64,000 nt of DNA from Auanema rhodensis (taxonomy: Eukaryota > Animalia > Nematoda): NCBI GenBank assembly GCA_964057225.1, contig OZ059898.1:10664001-10728000 (forward strand), read 5' to 3'. The notes under the pieces were generated by a model that worked only from the letters and a program-made list of their open reading frames with translations, did no database searches and was not told the DNA's origin. The translations under genes and the position numbers were made by a program. Below, in pieces: positions 1-64,000 of this stretch; positions within the stretch are counted from its first letter, which is position 1, and each line of letters begins with the position of its first letter.

Positions 1-2133
1 TTTGCCCACACTTTTTGCAAAATTTCTCATTGCAATTGTGCGGTCTATCAGCACGTACTCTGTGATAATGATCACAGTTTTCACATGTCTGAATTTAGTC
101 ATGTTAAATTTTATATATATTTTTTAAATTACCTTAAACATTCGACATGTTTTTCTAATATGCCTGTCAAAGCATTGACGAGTTTTGAACAAAACTCTAC
201 AACTATCACATCTTATGCTACTCTCAACCACATTTTCCATCGAATTACATTTTAAGGTGTGGCATTTCTTACACTTGGCTTTACATCTATGCAACACTGT
301 TTTGTAAGATAATTTACAGTGTTGGCATATAATACCATCAAAAATCTGTGATCTACTACAAGTTGTAATACAGTCATAATGATTATTTCGGTAGCCTAGT
401 GTTACCACTTTGCTAGCCGTTTCATTAAAGATACGCTGAATAGCGTACATACGCTGTCCAGGTGGCCTAGCGTATACTACAAACTTATAGTCTGTATTAC
501 AACTTGCAATAATATTTAAATGGTTCAAATTATAATTTGGTAAATGTACAGAAATACCACACCTATTCAATAAATTGATATGATGTGGTTGATTTGGCAA
601 CAAGATGTAGTTGCGACGAAGATTTTGAATCCTCCGCTTCTCAACAACATCTTCTGCTGTCTCTTCATCGGCTCTCCACATTCCCACAACTGCTGCTCTA
701 GCCAGGCAATGAGTGTCAGTGTTTTCAATTGTGCCAGGTATTTTGAGTTCGGCATCAAAATAGAAACCAACTCTACCTTCACCAGGCATCAGGCTTGGCT
801 GCACCGGTCTTTCATCAAACACATACATTTCAATATTCATTGCCTGGCTAATTACAGCCTCTCGCTTTGATTGCTGTACCTTGCTGATGGCATTCATGAT
901 GGCAACGCCATCCAAATGCTCCCTTCTACGGAAATCCATAAATATGGATCCCTTTTCAAAGGATGGGTGCTCTATTGATAAACAAAATAGTGCTTTTTGT
1001 TTATCTGGCACACCACTTTCAGCAAGGCACCGATCAAGGAACTCATTAAATAGCCGCGGCATGACAACATGCATTGGCTCATTAATGTTTTCCAAATGTG
1101 GGAACGTGAGCGATCTAACGACCACGTTGGTAAACCGATCAGTGCGTTTTATGCGTCGGTGTGACCACTATAATACACACTTTTTATAATGGTTATTTAG
1201 TTTAGAAATTTAGTTTAAATATAAATAATTTTTGTTTATAACTTTTAATAAATTTACTTTTCTTTAAATTATTTTTATATTCTTTCATTAAAAATGAATG
1301 GCATTTGATTTTTAAATATAAAGTTTTTTCTTTTATAAACATTTGTTAATGTTTAAAAATAAATGAAAAGGTCAAGATGGTGTTTTATTATTTTACTAGT
1401 TCAAAATGTTTGAAATATTTATAATTTGTAAGAATTCAAAATTGGTTGAAAGAAAGATATATAGTGAGATGAAATGTAAAGATTTTAAAATGAATGCTGT
1501 TCAAAAGAATGAATATATAAGTTTCAAAATACTTGCAATTTGTTTGATAAAAGATATAGATTGAGATGAAATGTAAAGATGAGAGAGAGAGAATTTTATG
1601 AATGGAATTGAAAAAGAGAAATAAATTTCAAAATGTTTTCAAAATATGCAACTGGAGCAAGAGAAAATTTCATGTTTCAAAAGATATATCATGAAATAAT
1701 ATATAAATAAAAGATCGCACCTCTATTTTACAGACATCGTTGAATGTCGCTCCATATCCGACTTGCCCTCCACTGGTTGATGGGGTAGCGGGATCCCATT
1801 CGCTTAAAAAGAAAAAACTAAATGTTATAATTTTTAATATCGCTTACTCATCACTGTCATCCAAGGTTATTACTTCAATAACCCTTGATGATGAGGGCCC
1901 ACTGTTAAAAGTGGGTGATGTGGGCTCACAGAGCTCGATCCCACCAGCCTCGGTAAACTTTATACGTTTACTAAAAAACAAAATATATTTAAAGATTCAA
2001 AATTGTGTTAAATTACCTGAGCTGATTAATCTCTTCATAATCAAATCCTAGCTCTTCACATAAACGTTTATAACTAAAAAAAGAAAAAGTTTACAAACAA
2101 ATAATCAAAAAGACGCAACCTATTAGCAGCCAT
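1..2133 (-). CDS. Maverick protein-primed DNA polymerase B gene, N-terminal part (OTU-like domain and Cys/His-rich region); spliced, 3' end outside window
   Basis: Exons 2120-2133, 2017-2073, 1848-1970, 1721-1802, 133-1167 and 1-88 join in frame through GT-AG introns: MAANSYKRLCEELGFDYEEINQLSKRIK...QVGYGATFNDVCKIE|WSHRR...NTDTHCLARAAVVG...NNHYDCI...CQHC...CDSC...|TCENCDHYH...CKKC. This layout matches Polinton pPolB N-termini. The sister copy (element B) links the same first exons to a clear pPolB exonuclease fragment. Confidence 0.75.
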
Positions 2134-2532
2134 TGTACCTTGATATAATGAATACATCAGTCTACACATTGCTGTTGGCATTGTAATTTGTTATGTAACA
2201 TGGATTTAGGTACAGCTGTCAAAACTAGCAGTTGCGATAAACTTTAAAATAAATAAGCATATTGAATACATCTGTTTTTATTGTCCCCATCGGATTAATT
2301 TTTGTTATTAGTTCTTATTAAATTAACTTTATGCGTTTCATTGAGGTCAGCGCAACTGTTTGTTAATCCCGTCGTATTTACCTTCAATGTGTGCTCTATT
2401 TAGTTATTGTATTGTTATATTAGTAAAATAAAGTTTAAAACTAATCTTTTATTATAATTTGAAACCTTTACTTGTTAGAATGAATATAATTAATAACAAT
2501 TCGCAATTTCAAAAATTAATAATTTAATGTCA

Positions 2533-2683
2533 TTCTTATCGAATTAACTTTCGATATGTGTTCCATTAAATTTTGGAATTTTATATCGTTCTTATCGAAT
2601 TAACCTTCGATATGTGTTCCATTGAATTTTGTATTTCATATCGTTCTTATCGAATTAACCTTCGATATGTGTTCCATTGAATT
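2533..2683. repeat. Tandem repeat, 55-56 bp x ~3; each unit has an ATCGAA-N6-TTCGAT hairpin (Maverick subterminal)
   Basis: ttcttatcgaattaaccttcgatatgtgttccatt starts at 2533, 2589 and 2644; a mirror copy lies at 4020-4207. Confidence 0.9.
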
Positions 2684-3269
2684 ACCCATAACAAGTACGG
2701 TGAACAAAACGATATACATGCAAAAATTTTACTGTTTTTTTAAATAAAAACAATACAAACACAATACAATAAAAATTAAACAAAATAAGTAAACAAACAT
2801 TATTAATAAATATAATAAAGAAATAAAGAAATAAATAAAATTTAAAAACAAATTTATATATTCAAAATTTAAATATAATTTATATATAAAATTTAAAGTT
2901 TAAATATGATTTATATATATAAAATTTAAATATTTAAAGTTTAAGTTTAATATAATAAATGAATAAAGTAATAAAATTTTAAAACAAATTAATATATTTA
3001 AAATTTAAATATAATTTATATATATAAAGGTTAAATATAATTTAAATATAATTTATAAATATAAAATTTTAATATAATTTAAATATTTAAAATTAAAATT
3101 TAAAATTAGATTTTTTTTTTCACTTAATATATTTAAAAATTAATTCAAAATATATAATTATATATATACATTTAAAAAAGCATATTTAAATTTGATTTAA
3201 AAAAAAAAATTTTAATCATGCTTTAAATCATGATTTTTAAATTTAAAAAAGTAAAATCCATGAACCATG

Positions 3270-3424
3270 ATCCCAAAATATGATTTTAACAGCTGACGCT
3301 CAAAAATATGTTTTTGACAGCTGACGCGCCCCAAAAGTATGTTTTTAGCAGCTGACGCCCCCAAAAGTATGTTTTTGACAGCTGTTTGAGGGCGTGGTTA
3401 GTAAATTTTGCACGGCTCTCTACT
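3270..3424 (-). repeat. Terminal inverted repeat of Maverick A with ~30-bp CAGCTG(ACGC) subrepeats
   Basis: Four CAGCTG-containing units followed by gggcgtggttagtaaattttgcacggctctctact. Confidence 0.9.
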
Positions 3425-4019
3425 GATAGCTAATGTATTTCATAACTATGTTCAAGAATAGAATAAATGTTTCGTAATATATTTATTGAACAATAAATTT
3501 TTATTTAAAATTAGAACATGTGTTAACATTTTGTAAAAGTTTCTTTTTTACAAAGTGTCTGGAAATGTTGTACTTGTAATCGGATGTGTACAAGTCTGTT
3601 TTTCGCAACAATCCTGCGTTTCCTCAGTGGGATCCAACATTTTGAATTAGTGTTTCCTAAAAATAAGAGTGTACCACAGTAGAGAGCCGTGCAAAATTTA
3701 CTAACCACGCCCCCAAACAGCTGTCAAAAACATACTTTTGGGGGCGTCAGCTGCTAAAAACATAATTTTGGGGCGCGTCAGCTGTCAAAAACATAATTTT
3801 GAGCGTCAGCTGTTAAAATCGTATTTTGGGATCATGGTTCATGGATTTTCCTTTTTTATAAATTTGTTTTTAAATTTTATTTATTTATTATATTTATTAA
3901 TAATGTTTGTTTACTTATTTTGTTTATTTTTTATTGTGTTGTGTTTGTATTGTTTTTATTTTAAAGAACAATAAAATTTTTGCATGTATATCGTTTTGTT
4001 CACCGTACTTGTTATGGGT

Positions 4020-4207
4020 AATTCAATGGAACACATATCGAAAGTTAATTCGATAAGAACGATATGAAATACCAAAATTCAATGGAACACATATCGAAGG
4101 TTAATTCGATAAGAACGATATGAAATACCAAAATTTAATGGAACACATATCGAAGGTTAATTCGATAAGAACGATATGAAATACCAAAATTTAATGGAAC
4201 ACATATC
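4020..4207. repeat. 56-bp tandem repeat x ~3.3 (inverted copy of 2533-2683)
   Basis: tggaacacatatc recurs at 4027, 4083, 4139 and 4195. Confidence 0.9.
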
Positions 4208-4223
4208 ATTATATCAAGGTACA

Positions 4224-4510
4224 ATGGCTGCTAATATGTTGTGTCTTTTTGATTATTTGTTTGTAAACTTTTTCTTTTTTTAGTTATAAGCGTTTATGTG
4301 AAGAGCTAGGATTTGACTATGAAGAAATCAATCAACTTAGGTAATTTAACAATATTTTGAATTTATTTATACATATTTTTTTTTTAGTAAACGTATAAAG
4401 TTTACCGAGGCTGGTGGGATCGAGCTCTGTGAGCCCACAGCACCCACTTTTAACAGTGGGCCCTCATCATCAAGGGTTATTGAAGTAATAACCTTGGATG
4501 ACAGTGATGA
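4224..4510 (+). pseudogene. Duplicate of pPolB exons 1-3 (element B), truncated
   Basis: Near-identical reverse complement of 1848-2133. Confidence 0.8.
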
Positions 4511-4569
4511 GTAAGCGATATTAAAAATTATAACAATTAGTTTTTTTGTCAAAAATTTAATCATTTATA

Positions 4570-4842
4570 TTTTAAAGATAGTTATTTATTAGTGCTTTTA
4601 CCCCTATCAGCGTTACCCAAGGCATTTGGTGTACCTGATATGAGTAAAGCACAGTTTCCTTACCTCTATAATCATCCAATAAATTATGGCAAAGTGTTGC
4701 CATCTTTACCACCAAAACAGTACTATTGTACTGCTAGAATGAAAGCAGAAGACCTAGCTTCATTCAATATTTGGTATGAAGAGCGTAATCAAAGAGCGTT
4801 TGATTTTGATGAAGAGCTTTTGGAATATTGTAGGACAGATGT
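4570..4842 (+). pseudogene. pPolB 3'-5' exonuclease region fragment
   Basis: FKDSYLLVLLPLSALPKAFG...KAQFPYLYNHP...YY...M...F..WY...FDFDEELLEYCRTDV, the type-2 PolB Exo III YCxxDV motif; cut by the terminus at 4843. Confidence 0.85.
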
Positions 4843-4995
4843 CAGTAGAGAGCCATGCCGAATTCACTAACCACGCCCCCAAACAGTTGCTAAAAACATA
4901 CTTTTGAGGGCGTCAGCTGCTAAAAACATACTTTTGGGGGCGTCAGCTGTCAAAATCATATTTTCGGCGTCAGCTGTGAAAAATATACTTTTCCT
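4843..4995 (+). mobile_element. Nested Maverick terminus of a related subfamily
   Basis: AGTAGAGAGCCATGCCGAATTCACTAACCACGCCCCC plus CAGCTG repeats; differs from the A/B termini at several positions. Confidence 0.85.
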
Positions 4996-5211
4996 CCCGA
5001 GGCAGGCTCTCGAGCCTGCGCATGGATCAAAATGCATGATTTTTTTTAAAATCTTTTTTAAAATTATTTTTTAATGTATTATTTTAAATGAATTTTTATT
5101 ATTTATATATTTGTTAATTGTATTTGTAAATATTTTTAAAATTATTTCTTTTTAAATTTCTTTTTAATATTTATATATGTTTTAAATATTATTATTTAAT
5201 TATTTCTTTTT

Positions 5212-5377
5212 TTCGAGCTATAACAAATTCCCATGGTCCTTGAGGAAGAAAAGTATTTTTCAAAGGGACTTGTACAGTACGAGTGGATTCAACACCTAAT
5301 GCCGACGCTGGTATATCACCATAGTTGATATTAGGTAAAAGAGCTTGTGCAGATTTTGAATCTATCAATTTAGCCAT
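5212..5377 (-). pseudogene. Maverick major capsid protein N-terminal fragment
   Basis: MAKLIDSKSAQALLPNINYGDIPASALGVESTRTVQVPLKNTFLPQGPWEFVI resembles the Polinton double-jelly-roll capsid start (PPTQ..IE....P......PIEF.I). Confidence 0.65.
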
Positions 5378-5429
5378 TCAAATGTGAAACGACCGCTCAC
5401 GAGTGATGCACAACCGCTTATGAGGTTTT

Positions 5430-5635
5430 GTGGTTTTGCGTCGTCGCAAATACGTAATTGTCTGCAGCACTTATTTGGGCCACCTTTCAAAAATGCTCTA
5501 GAGGCGTATGGTGATGCAATGTCTACTCCCTATAGTCATTTACTGATTGACAATCATCCTTTAACAAGTTAGAAGCAGCGTATACTATCTGATACAACAG
5601 CGGAGAACCCTATTGTTTATGTTGCGCCAAAACTC
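5430..5635 (+). pseudogene. Maverick packaging ATPase (A32/FtsK-HerA-like) C-terminal fragment with premature stop
   Basis: SQIRNCLQHLFGPPFKNALEAYGDAMSTPYSHLLIDNHPLTS*KQRILSDTTAENPIVYVAP matches the AY.DA...PY..LLID..P tail of Polinton ATPases. Confidence 0.7.
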
Positions 5636-5639
5636 CTTG

Positions 5640-5850
5640 TTCTGTTTCCTCATTTTCTTTTGAACAAATTGAAATTATTGTTGAAATTGGATTTAATATT
5701 GTGAAAAATAATAATTTTCTTTTAACTAACAAGGAATATAAAACCCTCTTGCCCATATCTTCATTATTACGTCCAATAGCTTTGATACGCACACCGGAAA
5801 AGGCTAAATCATTATTGGCAACGCTTTCACACAAACAATTGAAAACAATA
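5640..5850 (+). pseudogene. Fragment of a conserved small Maverick ORF
   Basis: QIEIIVEIGFNIVKNNNFLLTNKEYKTLLPISSLLRPIA is reminiscent of the E...N.L...L....L..LR.LA Polinton accessory protein; context supports this. Confidence 0.4.
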
Positions 5851-5855
5851 GTTAC

Positions 5856-6257
5856 ATGTGGTATTGCCTAGAAAATAGAGCTATACCCGATTATAAAAAG
5901 GCTGAACTATACGAAGACTTGATTGCTCGTCTCAAAAACTATAGAGAAAGTATAGATGCGCCCATAGTACAAGTGGAAAATGCTGATCCGCCTCTATTGC
6001 CAGAATACAAGTTGCCAAGAAAGTATAACAATTTGTGGAAGAAATTTCCAGAGGTGCGCACAAACAAGAGTAATCAACTTGTGATTAATAATGAGGCTGT
6101 ACCAAACACCAATATTACAAAAATTTTAGATTTTGTATTGAATAAAACAAAAACGGAGCCCAATGGATTTTCAGTCTTGTCAAAGTTTTTAGCCAGTAAA
6201 GACGTATCTAGTTCTAACAAAAAACAAACTAGAAGAGAGTCAGCAGACAATGACTGA
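5856..6257 (+). pseudogene. Fragment of a conserved Maverick accessory ORF
   Basis: KAELYEDLIARLKNYRE...NKSNQLVINNEAVPNTNITKILDFVL...PNGFSVLSKFL resembles the conserved Polinton protein motif ELV..G..IPGSNI.DL......P.G...F. Confidence 0.55.
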
Positions 6258-6450
6258 GTTGACGTTGTAACTAGAGCTGAACCGGCTGTTACAGACTTGG
6301 ACTCTACTATATTACCTAGAACGCCTCGTCATCGTTAAGCTGTTATTCGATATTCACCATCACGGGTTCGTACACTCAAAAGTAAAAGGTCAAAAACTTT
6401 TGATATTGCCGCCGAAACATATTACACACCACGAGAAGGAGACTCACAGA

Positions 6451-6618
6451 ATGGCCAAGGTCGTAAAAGGTTCTACATTAGATTATGGAAATGATATTTT
6501 GGCGAGCATTTATTACGATATAAAACATCCAGCTTCATATACATCAGCCAAGAATTTATTATCGCAAGCACGAAAACACGGCATTTCAAAGGTACAAGTT
6601 GATGATTTTTTGCAAGAT
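6451..6618 (+). pseudogene. Maverick retroviral-like integrase N-terminal fragment
   Basis: ILASIYYDIKHPASYTSAKNLLSQARKHGISKVQVDDFLQ matches the IYYDP..PASY....L...A.......V..FL start of c-integrases; fused directly to the right TIR. Confidence 0.75.
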
Positions 6619-6734
6619 TTGTTTTTGACAGCTGACGCGCCCCAAAAGTATGTTTTTAGCAGCTGACGCCCCCAAAAGTATGTTTTTGACAGCTGTCTGG
6701 GGGCGTGGTTAGTAAATTTTGCACGGCTCTCTAC

Positions 6735-7070
6735 TCATTCCGAGCTCATCTTTGCAAAATTGGACTGTTGTATACTCCTTTGTCCAACAGTAAATGAAAA
6801 GAATAAAGTTTGTATACGATAAATGAGAGCCTATTTAATTTAAATTAGTTATATCTTAAAAGTGAAGCTATACCTTCTAAAAATGTTTTTTTTTAATTGC
6901 TGTTCTTTCCTACAGCTTTTTTTGGGGCATCTCCAAGGTTCACGCTCTATTGAGGGCTTCATTTCAGATTGGCAGATGCTACAGATTATAGCATCTGGTA
7001 AAATCCCCTTTTCTTGCAAAAATCGAATTGCACTTTCTTTAGTTGCAACTTTATCTCTCAGAGCGAACAT
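6735..7070 (-). mobile_element. Merlin/IS1595 (ISXO2-like) transposase 5' part, frameshifted and truncated by the Maverick end
   Basis: AIRFLQEKGILPDAIICSICQSEM...WRCPKKSCRK, then (frameshift in an A9 run) TFLE|intron 6831-6873|GSHLSYTNFILFIYCWTKEYTTVQFCKDELGM, ending at the TIR. Confidence 0.75.
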
Positions 7071-7571
7071 GATGTCAGATTGAGTTTGAGATTTCGATTG
7101 TTTTTTATATGAATTTATTATAATTTATTTAGTTTTTAAGCAACTGTGTGCATTTCGACTGCACTTGAGCCAAAACAAGAATAAAATGTCAATTGTACTA
7201 TTTGTGCAAGCTCTTTTATAATATTTTGGGTACCCCATAAAATATTAATAAACCTGTTCTTTAATTTTTTCAAATTCATTTTTTGATTCTAGTGTTTTTC
7301 AACACTCGTACTATTTTTATCGATTTTTGTTCGAAAAACTATTGATTAAGATGAGAAATAAATGGAGACTTTAGAAACTCTGAAAAAAAATGATCATCAT
7401 TAAGTCTAAAATTGATCTTCTACATGAAAGTGTTTAAGAATTTTGGAAGTATGTACATAAGGAATGTATCGAAGAGGTAAAAATATAAAATTAATCAAAT
7501 AATTAAATAGAAAATGAACCATAAAGAAAAAATTACCATGGCTCAAAAAGGATTTGGAAGAAAGAAAAGAA

Positions 7572-7788
7572 AGCTGCCGATTTTGTAACAAAAAATCATT
7601 TCAGTGAACGATGTGGAATATACTGTTCCAAAGTAACTAAATTCACCCGTGCTGTATCATTAAAATTATGTCTGCAATGTATCAACAGACATAAAGGAGA
7701 ATGTAGAAAAGCGAAAATATGCAAATTTGGATGATAAAGAAATACAATTTTATGTGTGTTTTTATGCCCCAAGTGTGGTAAACAGTAA
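7572..7788 (+). pseudogene. Degenerate BEL/Pao-like gag zinc-knuckle relic
   Basis: SCRFCNK(frameshift)NHFSERC...LKLCLQCINRHKGEC...ICKFG** shows tandem CCHC spacing with a frameshift and stops. Confidence 0.5.
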
Positions 7789-8130
7789 ATAGATATTTTA
7801 TATTTTATGAAAGTCTCTATGGAATTATTCAAATGAAATTGGAAACTCAATTTAAGTTCTTGGGAATGTTTTGAGTGAAATCGAAATGTCACAAAAATAA
7901 TAAGAAAAAAGATAAAAATAAGTGAAACATGAAAATATGATAAACTTTAAATTTTATTTTTTCCTCTTGAACGTGTATAAGCGGTCGAATAACAACACGT
8001 GGAATCTACGTCTAATTTACGTGAACGTTTGCTTTTATTTTTCAGTTGTTGATCATGTATCTATTATAATCTGTTTGTTCTAATTTTTATTTTTATTTTA
8101 TATTCTTATATTTTTGAGAGAGTTCACAAG

Positions 8131-8352
8131 GTGTGTAACTCTGTTCTCGTAAAAGATAGAAAGATGCGGTTTTCTTAATTGCCCGTGTCCATATTGGTCT
8201 AGAACCATAATATTATTCATATTGATGCACAATAAGCATGACTTCCAAATTTACGCGAAATTTAAATTATGCTAACTAAATGTACACGTCGTATGCACAT
8301 GATGTGTAACTCGGATCTCGTTAAAGATAGAAAGATGAGGTTTTCTAAAATT
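8131..8352. repeat. ~50-bp dispersed direct repeat pair
   Basis: gtgtaactc.g.tctcgt.aaagatagaaagatg.ggttttct at ~8133 and ~8304. Confidence 0.75.
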
Positions 8353-8539
8353 ATTGACAAAAATTTTCAAATAATTCTATGCAAAGTATATACTATTCGA
8401 TTTGTTTTGACGAGACAAAGACGATGACCTATGTTATTTGGCAGAAAGATTTTCTTTTTTCTTTTGGGTGAAATTGGAGATTTAAGTGTACACCTATATC
8501 AGTAATTATCTCGCTTCGTCTTTAAGCTAGTTCAAATCT

Positions 8540-8721
8540 GATAATTTAGATTGACGCAGCTCAAAAAAGCGCATCGAATGCACTATGCGACATTAAAAAA
8601 AGTTATGACCGTTTGAAAAATGATGTGTTACAGTATGTTGACTCAAAATTGCTTTTCGAAAATGTTTGACGAAAATAGTGCATTCGATGCGTTTTTTTAA
8701 GCTGCGTCGATCTAAATTATC
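8540..8721. repeat. MITE-like inverted repeat: 47-bp arms (3 mismatches), 88-bp spacer
   Basis: gataatttagattgacgcagctcaaaaaagcgcatcgaatgcactat (8540-8586) pairs with its reverse complement at 8675-8721. Confidence 0.8.
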
Positions 8722-9143
8722 TTTTAAATTTTCTGAAACACCGGATGCTGTTGATCAAAAATGTTGACCTCGCTCTCCGTTTTGCTTGAGTTCTGAGTAG
8801 CGCATCTCATTAAAAATACAAACACGGATCAATCTAATTTTTTAACATGGGTACAAAATGATGTAAGTATAGAAAAATTTTGAACAAGAAGGCAATTGAT
8901 CAATTTGTATTTGACTCAACACATTGAAAAGCGTCAAGTGCATTGTCATATATGTAGAAAACATAAATGTTGAAATAAGTCATAGGCCAATTTAATATTC
9001 TGAAGTTTGTTAATCTATTTATTATAGCTGATTTTTAAATATTCTGGAGCTTTACTTCTGGTTAAGCTAGCTTAGCTCCTGATTGTTCATGTTTTCTTCT
9101 CTACGTTGCACTCTCATGATCAAAATATATTATCGGCATTTTT

Positions 9144-9174
9144 ATTATTGCTTTGGCTTAGCCTAAGCAATAAT
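9144..9174. other. 31-bp palindrome with GGC-TTA-GCC core and telomeric seed; candidate programmed-DNA-elimination breakpoint motif
   Basis: ATTATTGCTTTGGCTTAGCCTAAGCAATAAT: 14 of 15 arm positions pair; contains GCCTAAGC, the nematode telomere repeat; lies at the TE/gene boundary. Confidence 0.55.
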
Positions 9175-9331
9175 CTATATAGTGAACAAAGGTTCAGGCA
9201 ATCATCGTAGCATGATATAGGTATTCGAAATCACAAAATCTATATGAATAGAAATTTATTTAAAGGTATATTTAAATATAAGTCCAACAACAGATTAAAA
9301 ATTCCCCGCAACATGACAGAAAACAAAGTGC

Positions 9332-9649
9332 TTATGCCACTACATCGATCAACTCAGGTGGTAAAGTAGCTTTTGGATGTTTATTTTGAAAATGTTGTTT
9401 ATATGTTTTTGGATCTGGCATCTGAGCCTAGAAATATACATTAAAATAACAGTTTTGACTTTAAAAAAATCGAACCATGCATACAGTGCATTTGTGAACT
9501 AATGCTTTTAAGGCAGCACTCTTTTGATCGCAACCTTGAGCCCTCTTTGCATCCGCCGCTTTCTTCGCAGCTTTCTGAAGATCAATTTAATAACTTCAAT
9601 ATTTTAGACGAACCTGTTGAGACTGAATTTTCTGTTGCCCTCTAGCCAT
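9332..9649 (-). CDS. ZNF706: Zinc finger protein 706 homolog (3 exons)
   Basis: MARGQQKIQSQQ|KAAKKAADAK...KALVHKCTVCM|AQMPDPKTYKQHFQNKHPK. Confidence 0.93.
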
Positions 9650-10019
9650 GTATACAGCTGCTATAAACAAGAAACAAATGAATAATAATTACAATTGTTA
9701 TAATATATACACATTTAATGATAATAACCAAACACTAATTGAAAACCACATGGAAATATCAACAAGATTTATTTAAAAACTGGTTGTTCTTTCAATTAAT
9801 ACTGCAAATTTGTCCGAATATCAGGGTGATCGTTGCAGGAGTTTTTAACCAGCTACATTGCGCTTGCACTTAAAGAATAATATGTTCTTGTCTACTTTTT
9901 CGTTTGCTACATGACAAGCTAGAAATACGCACCAACAGAACTGTTGCATCATGATATTCAAAAGACTTTAATAATAAATATGCACAGTAAAATCGGAAAT
10001 GGATTGGGAAATAATCTCT

Positions 10020-10548
10020 TTATAAATCATTCGTTTTGGGCACTTCCATATCTTTAATAATTTCGTATATTGATTGTCTGTTTCTATGATGATCAACTTT
10101 AGAGAGTATATTGGTCATCTGTTTTTGAAATTCTTCATCCTCAGTGTGTGACTGGTTCATTCTCTAAATAATAATTTTCTTAATTTTCTTAATTTTATGG
10201 AAAATACCTCATGGAAACTTTTTCTTCGCTTGTCTCTCTCTTCGCGCTGCTGTTTCAGAACTTCCATCATTTTATCGTTGTGATCTTTTAATCTTTGTTC
10301 CATCTGTGACATGTACTCATTCAAGTGATCGAGTTGGGCATCCAATTTACGAATTTCTGAGTGTTGTATATGTATGAGCAAACTTTAAATCATTAGGAAG
10401 AAATATGTAGAAAAAAAATAATACCTTCGGTTTCCTCATTGGTTTCTCCCTCATTGAGTACATCTAAACCTCTTTGTAAAATCGATTGAGTGTTCCTGTT
10501 ATTTCTCAATTTCACTTTTGCATCGTCATTTGAGCTACTATGATCCAT
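10020..10548 (-). CDS. bbln-1: Bublin coiled-coil protein (C9orf16/UPF0184 family)
   Basis: EIRKLDAQLDHLNEYMSQMEQRLKDHNDKMMEVLKQQREERDKRRKSFHE|RMNQSHTEDEEFQKQM. Confidence 0.8.
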
Positions 10549-10929
10549 ACTAAAATATCAATTTGTATTATAATTTATAAAACGAATCATTTTGTTCAAG
10601 GCAATGAAAAAACATAAATATAACACTCATACAAAATACGAAGCTACGACAGAATCTGATAAATGAGAAAACTACACTAAAGGTCTGAAGAGCACTTTCC
10701 TCAAAACCGGCTTCTCCTTCTTTGATAGACATAGCGAAGACTAATACCAAGAGAAAACATAGATGTACCGTCGCACATTTGGTCCAATCAATACATCATT
10801 CAATAAAACAGGAAACCACGCCTCATGAATCATGTTCATAGTTGATAACAAAAACTTTCGGAAGAAACTATTATCGAAAAATTTTTAAATGAAATGAATT
10901 TATTCATTGAAAAAGTAAATTATCTTAAA

Positions 10930-11582
10930 TTAAGCAAGGCGGAGAATCAAATGCAATCCAGAATCGGTGTCGACAATATCACTGACTTGCCCAATATCGA
11001 GGGCAAAAGACGCATCTTCAAATGGTTTTTGCATCTGTTGCCGACCAAACATCTAAAATGGATGTAACTAGTGCCTTGAACAAACATAAAGCCTACTCCT
11101 AGATCGCCACCACGTTTAGCTGAACTACAATCGCTGAATTCGCCGGCTAGTTTTTTAAATACGGCGTGAGAGTCTCCAGAATCTCTTATTTCTTCTAGGT
11201 ACCCTGCATACCAACAATAGTATAGATGTTAAACCCTGCTTCTAAACCTTGTAGGATTGTTCGTGCATCTTCTTTGGAACGAGTAATATTGTCACTCCGC
11301 CAGCTTGAAGGTCTTCGACTTCCTGCATGTTTTACCAGAATATGAGCACAGCGAACTTCTTTCAAATCATACCCCTGTTACAATTCCGATTATAAGAAAA
11401 CATTGATATTCGAACCTTTACAAATGCAGATTCCGTGGGCCGTTCCCATTGACTACGCCCAGTAGCTTGATTGAAATAGTATGCTTGATCTAAAAACGAA
11501 AAAAATAGCAAAGGAAGGATGAGTTACCATTAGTTCGACTCATTCTTTTCTCCCAGCCCTGTGGCAATTCATTGTCAGACAT
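10930..11582 (-). CDS. pinn-1: Pin1 peptidyl-prolyl isomerase (WW + parvulin)
   Basis: [18 protein letters not shown]...SQWERP...[20 protein letters not shown]...[13 protein letters not shown]...[12 protein letters not shown]...[13 protein letters not shown]. Confidence 0.95.
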
Positions 11583-11695
11583 CTGAAATGAACATTGGAA
11601 CCGAATAACAACAAAAAATAACAGTACGCAATTGTAAATAACAGCTAGTACAGAAGTTATATAATCGTAATATAATAAACGTTTTATTTTCTTAT

Positions 11696-13824
11696 TCATA
11701 TTCTAAGACACTCTGTAAGTTTCTCCATCTTCACTAGTCTTCTCATATCAAATTTTCTCATGTTAATACTGACATAAGCACCATCAAACACCCTTTCTGA
11801 AAATGCCCTGCCTGCTGCCAAAGAATGCATTACATTCCTAAAAATATTAACGTTTATAAAAATAATGTTTTTACACCTTGATCCAAAACCACACATCATG
11901 TGGAGATTATTATAGAGCGGATGTTCACCAATTATAGGAGATGAATCAAATACATTTATAGACTCTTCGGTTAAAAAAGCTGATTTAATCTGTAGAAAAG
12001 ATCAAATTATACTTTATTTCGCGTGAAATAACACTTACAACAGCAGATTTGAAGGAAGGAATTCTGTTTTCAAGAACCGGTGCAATTTCATTGAAATAAG
12101 AATCATAATCAACTTTTTCATGACTCTTAATCTTGATCTTAAAGTGAAGAGAATGATTGGAAACAAAAATAGGACTTGCTTTATTCGTGATATGCCTGCC
12201 AACTATGAATGTGTGACCGATATCGGCTCTCTGACAATAAACACCAGACTGATCCAAAAACATGGGCATATCATTAGGAACATCTGGAGCATGCAAAACA
12301 AACTTTGGGAGCTTCACGGATCTAATGGGAATAGGTATAGCTAGAAGCCCCTTGCCCTTACCTAAATATTTTATTTTTGTACATCATACCAAGATCTTTT
12401 AAGTTACTACCTATTCCCGCCATTTCGGCTACAGCGCCAGCCCATGGTCCTGCCGCATTAACGATCAAATGAGCACGGATAGGGCGCGCAGACGCGTCTG
12501 TCATTTGAGGCTTGACCTAAAATAGCAACAATATATTCGAAAAATAAATCAAAACTTACATAAACACCTGTAATTCTTTGAGATCTCCATTTTTCATCAT
12601 CGGCAATATCCATATCCGTGACGCTATGAGCTTCTGCCTTTGGTCGCAATCGCTCAAATTCAAAACCTTGAACTTGACCTTTAACATACTATAAACAATT
12701 ACATGTATAATAATCAAGAAAGTGATTTATATAGCAACACAAAAAACTCACTTGCACACCTAGTGTTATGTTTTTCTCTCTTAAAGCAGCTAAAAGCTGC
12801 CATGTATTAACAATTCCTTCATTTTCCAAACCTTTAAAGAGTTAAGGATGAGCTACATTAGTAAAGTACCTAAAGTTCCTAGAACAACGTTATCAAAATT
12901 CATGAATGGGTAACGCTCTTGAAGCTCGTCTTTTTTCAACAAAGCTATTCGAGCTCCCTTTTCACTTAAATAAAGATTATTTTGGGGTAAATGATTACAA
13001 ACATACATTTGGATTTTCCAGATCTCACGCATTCGATCAGCATCCGCTTCTGTATGAGCAAGTTGAAGAAAACCCATAGGTAATATATTTATATGTGGGG
13101 CTTGGTTATCTAATGTATTTTGTTTTTATTTCACTGCTATCTTACAAACCTAAAATTTGCAAATGTTCACCGGCATGCCTCAAAAATTCAGCTGTGAAAA
13201 GCGACATCTCAATATGTTCGGGAATGGAAAATTGTTGGGTGAAACTTCCAATAGCGTTCATGGAGTTACCATCCATAAAATTAGAATTGTCTTCTACAAC
13301 TACAACCTATAATTGTCAAAACAATCTTCCATAAATATATTTATCTTAAGATAGAGACATTTCTTGAAATAAAGTAAAAATAACCTTCAAATCCTCATCC
13401 CGAAATCTTTGTTTCAACCAATAAGCCGTTGATGAACCTGGGAAAATTATTTATATTAAGAGGTATAAAAAACCATAAACTGAACCAGTTAGACCGCCAC
13501 CAATAATCAAAATTTCAGCACGAAATGGAAAAACTTCATTATCAATGACAGAACGTTTCATATGCGCAATTGGATTTCTTCTTCGGAATGAATCTTTTCT
13601 AGCCTATTACTGTATTTTTTATAACATTATATTTATAACCTTACTTCCAAATATCTTCGTTTCCATCTTCGAAAGTCATATGTAAGTCCATGCCATGTAC
13701 GCTTTAAAACATCTTCTCCAGGCTCATAATGACGCTCATTTTCGAAGCTTTGCCAGCACGAGACAGAACTAGTGCATATTGCTCGAGAAGGTATTATACT
13801 TTTGCAAATGGGAAAAGCTTTCAT
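11696..13824 (-). CDS. FOXRED1: FAD-dependent oxidoreductase domain-containing protein 1 (start codon uncertain)
   Basis: IIGGGLTGSSTAYWLKQ, GSFTQQFSIPEHIEMSLFTAEFLRHAGEHL, NAAGPWAG, PIIGEHP...MMCGFG motifs across ~10 exons. Confidence 0.88.
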
Positions 13825-14332
13825 TAACGGTTCTACTGTTAAAACTGCGATTTTCAAACAATGCACACTTGTTCTACTAAAACTATAGAATTTAATTGAT
13901 TAAAGGCTTTGAAAAATATACATGCGATTTTAATTAAATATTACTCTCACTTATGTACAAAACCATTAGCAATTGAGAACGACAATAAAATGATTTTAAA
14001 TTTACAAAATTAAGTATCTAATTCAAACAAAAAGCAAATGTCCAATCTAATTCAGTTTAAAATGTAAAGGCTGTCCTCTCAGCCGATGTATTATATGAAC
14101 CATATACAAATCCCACTGGCGCATACTTTGTGCTTGTACTTTACCCGAGTTTATGAAATAAATTAAGTATCCTGTACAATTTCACCAGTTTAATTTGCAT
14201 AGTAAATTAAGAAAAATATTTTTATTTATACTTGATAAACTACTGTTTTATATATATTTTTATATTTCCTAATCTTTTGCTAAACATGTTTCATTTTACT
14301 TTAATTCAGATTTTTTACGTTTTAAAATATAT

Positions 14333-17300
14333 ATGAGTGTGCTTGATGGCTATGAACTATGGAGGGATTGCATACGCTGGCTTGTAGATGTAAATGTTCT
14401 ATTCAACGATCATAAAGTGGCCCAACCTTCTGCTACTATTGAAGAATTTGCGGCTTTACTAAGGTATACTGACAAATGTAGTAATAATAACTTTTTGATG
14501 ATTTTTTTTGTGTAGGGATGGAGTACTTTTGTGCCACTTAATAAATCAATTAGTTCCTAATACCATTGATCCTAAGCATATCCCATTCAAAGTTCATCAC
14601 TTATCCGAGGTAATTTATTTTTCTGCTATATAATTTATATTGCTATAGTTTCAATGCGAAAAAATTATTTGTTTGTTTCTGGATGCTGCCCAAAAAGTTT
14701 TTCTGCTGGATCAGGCTGATTTATTTGTAGCTTGGGAATTGTATTGTATGACCGATTTTATGAAGGTTCTTCTACCGTTTGATTCTTAATAGAAATATGA
14801 TTTTAGGTATTAAAAACATTATCTTGCATATCTAAGTCAAATATATGTAAACGATTAGGAAAAAGGTGTTTTCAAATATAATTTTGTTGTCTAATTTATT
14901 TTTAGACCATTTCCATATAATGATGTGCAAGATTCAATTCTCGCACCGCTAGAAGAAGAGGAAATTTACAAGTAATATTCTCGTTTAGCTAATTTATGAT
15001 ATTTATTTTTAGGAATTTGCAGGAAAAAGTTGAAATCGACAATAATGATTTTAGTTATCGTCCTCTGTAATGTATGTTTCTTAACCCCATGATAATAGTT
15101 TATTTCCAGTGCTGAAGAAGATGATAAAATATATGATCATTTTGTGGCTCGACAAGATAGTGTTAGAAGCTGGGAAAACGATGTTTGTTTTGTTTCGGAT
15201 TGGCGTAATAAGTGAACAAATTTCAGAGTTGGTCGTCTTTTCAACCTGTTTCTAAAAGGGAACATTCTATCAAAGAGTTACTTGATACTGAGAAAAACTA
15301 TGTAGAAAAAGCTTTAAATATGATTATGACCAAATTTCATGCTCCATTAAAGCAGTTTTTTAATGATCCTAAGGATCATGAAATTGTTTTCATGAATATA
15401 GCTGTAAGAATTGATACGAAGAGCTGCATAATCGAAATATCTTCCAGGAATTGTGGACATTACACCAAACGTTTTACATTGATTTGCAGCATGCTGTATT
15501 TCGCACTTTAAAAATAACTACTAATGATATTCGTCCACCATTTTTAGGGAAATATATTGGGGATGTGTTTCTACAGTAATTATCATGGTTGTCCGACGTT
15601 CTGTGATTAAAACATTACAGACACAAGGAAAAGTTCATTGCTTATGGTCGATATTGTATGTTACTAGATGATTCAAGGAGGAAATTAATAGATATTGAGC
15701 GAACCGATTCAGTACTACGAGCTAAAATACATGTCGCATTACAACTTCAAATAGTTTTGATTATTATGATGTTTCAGTCATGTACAGAATTGGTGAATGA
15801 TAACCAATTCAAGCTTCAAGATTTATTATGCATTCCAATGCAACGGGTACTCAAATATCATTTATTACTTAAGGTATTCTGTCCTTATTTATTCAATCTA
15901 ACATTGGAGCACTCAGGAAATGTTAAAAGCAACATTGGTGGAATCACCTGATCGCAACTCACTGGAGCAAGCAAAAGATGCAATGGAAGATCTAAGCCAA
16001 TATGTTAATGAGATGAAACGAGATTATGACGATATGTTACTCATAAAAGAAGTTGAACGTAGTATCATTGATCTTTGCATGGTTTGTGTTTTTCAAATAT
16101 GTTAGAAACTTTAGTATGTATAGCCAGCTGATACTAGTTTATTGGAATATGGGCGATTAAACACGGATTGTGAAGTTAAAGTTAGTGAATCCATAGATAA
16201 AACACAGAGTAAACAGAAAAATCGTCATGTTTTTTTGTTTGATAAAGTTCTATTTATTTGCCAAACGAAACGGGTAAACACGTTTTCCAATTAACAATTA
16301 ATTGAAATTGAAATTAAGGGGAATGTATATTCTTACAAAGGCGCATATCTGGTTCACGAATTGAGTATAGAGCATACTGAAAATCGGTTTGGAACTCTTC
16401 GGTACCCAATATTTTAAGACATAAATTGAATACAGGTTTTATTTGCAGGAACTTCAGCTCAAGCAATAAATATCAGGTTCATTTATTAAGAGAAACATCA
16501 GATAAGGATAAGAATTCGGGAAATTCTAATACGGAGCCTGTACGGTATATAACCCTTAGTTTTAAAAACGCGAATCAAATGGATAAGTGGATAACTCAAT
16601 TTCACCTTAGCAGGTTTATATTATATAAGCGGAAATGTGAATTTACATATTTGCTTTAGAGATAATGTTTTTCCCCAAGCAGCTATTGCTACTCGGCATA
16701 AAGCCAAGTTCCGTACTTTTCTAACCAATGAAGCTCACTTCTGTAGTATATGTAATAAATTTTTAAAAGGACAAATGTTTCAAGGATATTCTTGTGACTG
16801 TAAGTTTTAATAATATAGGCGTTGATAGAATGCACTTCAGGTTGTGGTGGGATTTTTCATAAAGCTTGTTTGGGTCTTAGGTCTTGTCTTGGAAAACGAC
16901 TACCTTCTATTACGGCTAACGCGTCATTTAGTGTAAATGATAATTCTTATAGAAAACGGATTGAATCCTGTCAGTTTTCATTGTTATCTGCTTTTTTTAC
17001 TTTTTTATTTCTCAGTTGATTCCGGTGAACACGTTATGACTATAAATCGTAGTTTATCGTTGGATCCTCTATTTTTAAACTTCGAAAAAGATGATGTTAT
17101 TGAAGTCGTCCAATCTCATGATGACAGGACTTTTCGTGTACTCCCTGTTTAACCATTTGTTCTCTAGTGCGTTTTTCAGGGACGACACCTAAATTCAAAT
17201 TTATATGGATTGGTGCGACTGGATGATGTACGTCGCATAAGGGTGGGTTTATTGCTTTTAGTATTTTCAATAATGCTAGACTGTAGGTCAACTCTCTCGT

Positions 17301-18209
17301 GGGCAATTTTGATTCATTTACTAATCCAAATGTAAATTCTTCATCGGATTTAGGAACATTTACCAGCGCTACTCGTATCGACCGAAAAGAATCTACAATT
17401 CTTCCCCGTCGGCCGTTGTTGGGCTTCTAAAAATTAAACTAGTATGAAAATAATTTTTTTAGAACGACACCAACTCACCAACTTTCGAATTATCAAAACA
17501 CTAACGTTTTGCATGAAACATATTATGTTGGTGAAATGCCGAGACAAGAAGCTGAATCAAAACTAAAAAACACAGTAAATGGCACATTCCTAGTCCGATT
17601 TAGTACCAATCAAAATCGATATGCAATTAGTATCAGGTAAAAATATATCCCTATACTATGATAATTTGGTTTACAGTTACATGGGTGATGTTAAGCATAC
17701 AATAGTAGAAGAAAGAGCAGGAGAATTTTTTTTTGATGAAGTCTGTAAATTTCCAAGTATTGTGGTACACTTTAGTTTTCGTTTTCTTTTTAAAAATTTA
17801 ATTTAGGAATTAATTAATTACTACAGAAAAACTAGCTTATCTGAATGCTTCGAATTACTCAACACCGAGTTGAGGGAGCCCTATAGAGAATGCAGAGTAC
17901 GTTTATTTTGCTTTTTTTTATTAATTATTAATTACCAGATCTTTTTTTCACGTAACTTTAATTTTTTCTAGGTGTTTTGTGCTATTCATGATTATGATGC
18001 ATCAGAAGGAAAGTTTTTGAGGCTACGAAAAGGTGATATTGTACATTTGATTGACACAACTGGGGAAGAAAGAGGCTGGTGGAAAGGAAGAATCAACGAT
18101 GGATTAGAAGAAAGGGTAAAACGATTAAATACGATTTTTTTAAATTACATAAATTTTAATTAAGGTTGGATTTTTCCCTAAAAGCTATGTTGAAGAATAT
18201 AATAGCTAG
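14333..18209 (+). CDS. vav-1: Vav Rho/Rac GEF (CH-DH-PH-C1-SH2-SH3)
   Basis: YELWRDCIRWL..LRDGVLLC (CH); ELLDTEKNYV..LQDLLCIPMQRVLKYHLLL (DH); FLFDKVLFIC (PH); C1 cysteines; NGTFLVR (SH2); AIHDYDA..GWWKG..GFFP (SH3). Confidence 0.95.
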
Positions 18210-18483
18210 TTCCATTATCTGTAGTTTGCCCCTAGTTAAGATCTCACTCTTATCTATTTGTACTTTGTTTACAACAAATTAACACATATTTTCTTTGTAA
18301 ATAAGATATTTATGTTTTTATCATTAAAAATGTATTATTTATACGGTTACCGATTGCCTTAAACAATTTATCCACGTTTTAATTGGATTTTTTTTGGTTC
18401 TTTCCGCTTAAGATATTAGATGCTTTACTACAATTATTTAACTTAAGATTTGTATTTATTAAAATAAATATTTAGGATTAAAC

Positions 18484-18868
18484 ATGAATATAAGTCAGGA
18501 GCATTTAGAAAAACAATTCATTTCTTCGGGTGAACGAGATCGTGTGAAGGTGGATTAAACCAAACTATTTCTGATAAATTACATTATTTTTGAAGGCAAT
18601 TCTTGTAGAACGTTTAAAAAGTGAAGGATGGGCTGATGAAGTTAAGCAACTTATTCGGAAAGAAATCATGGAGCAGGTAAGCAAGGTGCAATCATATTTG
18701 CACCTGTATCTTGTTTTACTTCAGGGAATTAAAAATCTGGATTCTAATGCTTTGTATGATAAATTGAAAGCTCCAGCTAGAAGATTAGTTTCCAATTCTA
18801 CTAAAGAAGAATTATTCAAATCAGTTCGACAATGGGTCTCGGAACAAACCGGAGTCACGGACATTTAA
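18484..18868 (+). CDS. ENY2: ENY2/Sus1 transcription and mRNA export factor
   Basis: LEKQFISSGERDRVK|AILVERLKSEGWADEVKQLIR...ARRLVSNSTKEEL. Confidence 0.85.
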
Positions 18869-19013
18869 TTTTGAATATGATTACTATTAACTTTTTACAA
18901 TATCATTGTATGTTTTTATCTACTTGAGATAATCAGATATAAATTGATTCTCTATTAGTATGTCAAGGTTGCACATTGGAAAATTTTTGGGCAATTTTTT
19001 GTCTTTGATAAAG

Positions 19014-19106
19014 ATGTCTGTTCCTACGGTTGTAAGAACGGCTTCTGTTGAAGATGAAGCTTGTTCTTATATCCCGGATGTCAAAATAATTAAGCCAAAG
19101 GTAATT
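19014..19106 (+). pseudogene. Orphan duplicate of rml-3 first exon (breakpoint duplication)
   Basis: MSVPTVVRTASVEDEACSYIPDVKIIKPK|gt with no downstream exons on +; near-identical to 20629-20715 on the minus strand. Confidence 0.85.
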
Positions 19107-19926
19107 CATGCCTCTGTGTCAGTTCTTATATGTCAATTCTCATATGTATTTGTTTGCCCTTGCAATTAATTAGAATACTTTCATTTAGATCCAAAGGGAA
19201 TAGTTCTGAATATATGTTTGGAGACATGAGCAAGAATTTTGTCTATATTAGTTATAGCATTTTTTTTAAATTGCAAAAAATCATTTATTTGGTTTAAAAA
19301 ATTGAACTTAATGGAACTCTGGGGAAAGAAGAGATGGTCTAAAAAAATCATGTCATATACTTTGATTTTTTGAAATTCTAGTTTCACTAGGTATTTTTAA
19401 ATAAAATATCAAACTAAAGATAAACATAGAGCATTATGCATGCATTGATACATATTAAAGGTGATTTTAAAAAAAGATATATAAAAAGTCTGGTGATATT
19501 GACACGTTAACCTCCAGGGTTAGATTAAGATGAATTTAGAAAAAACAGAATATTTGCGAATCGGACGGTAAAAATATTTGATTTCAGTAAAGATCAGAAC
19601 TTTCTATTGGAATATTACTAATTTTACCACATATTTTACTGACGGATTACAGGAAACATGTTGATGCATCTGCAAATTTAAAAATTAATATATACATAAC
19701 ATGTATATATTAGTTTTCTAAACTTAATTTTACTAAATTCATAAACAAATTATCATTATTCCGTTTATAGTGTTATAGATCATTAATAAAAAATTTAAGC
19801 AGTTTTTTGTTAACAATATTATCAAGTAGTACGTAATGATATTACATTCATATTACATATTGTATAATTTATTTCTTTTCATCAAATAACACACGTAACA
19901 TACACGTCGTCCACCATGCTGGCAAA

Positions 19927-20715
19927 TCATGGGAACATTTCCTTCAAGTTTTTATGCAGTGTGTCACGCTCACTAATTATGAGTTTTTCAGGGTCTGTGA
20001 TTGGCCACTTAACTTCTATATTTGTATCAAAAGGGTTGATTCCTAAAAATTAATGTTCTCAATAAATTTTTACTACTATACCAAATTCTGTCTGGGGGTT
20101 GTATGTACTGGTACATTTATAGGTAACGTGTGCACCTTCAGATGATAGGCACTGAAATAATCTAAAGTTAAAATTGCAACATCTTAGTAATGTTACTTGA
20201 AATCCGTGCAAAAAACCATCAGGAACCCAAAGACAATGTTTATTTTCCGAATTCAAAATTGTACCGAACCATTGTCCAAAAGTTGGACTACTTTTTCGGA
20301 TGTCAACAGCAACATCAAATATTTCTCCTTGTATCTATATGAAAGTATTTAAAATAATTACAAGATCAAATATATACTGACAACTGAGACTAGTTTGCCC
20401 ATGCCATTCTGTGCGTGGAGCCCTCTCAAAACACCAAAGCGAGAAAACGAGTGATTGTCCTTAGAATCGGATGAAAAGTTCAATGATAGTTCCTCGTACC
20501 TGCTTAAAGTTTTCGTTGAAATCAATTTTATCAGCCCACTCTTCCTTATTATAAGTTTCAGCGAAAAAGCCTCTTGAATCAGGGAATACCTACAAAATTG
20601 TATATAAAATTTAAAAAGCATAAATTACCTTTGGCTTAATTATTTTGACATCCGGGATATAAGAACAAGCTTCAACTTCAAAAGAAGCTCTTCTTACAAC
20701 CGTAGGAACAGACAT
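19927..20715 (-). CDS. rml-3: dTDP-4-dehydrorhamnose 3,5-epimerase (RmlC-like); possible in-frame upstream ATG at 20769
   Basis: IIKPK|VFPDSRGFFAETYN...Q|DNHSFSRFGVLRGLH...GEIFDVAVDIRKSSPTFGQW...WVPDGFLHGFQ|...HVTYKC...GINPFD. Confidence 0.93.
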
Positions 20716-21521
20716 CTTTATGAAAGACAAAAAATTGCCCAAAAATTTTCCAATGTGCAACCTTGACATACTAATAGAGAATCAATTTATATCTGATTAT
20801 CTCAAGTAGATAAAAACATACAATGATATTGTAAAAAGTTAATAGTAATCATATTCAAAATTAAATGTCCGTGACCCATTGTCGAACTGCTTTGAATAAT
20901 TCTTCTTTAGTAGAATTGGAAACTAATCTTCTACATTGTAAAAAGTTAATAGGTGACTCCTGTTTGTTCTGAGAAATGTTGATTAGAATAATTCCTACCG
21001 AGTGAAAGTACTAGTTTGTTATGAATAAAGAATAATATAAGATGTTATGTTTGATCGGCTATTATATGTACAATATATATGCATAAGAAATTAGTTAATA
21101 CAATCTTCTATATGATCTAGCAGAAAAATAAAATATAAACTAAAAATGTTATTTTACAATTGGAGGTGAACAATTCTACTGAAAACTGTTTTTAATGTTT
21201 TTAAATGTTGTTTTAAATCATTTAGATTCATTTTATTATCAGGTTGCAATTGTACAATAAAAAGTATATTTATAGTAAATATGTATTCAATTTATTTAAT
21301 GGTAACTTAAACAAACCCATGCGGATTAATTGATATTCTTTTAGTTTTATTATACATGTTAAAGATTTGAAATAAAAAATTGTATTTATCACGTTTTCAA
21401 ACCATAAGCTTAGCCTACAAATCATAATATTCAATGTAGTGTGTATGACATTTCTTTAAAACTGCGCAATATTCGAAAACATTCGATACATTTATCAACT
21501 TATAAATTTACAAAATTATAA

Positions 21522-22399
21522 CTATTTGTTGAAAACTCTAGGACCACCTCGTTTAAAACGAGATAAGCATTGAGATTGTACCCGATGTAAACTGGAAACA
21601 TCCACGCTAAAAAATAATAACATGAATCGATACACAATATATTTACCTTTCCCTCTCCTTCAGGTATTCTTTTTCTCTCCAAAGTTTTTGCATCATGTAC
21701 GCGTCATCATCAACATACGGTATCTTAGTGAAGAAAACAAGACTACAAAAGATAAAAAGAGAATTATTACCTCGACTTCTATAACTTTAGGATCTGCTTG
21801 ACTATAGTGTTCTGTGCTCTGTTTTTGATATGTAAATCCCATAATGGAAGTAACAGTGCGAACTGGTGCGTCTGAGCTTTCACCTGTTTCCAAAGTGTAA
21901 TATGCGTTATTTCTTTCGTGTACTACTTGTTCGATATTTCCCATTGTCTAAGTATTATAACACTGATATTTACAATAACATAACAAAATATCAATTACTT
22001 CTTTAACTCTATCAAGTCTTTCTGGGTTAGGCATGTACTTGGCGTGATCAGCGTAAGCAGCTTGCATAGTTAATAGCATGTTTCTTTCTTTTAAACATAC
22101 ATACCTATAATAAATCAAACTGATATGTAACTCATATTATCTATTACCATAATTTATGAACATCACTATTTGACTTCAGCCGTAATTCTTCAATTGTCCA
22201 GGATCTACCAGGTCGCTTCTTTGGTCGAAGCTCTGATTTTCCAAAATTAGCCTCATCATCGAAAAATTGTTTAAACACAACATTTCCTCTCTTCAAAAAT
22301 AAATTTGGGAGCAAAGATTGTCTGAATATTTACTCACATTTGATTAATCAACTTTTCAAACCTGTACAAATTATTTACAATTCTTGAGGCACCCAACAT
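21522..22399 (-). CDS. mrpl-47: Mitochondrial ribosomal protein L47 (uL29m)
   Basis: QFFDDEANFG...[35 protein letters not shown]...PNPERLDRV. Confidence 0.9.
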
Positions 22400-23148
22400 T
22401 AACAGCAACTATAACAATATTTTTAAAGATATTATTCATAGAAATCATTTTATTTTGATAGATTATGAAACGTGCTATACATTTTATGTTTTTAATTCTT
22501 TGAAATATAAATATTAATTTCAATTAAATGTCAACTGGAATTTCAATCGTACTAAAAAGTGAGAGGGGCAACGCTGCGGGACCAAATACGCCCACTTTAC
22601 ATGCTTTTCTGGACTTGATACTTTTTCATTTCCTTAACTGCAATATAGTTTTTTTCAGGTTTTTGAACTTCTTGAGACAAAAATCCTATTTTGATTATGT
22701 CATAAAGCAGGTAAAATACTTACACCTGTATAAAATTCATATAGTTACCAAGTGTACCGCCCGTCAAATGCAAAGCCAGGAATGTTAGTGTTATATAGAA
22801 ACTTTTAGTGAAATTTCTAGTGTGAGAGATTAACATTGATACCTTCGATCATTGCCTCAGATTATATGGCTTAATGTTTCTTGCTTTATTGCTGCCTTGT
22901 AATTAGAGTCATGCTTTCCTAACACGCAACCCATAATGCAACGGAAATTTCTTAATGGTCACGAGATTAACGCTTTTTGGAAATTGATGGACGGAGGAAA
23001 ATGCAAACCACTATCGTCTTTTAGATTATGAAGTCTCTTGCTTAGGCTGTTATATTTGTAACAAAATTTTGTTCTCTTATGAATTTATAGTTTATCCTAT
23101 ATTTTATATCATATAATAAAATTTTATGTTTCACAGTAGTTTTTTTAG

Positions 23149-25237
23149 ATGGGCTCAATGATTCCCAAAAAATCATGTCCAATTATGCTGCTAGTTAAGT
23201 TTTTACTCCAGGTTGTTTTTTTAGAAATATTTTAAAATATTAATGCTTCTAGGTTGTATTAACTTCTGCTTCTGGCAGCTCTAAAACAGTTGTCATTAAT
23301 ACGGAACCTAGTTATATACACGATTTAGTTGAAGGTAGCAGTCAGAATGTCCTGCTATCTGTTCAGCTATCCCAAGAAAATTTGAAACATGGAGAAAGTT
23401 GGCAAGTAAAATTCATGTAAGTAAAATATTTGTATCATAATTTGCTATGATTTATTAGGCCTATACGAAAATCTATTTATAAAATCTTGGACTTTAATCA
23501 TACGTTTGATTTACCTGCAAGCTCATTTCAGTATGATGAAAAAACAAAATACTATAACCTATCAGTATGATTCCCAAGCAATGTGTTTTATATTAAATAT
23601 TTTTTCTGCAGACACCTATCGAATTAACAGGTTATCGCTTGGGGAAAGAAGCCTATATTGTTCATCTGATCAGAGCAGATTATTCCGGAAACGACTCCTC
23701 GGTAACCTAATCATCCCATCATATGTTGAAGTGTTAATATTTAGATGATGGAATATCTATCGGATCAGACTTTTGATGTTTGGGTTCGTCGTGGGCCTGA
23801 TTCGGAAAGACTGACATATTACTTTGTTACATGTCTTGCAATCCTTGTTACTGTAGCCAATATTATGATGGGTTGTGAAGTAAGATTTTATAAGATTTTT
23901 TAAAGCTAATTTTGAAAAATAAGATTGATTTGAAAATCGTTATGTCAACAATACGACGGCCTTTGGCTCCATTCATTGGATTTTTGACGCAATTCATAAT
24001 AATGCCTTTAGTAAGTATCAAACTGATTTGTTTAAATTATATATTTTTCTACTCAGCTTGCTTATGGAATTGCTATCTTTGTATTTATACCCAAAGGTCT
24101 GCCTTCTATGGCTCTGGGTATTTTCGTCACAGGATGTTCACCAGGTTGTTGGATTTCTTAAATATGCTTATTATCTATTCAGGAGGCGGAGCTTCTAATT
24201 ATTGGACATTATTGCTGGGTGGAAATGTAAATTTATCCGTTACTATGACATTTATTTCTACTGTCCTCTCCTTTAGTAATATGATATAGATTTTAATATT
24301 CTGCTAATGTTTTGATTTTAGTCATGATGCCTTTATGGCTTTCTTGGCTTGGAACTCATTTTCTTAATGGATTATCGTCTCAGGCGTCAATGAAAGTTCC
24401 CTACGGTATAGATTCGAGATTAATTTTTTCTAATCACATAATTACTTCTTTACAACTCATTATGATTTCCAGCTAATATTATTCGCTCTTTGCTTGTTCT
24501 TGTTGTACCTTTATTAGTTGGGGTTGGCATTCAAAAATTTATACCTTCTTGGGCTCTACGTTTGAGACAGGTAATTTCGTATTAGTTCGTGCGGAAATTT
24601 TTTACTTTCAAGGTCATGCGTCCCTTTATAATTTTTCTCTTCGTTTTTGTTGTTATTTTTGGAAGTGCTACAAGTTTATACATGTTTTACATTATGTCAT
24701 GGCCTGCTGTATTTGGGTATGTGACTAATTCATGAAATGGATGAACCACTTTTGATTATAGTGGTCTTCTTCTACCATGGTGTGGGTTCATGTTTGGATG
24801 TTTTGCGTCCATTCTCTTCCGCCAATCACCTAATGATGTCACTGCCATCGCTATAGAGACCGGAATTCAGAATACAGGAGTTTCTATTCTCTTACTAAAG
24901 GTATCTTCGATCTTCGATCTTAAATCTATTTACTTGTTTAACCAATTAGGCTTCGTTTGAACAACCGGATGGTGACATAGGGTCAGTGATTCCTGTGATT
25001 GTTGCTTGTTTTACTCCCATTCCACTTCTACTGGGAGCGGCTGTACATACAACTTTGAAAATGTTCAAAAAACGTCGACAAACGGTATGTATCAGAAATT
25101 AGTTTTTACATCTTATCATGTGTTTATTTTAGATAGTGGACTGTGAAGTGCAGAAAGAAGCTTCAGTTGAAATGCTAGCACTACCATCGGCTTCAATAAC
25201 GAAAAGCGACACGCATATCAAGCAAGATCTTGCATAA
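23149..25237 (+). CDS. SLC10 sodium/bile-acid symporter family transporter
   Basis: MMGCE..RRPLAPFIGFLTQFIIMPL..GCSPGGGASNYWTLLLGGNVNLSVTMTFIST..TAIAIETGIQN. Confidence 0.88.
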
Positions 25238-25440
25238 CTTCAGAGCTTATGTCTATCAGAGAAGAATTAGAACAGCATAATAATTATCTCAATAGACACA
25301 ATTATTCTCATTTCGGGTTCCATTTCATATTAGAACATATCTGTATTAGATGTATTTTATTCCATAGTTCTATCTAGCATGAATAGTTATAATTTCTATG
25401 AACAAGACAAAAAAACGTAACAAAGTAACAAAGTAAGAAG

Positions 25441-27719
25441 CTAATGAATATTCAATAAAGAGGCAGCCTTTCGTTTTGCTTCAATGATAGCTTTCATTCT
25501 GAAGACCCCATCCAAAAGAGGGAAGTCAATCGAGTCGTCAAAAGTGCTTTCGGCACTGAGGAGAAGTTCAGAAATCAAATTGAAAGAGTCTCTTAATTTA
25601 ATGCTACAGTAGGTTAAGAAAATTAATACATACCCAGCCCTTAACGTAGATTCCAAATTGTCTAGACGGAGACTGGCAAGCATTAGATTGGCTTCTGCAT
25701 GATTAGGCTCAATTTCCAAACAACGTTGCAAGTATTCCATAGCATCATCACGATCCTTACCCATACATCTGAAAAATTTTCAACTTATGAGCAACAAACA
25801 ATTTACAGTGCTTGTAAATAACTCATAGGTCGGTATTAATTTAACCTGGTTACAAGATTCGACAACTATATAAGACTGTCAAATAAAGATTCCAGGTGAG
25901 TATCGAACCAAGAACCATCTGATCCGATGGAGGACTTTTGCTCTAGGCCAAAGGGTACACATAACGAACAAACATACCCTCTATCAAAAAATAAAATAGA
26001 TACACGGGGATACTGTTTTATCAAATCATCCATGATTTCACGAGCAGCTTCTTCATTCCCAAAACTGGCATACACCTAAACATTTTTTTAAAAGGTTGTA
26101 ATATTTTCCATTATTTCAACCTTAGCAAGAAGGGTTTTACTGAATGTACTTTTTTTTTCTAGACCATTACAGAAATCTTCTAAGGCTTTAATAGTCTTGA
26201 TTAAAGAAGCAGGGTCTTGTCCAGCTGTACCATTCATAATACACAAGGTAAAGGTTAAAAGCCTAAAAGAATATTTTGGCTAATATCAGTATAGAAATAA
26301 TACTGTATATTATCATTAGTGATCCCTTCCGTAGTGAGAAGTTTCAAAGCCTCCTCCCTCTCATCAGCTAGAACTAGACGGAAAGCTGCAGTACAATAAA
26401 AGTCAGGATTACGAGTATTGGTGGCTACTGCATTAAAGAAAGCCCTATAAACAAAATAACTTAAAATTATTAAAGTTAGAAAGCTACTTTAGTATATCAT
26501 CTTTTGTAGAAGCTAATTCCAAACAAACAACATGCTTTGATGCTGCGAGAGAAGATTTGATATCTTTCTGAACGCTATCAAGCTTCTCCCATTCTTCGTC
26601 AAAAAGACCCAAACATCTTTGTGCCTGAATATTATTCAATGTTATACTCGATGAAATAATTTTCAAAATTACATCTTCCTTCAAATTCTGGTAAGTGTAG
26701 AAACGTGCGGCAAGAAGTAATGCTTCCAATCTATTTTCGCCTTCTTCTTTCTCAGCTTGTTCAGCGACCTCGTCATATTTTTGATCAGCAATCAAAGAAA
26801 GTGCCTTGCCGTATTGACTATAATTAAGAACACCACTGCAAGTATGACACTCGAAAATTCAAAAACCTGCTAGTTTTCCTGTCCCATCCAAGAACAAGCG
26901 AGCGGATAGGGTCATCGACCACAGTTTTATAAAGCCAAGTGTAAACCTGAATTATATCATAATGAAGAGAGTATCTAGGGGGGTTATACCCGTTCGTGAC
27001 GAATTATTTTTTTGGAACCTTTTTTAGTAGTGTTTGTCCATTCAGCTCTATAAACACTTTCTAAATGTTCTAAAATTTTGTAAAGAATTCCAGTAGCATC
27101 TTTAGAAAAATTGGCATCCAAATGTGAAGCACAAAATACACCTAGTAAAGGAGAATGAGATATAATCTATACTCTATTTAAACTTGTTAAAGATTCCTTC
27201 CACTCCTGAAGTTGGAATAGTAGACGGGCTTTTCTCCAAAAGGCTTTTCCATATTCAGGATTGCATTCTATAGCCTTATTGCAATCTTCTAACATATCTT
27301 GAGAGGAATACGAACCTACTCTCTAGAAATTCATAAGATCAAGGCCATAATCATTAAACCAAACCTCCTTAGCTGCAGCTCTGTTTTGATAGCATATCGA
27401 CATCAAATGTTTATCTTGGCATTTTTGAATAGCTTCGGTGAAAGCCTTAATTAAAATATTTTATCATCGTAACGAAAAAAAAATCACCTCAACAGCTTCA
27501 GCATACTTTTTATCAGAAAAATACGCGTTACCTAATTGTTTTAGATCTTCACTTTTCATAGGCTTCTTATTTAGCTAAAAACACGAGTGTTTCAAAAAAA
27601 CCATAATCTACTTTCAGAATTACCTTTTTTGATATTAAATAACCCAATCCAATAGCCCCAACGCCGACAGCAGCAGCTAAAGCTATTTTCTTTGGAAGCT
27701 GAGAATTATCAGACGACAT
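25441..27719 (-). CDS. tomm-70: TOM70-like mitochondrial import receptor (N-terminal anchor + TPRs)
   Basis: N-terminal TM ALAAAVGVGAIGLGYLI, then LKQLGNAYFSDKKYAEAVEAF...CYQNRAAA..DCNKAIECNPEYGKAFWRKA TPRs. Confidence 0.75.
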
Positions 27720-27842
27720 CTGAAAACCATGCATTTATTAAAAATAAGTTTAAAATATGAGAAACTAGAAGAATTTGATTATATTGCTAAAAATTAATTC
27801 AGAAGTCTTAAAATTAGTTTGATTTTTTAAAAATTAGTCCTA

Positions 27843-27861
27843 GCGCGAAAGGATGTTTGAA
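27843..27861. promoter_or_regulatory. E2F-like site plus CHR-like element in the ~300-bp divergent tomm-70/usp-14 promoter
   Basis: GCGCGAAA followed by TTTGAA. Confidence 0.3.
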
Positions 27862-28017
27862 TTTTCTTGGAGTTGAATTTTGTCATCTCGTCTGCTGTAC
27901 ATCCCCACCCTGATCAAAAAATAGATCTTTTCACTATAACAAATTTTATAAGATGTCTTTGTTCACGTAATTTAGATACGTTGTTATAAATTTGAATTAT
28001 TTAAGCAAATTCTAAAT

Positions 28018-30018
28018 ATGCCTTGTATCATCGTTAAATGGGGTAAGGAAAAACTGAATGTCCATGTTGATACTAATGAATCTCCGCTTGTGTTCAAATC
28101 TCAGTTGTTCGCCTTGACTAGTGTACCTCCCGATAGGCAAAAAATTGTTATTAAAGTATGTCATTTTTTAAATATAAGTTATTCTATGACTTCAGGGTAA
28201 AACACTATCGGACGAATCGTGGAATGGTATCACCCTGACTGCTGGTGCTATGATAATGATGATGGGGAGGTTCGCAAATTTCTTTTTTGTTTTGTTATAT
28301 TTGAGTCTTCAGCGCCGAAGCTGTTCTGGAAGCTCCTAAACTAGAAGTCTCTCTAGCTGGGCCAGGTGTTCAGGGAGAAAATGGTACAACTATTCGATTA
28401 GTCCGTGGTATAAAAAATCTTGGAAATACCTGCTACATGAATTCAGTAGTTCAAAGTTTTTTGGTAGTGAATATCTTTGGTGATTTTTTTACAAATTTAT
28501 TTTCAGAATATTCGGGAAGTCGGAAATGCTTTGGAACGTTACAAACATGCTAATCCTCAGGTATCATCAGGTATCGTAATTTATTTATGTACCAGAATAT
28601 TTTCAATAATTAAGAAGAAATAACTATGGCGCTTAAACATATGTATGGAGAATTAAATAGATCTGAAACAAGCTGTGTGATTCCGCTGACTATGCTTCAT
28701 GTAATTTTTCATCTATTAAATTCAATTTTTTTTCGCTTCAGTCATTGCACAAAGCTATGCCTCAATTTGCTGAGAGAACAAACACTGGTGTATTTGAGCA
28801 ACAAGATGCTAACGAATGCTATGTTGAGCTTCAACGTTTGTGTTTGAAAGGATTGAAGGGTACGAATAACTATATCCTATTTAAAATTTGAATATCATAG
28901 ATTCTGGTATCAATATTGAAAAGTATTTCAAAGGTCAATTTGTTGTATCACAAAAATGTGTTGAAAGTACAGAAGAACCTGAGCAGTGTTCCGTAGAAGA
29001 TTTTTTCCAGGTCAGACATACCCAATGTTAAACAATTTCAGTATTCCTTTAGTTATCTTGCTTTTTGTCTCCTCAAGTGAAGTACTTGCAATCTGGTATT
29101 AAAGAGAAATTGACAGAAGAAATCACAAAAAATTGTTCTCGTCTTTCTCGTGATGCAAAGTGGATAAGAAAAGTAGTCGATAAATATATTTCCGATATTA
29201 TATTTTTATGTACAGGCAGCCATTGATCGTTTGCCTGCTTATTTATCTGTGCAGATGGTTAGATTTTTTTATAAGGAATCTTCTCAGGTGAATTTATCGT
29301 ATCATTCCCATTGCATTTTTTCTATTCAGACCAGTGCTAAGATTTTGAAGGATGTCAAATTCCCAATGTCTCTTGATATGTACGATATGTGCTCACCTGA
29401 TCTCCAAGCCAAGCTTCGCCCTCAGCGTGAAGCTGTAAAGGTATGAATTGGAGTTTGAGAAAAATATTATTGGTACACTTTAGCTTGAAGAGGATGCTAA
29501 AATTGAAAAGATGAGACAGATTAAGATGGATGAAAAAAAACATATTTCTGATGTCAAAGCAAGTTATAGATCTAAGTTCAGTTTGAATTTCGTTATTAAG
29601 GATAAGGATTATGAAGAACTACCTTTTTCTTTTTCGGATGATGAAGGAAGTAACAATTCTGGATTCTACGAATTACAGGTTTTTTATTATATTAGTATAT
29701 AAATGTGTTATTGGGTAGGCTGTCATTACACATAAAGGACGAGCATCTAACGGTGGGCATTATGTTGCTTGGATTCGAATAGATGATAAGTGGGTAGTTT
29801 GTGACGATGAAGAAGTTCAAATTGTTACTCCAGAGCAGGTAAATTCGTATAAGTTTAATTCTACATTTTGTGTTCAGGTGTTAAATCTCTCAGGAGGAGG
29901 TGATTGGCATACAGCTTACGTACTCGTATATGGTCCACGTGTGGTACGCAAATATCATGATATGTCAAATTTAGAAAATACACCAATCTCTGAACATAAT
30001 GTAATGAACATAGACTAA
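28018..30018 (+). CDS. usp-14: Ubiquitin carboxyl-terminal hydrolase 14
   Basis: UBL VKWGKE..FKSQLFALTSVPPDRQK; GIKNLGNTCYMNS; QQDANEC; HKGRASNGGHYVAW; LSGGGDWH. Confidence 0.96.
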
Positions 30019-30181
30019 AGTGTGTTTCATATTTGCAATAATAACAATGACATTATTTATTATGCTTGTTATGTATTAAATTAAATTAAATTAAAGTCAT
30101 TCTGATACCTGTAATTATCACCTTGTGTACTGTATGCGGTTTTACTTTTTCATTAATTAAATGTTATAAAATGCTTTCAGA

Positions 30182-31337
30182 ATGAATGTTACATTAGATA
30201 AAGATGGTTGGTGGGATACTGCCCAGAAAGAGAAAAAATGGTGGCATGCTATAGCTAAACAGATTTTAATAAATGGCCCTGTCAGAACGTTGTTGTTAAT
30301 TGCTTGTATTCACATTGATTTCAGATGCCAAGGCATGTGGCATTTGTTATGGACGGAAATCGACGATATGCGAAAGTTAATAAATTGGGAAGTGTTTTAA
30401 ATGGTCACGAAAAAGGTTTTCAACAATTAGCTAAAGTAGATTTGTAAATTTGGGCTCAAAGTATAATAATTTTTTTCTAAGATTTTGGAATGGTGTCAAG
30501 ATTTCGGTATTCATGAAGTAACTGTGTATGCATTCAGCATTGAAAATTTTAAACGTAGTGCTGAAGAAGTTAATGGTCTTATGAATCTTGCAGAGGAAAA
30601 ATTTGGGCGTTTGCTCGGAGAGAGGTTTTAAAGTGAAAAATAAATTTGTTCTGAAGTTTCGTTCAGAACTAAAATGGAAGAAAAGCAGATTTCCTTCAGA
30701 TTCTTTGGTAATTTGGATCTACTTTCTGATAATTTAAGAAAGCTGGTATTAGAGATTCAAGAAGCTACGCAGCATTACACCAAGTATTTCATTCTTGAAT
30801 TCAGAATAATATTTCTGTTACAGAGGTATAGTAAATGTATGCATGCCTTACACTTCTCGAGACGAAATATCACGTGCATTTGAGCAGATTCATGTTGGTG
30901 TGCGAGAGGTAGTTTCAGAATATAAAATCTTTAAAATTCGTTTAAAGGGGAAAATTCAAGTAGAAGATATTACTGAATCTTTGATATCGTCATGCTTAGA
31001 TAGTAAAAATGGATCTTATCCAGATTTACTTGTACGAACAAGTGGAGAGCATCGCTTGAGTGATTTTATGCTTTGGCAGGTTTGTCGTATTATTATAGCT
31101 AGGCCTTAGTTGTTTTTATTAAGTGCTCTAATGCTCATATTTATTTCGATGAAGTTTTGTGGCCCGAGTTTAATTTTGTCAACTTTGGGCGAGCAATTAT
31201 TTCTTACCAATTTCACTATTCTTCTATACAGGTATACTTTTTAAAATCTTTTTTAAAATACAATATTTAGATCATTTTAGAAAATTAAGAAGAATGAAAA
31301 CAATTTTGATATACCTAGTCAACTAGTTTCTTTGTGA
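30182..31337 (+). CDS. DHDDS: Dehydrodolichyl diphosphate synthase (cis-prenyltransferase)
   Basis: [55 protein letters not shown]. Confidence 0.93.
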
Positions 31338-31414
31338 TATTTTGATTTTATTTAAGTATTGTATTAGATTTCAATGAAGATTAAATTAGAAATATCGTAT
31401 TCATAAATGTTTTA

Positions 31415-33318
31415 TTAATGAACTGGTGTCTGTTTATGTGCTAAATATAAGAACATAATACTTGAAAGCGCCGATATCAGAAAAATAACATCAAACCATC
31501 GGTGATAAAAGTTAAATTGAAGATCACCTAATACTTGCGTGATGATAATTCTAAGATATTATTTTCAAGTAGAAGCATAAGTGAAACTAACCTATACTCG
31601 TGAGGCATATTCATGCGTATTAGTAAGACACTAGAAACAAAATACATACCCTAAAACAAAAATTGATTAAAATGATATTAAACTTTAATCTCGCCATTAT
31701 TTGTGCCAATAATAAAACTATTATATTAGAAGACTTGGTACTAGAAATAGCAAGAAAAAATTTTGTTAATGTGATAAGAAGGCCGCGAATCGACGTGACA
31801 GCAATAACACCAATCAGTGTGAAAGAAATATGCTGAGACCAAAACCGTACCTGAAATTATAAACATTTTAATGTTAAAATGATTAAATTTCCTTACATCC
31901 AAGTCAATACCCATCCAATGAACTCCAATTTCGATACCCTTAGTAACTGGATCCACTTTACCTACTCGATCAAAAACTATGTTAATTGTGCAAATAAATA
32001 TTTTCCAAATGCAATAAACAGAGAAAAAGTGGCCCAAAACATTAAAATACTTTCCCATCCACGTTTTACTGTATTCAATACGATCCTAAAGTGATGGTAC
32101 AGCCGACATGTTTGAAAAAGCTCATACCGCCATGTTTTTCAGTTCCACCAATTCTAAGAAAAGGTGTCGACTTAATTCTTCCAAACTTGAAACTTCCAGA
32201 TTAAGTTGTCTGAAATTAAAAAATGCAAAAAGGTAGTGAAACACAACATGAATATAGTACTTTATTTGATCAGTAGAAGAAAGACTACTAGTCACGCTGG
32301 AAACAGATCCCCAGATTCTATTTAAAAAACCCTGATCTTCTTTGCCTAGAAAACATAATTCTCATTAACTATAAATATAAAAAATCAAGACCTCTAGAAA
32401 AGGCGCTAAGAGCCACGTCTTTTTCGTGTTGAGCTACACGTCGCATTTTAGAGGCAATCATTTCTAAGGTTTGAATTAGTTTCCGCTCCATTTGAGTTAT
32501 AGCAGATTGATCAACCTGAAAAAACTTTATCAATAACATAGTGGGCAATATCAACTTTTCTAGTAAAGATAGTCATACAAGTATAGGGAGCATTGACAGC
32601 TCCAAAACCCGAGAGCACTGCCATTACAGTAACTCCAAAAACTCCAATACGTGATATGGCTTGTTCAATTGTGAATATACCTGGAGTGATTTCAATAAAT
32701 CAACAATAAGCAGATACTCACCATGTTTAGCACTCAAAATAGGGAAAGGATCCCCCAATTTCCAAAAGAAATATATAAAAATTAACCAAAAAAGAAAAGT
32801 CAGAGGCATTATTGCTCGTTGGCGAACTGAATGAACAGAAATATGTGGAGTGCAATACTGTTCTACCCACCAAAAGGAATACTGCGAAGTAATGAATAGG
32901 ATACATAAATAGGTAGTGCTACAATTAAATCAATTAATATTAAGCTTAAGCAAAGTTTCCAAGATAAAAATCGTGACCTGTAACAATCTATTATTTCTAT
33001 TGCCAAATGTTACCACACCTTGAGTTCATCACATCCATAATTTCAAAAATAATAAGCTCAAACATTGTACAAGATAAAGAAAAAGTTATTGAAAATGCAA
33101 GTTGAACACCCCTGTGTAAAGCTAATATAGGCAACCTAAGGACATAAATAATATACCGATTATGAACTTCATAGTTTTTGAATAATTGCTTCATGAAGAA
33201 CAGCCAACCACAGACAAAAAACAAAATCTGAATAAATATAAGTTTCGTAAGAAATAGCATAATATATCAATAAATTCACTTGTGATACAAAAATAACTCC
33301 GACATCATGACTGTCCAT
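31415..33318 (-). CDS. GPR89: Golgi pH regulator
   Basis: [76 protein letters not shown]. Confidence 0.93.
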
Positions 33319-33561
33319 TTGTGTTATATCTATGAAAGCAACTTCATATCCATTCCTTTAACTTTATGATATTTCCCGATATTACGGTGGAATTTCTTCG
33401 AAAAAATATTTACTATACATAAATGATATACTTCATTTTCCCAAAAACATTAATATTTATGCACAACCTTCACCCATTAGTATGATATGAAAATAATTGG
33501 AAATATATACAATAAGAAAAAGTAAGTATTAATTCACTAAGTATAGTTATAGACGTTAATA

Positions 33562-35534
33562 CTATTCATTTCCTTCCTCATCGGCATTATTCGTACTCTC
33601 TAATAAACTATTACTTGACTGACGTCCAGAAACCCCAGTAACCAATCGTTTGTTTTGAACAATAATATCAACCTAACGTTTAAATTGCTCAAAATTGATT
33701 AAGATAAGAAAAAAACCTCTTCAACACTTAGCCCTATAGTTGGACTCGGAGTTTTTGAACAAGCATTAGATAATACTGGCGTTTCCTAAATTAAGAAAAA
33801 ATAAGAAATATTAATAATAACTGAACAAACTTTAACCATAGATTCTTTAAAAGTATACGCTTGCAGTTCAATTCCATCTGGAGATTCAACAACATCTTTT
33901 TGTTGGAGAGTATTCTGCAATATCATATTCATTAGATAAATAAGATTTTTAGAAAATTGAATTTTCAAGCTTCTAAAAAAGGCTGCAAATAAAATTTACA
34001 TAGGCAAAAAATGATGAAAAGTATTATCCGCACCTGAATAACAGGGTCTATTAAGGTAGTTTGGCCAGAAGAATTAGGATAATTTCTATCAAACGAAACT
34101 TGTTGAGAACCATTCAATCCTTCCACTAACGTAATTGTTTCGAACCTGAAACTACAATTATGGGGGGAGGGAAGATGTGAATAGAGACCCTTGGTTACGA
34201 GTTTGCCGTTTTGCTTTAAGTTGAATAAGAGCACGGAAAGGTGAACGACAAATAGGACAATTGTTAAGCTTAAACGAAATTAATTAAAATTGTATGCACC
34301 TTAAAAACATACTTTGTATCTTAAAGTATCAGCACAATTAGTACATATACATAAATGACGGCAAGGTAATATAACCGTATCACGAACATCACTCATGCAT
34401 ATAATACATTCTAAACCTCCTTCATCTCCTAAATCCAAATGTTGTTCCTTATTTTCGATTCCGAAAATTTCCTAAACAAAGTTTCAACAAGTTTTATAAT
34501 TTTTAATAGTACTTGAAGTAAATAAATTACTCCATCACAGGCAATTTTTTGACGCAGAGCTTTTAGAATAACCATATTACCGACTTCGTTTGCAGGCTAA
34601 AACTAATGTAAATTTTTCATTAATTCAAAAAAAAAAGATATACCTCTATAGTGCACATGGTGGTTTGAACTTGAACTCTTTCTATTCCATCAGTCTGGAC
34701 TAGAATAACCAAAGGAAAATAAACTCCTCCTTTATACTGAAGCTAGAAAAGATTTCTTAAGGTTTGTTTAAATCATGTTTCAAACTTCGTTTAAATCCCA
34801 TTGCGAAAGATCAAACACATAATTGTTGAATAGTTGATCACATCCCATATCAAAGTGAAAACGTTCCGAATGATTCATCCGATCTATCAAGGTTTTCTTA
34901 GTAGCATAATTGAAACTAAAAGGGAATATTTAAACAAAGCATACACATAAGAACCACTAACTTAATATCACCCTCGTGATAAAATTCACGAGCATTAAAA
35001 TGTATCTGTACAAAACAAGGGCACTCGGCATCAATTGTAAATTCTAATTGAAAAAGCGAAGAGTCAGTTGAATCGTTTTTCAAACTGAAAAAAAAAATAA
35101 TTAAGAACTATTGTAAGCTTCATAAATACCGAACAAATTTAACAGATTCCTTTCTGATATTAACTAGAAGATTAAGAGGACGAACTTCACTACTTCCTAC
35201 AGGCGAATGATAAGGAAACTGAAAATAATAGTGCTTCAACCGTTGAAAGAAATACCAACCGGAACGGGACGATTTCCTAAAAGCTCCAAGTCTGAGTTTT
35301 CACCAAATAGAAAAGCTTCTGGTTTCGCAAAGCCAAAACTTTCTCCACACATTAAGAAATGCGAGCCAAATATGGAACCTATATGTTCAATATAAATATT
35401 TTGTTGATATGGAATGATTGATCTAAACCTGCAGGACCAGGTATAGTTAGCTCTTCAGGTTCCTCCTCGCCATTTTCGGCATGATCTTGTCTTCTATTGA
35501 ACACCTCATTAATTCTGCTAATGGTAAGACCCAT
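33562..35534 (-). CDS. MGRN1: Mahogunin/RNF157-type RING E3 ligase
   Basis: MG N-terminus; FGSHFLMCGESF...EAFLFGENSDLELLG; YLLQEIFGIENK; ECIICMSDVRDTVILPCRHLCICTNCADTLRY..NNCPICRSPF. Confidence 0.9.
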
Positions 35535-36318
35535 TCAGTACTAAAAATACACTTTAAAAAAGAACAACGCAAATTAACACCTTAAGTGTTTTATTATCTT
35601 CAACAAACCGTTGGCTTGGTTACTCAAATAAATACATCAGACTCTATAAAACGTTCAAATCACCAAACTGCTAAAAAATACTAATATAAAACAATAAATT
35701 AATTTACACATAACAAAATCAGAAAAAAAAGATTATTTAGTAAACAGAGAACAATTGACAGGCACAATATCGTACAAATCAGCCAATTTGTATCAATGCA
35801 GGCGTCAGAACTGAAATAGCATACGCACTTTAATAATTTATCAATTTTTGTGTGGACGAATTGTATTCAATCCTTTAAAAAGTATGTTTTTGCGCAAATT
35901 TCATTCGTAGTAAATACATCGAATAAAGTTCTGACAGTGTGATGTTGCTGATGTTCTCAAAGGTTTAGCTTCATTGTACTTTGTGCTTTTCTTAAACCCA
36001 ATACATATATAATGTTCACATATTTTCTTAGTATTCAATTTGGGAAAACATATTCTAATTAAAGTGGCTTCTGTTATTTTATTAAATCTAATCAGAGTTA
36101 TTCAAATAATGTATATATTTGTATATATTTTTAAATGCAAAATACATAGCCAAATGTAGAATAGTTTTCAGTCTTTCAAACTTTGTAACGTAAGTCCTTT
36201 CTTCTTTGGTTCTTTAATCATCTGGCATTTGTGTGTTAACCCTTCTCTGTGTTTTCTGCTCATTATGAGTCAACAGCAAGTTGTTATCTTCTTATGGTTC
36301 GATTTTTCAGGTGGTACG

Positions 36319-37503
36319 ATGTTAGTTAAATTTGCATCTAGTTTTGGAAGATTAAGTGCTCGCACTTGTAACCCAGGAATCCAGCACGCATTCATGTCTT
36401 CAGGTAATATATGCTTTTATCGTATATTTGTTCCTTGAATTGACCATTCTCTAAATTTATTGTTTAGCACCTGAAATGATCAAGATCGAGAAAGTGGGCA
36501 AAAATAAAAATGTTGCTCTTATCACTCTTAACCGACCGAAGGCCCTGAATGCTCTTTGTAACCAGTTGATGACTGAAGTAGCAATATATTATTCAAAATT
36601 TTAATAAGTAAGAATTATTCTAGCTCTCACATTCTCTAAAAAATCTTGACGATGATAAGGATGTCGGAGCTATTGTTATCACTGGAAGTAACAGGGCATT
36701 TGCTGGTTTGTTTCGCATTAGCCACACTATTTAGTTTATGTGGTTTAGCTGGAGCTGATATTAAAGAAATGGTTGATCGCAAGTTTGCTTCAACTTTCGC
36801 TGGAAGATTCTTAGAAGAATGGACCGCCGTCAGCGAAACTGCTAAGCCTGTTATAGCAGCTGTTAATGGGTACTTGAGTATTTGAAAATGAATTTGAAAT
36901 TAAAATTGCAGCTTTGCGTTAGGTGGTGGATGCGAATTGGCTATGATGTGTGATATTATTTATGCTGGAGATAAAGCGCAATTCGGTCAGCCAGAGATTA
37001 ATATTGGAACTATCCCCGGTACCCTGATAAAATATTTTGAAAATCAAGTTAATGTTTCAGGAGCCGGAGGCACTCAACGATGGGCTCGTGCTGCTGGAAA
37101 ATCCATGGCTATGGAAGTCTGTTTGACTGGAAATAGGGTTACTGCGCAGGAAGCCAAAGAGTGTGGAATAGTCAGCAAAGTCTTTCCAGCCGAGCAAGTG
37201 GTTGAAGAAGCTGTTAAGCTAGGCGAGAAAATTTCGGAACAATCTCCTCTTATTGTCCAGATGGCTAAGGTGATTCCTAATCTAATTATTGTAAATATAT
37301 AAACTAATTACAGGAGGCTGTTAATGCAGCCTATGAAAACACTCTTCGAGAGGGTTTAAAGTATGAGCGAAGACTTTTCCATACTACTTTCGCTACTGTA
37401 AGTGAATTGATTTGACATTGTAAGTTTTTTTTTCCAGGATGATCGTAAGGAAGGCATGACTGCTTTTTCTGAAAAGAGAGCTCCAAAATGGACTTCTTCT
37501 TAG
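36319..37503 (+). CDS. ech-6: Mitochondrial enoyl-CoA hydratase (ECHS1)
   Basis: [71 protein letters not shown]. Confidence 0.93.
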
Positions 37504-37764
37504 AGCGAAAGTAGTAGATGAATATTATTTTTATTTTTCATGTATTACGAGATTAGTAAAATAAATTTTTAACCAAATGTTTCTTCTGCGTTGAACAAAC
37601 AAATGAGTAAAAAGTGGGAGGGTGCAATAGTATTGAGTACACATTAGATAATTCGGTTTTCTAGAATCGATAGCTATCGTCATCCGAATGACTTCTTCGA
37701 TTCATTGATTTTTACTTTTGTCCCAACTATACAAATGTTTCAAATTATATCTTTCAGATCTAGA

Positions 37765-38430
37765 ATGAACCATCATCATCACCACCACGTTCATCGTCAT
37801 GATTGTGATTATGTTGCACAGGTGATTTTATGAAAAGTTGGATTATTGCACAAGTTCATTGAAGCCAGATGCCTGCCCTCCAATGTACACGAATCAACCT
37901 GGCTATCATCATCCAGGACCTCAACCGTATTATCCACAGGCTGTCCCCCAGCCTGTAATGTGAGTTAGCCATTTTTCCTATTTTTTTTTGTATCAAAAAA
38001 TGTTTTCTGAATTTAACGTTTAGTATTGATATGGTGTATGAGATAGATCGTTTTTCTCAGCAAATATTCCTGTTTAAATATATGAAAAGAATATTTTTGA
38101 GGTGAAAGTTCGGATCAGTAAATGTTAAAGAATGGGCTCTCTTTTGGGGCTTTAACGTAAGCCGCAGTCTGATCTTGAGGGAATAGTTAGAGTTTTAACC
38201 CTACTTTTTGAGAATACTCCGAGCTGGGGGAATAACTTTGAATACAGCAAATGATCGAACAGGATTTTTTCAATACTTGTGATACTATTTTTAGTGTTGA
38301 ACAGCCATATTATAATCGTAACAACAGAGGATTAGGAAGTGGTGGTTGTTTTGCAGCCTTGTTGGCCGGGTTGTGTTGCGGCTGCTGTTTGGAAAATTGC
38401 TGTGAAGATCTATGCTGCTGTTGCTGCTAA
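37765..38430 (+). CDS. His/Pro/Tyr-rich protein with C-terminal cysteine-rich CYSTM anchor
   Basis: MNHHHHHHVHRH...PPMYTNQPGYHHPGPQPYYPQ...SGGCFAALLAGLCCGCCLENCCEDLCCCCC*. Confidence 0.75.
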
Positions 38431-38614
38431 TTTGAATTTCAAGAAAATGTTAAATATAATGGAATTAAAAAAAGATACCAATAAAATATACAACATTTTT
38501 TAAAGTGTATTTCTATAGAATACTTAACATTCCCTTATGTATGTATCAGTGCCAACCCGGTTCGCAGTATTTGCTATATTTTAGAACTTTAAGAAATCCG
38601 AATCCTGAGAACGC

Positions 38615-39450
38615 ATGAGGCGAAATATGCTTCTTCTATTGTCTTACTATCCGATTTTTTTCAACTTAAGCTTTTGGGGGTTGCTTGTCTCATATACATA
38701 TTGCCGCAAATACAAGAAAGCTGTCAAAGCAGATATGACCTCTAATTATCCGGAAACTATTGTTACTCCTGTTTACGCAGAGCGTTTATTCAAACAAATT
38801 TGTGTGATTTCTTGTTGGTATGGCGTAGGGATGGCACTTTTGTTTGTTGGAATATATGCAGCTGAATAAGCCTATTTTCGGCTATGATCTGGATACTGTT
38901 GAAGCTCCTCATTCTTCGGCAAAACTCGCTAACGAGTGAACGCCCAAACGAAACTGACAAATGTAAGTCTTTTTATATAGATTCAAATAACTAATTCGCT
39001 CTTCTCTTTCAGCGGTTAGTTTCACGACTAATAATAATTACTTGTCATGCGTATAATCTTAGTTATTATGTTTGTTTCATATGATCTTACAAGCACTTGG
39101 GCTCTACCACCAAAAGGTTCTTGGTCTAATGTGTGATATTATTTTTCATTGTTGTAATATTACTAGGATGTACGTCATGTATGTTGACACATATAGAGAG
39201 TCATCACCGAAACCCAGGGAAATACAGCACCGAAAAGCTATTAAACGCTGACAATTGCTTTGTTGGGTATTGAATTGTGATTCGTCTTAAGGCAATTTAA
39301 TTCAGATACAAAGATTTTATTGTTCAGGCCAGACAGAAAAATCTGAAACTTTTGTACAAGTTGGTTTCGTAACAAGTTTTTTTGAATTTTGTACTTGTTG
39401 TAGTTCAATTTCGGTCAGAGCGGCTTTTTTGCGTCTGGTAATCAAATAAT
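38615..39450 (+). CDS. Uncharacterised small membrane protein (boundaries uncertain)
   Basis: Short GT-AG introns link ..FKQICVISC|CLFSAMIWILLKLLIL..NETDK|..WALPPK|GCTSCML..NCFVG|YKDF; no family recognised. Confidence 0.4.
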
Positions 39451-39859
39451 TGATTTACAATGTAATCAGCATGGTATGTTTGATGTTCTTACAAGAATAA
39501 TTTCAGTATGAATTGAAAGAAAATTTATTGAGTTGTTAAGGTGAGTGGATAATTGAACGAGACCGAGCAGTTCTAGTCGTAGAATCGATGGCTTGCTTAT
39601 CCACGTGAATTCGGAAAGCGCTTGTCTAGTTTAATTTTAATAAAAAAAATAATAATGTAAACAGTATTGAAAATCAAACTAATACTTTTGGTATAAACGT
39701 TCTACGTATATGTATCTAGTTCTATTTCTTTAAACTATGAACAATAATTTCTTCATGTACTTACTGTCTTGTAACATATTATATGGACAGATAAATCTTT
39801 AATGCTGCGTTGAGATCATTGTTTTTAAAATTAAAATGTCAACAACTACTGTCGTAATT

Positions 39860-42653
39860 CTAAATAGGACAGACCTCATTGGATAAATCTTTCAAATCCA
39901 CGTAACCATAATTCTCACTATCAGAATTCAACAGGACTGTAAGTTTCTCTCGAATCTGTAGCCAAAACAAAATATATTTTTTCAAAATATATTATAACAT
40001 GCCTCATTAATATTCATTCGCATTTTTGGATCAGCATCCCAGGTATTGATCATTATAGTGTAACTGGAAGTGTTTAAATAATTTTTTTAATATGCTATGA
40101 AAGATCCGCTAACAAAGAGGAATGTCGTGAAAAATCAACAAATCCTATTGTTTAGACTCACATTTCATTAGAAGCATAATCCGGTTGAGGAAGACGATTC
40201 CCTTGCTCAAGAAATGCTGGCATATCATGTGGCTGAACAGTCTGATAGGGTGCTTGCCCTAGAGAGTAGAGCTCGTACAAGAGCACTCCAAATGACCATC
40301 TAAAGAATGAGAAAGAGTTCAACTTCCAGCCCATTTTTGAAAATTAAACTTTTTGGGCATAAATTAAAACATACACATCTGATTTCAAGGAGTATTCATA
40401 GTACTTTAACGACTCGATAGCCATCCATTTAATTGGTAGAAGTCCTCCTTTTGCAGTATACATACTTGTTTCAGTAGTGCGACATAAACCGAAGTCTCCA
40501 ATCTATAAAATTAGATACGTTATCGAATACTTAAGTATTAGTAATACTTTTGCTGACATAAATTTTGTTAACAACACATTTCGAGCAGCAATATCACGAT
40601 GAATATAGTTGTGCGAACTTAAATAGTTCTGAAAGACTATGTGTTCGAAGAAGTAAGCAAAAACATATTTAGACTTACAATTCCGTCACTTATCTGCCAT
40701 GCAATTGACAAAAGGTGTTTCGGTGTTAAAGGACTTTCTTCGATTTCGGACGAAACTAGCTGCATAAAAAGAATTGCAAGTGTAAAACATTTATTCAAAT
40801 CACTTGCCTTTTCAAAGTTTGTCCTATGTTTTCGCAAATAAGATTGCAAGTCACCATTTTCGCAATATTCCAGAACAATCATTGGATTGACTACTGATGT
40901 TATAACACCAAATAAACTAAATAAGAGCGTGCCAATTTACACATATAATTTCAAGTAGTACCATACCTAAGTACATGAGGATGATATCCTAGTGTTTTCA
41001 TAAACTTCATTTCGTGTTTGAAATCAATACGGTTTGCAGCAGAAGCATGTGGGGGAAGCTTTTTGACAGCTACCTAATACATTCCTTTATATTTAAATTA
41101 AATCGTTTTGTATTCAAAACCTGATAATGCTGATTGTTCTCTCGTTGAATATCCAGTCTCAAAGTATTTCCACTTCGAGTAACCAATGGTATATCTCCTA
41201 AACTAAGTCAATAAGTCAATAATTTAATATTTTATTGATTTAGTTTTATATAAGAAAAACCTTGAAGATAAGCTAGATAAACATTTGCGAAAGCTCCACT
41301 TCCAATAATTCTGCTTTCGCAAAGAAGAAGGTTTTCTTTTTCTATTTCCCAATCGTCAGTTCTGAAACAAGACGTGTAGATTAAAAAATAGAATTGAAAC
41401 TTACTCAAAACAAATATTTTCTATATCCTGATATTGGTTCGATGTTCCGAGAGTATTGGTATTTGAAGTTATGACGTTGTCATCCCTAATTTTGAATGAT
41501 TCGTTAACTGAATTTATAGTACTGATTTACCTTTCTTTCGTTGTGGCATTTTTACGATCTATAAGAAAAGCTTTCCATTCAAATATTTCTTTCTTAAACC
41601 GATAGTAGCATTTCCACATAATGCAAAGTAGGAGAGCTAATATACCCAGAATTGAAAGTACCACAACCACTGAAATGAACTAAAAGTTAATTACATCTGA
41701 ATAAAACTCAATAGTATACCCCAAACAGGAACATTAGTGTCATCATTGGTCTTCTTTTTTCCTTAATTTTATTGCAAAGATTAGAATTATGCTTATTATT
41801 CATACCCTTTGGTTTATTAGTGGATGTATATACCAGTTCTGATCCCCATTTCAACGATGCTGCAAAATTCAATCCCGATTGCACTAGTTCAACAGATTCT
41901 GTCGCTGCTGGCTGTGCTATATCAAATGGTTTTATTAAAGTTTTAGGTTCAATTTCATCAATCTGTATGTCAAAAATAAACTTCAGAAACTAAATTAATT
42001 CTAGTTATCATTACCATCATTGGTATTTGACATATGAAAGGCAATTCATCCGAGCAGTTACGCATATACCAATTACCATCACCCGTTGCAAAGGCACATT
42101 TTCTAAAGCCTTTCAATGGCTCATCTAGAATAATTATTTCGCTGTTTTCTAGCGAGAACTAAAGACCAACTTTTGCCCCAGTTGTTGTAATCAAATGATG
42201 TACCATCAAACCATTTGTTGGACTTTTCAATACCTATCCAGAGCATTTTATGCAAAAAAAATTCTATAAAGGAGTTTTAGATTAGTATCCTTTTTGTTTA
42301 CTATTCAACGTTTTGTCATATTAAGAAGTTGTTCATTGGTCACATCATCATGAATAGATGGAAGGTGACCATTGGTTTGACGACAAACTCGTTCGGCCTG
42401 AATCAAAATGTTGGTTAACTTATACATACTTTTTGAAGAAGAAAGAGGAAATTTTAATAACTACCGAGATAAAGTTAGTAATTGCAATTGGACTATAGCA
42501 GCTAAATCCACTAAAAAAATTTTTTTAATATAGCTTTTACAAAGTAGGAACTCACTCCATTGAAGCATGTAATCCCCGCGGACAATCATAACAATATCCT
42601 GAATGTAAAACAAAGCTGAGGAGAAAAAATCTGTGTTTCAAGCACACAGTCAT
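39860..42653 (-). CDS. Receptor tyrosine kinase with a C-type lectin ectodomain
   Basis: Signal peptide; AERVCRQTNGHLPSIH..WIG..WFDGTSFDYNNW..C..W...C....FIC (CTLD); TM; VAVK, IHRDIAARNVL, DFGLCR, LPIKWMAIESL, DVWSFGVLLYE. Confidence 0.85.
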
Positions 42654-43037
42654 TGGGAGCGTAAAATGATGCTAACTCTGATAGCTTTAGATAAAACGTT
42701 AAGCGGATACGTTATCAAAGGTAAGCTTAAATCGATACGTGATTAATAAGAACAATTAATAAAAGTGCCATAGAGGAAAGATGAAACTAGATGATCATAT
42801 AACAGGCTAAATACACGAGAGTGAATTAATACAATGCATTAATAAGTGAATATTTCTGTTTTTTTAGATTAACAATATAGCTAACAAGTTTTCGAGTATT
42901 GATGACATTGACTTTTAACCATATCAGAACCTCCTCTTGAAGTTTCATGCTTATGTCAGTAATGTAATCCGCACCACTTGATAAGACTAAAGCACCCCTT
43001 AAAACGTAATAGCTGTGAAGATTTGCAAGCGAAACTA

Positions 43038-44816
43038 ATGAAATCTTTTCTCCTGTTTTTAATTATATTTATTGGTTTCGGAATTCAAATAGTTTTTTCG
43101 AATAAGAAGCAAGTGAAAACGCATGTGAGTTTACAAAGTTATGTTGAGAACTAAGATATAAGGCATTTTAGATCAACTTTCCACGAAAAGAAACTTCTGC
43201 TCATTATTCATACCAAAAAAACAATATATGTAGATGTTCGTCTAAGCATAATATAATTCATTTAATGGTTAAGCTATTTCAGTAAGTGAAATAGTCTGCT
43301 ACAAATGGAGAGTGATTACTTTAATCATGCTTCAAAATATGTCGCCTGACATATATCTCCAACAAATTCAAAACTTTGTTACTAAGGTTGACATGACTAA
43401 TTTTTGCCTGATAACAGTTAAATTAAATACGCAAATCGATTTTCAGGTTATTCATAACTGTGACAGCTCTAGTGAAATGGAGCTAATGCTACCTACTTTC
43501 GATATAGCAAGCTGCCCAGTACTTTATAAAGTAGGGATTTTTTATCTGACTTTCAATAGATTATATTTCCAGATTGGATCAGTGAATGAAACCGATTTAG
43601 TTAGCACAATAGTACCAATGCATGCTATAGTTCCTGATATTGTTAACTCTGGTAATTTGTTGTATCAACAACTTGAATTAATAGTATTTTGATTATTTTT
43701 TGAATATTGGATAACTTCGTTATAATTTAGGCTAACTGTACCAAGCAGCGGCCTCTGCAAGAACTTGAAGGCGGGGTTGTATTTGTTTTTACAAACATAG
43801 ACAGTATATATTTCAAAACAAGTGATAATTTACTAAATAATCAAAAAGAACTATACACTAGGATTGGACAAAATAGTTATCAAATTCGTATCCACGTTAT
43901 AAATTTAGTAACAGACAATCTCAACAGAACAGAAGGTGATAAAGGCTTAGAACATTATTTGCTCATCTATTGTTTGAAGACGAATCCGCTTTGTTATTCA
44001 GTGACTGTATTAACTTGTCCAGTATATGTGAGCTTTCGGTACATGGAAACACAACGAACTCCTTAATATCTGATGCTAGTGAGGAAATGACGTGCTCGAA
44101 AAAGCACAATCAACTTTCAACTGCAGGTATCCATACTTCTCGAAACTATTTTTAATGATGATATAGAGCTTACTATAATTATTGCTGTTCCATGTGTATT
44201 AGTAACTATTTTCTTTACAACTGCAGCAATTATAATTTATCAAAAGACTACTTCAAGTAATCGTCGGTTCATGCGATTTTGGATGAAGCAATCACGATCC
44301 CGAGTTAGGTGACTCTGTAACAATATTTTAATCATGCTTTATTGATTTCCTTTAAGAACACAATCAAAGGCTAGCATAACTTATAGGAAATCTACTGAGA
44401 TCAACAGCTATGTTGGGAAGTATGTTGACGTTTTATACAGTGAACTATTGGCCTTCTACAGATCGGATAATTGGGAAGTATCCCTCAGCAATTTAGTTAT
44501 TAATGAATCAGTAATACTGGGTTCGGGAGCTTCTTCTATAGTGAATATTGGATATCTCAAAGGTTTACAATAAAAATTGCTGTAAAATTGATATTGTTAT
44601 AGGTAAAAATCTTCATGCGACAAATCAAAAAGACTGTGAAGGAAGATATCAGGTGGCAGTTTAGATCTACGCCGAATAAGCACAAATAAACTACTTATAT
44701 CATTGTTTAGGTTGCTGTGAAGCGCTTGAAAAATCCTGATGAAGAAAGCAAAAAAATAGAATTCTTCAAAGAAATAGAGTTTATGAAGAATTTGAATATT
44801 CATAGCAACATTATAA

Positions 44817-44847
<31 letters not shown>

Positions 44848-45807
44848 TAATATATTATATTACTGTTATTTACATTTCTAGATTAATTGGTTGTGTATCT
44901 AATCCTTGGAACCCATTAATCATTTGTGAATTGTGCGAAAATGGTGATTTGCTTTCATTCCTCGCAAAATATCAAGTAAGATATTTTAAAGATAACTTAT
45001 TTCCGTTTTTCCATTTTGTAGACTAACCAATACAGTATTCCGTTATCAGATCTACTTCTTTGGTCTTGGCAAATTTCCGAAGGAATGGTATGGCACTAAA
45101 AATATATTTAATAGAAGTGTTTTAAGATATTTCTCTCTGAGAACAATATTATTCATAGAGATCTGGCAGCTCGAAACGTTTTACTTACTAAAGACTTTTT
45201 GTCGAAGGTGTCCTCATTTTTAGAATAGTGCTCTAAAATTATTTTCCTCAGATAGGTGATTTTGGTTTATGCCGTACTGTAAATGTATCTCTATATACTG
45301 CTAGAGGAGGCCATCTACCTATCAGATGGATGGCACTAGAATCTTTAAAATACTTAGACTACACAGTTGAAAGTGATGTGTATGTATTATTTTGCCCTTC
45401 AATGTAAACATTGTGTTCAGCTGGTCATATGCTATATTGTTGTACGAAATATTTTCTTATGGTTCATTGCCCTACCTGGAACTTGAAACAAAACAAATTC
45501 TCGAATTTTTAGAATCAGGAAAGCGTATCACTAAACCATTGTCATGCCCCGATTATATGTAAGTACCGCATTCTCATTTTCAAATATGTTATATAGGTTT
45601 TCAATGATGATGACATGCTGGTCCGAAAAGGCATCAGAAAGACCGAAGTTCAGAGAGGTTATTTTCTTTGACTTTGAACTTATTTTAATTTATAATGTTT
45701 TATTTCAGATAAGTTCTACAATTATGCATCATTTTTCTGGTAATATTAAAAAATACACTACACGATTGAAGGCCTTAGAACAGTCAAGAAATTTGGAGAA
45801 AGAATAA
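43038..45807 (+). CDS. Receptor tyrosine kinase (nematode-type, unrecognised ectodomain)
   Basis: Signal peptide; TM IIIAVPCVLVTIFLTTAAIII; LGSGASS; VAVK; IIHRDLAARNVLL; DFGLCR; LPIRWMALESL. Confidence 0.85.
44820..44847. repeat. (TA)n microsatellite in an intron
   Basis: tatatata... run. Confidence 0.9.
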
Positions 45808-46097
45808 TTTTCATTCAAGCAGAAAACGCACGAATACTTTGACGTACTATATATACAAAACAGTTTCTTACGGAAAAATAATTTCACTATCATCCAATGT
45901 AATTGCAAACTTAGACATGAACTGAAAAATTCTCAATGAATAGGGCGTGGCGACGCTCATGGGTCCCACACGGATACGCAATACTGTGCTTAATTAGAAT
46001 GCTGGTCGTTTGAATTTGTTTTAAATAAAGTTTCAGCGTTGTTATGTGTTATATGTATTATTTATTTATAAATTCAAGCGGTTTCTTAATTTCAGTT

Positions 46098-46870
46098 ATG
46101 GGAAGTTCCGATAAATTAGTAATTCCTGGGGAATGTATATTTCCATCAAAAGAAAATTTACGACCAGGGCAGGGCACATACGAATTGCATGGTAGAATAT
46201 ATGCATCGCTTACAGGTTATGTCTTTATGAAAGATGAGCTGAAAGTATTGAATTAATTGTCTTAAATTGCAATATGATTGCTTTAGGGTGACAAATTAGT
46301 GCAAGTAGTAGAAGTACGTAGAAGTGAGGAGCAGAAAGATCATGTAATACCTTACATTGATGGTATAGTTACTGCACGTGTTTTAAACATTGGTCAGAGG
46401 TATAGTAGTAGAAACGGTTTCATAAACGCATTCATATTTTTTTTGATTTGCTAAATGTGAACTTCTTTGTGTAGAAGATACTCCCTTGACTTCAGAGTAT
46501 TCGGCTATTTTAAGGAAAGAAGATATTCGATCAACTGAAAGGGATAAGGTAATTTTTTTTCTCTTTTTTGAAACAGACATTTATTAAAGGCTGAAATTGC
46601 AAAATGCTATCAACCAGGCGATATAATTCTTGCTCGCGTTCTTAGTTTTGGCGATAATATATCTTCGTTCCTTTTAACAACAGCTGAAGATCAGCTAGGA
46701 GTGGTAGGGTTCCAATGCTCTCTTCAATATTTACTCTTTTGCAGGTTTCCAGCATTAGTACCAACGAAGAAAGGCTTGTCCCGTGCGATTGGGAATCGGT
46801 AAAAGGCGTGAAAACTGGCATCACTGAATCCAGGAAAGTTGCACAAGTACCTGTGCTTAATAGGTTTTAA
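46098..46870 (+). CDS. exos-1: Exosome complex component CSL4/EXOSC1
   Basis: VIPGE..PGQGTYE..IYASLTG; IVTARV..R|FAKC..ILRKEDIRSTERDK|..PGDIILARV..LTTAEDQLGVV..ESRKVAQV. Confidence 0.92.
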
Positions 46871-46994
46871 AATGTTTACAAAAAAATATAAAGATTTTCA
46901 TTTACTTATCTTTAAAACATGTATTTTTCAATGTTCATATATCTGTAACATTATTTTTTTTTCTCGTGTTGAACATATGTTATAGCTACGACTT

Positions 46995-49567
46995 ATGGAG
47001 TATGGGAATGGGCCTTTCCATCCTTATCCTTATTTGTCTGGGAACGTTCCACCACAGCCAATATATAATGGGTAATAACTCCTTGTTTTATTCTTAAATT
47101 AGCTTTTTAGATATAATACATCAAACTCAGCTTTTTTCTTTCCTCAACCTCCAAATCCAAGTCCCATCACAGAGTCTTACGGAAGTTCAGGTTCATATAG
47201 AACGGATATATCATCCTATCAGGTTAGGATATATCGTGTACTTGTCTCAGTGATTGTTTTAGGATAATATGTCCGGTAGATGGATACAACCTCCGGATTA
47301 TCGGCCCACGGGTTATCGCCAAGTACTAGTGAACCCTGATCAGGACGACCTGTGAGCTTTTGCAATTATATCGTACTAACTATATTTACTACAGGGTTAT
47401 TGAAAGGTCGTACACACCCTCATTCCAAGGAAGTGGACCGCCAATTTATCCTGATGAAAGTCACGATGAAGTTTTTTTTTTCTTTTTTCTTATTATATTA
47501 TATATTTTGTAAGATGAGACCTATTGTTGCATTTTGCATGACAGCCGAGCAGTTAAATGTTGCAGAAAAATTGCAGGCGATTTTAAACCAGCTTAACTTG
47601 CTATCTGGCGAAATGCGCGAAGTTGGTTTATATTTGAAAACGTTTAAAACGTTGTTTTTAGCCATTAAAAGAATTGTCGGCAAGACCTGGTAAAGAAGAG
47701 GATAGTTTACGTGAATTTCCTACTAAGAAAGCAATAACACCAAAGAATCTTATAGCGAATGAAGACCCTATGAGAATTGTAGTTAACACCAGCAATAAGT
47801 TGATACGAAAACCGAAATCAGTTACAGGTAACAGTATACTTCGCACCACAATCATGTTCAATTTCTAGTTTCCGGGGATTCCTGCGGTCCTGATGTCCAG
47901 TCAAATGATGTATTAGTTGTTGATAGCTCAAAGCGTAATTTTTTCTTTTTTTCATTTTTCATTCTTATTCCTAGAGAGCGTTAGATCATTGACAAACTGG
48001 GCACCAACTATCAATACAGTTAATCAAATTTTCACAATTATTTATCTATTTATATATTTAAGAAAAAACGAAAAGTTGGTCATATACCAAGTGTCCCAGG
48101 AAGTTTTTCTAGTGATAGCTCTGCTACTAAATGGGTCAAGCCTATCGACTTAAATAAGTCAACGGACTCTGTTCCTCTTTCGAATGAACGTGAAGGTGAG
48201 TAAATCATTATATATGCATATATATTTAAAACTAGCTGGATTTAAGAAGAATCAGTTCAGTGGTATGATTCAAGGATAGTTATGCCTATTCCTCTGAAAA
48301 TAGAAGTTTAGTTAATAAAGCTTCTTTTTCTAATGTTTTAGTTTAAGGGTGATGCTGTAATTTTGCACGAGGAGCCCAATACTTTTGAAAGAACACCAAG
48401 AGAAGAGGAATTTCCGAGTGTGAAGAATGGGAAATCTGGATCAGAAACATTGCTAAACGCAACCCAAAATACATATTCTACTTCTAATTTAAATTCTTGC
48501 CAACTTTCAAGTAGAGGTTGGAATAAATACTTTAATGAGAAATTCTTCTCGAAAATTTAGGTAGAAATGATGATTCGAGAAGTCAAGAGCGCAATTATTT
48601 AGAGGTAATTTTTTTCCCATTCAATGAATTCTAAAATGAACGAATCTTTTTATTTCTGAAAATTGGCATGCAAATTTTCTTATTTTAGGGACCATATTCG
48701 TCAAAAGGATCGTATTCTCTTAGGATTATTAAAGGTCACCGAATACATGGTGATTCTCGTGTGTGCTATGCTCACCTCGAAGGAAAGTGTACAGCAGGAA
48801 TTTTCTGTAGATTTGATCATTCAGGAACAGTTAAACGGTCTTGTTCCAGGTGATTCTACTGAATCATTCTGTCTGTATTAAGTTTCTCTTTAGGCTTCTG
48901 AGAGGTGTGTGTAGGCCCGACAATAAGAGTTGTTCTGCACCTCACTATAACCTTTTGAAACACCAATATCCTGTTTGCTCTTTTTATCTTAGAGGTGATT
49001 GCTCGGCTTGGCCAAAGTGTTTATTACTTCATGTAAAGCACTCACCAGGAACTACATTTTGTTCAGATTTTGGGAAAGGTTCTTGTTTTAGAGGAATAGA
49101 AGTGAGTTTTCAAAATGATCTTTTGTGTTACTTACCATGTTAGACCTACCATGTTGGTCATTTGGTTAAATATGTGACTGTGTTAGAAGTCCCACTGGTT
49201 CTATTCCTGGCGATGACGAATTAATGACGAGTGATGGGTGGGAATCGTAAGGCCTTACCGTTTAGGACTTGCGCACTCGTGAGATATATGTCTAATCTTC
49301 TCTCCGAGCCAGACTTCTTTCTAAATTCATTAAAACTCTTAAACTTGTTTCTCCGATTTGAAAAAAATATTGTTTAGTGTGAATATGTGCATTCGTACCA
49401 AAGGCACGTTATAAAATCCGTAGAAGATTTCGGTTTTTCACAGCCCGACGAGTAAGTTTCCAATTATTTGATCCTTAACTGACTATTTCTACTTCAGTGA
49501 GAACCGAGAAGTCGAGAGAGATATTGATAACACGGAGACCGGTATATTGAATTGGATAGAGGATTGA
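46995..49567 (+). CDS. CCCH zinc-finger protein (ZC3H3-like C-terminal fingers)
   Basis: CYAHLEGKCTAGIFCRFDH..CIKFL..LLRGVC..CSAPH..PVCSFYLRGDCSAWPKCLLLHVK..CSDFGKGSCFRGIE|CEYVH after a low-complexity N-terminus. Confidence 0.7.
49148..49300 (+). mobile_element. Possible tRNA-derived SINE or degenerate tRNA within a long intron
   Basis: A-box-like TGGTCATTTGG (49155-49165) and B-box-like GGTTCTATTCC (49197-49207) with tRNA spacing; the intron is ~275 nt versus the usual ~45. Confidence 0.35.
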
Positions 49568-49926
49568 AGTTAGTCGAAAACGATTAATATATTAAGCAGA
49601 AATGCCATATTGTTTTTCTTATGATTCCAGGCACCAATATGTCATATTCAGGTATAGTTTTAGTAATAGTCGGGATATTCCCGGCTGTTTGTTTGAAGAT
49701 GATTGGGTGCTATAGAAGTCTTTCTTTAAAGTTGATATGTTCATTCTTTTATGTTATGTTATAAATATATATTGACAATTTATGTTCCTTTTTTTATTCA
49801 GGTTTATTTGCCATATCTATTTAGTATCAGATTTTTTTCCTTAGAGTTTATCTTTTAATTTAGCTGTCTTTGAGGCGTCGTCGTTATTTTCGTCCCGACG
49901 AAGAGGGCACAGGAACATCAGCCGAT

Positions 49927-51688
49927 ATGTCCATTGACGCAGAATCAATGCAGCACGACGTACAAGAAGAAATAGTTACTGAAACCAAGTTTGTGTATAT
50001 TCTTTGAAGTTAACCAATATTTTTAAGAGATATTCACGAAGGAGAGCTTCTAAGAACACAGAGGGCGGCTTCAGTTAACAATCGGTCATGGCATACTCTT
50101 ATTCCTGGTAAAAGAGGCTATAGCGATATGCAGGTATTTGTAATTTTTTCTCACTACGTAGGATTCCGCAAGTTTAGAATGATGAAGAAATGGATGAAGA
50201 AATAGATGATCACTTCGTGCAACAGCAGCAATATAGAAGACCACCACCAGAAGGTCCCAGAAAAAGAGGTCGTCCTCGCAAGTTTCCAGCCGGGGTTCCA
50301 CCGCCTGAGTTTCTATCAAAAGTACAACAAAGAAATATGGAGTCACACGTAGGTCATTCGAAATCTTATGATCATTATTTCTTTTGTGCAGGATGTAGAA
50401 TATGAAGATGAGCGACACGCAGGATCTTCGAACATGAGTACACGGGGTGTCTCGCGATCTCATATGGTTGGCAGGGGTGGGTCCACTATGGCAGGTAGTT
50501 AACGAAGAAAAAATCTTTCACGTATCAGTTTTTTTTAGGAGCACCGCCCAGGTTAGCCCAACCAGGTCACATGCGTATGCCTCCCCCAGTTGGACAAGCT
50601 GCCCATATAGCGTCACAACGTTTGCCTTCGTTAACAGGAGGTCCTCCAAAAGAGAATAAACCTTTAAAAGTAGTTACCTTACTGTTAGTTTCCGAATAAT
50701 GAAATCTGAACAGAATTTCGTTTTTAGACCGAATTCTAGAAGAAGTGGTGCTGGGCCAGCACGTCCGATTGTAAGTGGGATTAGAACTCTTGGTCAACCA
50801 CCAGCAGCGAGAGCACGAGCTCCTCAATTACCCATTGAAAAACAAGTAACTTTTAGTGATTATGTTTTCAAAAATTATATTCGGAAATTTAGGCGGAGCA
50901 AATTATCAATCAAGCTGTAAAAATGGGAGATAGATTAGTCTCTGGTCAATCCCTGGGCGAATTCAATAGGCTCATAGAGCAACTTAATGTAAGTATACTC
51001 AGGATTAAAAATGTTGAAAATGAAAAACTAAATGTAGCCATTTACAGTCCCAAATATCAACCCTGCAAGATGATAATCGAAAACTTAATACTTTATATAC
51101 AGGTCTTTTAGAGTTCAAGGATAATAGGTTTTTAATTTTTCTTAAAATACATAAATACCTAATTTTTTAGAATTAAACAACTAGAAACTCAAGTTGAGCG
51201 TCTTCAAACGGAATTAGCATCATCGGTTAGAAATTGGCAAGCCCAGCTGTTGATGCCTGAGATTACCGAAAATGAAAACAAAGAGCAAGATGGTCAAATT
51301 GCACTCCAACCAGGAGTATGTGCTATATTATTTTAGTCGTATCAATATTTTTTAATTTTTAGGTTAGGAATCGTACTGTTGTTCAATCACCGAATGGAAA
51401 TTGGCTTATCACTGTACAGTTTCGGTTATTAATTCTTTATACTGTCTGAATTTCAGGATCGCTACGTAAGGGAAAATGACAACGGAGAAGTAACAGAGGA
51501 GATAATAGAACAGGAAGTAGATCATCAAACCTTTATACGTATGGAACAAGAAAGCTTTGTAACAGCTGAAGATGGTTAGCATTTAGCGATTACCAATATA
51601 TTTAACTATTTCTTTGACAGAGCAAGGGGTCCACGAAGAAGTTATTGATGAGCAACAGCTAAGTACTGGTGAGCATCAGCTAGATTAA
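49927..51688 (+). CDS. AT-hook, Pro-rich and coiled-coil protein (possibly attf-2-like)
   Basis: PRKRGRPRK AT-hook, Pro/Gly-rich middle, coiled coil IKQLETQVERLQTEL, acidic tail; start uncertain. Confidence 0.65.
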
Positions 51689-52052
51689 GTTGTGCTGGAC
51701 ATACCTAGAAGAGAAATTCGCTAGATAACGCCTAGACGGAACTTTCCCAAAAGCTGAATGTGAATATGTTTGTCACATTCTGTTATCTTGACCGCTATCC
51801 TTAATATATGAGATTATTTTACTGTGCTTTGTTTGGTTGATAGGCCAAATATACTCCGTGTTCTCTTATGCAATTGTATTGTTTATATGAATAGATCTCC
51901 CTCGTCGCACTGTATGCTGCATTGTAAATGACAAATGAATTATAATAATAACGCAGAAATTGTTTTCGCATATCAGAGCCGGGTATTAACCAGTTGAAAG
52001 ATATTGATAATATGTTGTAGTGTTCACAAAACAATTTCCTATTTTAGGCTTA

Positions 52053-55000
52053 ATGACCTCGATTGTTAAATTAGAAACTTTATCAGGGGTGCGTGATGAT
52101 GGCCCTTTGTGTTATTTACTTCAGGTGCTACTTGCTATCCGCAAGCTTTATAAGCCACGTTTTCTCAGGTAGACGAATCGTATATTTTGCTTGATTGTGG
52201 ATGGGATGAAAGCTTTGATCTAACTTATATAGAAGCTGTGAAATCTCGAATTCCTTTGGTTTGATTTCCATTACATCAAACATCTAATTATTCTTCGTTT
52301 AGATTTCTGCTGTTTTGTTATCTTATGCTGATACAAGTCATATCGGAGCTTTACCGTATTTAGTAGCCAAATGTGGTTTGAACGCTCCAGTATATGCTAC
52401 GGTAGGCTTGTGATTTTTAAGTAATTTACACGGAGATTAATAGGTTCCTGTATTCAAAATGGGTCAAATGTTCATGTACGATTGGGTGTATGGGCATATG
52501 AATGTTGAAGAATTTGAATTATTTTCCTTAGATGATGTTGATACAGCATTTAAAAATGTTCAGCAAGTAAAGTATAATCAAACGGTAGTCGTACAAGCTG
52601 AGACTTAGTTCTTTATATTTCGTATTTAGATTTTGTTAAAGGGTGATAATGGTATTCAGTTCACCCCATTACCAGCTGGTCACATGATCGGAGGTGCCAT
52701 TTGGAAAATTAGTAAACAAGTAATTTGAGGAAATATTTAAACTTATGGTTTTGAACTCTTAGGGTGATGAGGAAATTATTTATGCTGTTGATTTTAATCA
52801 CAAAAAAGAACGTCATTTGAATGGCTGTACATTTGAAAGTGGGAACAAAAGTATTTTGTATCATTGCTGTCGTATTTTCAGCTATTTCTCGACCCCATTT
52901 GTTTATTACTGATGCTTTCAATGCGCAATATAACCAACCTAGACGAAGGGATCGGGATGAAGAATTAGTCACTAAGATGCTATCGTTTGTAATTCTAACT
53001 AGCTTTCATTATGAATAAGGTTATTACAGAACTGTTAAAAATGGTGGCGATTGTTTGATTGTTATTGACACTGCTGGCAGAGTTCTAGAAATTGCACATT
53101 TGTTAGACCAGCTATGGTCGAAGTAAGTTGTGGGAGCGTTATAAATTGAAGCACTAAAGCAATCTAACTTAACAGTTCTGATGCTGGTCTATCCAACTTC
53201 AACCTGGTTATGCTTAATCATGTTGCTTCTACGGTGGTCGACTTCGCAAGGTCTCAGGTTGAGTGGATGTCCGATAAAATTTTGAAGTACGTTTATGATG
53301 TAGGACAGCTTCTAGGTATATTTTTTCAGATCCTTTGAAACTGGCCAATACAATCCATTTTCATTTCGTAATTTACAGTTGTGTTGCTCACATTTAGAAC
53401 TTACTCGGGTTCGATCTCCAAAAGTGAATTTGATTTTAAAGAAAAAATATTTTAACGCCATTTAGGTGGTTTTATGTAGTGGCCCTGATATGGAATCTGG
53501 TTTTTCTAGGGAACTGTTTCTCGAATGGAGTTCTGACACGAGAAACACTATTATTGTTACATGTGCTATATAGTGTTTTAACATTTTCTCATAACCATTC
53601 TACTTTCAGCTCGATCTGGGTCGAAAACCTTAGGTTCCCGCCTCATTAAGATGGCATCTAATAACGATTCTAATAGACACATCCAACTTGAAGTAAGATT
53701 GACACTTCATGTCAATTTTCGACGTTTTTGATTTTCAGATTAAAAAACGTATACGATTGGAAGGTGCAGAGTTAGAACTTTACAGAAAAATGAAAGTTGA
53801 GCGTGAGCAAGAAGCGGCACGACTAAGGTAAAACTTCGATGCTTAATAGTTTGTTTATTGTATGCAACATATTCAGGTTAGAAGCAACTAGACGAAATGC
53901 TAGACTAGGAATGTCGCAAGATGATGAAGAAGATAGTGATGATGAGGAAGCTTTAGCTAACTCAGTTGCTGCCGTAACTGGAATAAAACAATCAATTTTA
54001 CCATTTTCGTCTCCTACTAAAGGTACTAACTATTAAAAGTTTTAATCTAATTTTTCTTTTCAGTTGTCAATCGTAGGCAATCCACAACGTCTTCTCAGCA
54101 AACACCGATACAAATTGTTCCAGCGGCTGCTCCATTTGATTGTGCCAATGATATTCTGCTAAAATGGGAACATCAGCAAAAGTATAATTGAATGAATAAT
54201 TAATTTTATTGAATTATTCACAAAATTTTCAGAGCTGCTTTTTTCAAACAAAGCAAAAAAAGTTATCCTATGTATCCTTATGTTGATGAAAAAGTTAAGG
54301 TTTGTAAATGTTTAATTGACTACTGATTGATATATGTTTTAAGTGGGATGACTATGGTGAAATTATTCGTCCAGAGGAATATATGACAGCAGAAAGTATT
54401 GTACCTCAGGTGCTCAATCTTTTGTTGAATTGTAATCTTCCATTATTTTATAGATTGAAGGGACAAATTCTGAGGCAAAAGAAAAACCAGGAAATGGAGT
54501 TATGGAAGAGCTCATTGTTGCTCCACCCGCTACTGAAGATTGGCCTACTAAATGTGTACGGTATAACCAAAAAGTGGAGGTAGGAAATATTCCATTAAGA
54601 ATAGTATTTGTTTATTCTTCAGGTTCTATGTAATATTGCGTTTATTGATTTCGAAGGTAGAGCAGATAGTCAGTCTGTTAAAAAAATTTTAGCACAAATT
54701 AGACCAAAACAGCTTATAATAGGTTTATTTTTTCCTACTTGATATTAACCATAGATTTGTTAGTACATGGTTCTCACGAAGATACTAGAACATTGGCTCA
54801 ATATGCTCATGATAATGATATTGTTCAAGTAAGACAAAATATTTCTTAAAAACTATCATCATTATCAAATATTCAGGGGAAAATTTTCACCCCTAGACTA
54901 GGAGAGGTAGTAGATGCCACTGTTGAGTCTCATATCTTCCAAGTGTCATTGAGTGATGCTCTCATGAATCAGCTATACTTCCAAACTGTACGCGAAGCTG

Positions 55001-55529
55001 ATTTGTCTTGGATAGATGCGAAGATTATAAGGAAAAACTATTTACCCATCGAGGAAGAAAAAGAAGATCAAATGGAGGTGAGCAATTATTTTAACTGGTT
55101 CGATATTCCATTATATTATTAAGGTTGATGAAGAACTTGAAGGAAGACGGCTCACACAGAAACGACGACAAGAATCTATCTATCTCGAAATTCTTCCGAG
55201 TTCAGCTATACCATGTCATCAAGTAATTTTCTGATGATTGTTTTTAGTTTGACTGTTTACGCTTTAGGCTGTATTTGTAAATGATCCTAAACTGTCTGAT
55301 ATGAAACAAATGCTGATCGCTCAAGGCTACCAAGCAGAGTTTTCATCTGGAGTTCTTCACATTGATGGTAATCTCTAAGGGACATACCGGAAACTAATCA
55401 TCTAGTACTTTTTCAGGAATAGCCTCGATACGAAAAAACGAAGCCGGAAAGTTCCATGTTGAAGGAGTTGCAAGTCTGAACTATTACAAAATCCGTGATT
55501 TGATTTATAAGCAGTTTGCCATTGTTTAG
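52053..55529 (+). CDS. cpsf-2: Cleavage and polyadenylation specificity factor subunit 2 (CPSF100)
   Basis: [34 protein letters not shown]; PAGHMIGG; [12 protein letters not shown]; DTAGRVLE; KWDDYGE; IDFEGRAD; [13 protein letters not shown]. Confidence 0.96.
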
Positions 55530-56202
55530 CATTTTTAATATTCAATATTATGAAAAATTCATGTTGTTATGGACATACGGGTTAAATATGAAATAATCTC
55601 CCTTAAAACTAAAAAAATAAAGTGTACTTTTCATGTTTTTGTGCCAGATTTATATACAGACATGTGATTTTAAAGAAAACAATAAGTTAGATGTTAGAGA
55701 TATATCGTATTATATTGTGTACAAATATTAAATAAAAGAAGAGTAATTTTCTAACATTTTCCTAAGTAAAATTGAGTTGTTATTTATTGTTATGAAGTAC
55801 ACAAAAAGTCTCGCGCACTAAGTCATATATCACCAATTATGGTTAAATGACATATCTCAAGTGTAAATTACATTACAAGTTGTAGTTAGGTTATAATATG
55901 GGTGCTTATTCTTCTTGCTATAATTTGAAACATATTACAACAATGTAACGATATCATTTATATTAACATGAAAAGGTAATATTCAAATTTTAAAAAATAC
56001 GGATTTTACTATTTAACCTAACTAATTTGAGCTAAATGTTCGCAATCTTGGTTTTAGACCTTTATTGATTCAAACTAGAATTAATATTTTTTTTACCATT
56101 ATTTCATGTTTTAAAGTTATAATTTTGTATTTCAATTAATTTAGCTTGCTGATGAAGTCAACACTAACGGATTCTCAATGCTCATTATCTACTTGTACCA
56201 GA

Positions 56203-57728
56203 ATGGTTCGTAATAATGATGCTAGCGGACGTTTAAGGCCGAGAGTTGATTTCTATTTATGGTTTTTTGGTCAGATTCATGCAAAGGCATGATATGCATG
56301 GTTTATTATTTTAATAAACCAATTAAATTTAGCGTTTAATTATTTGGGTGCAACTTTTAATATTAATGGCAAGTTTATATGGATTTTATTACACCTCAGA
56401 TCCTCATTTTGTTGGCTTACCTATTCCCGGATTTGATGGCAAGAAAGAGCTGTTTGGTTAGAATAGTACCGAAATCGCCAATGTATGCTTTTTTAAGGTT
56501 CTTGGGGATCATCTTTAAACAATGGAAATGATATAGTTGTAGATACATCTAGTGACTTATTGTTAGTTCATTGTTTACACTATGTACAATTTTTAGTTTT
56601 AGTTTGGGAAATCGGAATCCAAGAAGTTCGACAGCGGAAAGCGTTTTTCGAAAAAAAATTGTATCATCTTTATCATATTTTTATTTTTTCAGGTATGTTT
56701 TTGTTTTTTGCATTATGACAAGTAGTTTAGTATAATCATGACAGCTGCGGGTTTGCGACTAGTTGATAAATTTTGGTGGAATTGCCCTCAAGGTATTTAT
56801 CGATATTTAAATCCTGGTTTATTTCTGGTACCATGCTTAATGAGCATTGTAAGATTATTCTTAAAATAATGCCGGAAAAGTTTATTTACAGCTAACGTTT
56901 TCTTGCCCATTATCTATCTTAACAATTCGCAGATTTCGGAATTACGTCACTCAAAATTGCTTTATTTCGGCTGTGAGCTGTCATTGGAATATTTATAGAG
57001 GTTTTCATTTGGAAAACACGTATATTCAATTTATAAGTTGTAGAAATTGCAACTTATGTCATTATACCTTTCCTTTTTGCTTGGTGTGCATATGCATACG
57101 TTTTGTATGGTTGTGTTCTTGGATTTGTCTATGTATGGAGAAGAGCTCGTGGATCTTGGGTGAAGAAAGAAACTGCTGCCGCCTCATTCAGTTGGTCATT
57201 CCGAGGTAATATAATTGAATTATTGGCAATGTCCGAACAGCTTTAGACAAAAATTCTATTCTGGGACGATTGGGGAATACAGCTTTTCTTCAGAACAAAA
57301 GTTGTAAGTTTATTTCTTTACATTAGTTTTTTTTATTTCAAAGTTTAGTTGGTAAAGCGAATAATAACAGTTGGCGAAGTACGAAAAGTACAGATAGGCC
57401 TACTTTAAGATCTTACAAAAGTAAGTATAATGGTATGCTGAGTTTAGAATTTTCAATGATTTGTAGCTCGTTTAGACCTCAATGATTCGCAAGTTTCTAT
57501 GTCATCCGTTGAAAGTGATATTCCCAATACCAGTACAGAGTTTTGGTGATTTTTTTGTCATATTCCTTGACATGATGAAAATATTATAGTGCTATTGATA
57601 TAGATGATGATTTTCGCAGGGGGGACTTTATTTCGCATAGGCCCTCTATTCGTCGTCCATTGGCTACTGTTTTGGAAGAAGGAGAAAGCCAAGAAAATTC
57701 TTTAGGCAGTGATTCAAGTAGATTATGA
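56203..57728 (+). CDS. Uncharacterised multi-pass membrane protein with Ser-rich cytoplasmic tail
   Basis: Hydrophobic exons separated by short GT-AG introns (RLIIWVQLLILMASLYGFYY.., LSLPFAWCAYAYVLYG..); the first junction phase is ambiguous. Confidence 0.5.
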
Positions 57729-57932
57729 ACTTCATCATCAGAATCCTTGTTAAAGTTTGAGGCAAAACAATGAATTTATTGCTTATGAACTGCATTTGTT
57801 GTTAACTGTTATGTAGTTGTTTTTGAATATATTTTTTTTTGTGTGTGTGGTATTGAAGCTTCGTTCATCACGATTCATACTATGTTTATTTTGTCCTGGT
57901 TTCAGCTTAAATTATAGGGTTTTAATCTAAGA

Positions 57933-59490
57933 ATGCCTGTGAGTTCAGAAAGAATGGAACAGTACTCAACTTTGTCACAAGTATTGAGCCAGCGTTTATC
58001 GAACGGCCTGCATTGTAGAAAGTCTTATCATAAATATTCATTGTTAAATGGTTATTTCCACATTAAGGTAAGTCTTATTTTGTATATATGCTACTAAATC
58101 ATGTGTTTTATCCAGTGGTATATAATTGTTAAGAATGTAGTTTTGTTCTGCTATTTACTCCGAATGATACAGTTAGATCATGTACAACTAGAGCTTAACT
58201 GCTACCTGCTATCAAATAGTCTAAACTCAGAGTGGAAAAATGTTACCTGCATGTAAGACTAATTGTTTACTTTTCTGTTCATTTTCGATATAAGCAGAAG
58301 AAGTATTTGCATGTGGCTGCATCATCTTACCGGCTTACTACCTAAATTTTTAGTTCTTGATAATGATTATGTTTGCCTAATTTTTTTGCTGATTGGTATT
58401 CTAAGGTATATGCTTTGAAACTCTAATTCATTATTTTTGTTTTATAGTTGTGTTCTTCTACTTATATTAGTATATTGGCAAGAATGTGGAAATAGTAATT
58501 CAGCTTTTATGAAATCGTGTGTCAATTATGTCTTCGTAACACCCAGTGTTTTATTGGAAGTAATTCTAATTAGAAAGTGTTCTTAAACAGCTTTAATATT
58601 ACTTGATATAGGTGTTTGTAATGTTTTTTGGATTTTATGGAATTATTATGTCCCTTGAATGGAGATTAAGATTATGGAGAACTCCAAGTTATTGGGTAGC
58701 TGTGAGAGCATCAATTTTTGCAGTAATACTTTCATTAGCTATGCTATTAGAGGTATGTGACATTGGTCTAGCGACTTTTTTAATTTCAAGAGAATTTTAG
58801 ATTTTTCTTCATTTCCTATCAGTACGCTATTTATGCGATTCTGCATCAGAGTATTACCCTGTTCACAAAGATTTGTCTTCACCAAGTGAGAGTGTACTGG
58901 AAATGCTTAAAGTAGGACGTTTGCATATAATCCTATATTTCGGATTATTTAGAATCCTCTTGTTCATATTCGTTCTAATACCAACATGCCTTCGAAAGTA
59001 AATGGCATTACTATCATGAACAATAAATTGGCCTCCTATGATAGCGAAATTTCTTCTCCTTTTAGAGACAGTGGAAATAGTATGATGTACATTCAATCAA
59101 CTAAACATTTAAATTTTTCAGTCACATTTGAATCTTCTGGATATGGTAAATGTAGACAGATACTTCGTGATCGATCATCATTAGTATCTACCGAAGAAGC
59201 TATGGCATCTCGGTATATATTAAATATATTGCGTTGGTTCAATATTTCACAATAATGTTTTCTTAGGTCTCTCGGATTTCGACCCCATTTCCAATTTACG
59301 CCAGGTGATTGCTCAGAAGGATGTGGAACGATGACAGGATCAGATTATCAACAAATTAAACCTATTTTCACGGTATATCTATTGTTGCCACTTTTTGTGA
59401 TTTGAATATTATCAGTGTTACAAACCAAGTCGTGGGCCACTTCCTTCACAGAACAGTGAGCAAGATACGACTTATTTGGAAGTCGTTTAA
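57933..59490 (+). CDS. Uncharacterised multi-pass membrane protein ending in a PDZ-ligand-like YLEVV
   Basis: Spliced ORF with several TM segments (VFVMFFGFYGIIM.., IFAVILSLAMLL..). Confidence 0.55.
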
Positions 59491-60028
59491 ATCTATTTGA
59501 TCAAAATTGTCCGATTTGTACATACTACAGATATCTATTTCAGCTCGCTCTTTCCCCTTGTTTTACTTTTTTCTTTTCAAAATATTGTTTATTTTTGATA
59601 GCATATTGGTTTATATGAAATCAATCACAAGCTATGTTAAGCACGCATATTTACTGATTTTATTCAAAGTAGTTAATAAAAATGAAACTCCGTTTTTTTA
59701 GTTTACGAGACTAGTATGTGGGAGATTCATAGAATAATTACTGTTGTAAGAGAAAAACTAAGAAGAATATCTAAAATCAGAAAGATATGAATGAATATGA
59801 ATGAATACGAATTATAACAGGATTATGCAGTAATATAATGTATACAAAGTATAAACAGTTCTCTATATAGCCAAGCGAAGCAGCATCAGGAATTTCTCTC
59901 GTGAAATATTTAAAATTAGTATAAAACGTTCGAGTTGGAAGTTTGGTGAAAGCTATATCAGACATTTCAATTTAAGAATAAAATTAACACCGGTTTTACA
60001 AGCTTTGAGCTTTCGGAAAAGAAACAGA

Positions 60029-62497
60029 TTATTCATCGCCATCCCCTACAGAAGTTGTTGACTGTTCCTGCACAATGGTTGACTCACTACCATCAGCGTG
60101 TTGAGTTACTGTGATAGTCTTTACTGTGTGAGTACCATTTTCATTTGATTCCTAGAAAAGCAATACTATATAACACGTGGACACATTTAATCACCTCTGA
60201 ATAAACAGTTACTTGATCTCCATCTGAACTTGTAATAACAGCTGATACTCCTTCTTCAGGAATCTGAATTTTTTTTTGAAAAATTACGATTTTGAAACAC
60301 TATGTACTTCAACAGCTTTTTCAGCAATTTCTCTCCGCCTTTCTCCAACATTTTCTTCAACCACATTTTCGATCTCTTCAACTTTAGTGTCTTGGTTACC
60401 TTCACTGTCAATAGTAACCTTAAAACAAGAACCGAATAATTTAGTAACTACAAATTTAATATACTTCTTCTATTCGATGCTTTTCAATCCCATCAGCGCT
60501 CAAAACAGTCTCTTCAATAGTTCTTGTAATATTACCATCTTGTTCTACAACTGTTTCTTCCATGGTTTTTGTTTCATTGCCATCGACATGAGTTACTACT
60601 GTTTTCACAGTTAGCACGGTTGTCGTCTAATATTTGTTTTTATAAACAATTCATGTTCTGAATCTTACTCCATCGTCGCTTATAGAATCTTTTGGAATCT
60701 CGCGTTCAATAACTGTATGACTTGTATTTGTGATAGTCTGTTCTTCCATAATCGTAGGCACAGCAGGTGAATAATCTCAAAATATATCGCGTAATATTCA
60801 AAATAGAAGAGAAAGATACTTTGAGCTTCTGAAATGCTACTCTTCGCATTTTCCTTGAATGGATATACTGGAGTATAAGTGAATGGTCCATTAATAGCAA
60901 TCTTTCCATTCTCATCGCGTTCTTCAACAGTTTGAGCGCCAGCTACAAAATGCTGAAAAAATAAGAATTTTAAAAAAAGTTTTCGATATACACAAACTTG
61001 AAGTTTCGAATCTTTATCTTTAGTAGAATGCTCCCCAATATCGATAGGAATTTCCAACAGGAAGAAGGCACCCAATGAAAGCTTTAACACGAAATAAATT
61101 TTTTTCCCTAAATACAACGCTTACCTGAATAGCATACTCAACTTTTAAGAAAGGTTGCTTCCGGAAGCGAAGAGTAGCAGTTGAAGGACTCTCCAAGAGT
61201 TTTCCAAAAGGAGTCATTTGATGAACTTCGTTAATTACACTATCGAAATCTCCTATATACCAAACATGTAAAAATAAATTTATACAAGATTTTAATTTTT
61301 ACAAGGCGATTGTAAAATTAATTGCTAAAAGATAACATGATGTAGATAAAGTATACCTTTTGTGGAAGGACAGATAGCTGGAATTGTAATGAGATGTAGA
61401 TGCTCCTTCTGAATTCCTTCTTTTTTACTTTTCGGAGTATTTTCCTCCTCTTCTAATCTGCAAAAAGAATCCTAGAATAATCAAAAATAAAAATTATAGC
61501 ATACCTTCTATAAAGCAACGTTCTCCATGGACTAGCAGCAGTAATTTCAGGAGCACCTATACGGCGAACACGATCAACTAATCTAACTTCCATCTGAAAA
61601 AAACAACAATTACTAGAAAAATATAATTAGCTTACATGACTAAGAATATCTTTTGGGTACTTATTTCCTATTTTTAAACTTCCATAGACATCCTCTCCTG
61701 GTAAATAACCTGTTTTAGGTAGGCTTAATTCCGCATTAAGCTGAAAAAATTATAATCACTATCTGAAAATAAGGAGAGCTACGCACTTTTCCTTTGCAAC
61801 AACAAGATCCGAAGGTAGCACTATCTTTGGCTGATTGAGCCTCTCCTACTACCAAATAACCATCGGAAGGTGAAACAATTGAAAAGGCTTGTTTAACATA
61901 ATATTCATGCTAAAAAGAATATTAATAAAATTAAATTTCAATTCACTTACATTCTTTCCGTTTTCTTCTTCATGAACTAAACTAGCACGAATAAAATAAC
62001 GGATATAAGCATAAGGCCCTTCATAAGAAGTGGGGCATCCCTAAAACATTATATTATTATATATTGAATAGAAACGAGTGAATAAACCTTAGGTAAAGGA
62101 CATTCGAAAGGCAAACTATATGTGAAATTTCCAATCCAAGTGAAATGACCAGGTTCTAGTTTACCAGGTGGTCTTTCAAGAAGAGTGATGTCATTGTCGA
62201 ATAATACCTACAAAACTGAAATAAAAAAACACAATTTTAAAGGAAAACCTTTTCAATGTCGTCTTTCTTCATTGGATCATTTAACCAAACAGATCTTCCC
62301 TTCATCTGTAGTTTAACGGCATTGATAATGATAGGACGAGTTAATTCAATTTGAAGCTTTCCAGTTATAACTTCACCGCCTAGAACATTTTGAATTTTAA
62401 TTTTTGAGCCCCAGTTAGAATAAAATTTACCTTTAAATACAGGTTCGGAACCGGCATCAAGCTGGATTTCAAACTTTGATATCACAGAATCCGTCAT
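60029..62497 (-). CDS. Arrestin-domain (alpha-arrestin) protein with an acidic Thr/Glu-rich C-terminal extension
   Basis: GGEVITGKLQIEL..LQMKG; LEPGHF..YSLPFECPLP.GCPTSYEGPYAYIRY; LPKTGYLPGE; ITIPAICPS; LEIPIDIG. Confidence 0.85.
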
Positions 62498-64000
62498 CTC
62501 GCTACCTAAATTGAAACAACAATATGTTAGAGAATAATCTGTCCAGCACGTCATATGATAAGAAGAATAGTGGATACAATATCTTATACAATAATGAAAA
62601 TACTAAAAGTACAAGGTTCTTAATTATTTTAAAGTTTTTGAGGATACAAAAGGAAAACCGTAAATGTAACAGCAATACGTGTTTCATTGATATAAAAGGT
62701 AGGTAAATAGATTAATACTATGACAGTTACATGTTCAACAGATGAATCATGTCGCTCTTTCAAAATTAACGGAATGATTAAGAAAAGGGAACAAACAAAA
62801 GAAAGAACTAATACGGTGATTTCACAACTTATTTTATTGAATGTAAGTTTTAAAAAATTAATTGTTAGGCAGGGAGTCCCATACATAAACAACAAAGAAC
62901 ATAGACATATAAATTCAATTTCACCAGCTAAGCAGGGCAACAACAAAACAAAAAAAAGAGAAAAAGCTAACCCTTGATCCCAGAGAAAACGGTGTATAAC
63001 AATAATTGGAATGTTTCCAAGAAACAGATGGGTAGAATATAAACTAACGTTTAAAAAAACTACAAAAAAACAATCGTGTAGAATTCTTGCAGTAACAATA
63101 AAATAAACAACAAAAGGAACAAGGTAAAGAAAAAAATGTCATGATAGGCAATCATCATGTATCAGTCAGCACAAAAAAACATATGGCTGCAATATTATTT
63201 TTCCTTGAAATATTTAAAATGTTTTTATTTTTTGTAATTATCGCAAAACTTTTAATAAAACGAAACAATTATAATCTCAAAAGTAGGATTTAAAACAATA
63301 ATTTAAATCATTTCACGCTTATTGAAAAAAAATATTAGAAGCGGTTATTTCATGAGCAAAAAATTGCAAAATGATGGCACTTTGCATAAGATGAATAAGT
63401 GAAAAGAGAATGCTTATAGTTATTTTTTAGCTAAACACTTTGTCTGGTTCATAGAATCTTCTCTGTCTATTAAAACGATTGGCCTGCTTTCCGTCTGTAT
63501 TTAGAACAGATGTTAGAAATTTCTCGTTGTCTGTATATCTCATTAAAAACCGTTATATTTTTTTCACGAACAACGGCTAGAGATTAAAGAGAAAAGAAAG
63601 TAGAAAACAGCGAAACATAAGCATGTAGTGATGGAATAATTCTTTGCCTGGTTAATACATAAAAACCGGATTTTTTACCAAAGTGTGATAAATTACTAAT
63701 AAAGAAAGCAGTTTCAAGTATTTTAAGTAACTTCAATAGTAATCCCTATTAAAATAGGCTATGGAACCGAAACAAATGGCTAAAGTGGAAGAAATCGCTA
63801 CAAATGAAAGCTAAGCGTCAAAGATGAGCTTGGCTTTTTAATAATAATTCCGGTTAAAGGGTGAATGAAATGTTAAATTTTGTCTACATTTTGAAAAATC
63901 ATTTTGTTGTGATTTAAACAATGGGCAGAGAAACATAAGTTTTTAAATAATGTAATGATTGAATATCCACAAAATGTTGAATGGTATGATGGCGCTGCTG

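What the first reader, a model, noticed from the sequence alone, without database searches (positions are those of the whole stretch)
9144..9174. Candidate programmed DNA elimination / telomere-addition site at the junction of the transposon block and the gene-dense block
Seen: ATTATTGCTTT-GGC-TTA-GCC-TAAGCAATAAT is a 31-bp near-perfect palindrome. The right arm contains an exact GCCTAAGC (the complement of the nematode telomere TTAGGC) and the left arm a one-mismatch mirror, GCTTTGGC. Everything to its left is transposon debris; the first conserved gene (ZNF706, polyA signal ~9255) ends under 100 bp to its right. Known: several rhabditids eliminate germline-restricted DNA in somatic cells. 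From memory, breaks in Oscheius tipulae occur at a ~30-bp degenerate palindrome whose central GGC/GCC primes telomere addition. Inference: this is such a cut site, with the left side germline-restricted and the retained somatic chromosome starting (GCCTAA)n-GCC at ~9161.
Basis: partly seen in the sequence, partly recalled or inferred. Interest (0 to 1): 0.88.

Follow-up and report, generated by a model that had tools for sequence, protein, structure and literature searches.

The report
Known Auanema chromosome-breaking site
This 29-31 base palindrome is very probably a real site where the nematode Auanema rhodense cuts its chromosome in body cells, discards the transposon-rich left side and caps the gene side with a new telomere. 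The system and its 28 sites were published in 2026, so it is a correct call on something already known.

Summary
The palindrome at 9144-9174 is real and unique in the window. A site with this core is not expected by chance even genome-wide (about 0.03 expected).

Its 29-nt core (9145-9173) is 14+1+14 bases with GGCT/AGCC around a central T. That matches the published description of the Auanema rhodense Sequence For Elimination (SFE; bioRxiv 10.64898/2026.08.27.747507), which resembles the Oscheius tipulae SFE.

The nearest named protein relative is from Auanema sp. JU1783.

- Contigs fork exactly between 9159 and 9160. This is the base where a (GCCTAA)n neo-telomere would first differ from germline sequence.
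- Single-copy sequence to the left is 3 to about 100 times shallower than sequence to the right.
- In the probable source run the ratio is 53.4/434.1 = 0.123. The paper's eliminated-to-retained coverage is 29x/236x = 0.123.

Telomere letters themselves were not seen, because the loose-end table was truncated and only one read-laying run was allowed.

Verdict: a functional programmed-DNA-elimination break site, retained to the right and eliminated to the left, almost certainly one of the 28 published sites. This scan has already flagged and followed up sister sites elsewhere in the same genome.

The parts
9145..9173 (.). 29-nt SFE-type palindrome (14 + central T + 14), 13 of 14 pairs complementary
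   Evidence: The layout matches the published A. rhodense SFE description: 29 nt, two 14-nt halves, a variable central base flanked by four conserved residues.
9155..9163 (.). Core GGC-TTA-GCC, also readable as GGCT-T-AGCC. GGC/GCC are the telomerase-priming triplets of the O. tipulae model.
   Evidence: Sequence. The role of GGC/GCC comes from PMC13060919 and 10.1101/2022.08.19.504554; its role here is inferred.
9160..9168 (-). Nine bases of the retained arm that are identical to the telomere repeat (GCTTAGGCT on the minus strand). The inferred seed or join for the new telomere lies somewhere within them.
   Evidence: Sequence. High-depth contigs start at 9160 in X1 and X7.
9159..9160 (.). 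Fork between the germline and somatic forms, and the depth step
   Evidence: table 8. In X1, contig 7887-9189 has depth 50.6 and the contig starting at 9160 (9,648 nt) has depth 434.1. In X7, contig 8718-9175 has depth 3.4 and the contig on 9160-9768 has depth 228.3, with 19 further letters unlike the germline.
1..9159 (.). Germline-restricted (eliminated) flank: polymerase-B transposon debris, inverted duplications, a MITE-like repeat and some single-copy DNA
   Evidence: Low depth was shown only for the single-copy parts 7102-7909 and 7887-9159. Content.
9160..64000 (.). Retained somatic DNA, gene-dense
   Evidence: Full depth was shown for 9160-12000, and for 9160-18807 through the single X1 contig. 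The rest is inferred from the exon-bearing ORFs.
9332..9649 (-). First retained gene, ZNF706-like, with exons 9649-9614, 9574-9476 and 9427-9332. The poly(A) signal AATAAA is at 9260-9255.
   Evidence: Exon 3 alone gives a weak zf-met2 hit (E = 0.029). The splice sites were read by eye.
10157..10381 (-). Exon of the second retained gene (a coiled-coil protein, weak UPF0184 hit)
   Evidence: 87% identity to an unnamed protein of Auanema sp. JU1783. Pfam result.

Best explanation

Shown here:
- A near-perfect 29-nt palindrome with a GGC-TTA-GCC centre sits where germline-only DNA on the left meets DNA kept in all cells on the right.
- The germline and major (somatic) sequence forms part between 9159 and 9160.

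Inferred from the O. tipulae and A. rhodense papers:
- In early somatic blastomeres (from about the 12-cell stage) an unidentified sequence-specific factor, probably binding as a symmetric pair, makes a double-strand break in the motif centre.
- The ends are resected to 3' overhangs.
- On the right fragment the overhang ends in ...GCTTAGGC(T), nine bases already in telomere register. Telomerase pairs with this seed and extends it, so the somatic chromosome begins (GCCTAA)n joined in register to 9160-9168.
- That new end lies only about 70-95 bp beyond the 3' end of a ZNF706-like gene.
- The left fragment (transposon debris here, probably leading into a larger eliminated block) is lost. It may be capped transiently.
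For: - Motif anatomy matches the published text: 29 nt, 14+1+14, four fixed bases either side of the centre, AT-rich flanks, telomere added between positions 14 and 15. Read from the retained arm, position 14 is 9160 and position 15 is 9159, which is where the contigs fork.
- There is a depth step at that base in four runs from three studies: X1 50.6-53.4 against 434.1; X3 9-11 against about 1,000-1,700; X7 3.4 against 228; X9 4.9 against about 16.
- The X1 ratio of 0.123 equals the paper's 29x/236x.
- The ratio varies between samples, as expected if the share of germline cells differs.
- The X7 high-depth contig runs on for 19 letters unlike the germline beyond 9160.
- Chance is excluded.
- The genus is supported by 87% identity to an Auanema sp. 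JU1783 protein. Run dates (2019, 2023) fit the published A. rhodense data sets.
- Necessity and sufficiency of the homologous motif were shown by CRISPR in O. tipulae.
Against: - Telomere repeat letters joined at 9160 were not seen. The loose-end table was truncated and the 19 run-on letters of the X7 contig were not printed.
- All runs were contigs, so each depth is a single mean per contig, and the tool warns against reading depth finely.
- The published site coordinates (Table S6) and the sequence logo are images, so I could not confirm that this is one of the 28 sites or score it against the published matrix.
- The eliminated flank visible here is transposon-rich rather than the satellite that makes up most eliminated DNA.
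- The species name rests on earlier unchecked scan notes plus indirect matches.
Confidence: 0.9

Rival explanations
1. It is a non-functional SFE look-alike inside retained DNA. The paper reports four high-scoring matches in retained DNA that show no telomere addition.
For: Such sites exist. The immediate left flank is not satellite.
Against: Depth steps 3- to about 100-fold exactly at the motif centre in four runs, and contigs fork there. A silent look-alike would show neither.
Confidence: 0.03
2. It is a back-up (alternative) SFE lying wholly inside eliminated DNA. It may be cut, but it does not define a somatic chromosome end. The paper reports 15 such sites.
For: Alternative SFEs are common near true sites in O. 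tipulae and A. rhodense.
Against: The right flank is at full retained depth as one 9.6-kb contig in X1 and carries conserved, compact genes. No second SFE lies in the 55 kb to the right.
Confidence: 0.02
3. It is a structural polymorphism or transposon-insertion boundary. Under this reading the left flank is a minor haplotype and the palindrome is there by coincidence or is a transposon end.
For: The left flank is transposon-rich. The left/right depth ratio differs between samples.
Against: - APS4 is an inbred line.
- The fork falls on the one base predicted by telomere register.
- The X1 ratio equals the genome-wide eliminated/retained ratio.
- The palindrome is single-copy in the window and not part of any repeat family found.
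Confidence: 0.03
4. It is a hairpin with an RNA or DNA role for the neighbouring gene, such as a 3'-end or terminator element, unrelated to elimination.
For: The hairpin is stable and lies about 70-95 bp past the poly(A) signal of the ZNF706-like gene.
Against: It lies beyond the poly(A) signal, so probably outside the mature mRNA. No Rfam family matched. This reading does not explain the depth step or the fork.
Confidence: 0.01

Closest known systems
Auanema rhodense SFE (Gonzalez de la Rosa et al., bioRxiv 10.64898/2026.08.27.747507, Aug 2026)
   Same: The same genus and almost certainly the same genome. It is a 29-nt palindrome (14+1+14) with a conserved four-base block either side of the centre and AT-rich flanks. 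The join falls between positions 14 and 15. It sits at a switch from low-coverage to high-coverage DNA with the same 0.123 ratio.
   Different: Nothing was shown to differ. The visible eliminated flank is transposon debris rather than satellite, and there is no nearby back-up or mirrored copy such as earlier scan notes describe at other sites. I could not match it to a row of Table S6.
Oscheius tipulae SFE (Dockendorff et al. 2022; PMC13060919, 2026)
   Same: It is a degenerate palindrome of about 29 nt with a GGC, 3-4 nt spacer, GCC centre. The break is in the centre and GGC/GCC prime TTAGGC addition. The motif was shown to be necessary and sufficient. The A. rhodense authors consider the two motifs homologous.
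   Different: The arm sequence differs: the O. tipulae consensus starts TTTAGGT and this site starts TTATTGC. O. tipulae cuts only at chromosome ends and removes 0.6% of its genome, whereas A. rhodense also cuts internally and removes about 61%. This site is far more symmetric (1 mismatch) than the O. tipulae sites (3-8 mismatches).
Caenorhabditis SFEs (C. auriculariae, C. monodelphis, C. parvicauda; PMC13370393)
   Same: They are precise, motif-associated telomere-addition sites at the borders of eliminated DNA.
   Different: Those motifs are non-palindromic, are bipartite or 24 nt long, lie upstream of the addition site, and share no sequence similarity with the O. tipulae-type SFE.
Ascaris chromosomal breakage regions
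   Same: Both involve a somatic break, telomere healing and loss of germline-only DNA.
   Different: In Ascaris there is no motif, and healing is spread over 3-6 kb with about 1 nt of priming homology.

Membership tests
A. rhodense / O. tipulae-type SFE break site | A 29-nt palindrome of about 14+1+14 (A. rhodense), equivalent to N10-GGC-N3/4-GCC-N10 (O. tipulae) | tested here: met
   Positions 9145-9173 have 13 of 14 pairs, and the core is GGC-TTA-GCC with a 3-nt spacer. Definitions.
A. rhodense / O. tipulae-type SFE break site | Conserved GGC/GCC next to the centre, complementary to the TTAGGC telomere | tested here: met
   GGC is at 9155-9157 and GCC at 9161-9163. The retained arm carries nine bases in telomere register.
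A. rhodense / O. tipulae-type SFE break site | A score above the weakest true site with the published position-weight matrix | not testable with these tools
   The logo and Table S6 are images, and no supplementary text is held.
A. rhodense / O. tipulae-type SFE break site | Lies at a sharp switch between germline-restricted (low-coverage) and retained (high-coverage) DNA | tested here: met
   Contig depths step at 9159/9160 in X1, X3, X7 and X9, and the X1 ratio is 0.123 as in the paper. Caveat: these are contig means, not read depth.
A. rhodense / O. tipulae-type SFE break site | Somatic reads carry telomere repeats joined at the motif centre (between positions 14 and 15) | tested here: inconclusive
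   The fork is at exactly that base, and the X7 contig runs on for 19 unlike letters, but those letters were not shown. A scan of metagenome contigs for the predicted junction found nothing, as expected.
A. rhodense / O. tipulae-type SFE break site | The motif is necessary and sufficient for breakage (CRISPR) | not testable with these tools
   Shown only for O. tipulae.
Genome = Auanema rhodense | Sequence identity to that species | tested here: inconclusive
   - The best named protein hit is Auanema sp. JU1783 at 87% identity, so the genus fits but that strain is excluded.
- The coverage ratio, motif description and run years fit A. rhodense.
- The species name itself comes from earlier scan notes.

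The most novel reading that the evidence does not exclude
The single palindrome-breaking mismatch may be directional. The retained arm reads as a perfect nine-base telomere seed (GCTTAGGCT), while the discarded arm has the seed spoiled (GCTTTGGCT). If this held across the A. rhodense sites, it would bias stable capping towards the kept fragment. A second possibility is that this site borders a small, non-satellite, transposon-only eliminated island that differs from the satellite blocks stressed in the paper.
Probability: 0.1. Interest if true: 0.45.

Novelty: already known. Interest (0 to 1): 0.3.

Why it matters
Programmed DNA elimination in free-living rhabditid nematodes is a young field, and the enzyme that recognises and cuts the SFE is still unknown. 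A clean, almost perfectly symmetric natural site such as this one, with a gene 3' end about 70-95 bp from the future telomere, is a convenient substrate for protein pull-downs, CRISPR edits or END-seq. As a discovery it adds nothing beyond the 2026 A. rhodense paper. Its value here is as a positive control: reading raw sequence alone can pick out true break sites.

Tried and rejected
- I tried to see the telomere letters directly. Read laying allows one call, and its loose-end table was truncated (126 rows not shown), so the 19 run-on letters of the X7 contig stayed unseen.
- I tried to fetch the same contigs another way. Exact look-ups of six ORFs or proteins near the site found nothing on record.
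- A scan of metagenome contigs for the predicted telomere-plus-retained junction found nothing, which carries no weight.
- I tried to obtain the orthologous locus of Auanema sp. JU1783 through P0001. It is not on record, and the genome collection open to the search for related loci holds only bacteria and archaea.
- I looked for back-up or half sites. There is no second GGC-N-GCC palindrome. Half-site matches with up to 3 mismatches numbered 19 against 10 expected, and none is paired. There are no telomere repeat runs in the window.
- I looked for tRNA or Rfam RNAs near the site and found none.
- I rejected a de Bruijn-graph artefact of the palindrome as the cause of the contig break. The 31-mer and its reverse complement differ at three positions, so they are distinct words, and an artefact would not produce a depth step.

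Full report
**Observation**

The sequence at 9144-9174 is ATTATTGCTTTGGCT-T-AGCCTAAGCAATAAT. The repeat finder reports 15-nt arms, 93% complementary, with one base between them.
- The only non-complementary pair is 9154/9164.
- GCCTAAGC lies at 9161-9168. Its mirror with one change, GCTTTGGC, lies at 9150-9157.
- The 31-mer is unique in the window.
- Of eight GGC-N(1-5)-GCC cores in the 64 kb, only this one has palindromic arms: 10 of 11 flanking pairs, against 1-4 of 11 for the others.
- In 300 dinucleotide-preserving shuffles, 14+1+14 palindromes with at least 13 pairs appeared 0.023 times per window, and never with a GGCT.AGCC core.
- From base frequencies I estimate about 0.03 such sites by chance in a 181-Mb genome. 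The motif is therefore not a chance palindrome, even allowing for the many windows the first stage read.

**Organism and prior knowledge**

A paper search found the relevant literature.
- In Oscheius tipulae, breaks occur in a 29-bp degenerate palindrome, the Sequence For Elimination (SFE). Its conserved GGC and GCC are separated by a 3-4 bp spacer and prime telomere addition. The motif is necessary and sufficient for breakage.
- An August 2026 preprint on Auanema rhodense gives these facts:
  - About 61% of the genome is eliminated.
  - There are 28 chromosome-internal telomere-addition sites.
[quoted passage not shown] - Four high-scoring matches in retained DNA are unused, and 15 matches lie inside eliminated DNA.
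- Earlier notes of this scan name this genome as A. rhodense and had already followed up sister sites.
- My own partial check: an exon 1 kb to the right of the site (10157-10381, minus strand) has as its only database relative an unnamed protein of Auanema sp. JU1783, at 87% identity. The genus fits, and the strain is not JU1783.
- The site read as 14+1+14 (9145-9158, 9159, 9160-9173), with GGCT and AGCC round a central T, fits the published description word for word.

**Read evidence**

I laid 5,601 letters (6400-12000) on four runs from three studies, and all were available only as Logan contigs.

| Run | Left of the site | Right of the site | Left/right |
|---|---|---|---|
| X1 (probable source sample) | contig 7102-7909, depth 53.4; contig 7887-9189, depth 50.6; both identical to the window | one 9,648-nt contig starting at exactly 9160, depth 434.1 | 0.123 |
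| X3 | depth 9-11 | depth about 1,000-1,700 | about 0.01 |
| X7 (a 2019 study) | contig 8718-9175, depth 3.4 | contig matching 9160-9768, depth 228.3 | about 0.015 |
| X9 (a 2024 study) | depth 4.9 | depth about 16 | about 0.31 |

- In X1 the two contigs share only the 30 bases 9160-9189. That is what a k=31 graph gives at a fork.
- The X7 high-depth contig has 19 further letters beyond 9160 that are unlike the germline.
- All four runs therefore show a fork or a depth step at 9159/9160.
- That base is informative. If (GCCTAA)n is laid in register on the right arm, 9160-9168 (AGCCTAAGC) already agree with it, and the first disagreement with germline is at 9159 (A expected, T in germline).
- The same position is "between 14 and 15" when the motif is numbered from the retained side, as in the paper.
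- The X1 ratio of 53.4/434.1 = 0.123 equals the paper's 29-fold over 236-fold coverage for eliminated and retained DNA.
- The spread of ratios between samples is what different germline shares would give.

Caveats:
- Contig depth is one mean per contig.
- The loose-end table was truncated, so I did not see the telomere letters.
- The low-depth X7 contig also carries 19 unexplained letters after 9175.

**Anatomy around the site**

The left flank (1-9159) has no satellite. It holds:
- nested inverted duplications between 1812 and 4546, with 55/56-nt and 30/31-nt tandem sub-repeats;
- a fragment of a protein-primed-type DNA polymerase B at 4592-4870 (Pfam DNA_pol_B_2, E = 2e-5, just under the curated cut-off);
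- an intact 333-codon ORF (124-1125, minus strand) whose nearest Atlas clusters are eukaryotic polymerase-B/Endonuclease-7 transposon-like proteins (scores 0.80-0.87, a lead only);
- a MITE-like hairpin at 8540-8721, present in hundreds to thousands of copies.

This fits the paper's statement that half of the eliminated genes are transposon-derived, including polymerases.

On the right flank, the first gene is a three-exon ZNF706-like gene on the minus strand.
- Its exons are 9649-9614, 9574-9476 and 9427-9332.
- AATAAA lies at 9260-9255, and exon 3 gives a weak zf-met2 hit.
- The future somatic chromosome therefore starts only about 70-95 bp beyond a gene's 3' end.
- Further right the window is gene-dense.
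- No back-up SFE, half-site pair or telomere run lies elsewhere in the window.

**Mechanism**

Shown here:
- the motif;
- its position at the germline-only/retained switch;
- the fork at the telomere-register base.

Inferred from O. tipulae genetics and END-seq and the A. rhodense cytology:
- An unknown sequence-specific factor cuts in the motif centre in early somatic blastomeres.
- The ends are resected to 3' overhangs.
- The overhang of the right fragment ends in telomere register (GCTTAGGCT) and is extended by telomerase.
- The left fragment is degraded, possibly after transient capping.

**Rivals**
- A silent look-alike in retained DNA, or a hairpin serving the neighbouring gene, explains neither the fork nor the depth step.
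- A back-up site inside eliminated DNA is contradicted by the full-depth, gene-rich right flank.
- A structural polymorphism is unlikely for three reasons:
  - the line is inbred;
  - the fork falls on the one predicted base;
  - the depth ratio equals the genome-wide elimination ratio.
- A graph artefact of the palindrome is excluded, because the 31-mer and its reverse complement differ at three positions.

**Comparison and novelty**

The site meets every testable defining feature of the A. rhodense/O. tipulae SFE class. The direct telomere join, the matrix score and the genetic test remain open. It differs from the Caenorhabditis SFEs, which are non-palindromic and lie upstream of the addition site, and from Ascaris breakage regions, which have no motif.

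The authors found their 28 sites by mapping all telomere-bearing reads to this assembly, and this site shows their coverage signature. It is therefore almost certainly one of those 28. The finding is already known.

Two small details are untested leads:
- The site is unusually symmetric, and its only mismatch leaves the retained arm a perfect telomere seed while spoiling the discarded arm.
- The visible eliminated flank is transposon debris rather than satellite.

**Verdict**

I put confidence in a functional break site at 0.9. Interest is modest (0.3) because the system is published.

Noticed in passing
window 1812-4546: There is a large nested inverted duplication (arms 91-98% complementary, centre near 3550). 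It is built from a transposon-like unit with 55/56-nt and 30/31-nt tandem sub-repeats. More copies of the 30-nt array lie at 4884-4992 and 6620-6695.
   Followed up: partly
window 4592-4870 (+) and 124-1125 (-): A DNA_pol_B_2 fragment (E = 2e-5, 24 bits against a cut-off of 25.8) and an intact 333-codon ORF with a Cys-rich C-terminus and no Pfam hit. The ORF's nearest Atlas clusters are eukaryotic polymerase-B/Endonuclease-7 transposon-like proteins (scores under 0.9, a lead only). This is probably debris of a polymerase-B-encoding element in the eliminated flank.
   Followed up: partly
window 8540-8721: A MITE-like hairpin (47-nt arms, 94% complementary). Its segment 8675-8713 is extremely abundant in all four runs: summed word depth is 9x10^4 to 6x10^5, against 16-1,100 for single-copy DNA. 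Many contigs have loose ends at 8675 and 8713.
   Followed up: no
window 8718-9175 (run X7, record 19): The low-depth germline contig of X7 matches through the whole palindrome to 9175 and then carries 19 letters that do not lie on the window. These are unexplained; they could be an error or a chimeric tip at depth 3.4. The high-depth contig of the same run also has exactly 19 unlaid letters beyond 9160.
   Followed up: no
window 9154 / 9164: The single palindrome mismatch makes the retained arm a perfect nine-base telomere-register seed (GCTTAGGCT), and the eliminated arm reads GCTTTGGCT. Whether this asymmetry is general among A. rhodense sites could not be tested.
   Followed up: no
window 10157-10381 (-): An exon of a coiled-coil protein (weak UPF0184 and Sec10_N hits). 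It is 87% identical to an unnamed 130-aa protein of Auanema sp. JU1783, the only relative found among proteins of 41-130 aa.
   Followed up: partly
window 36937-37302 (+): A long exon whose sequence looks by eye like an enoyl-CoA hydratase. This is an ordinary conserved gene in the retained part.
   Followed up: no
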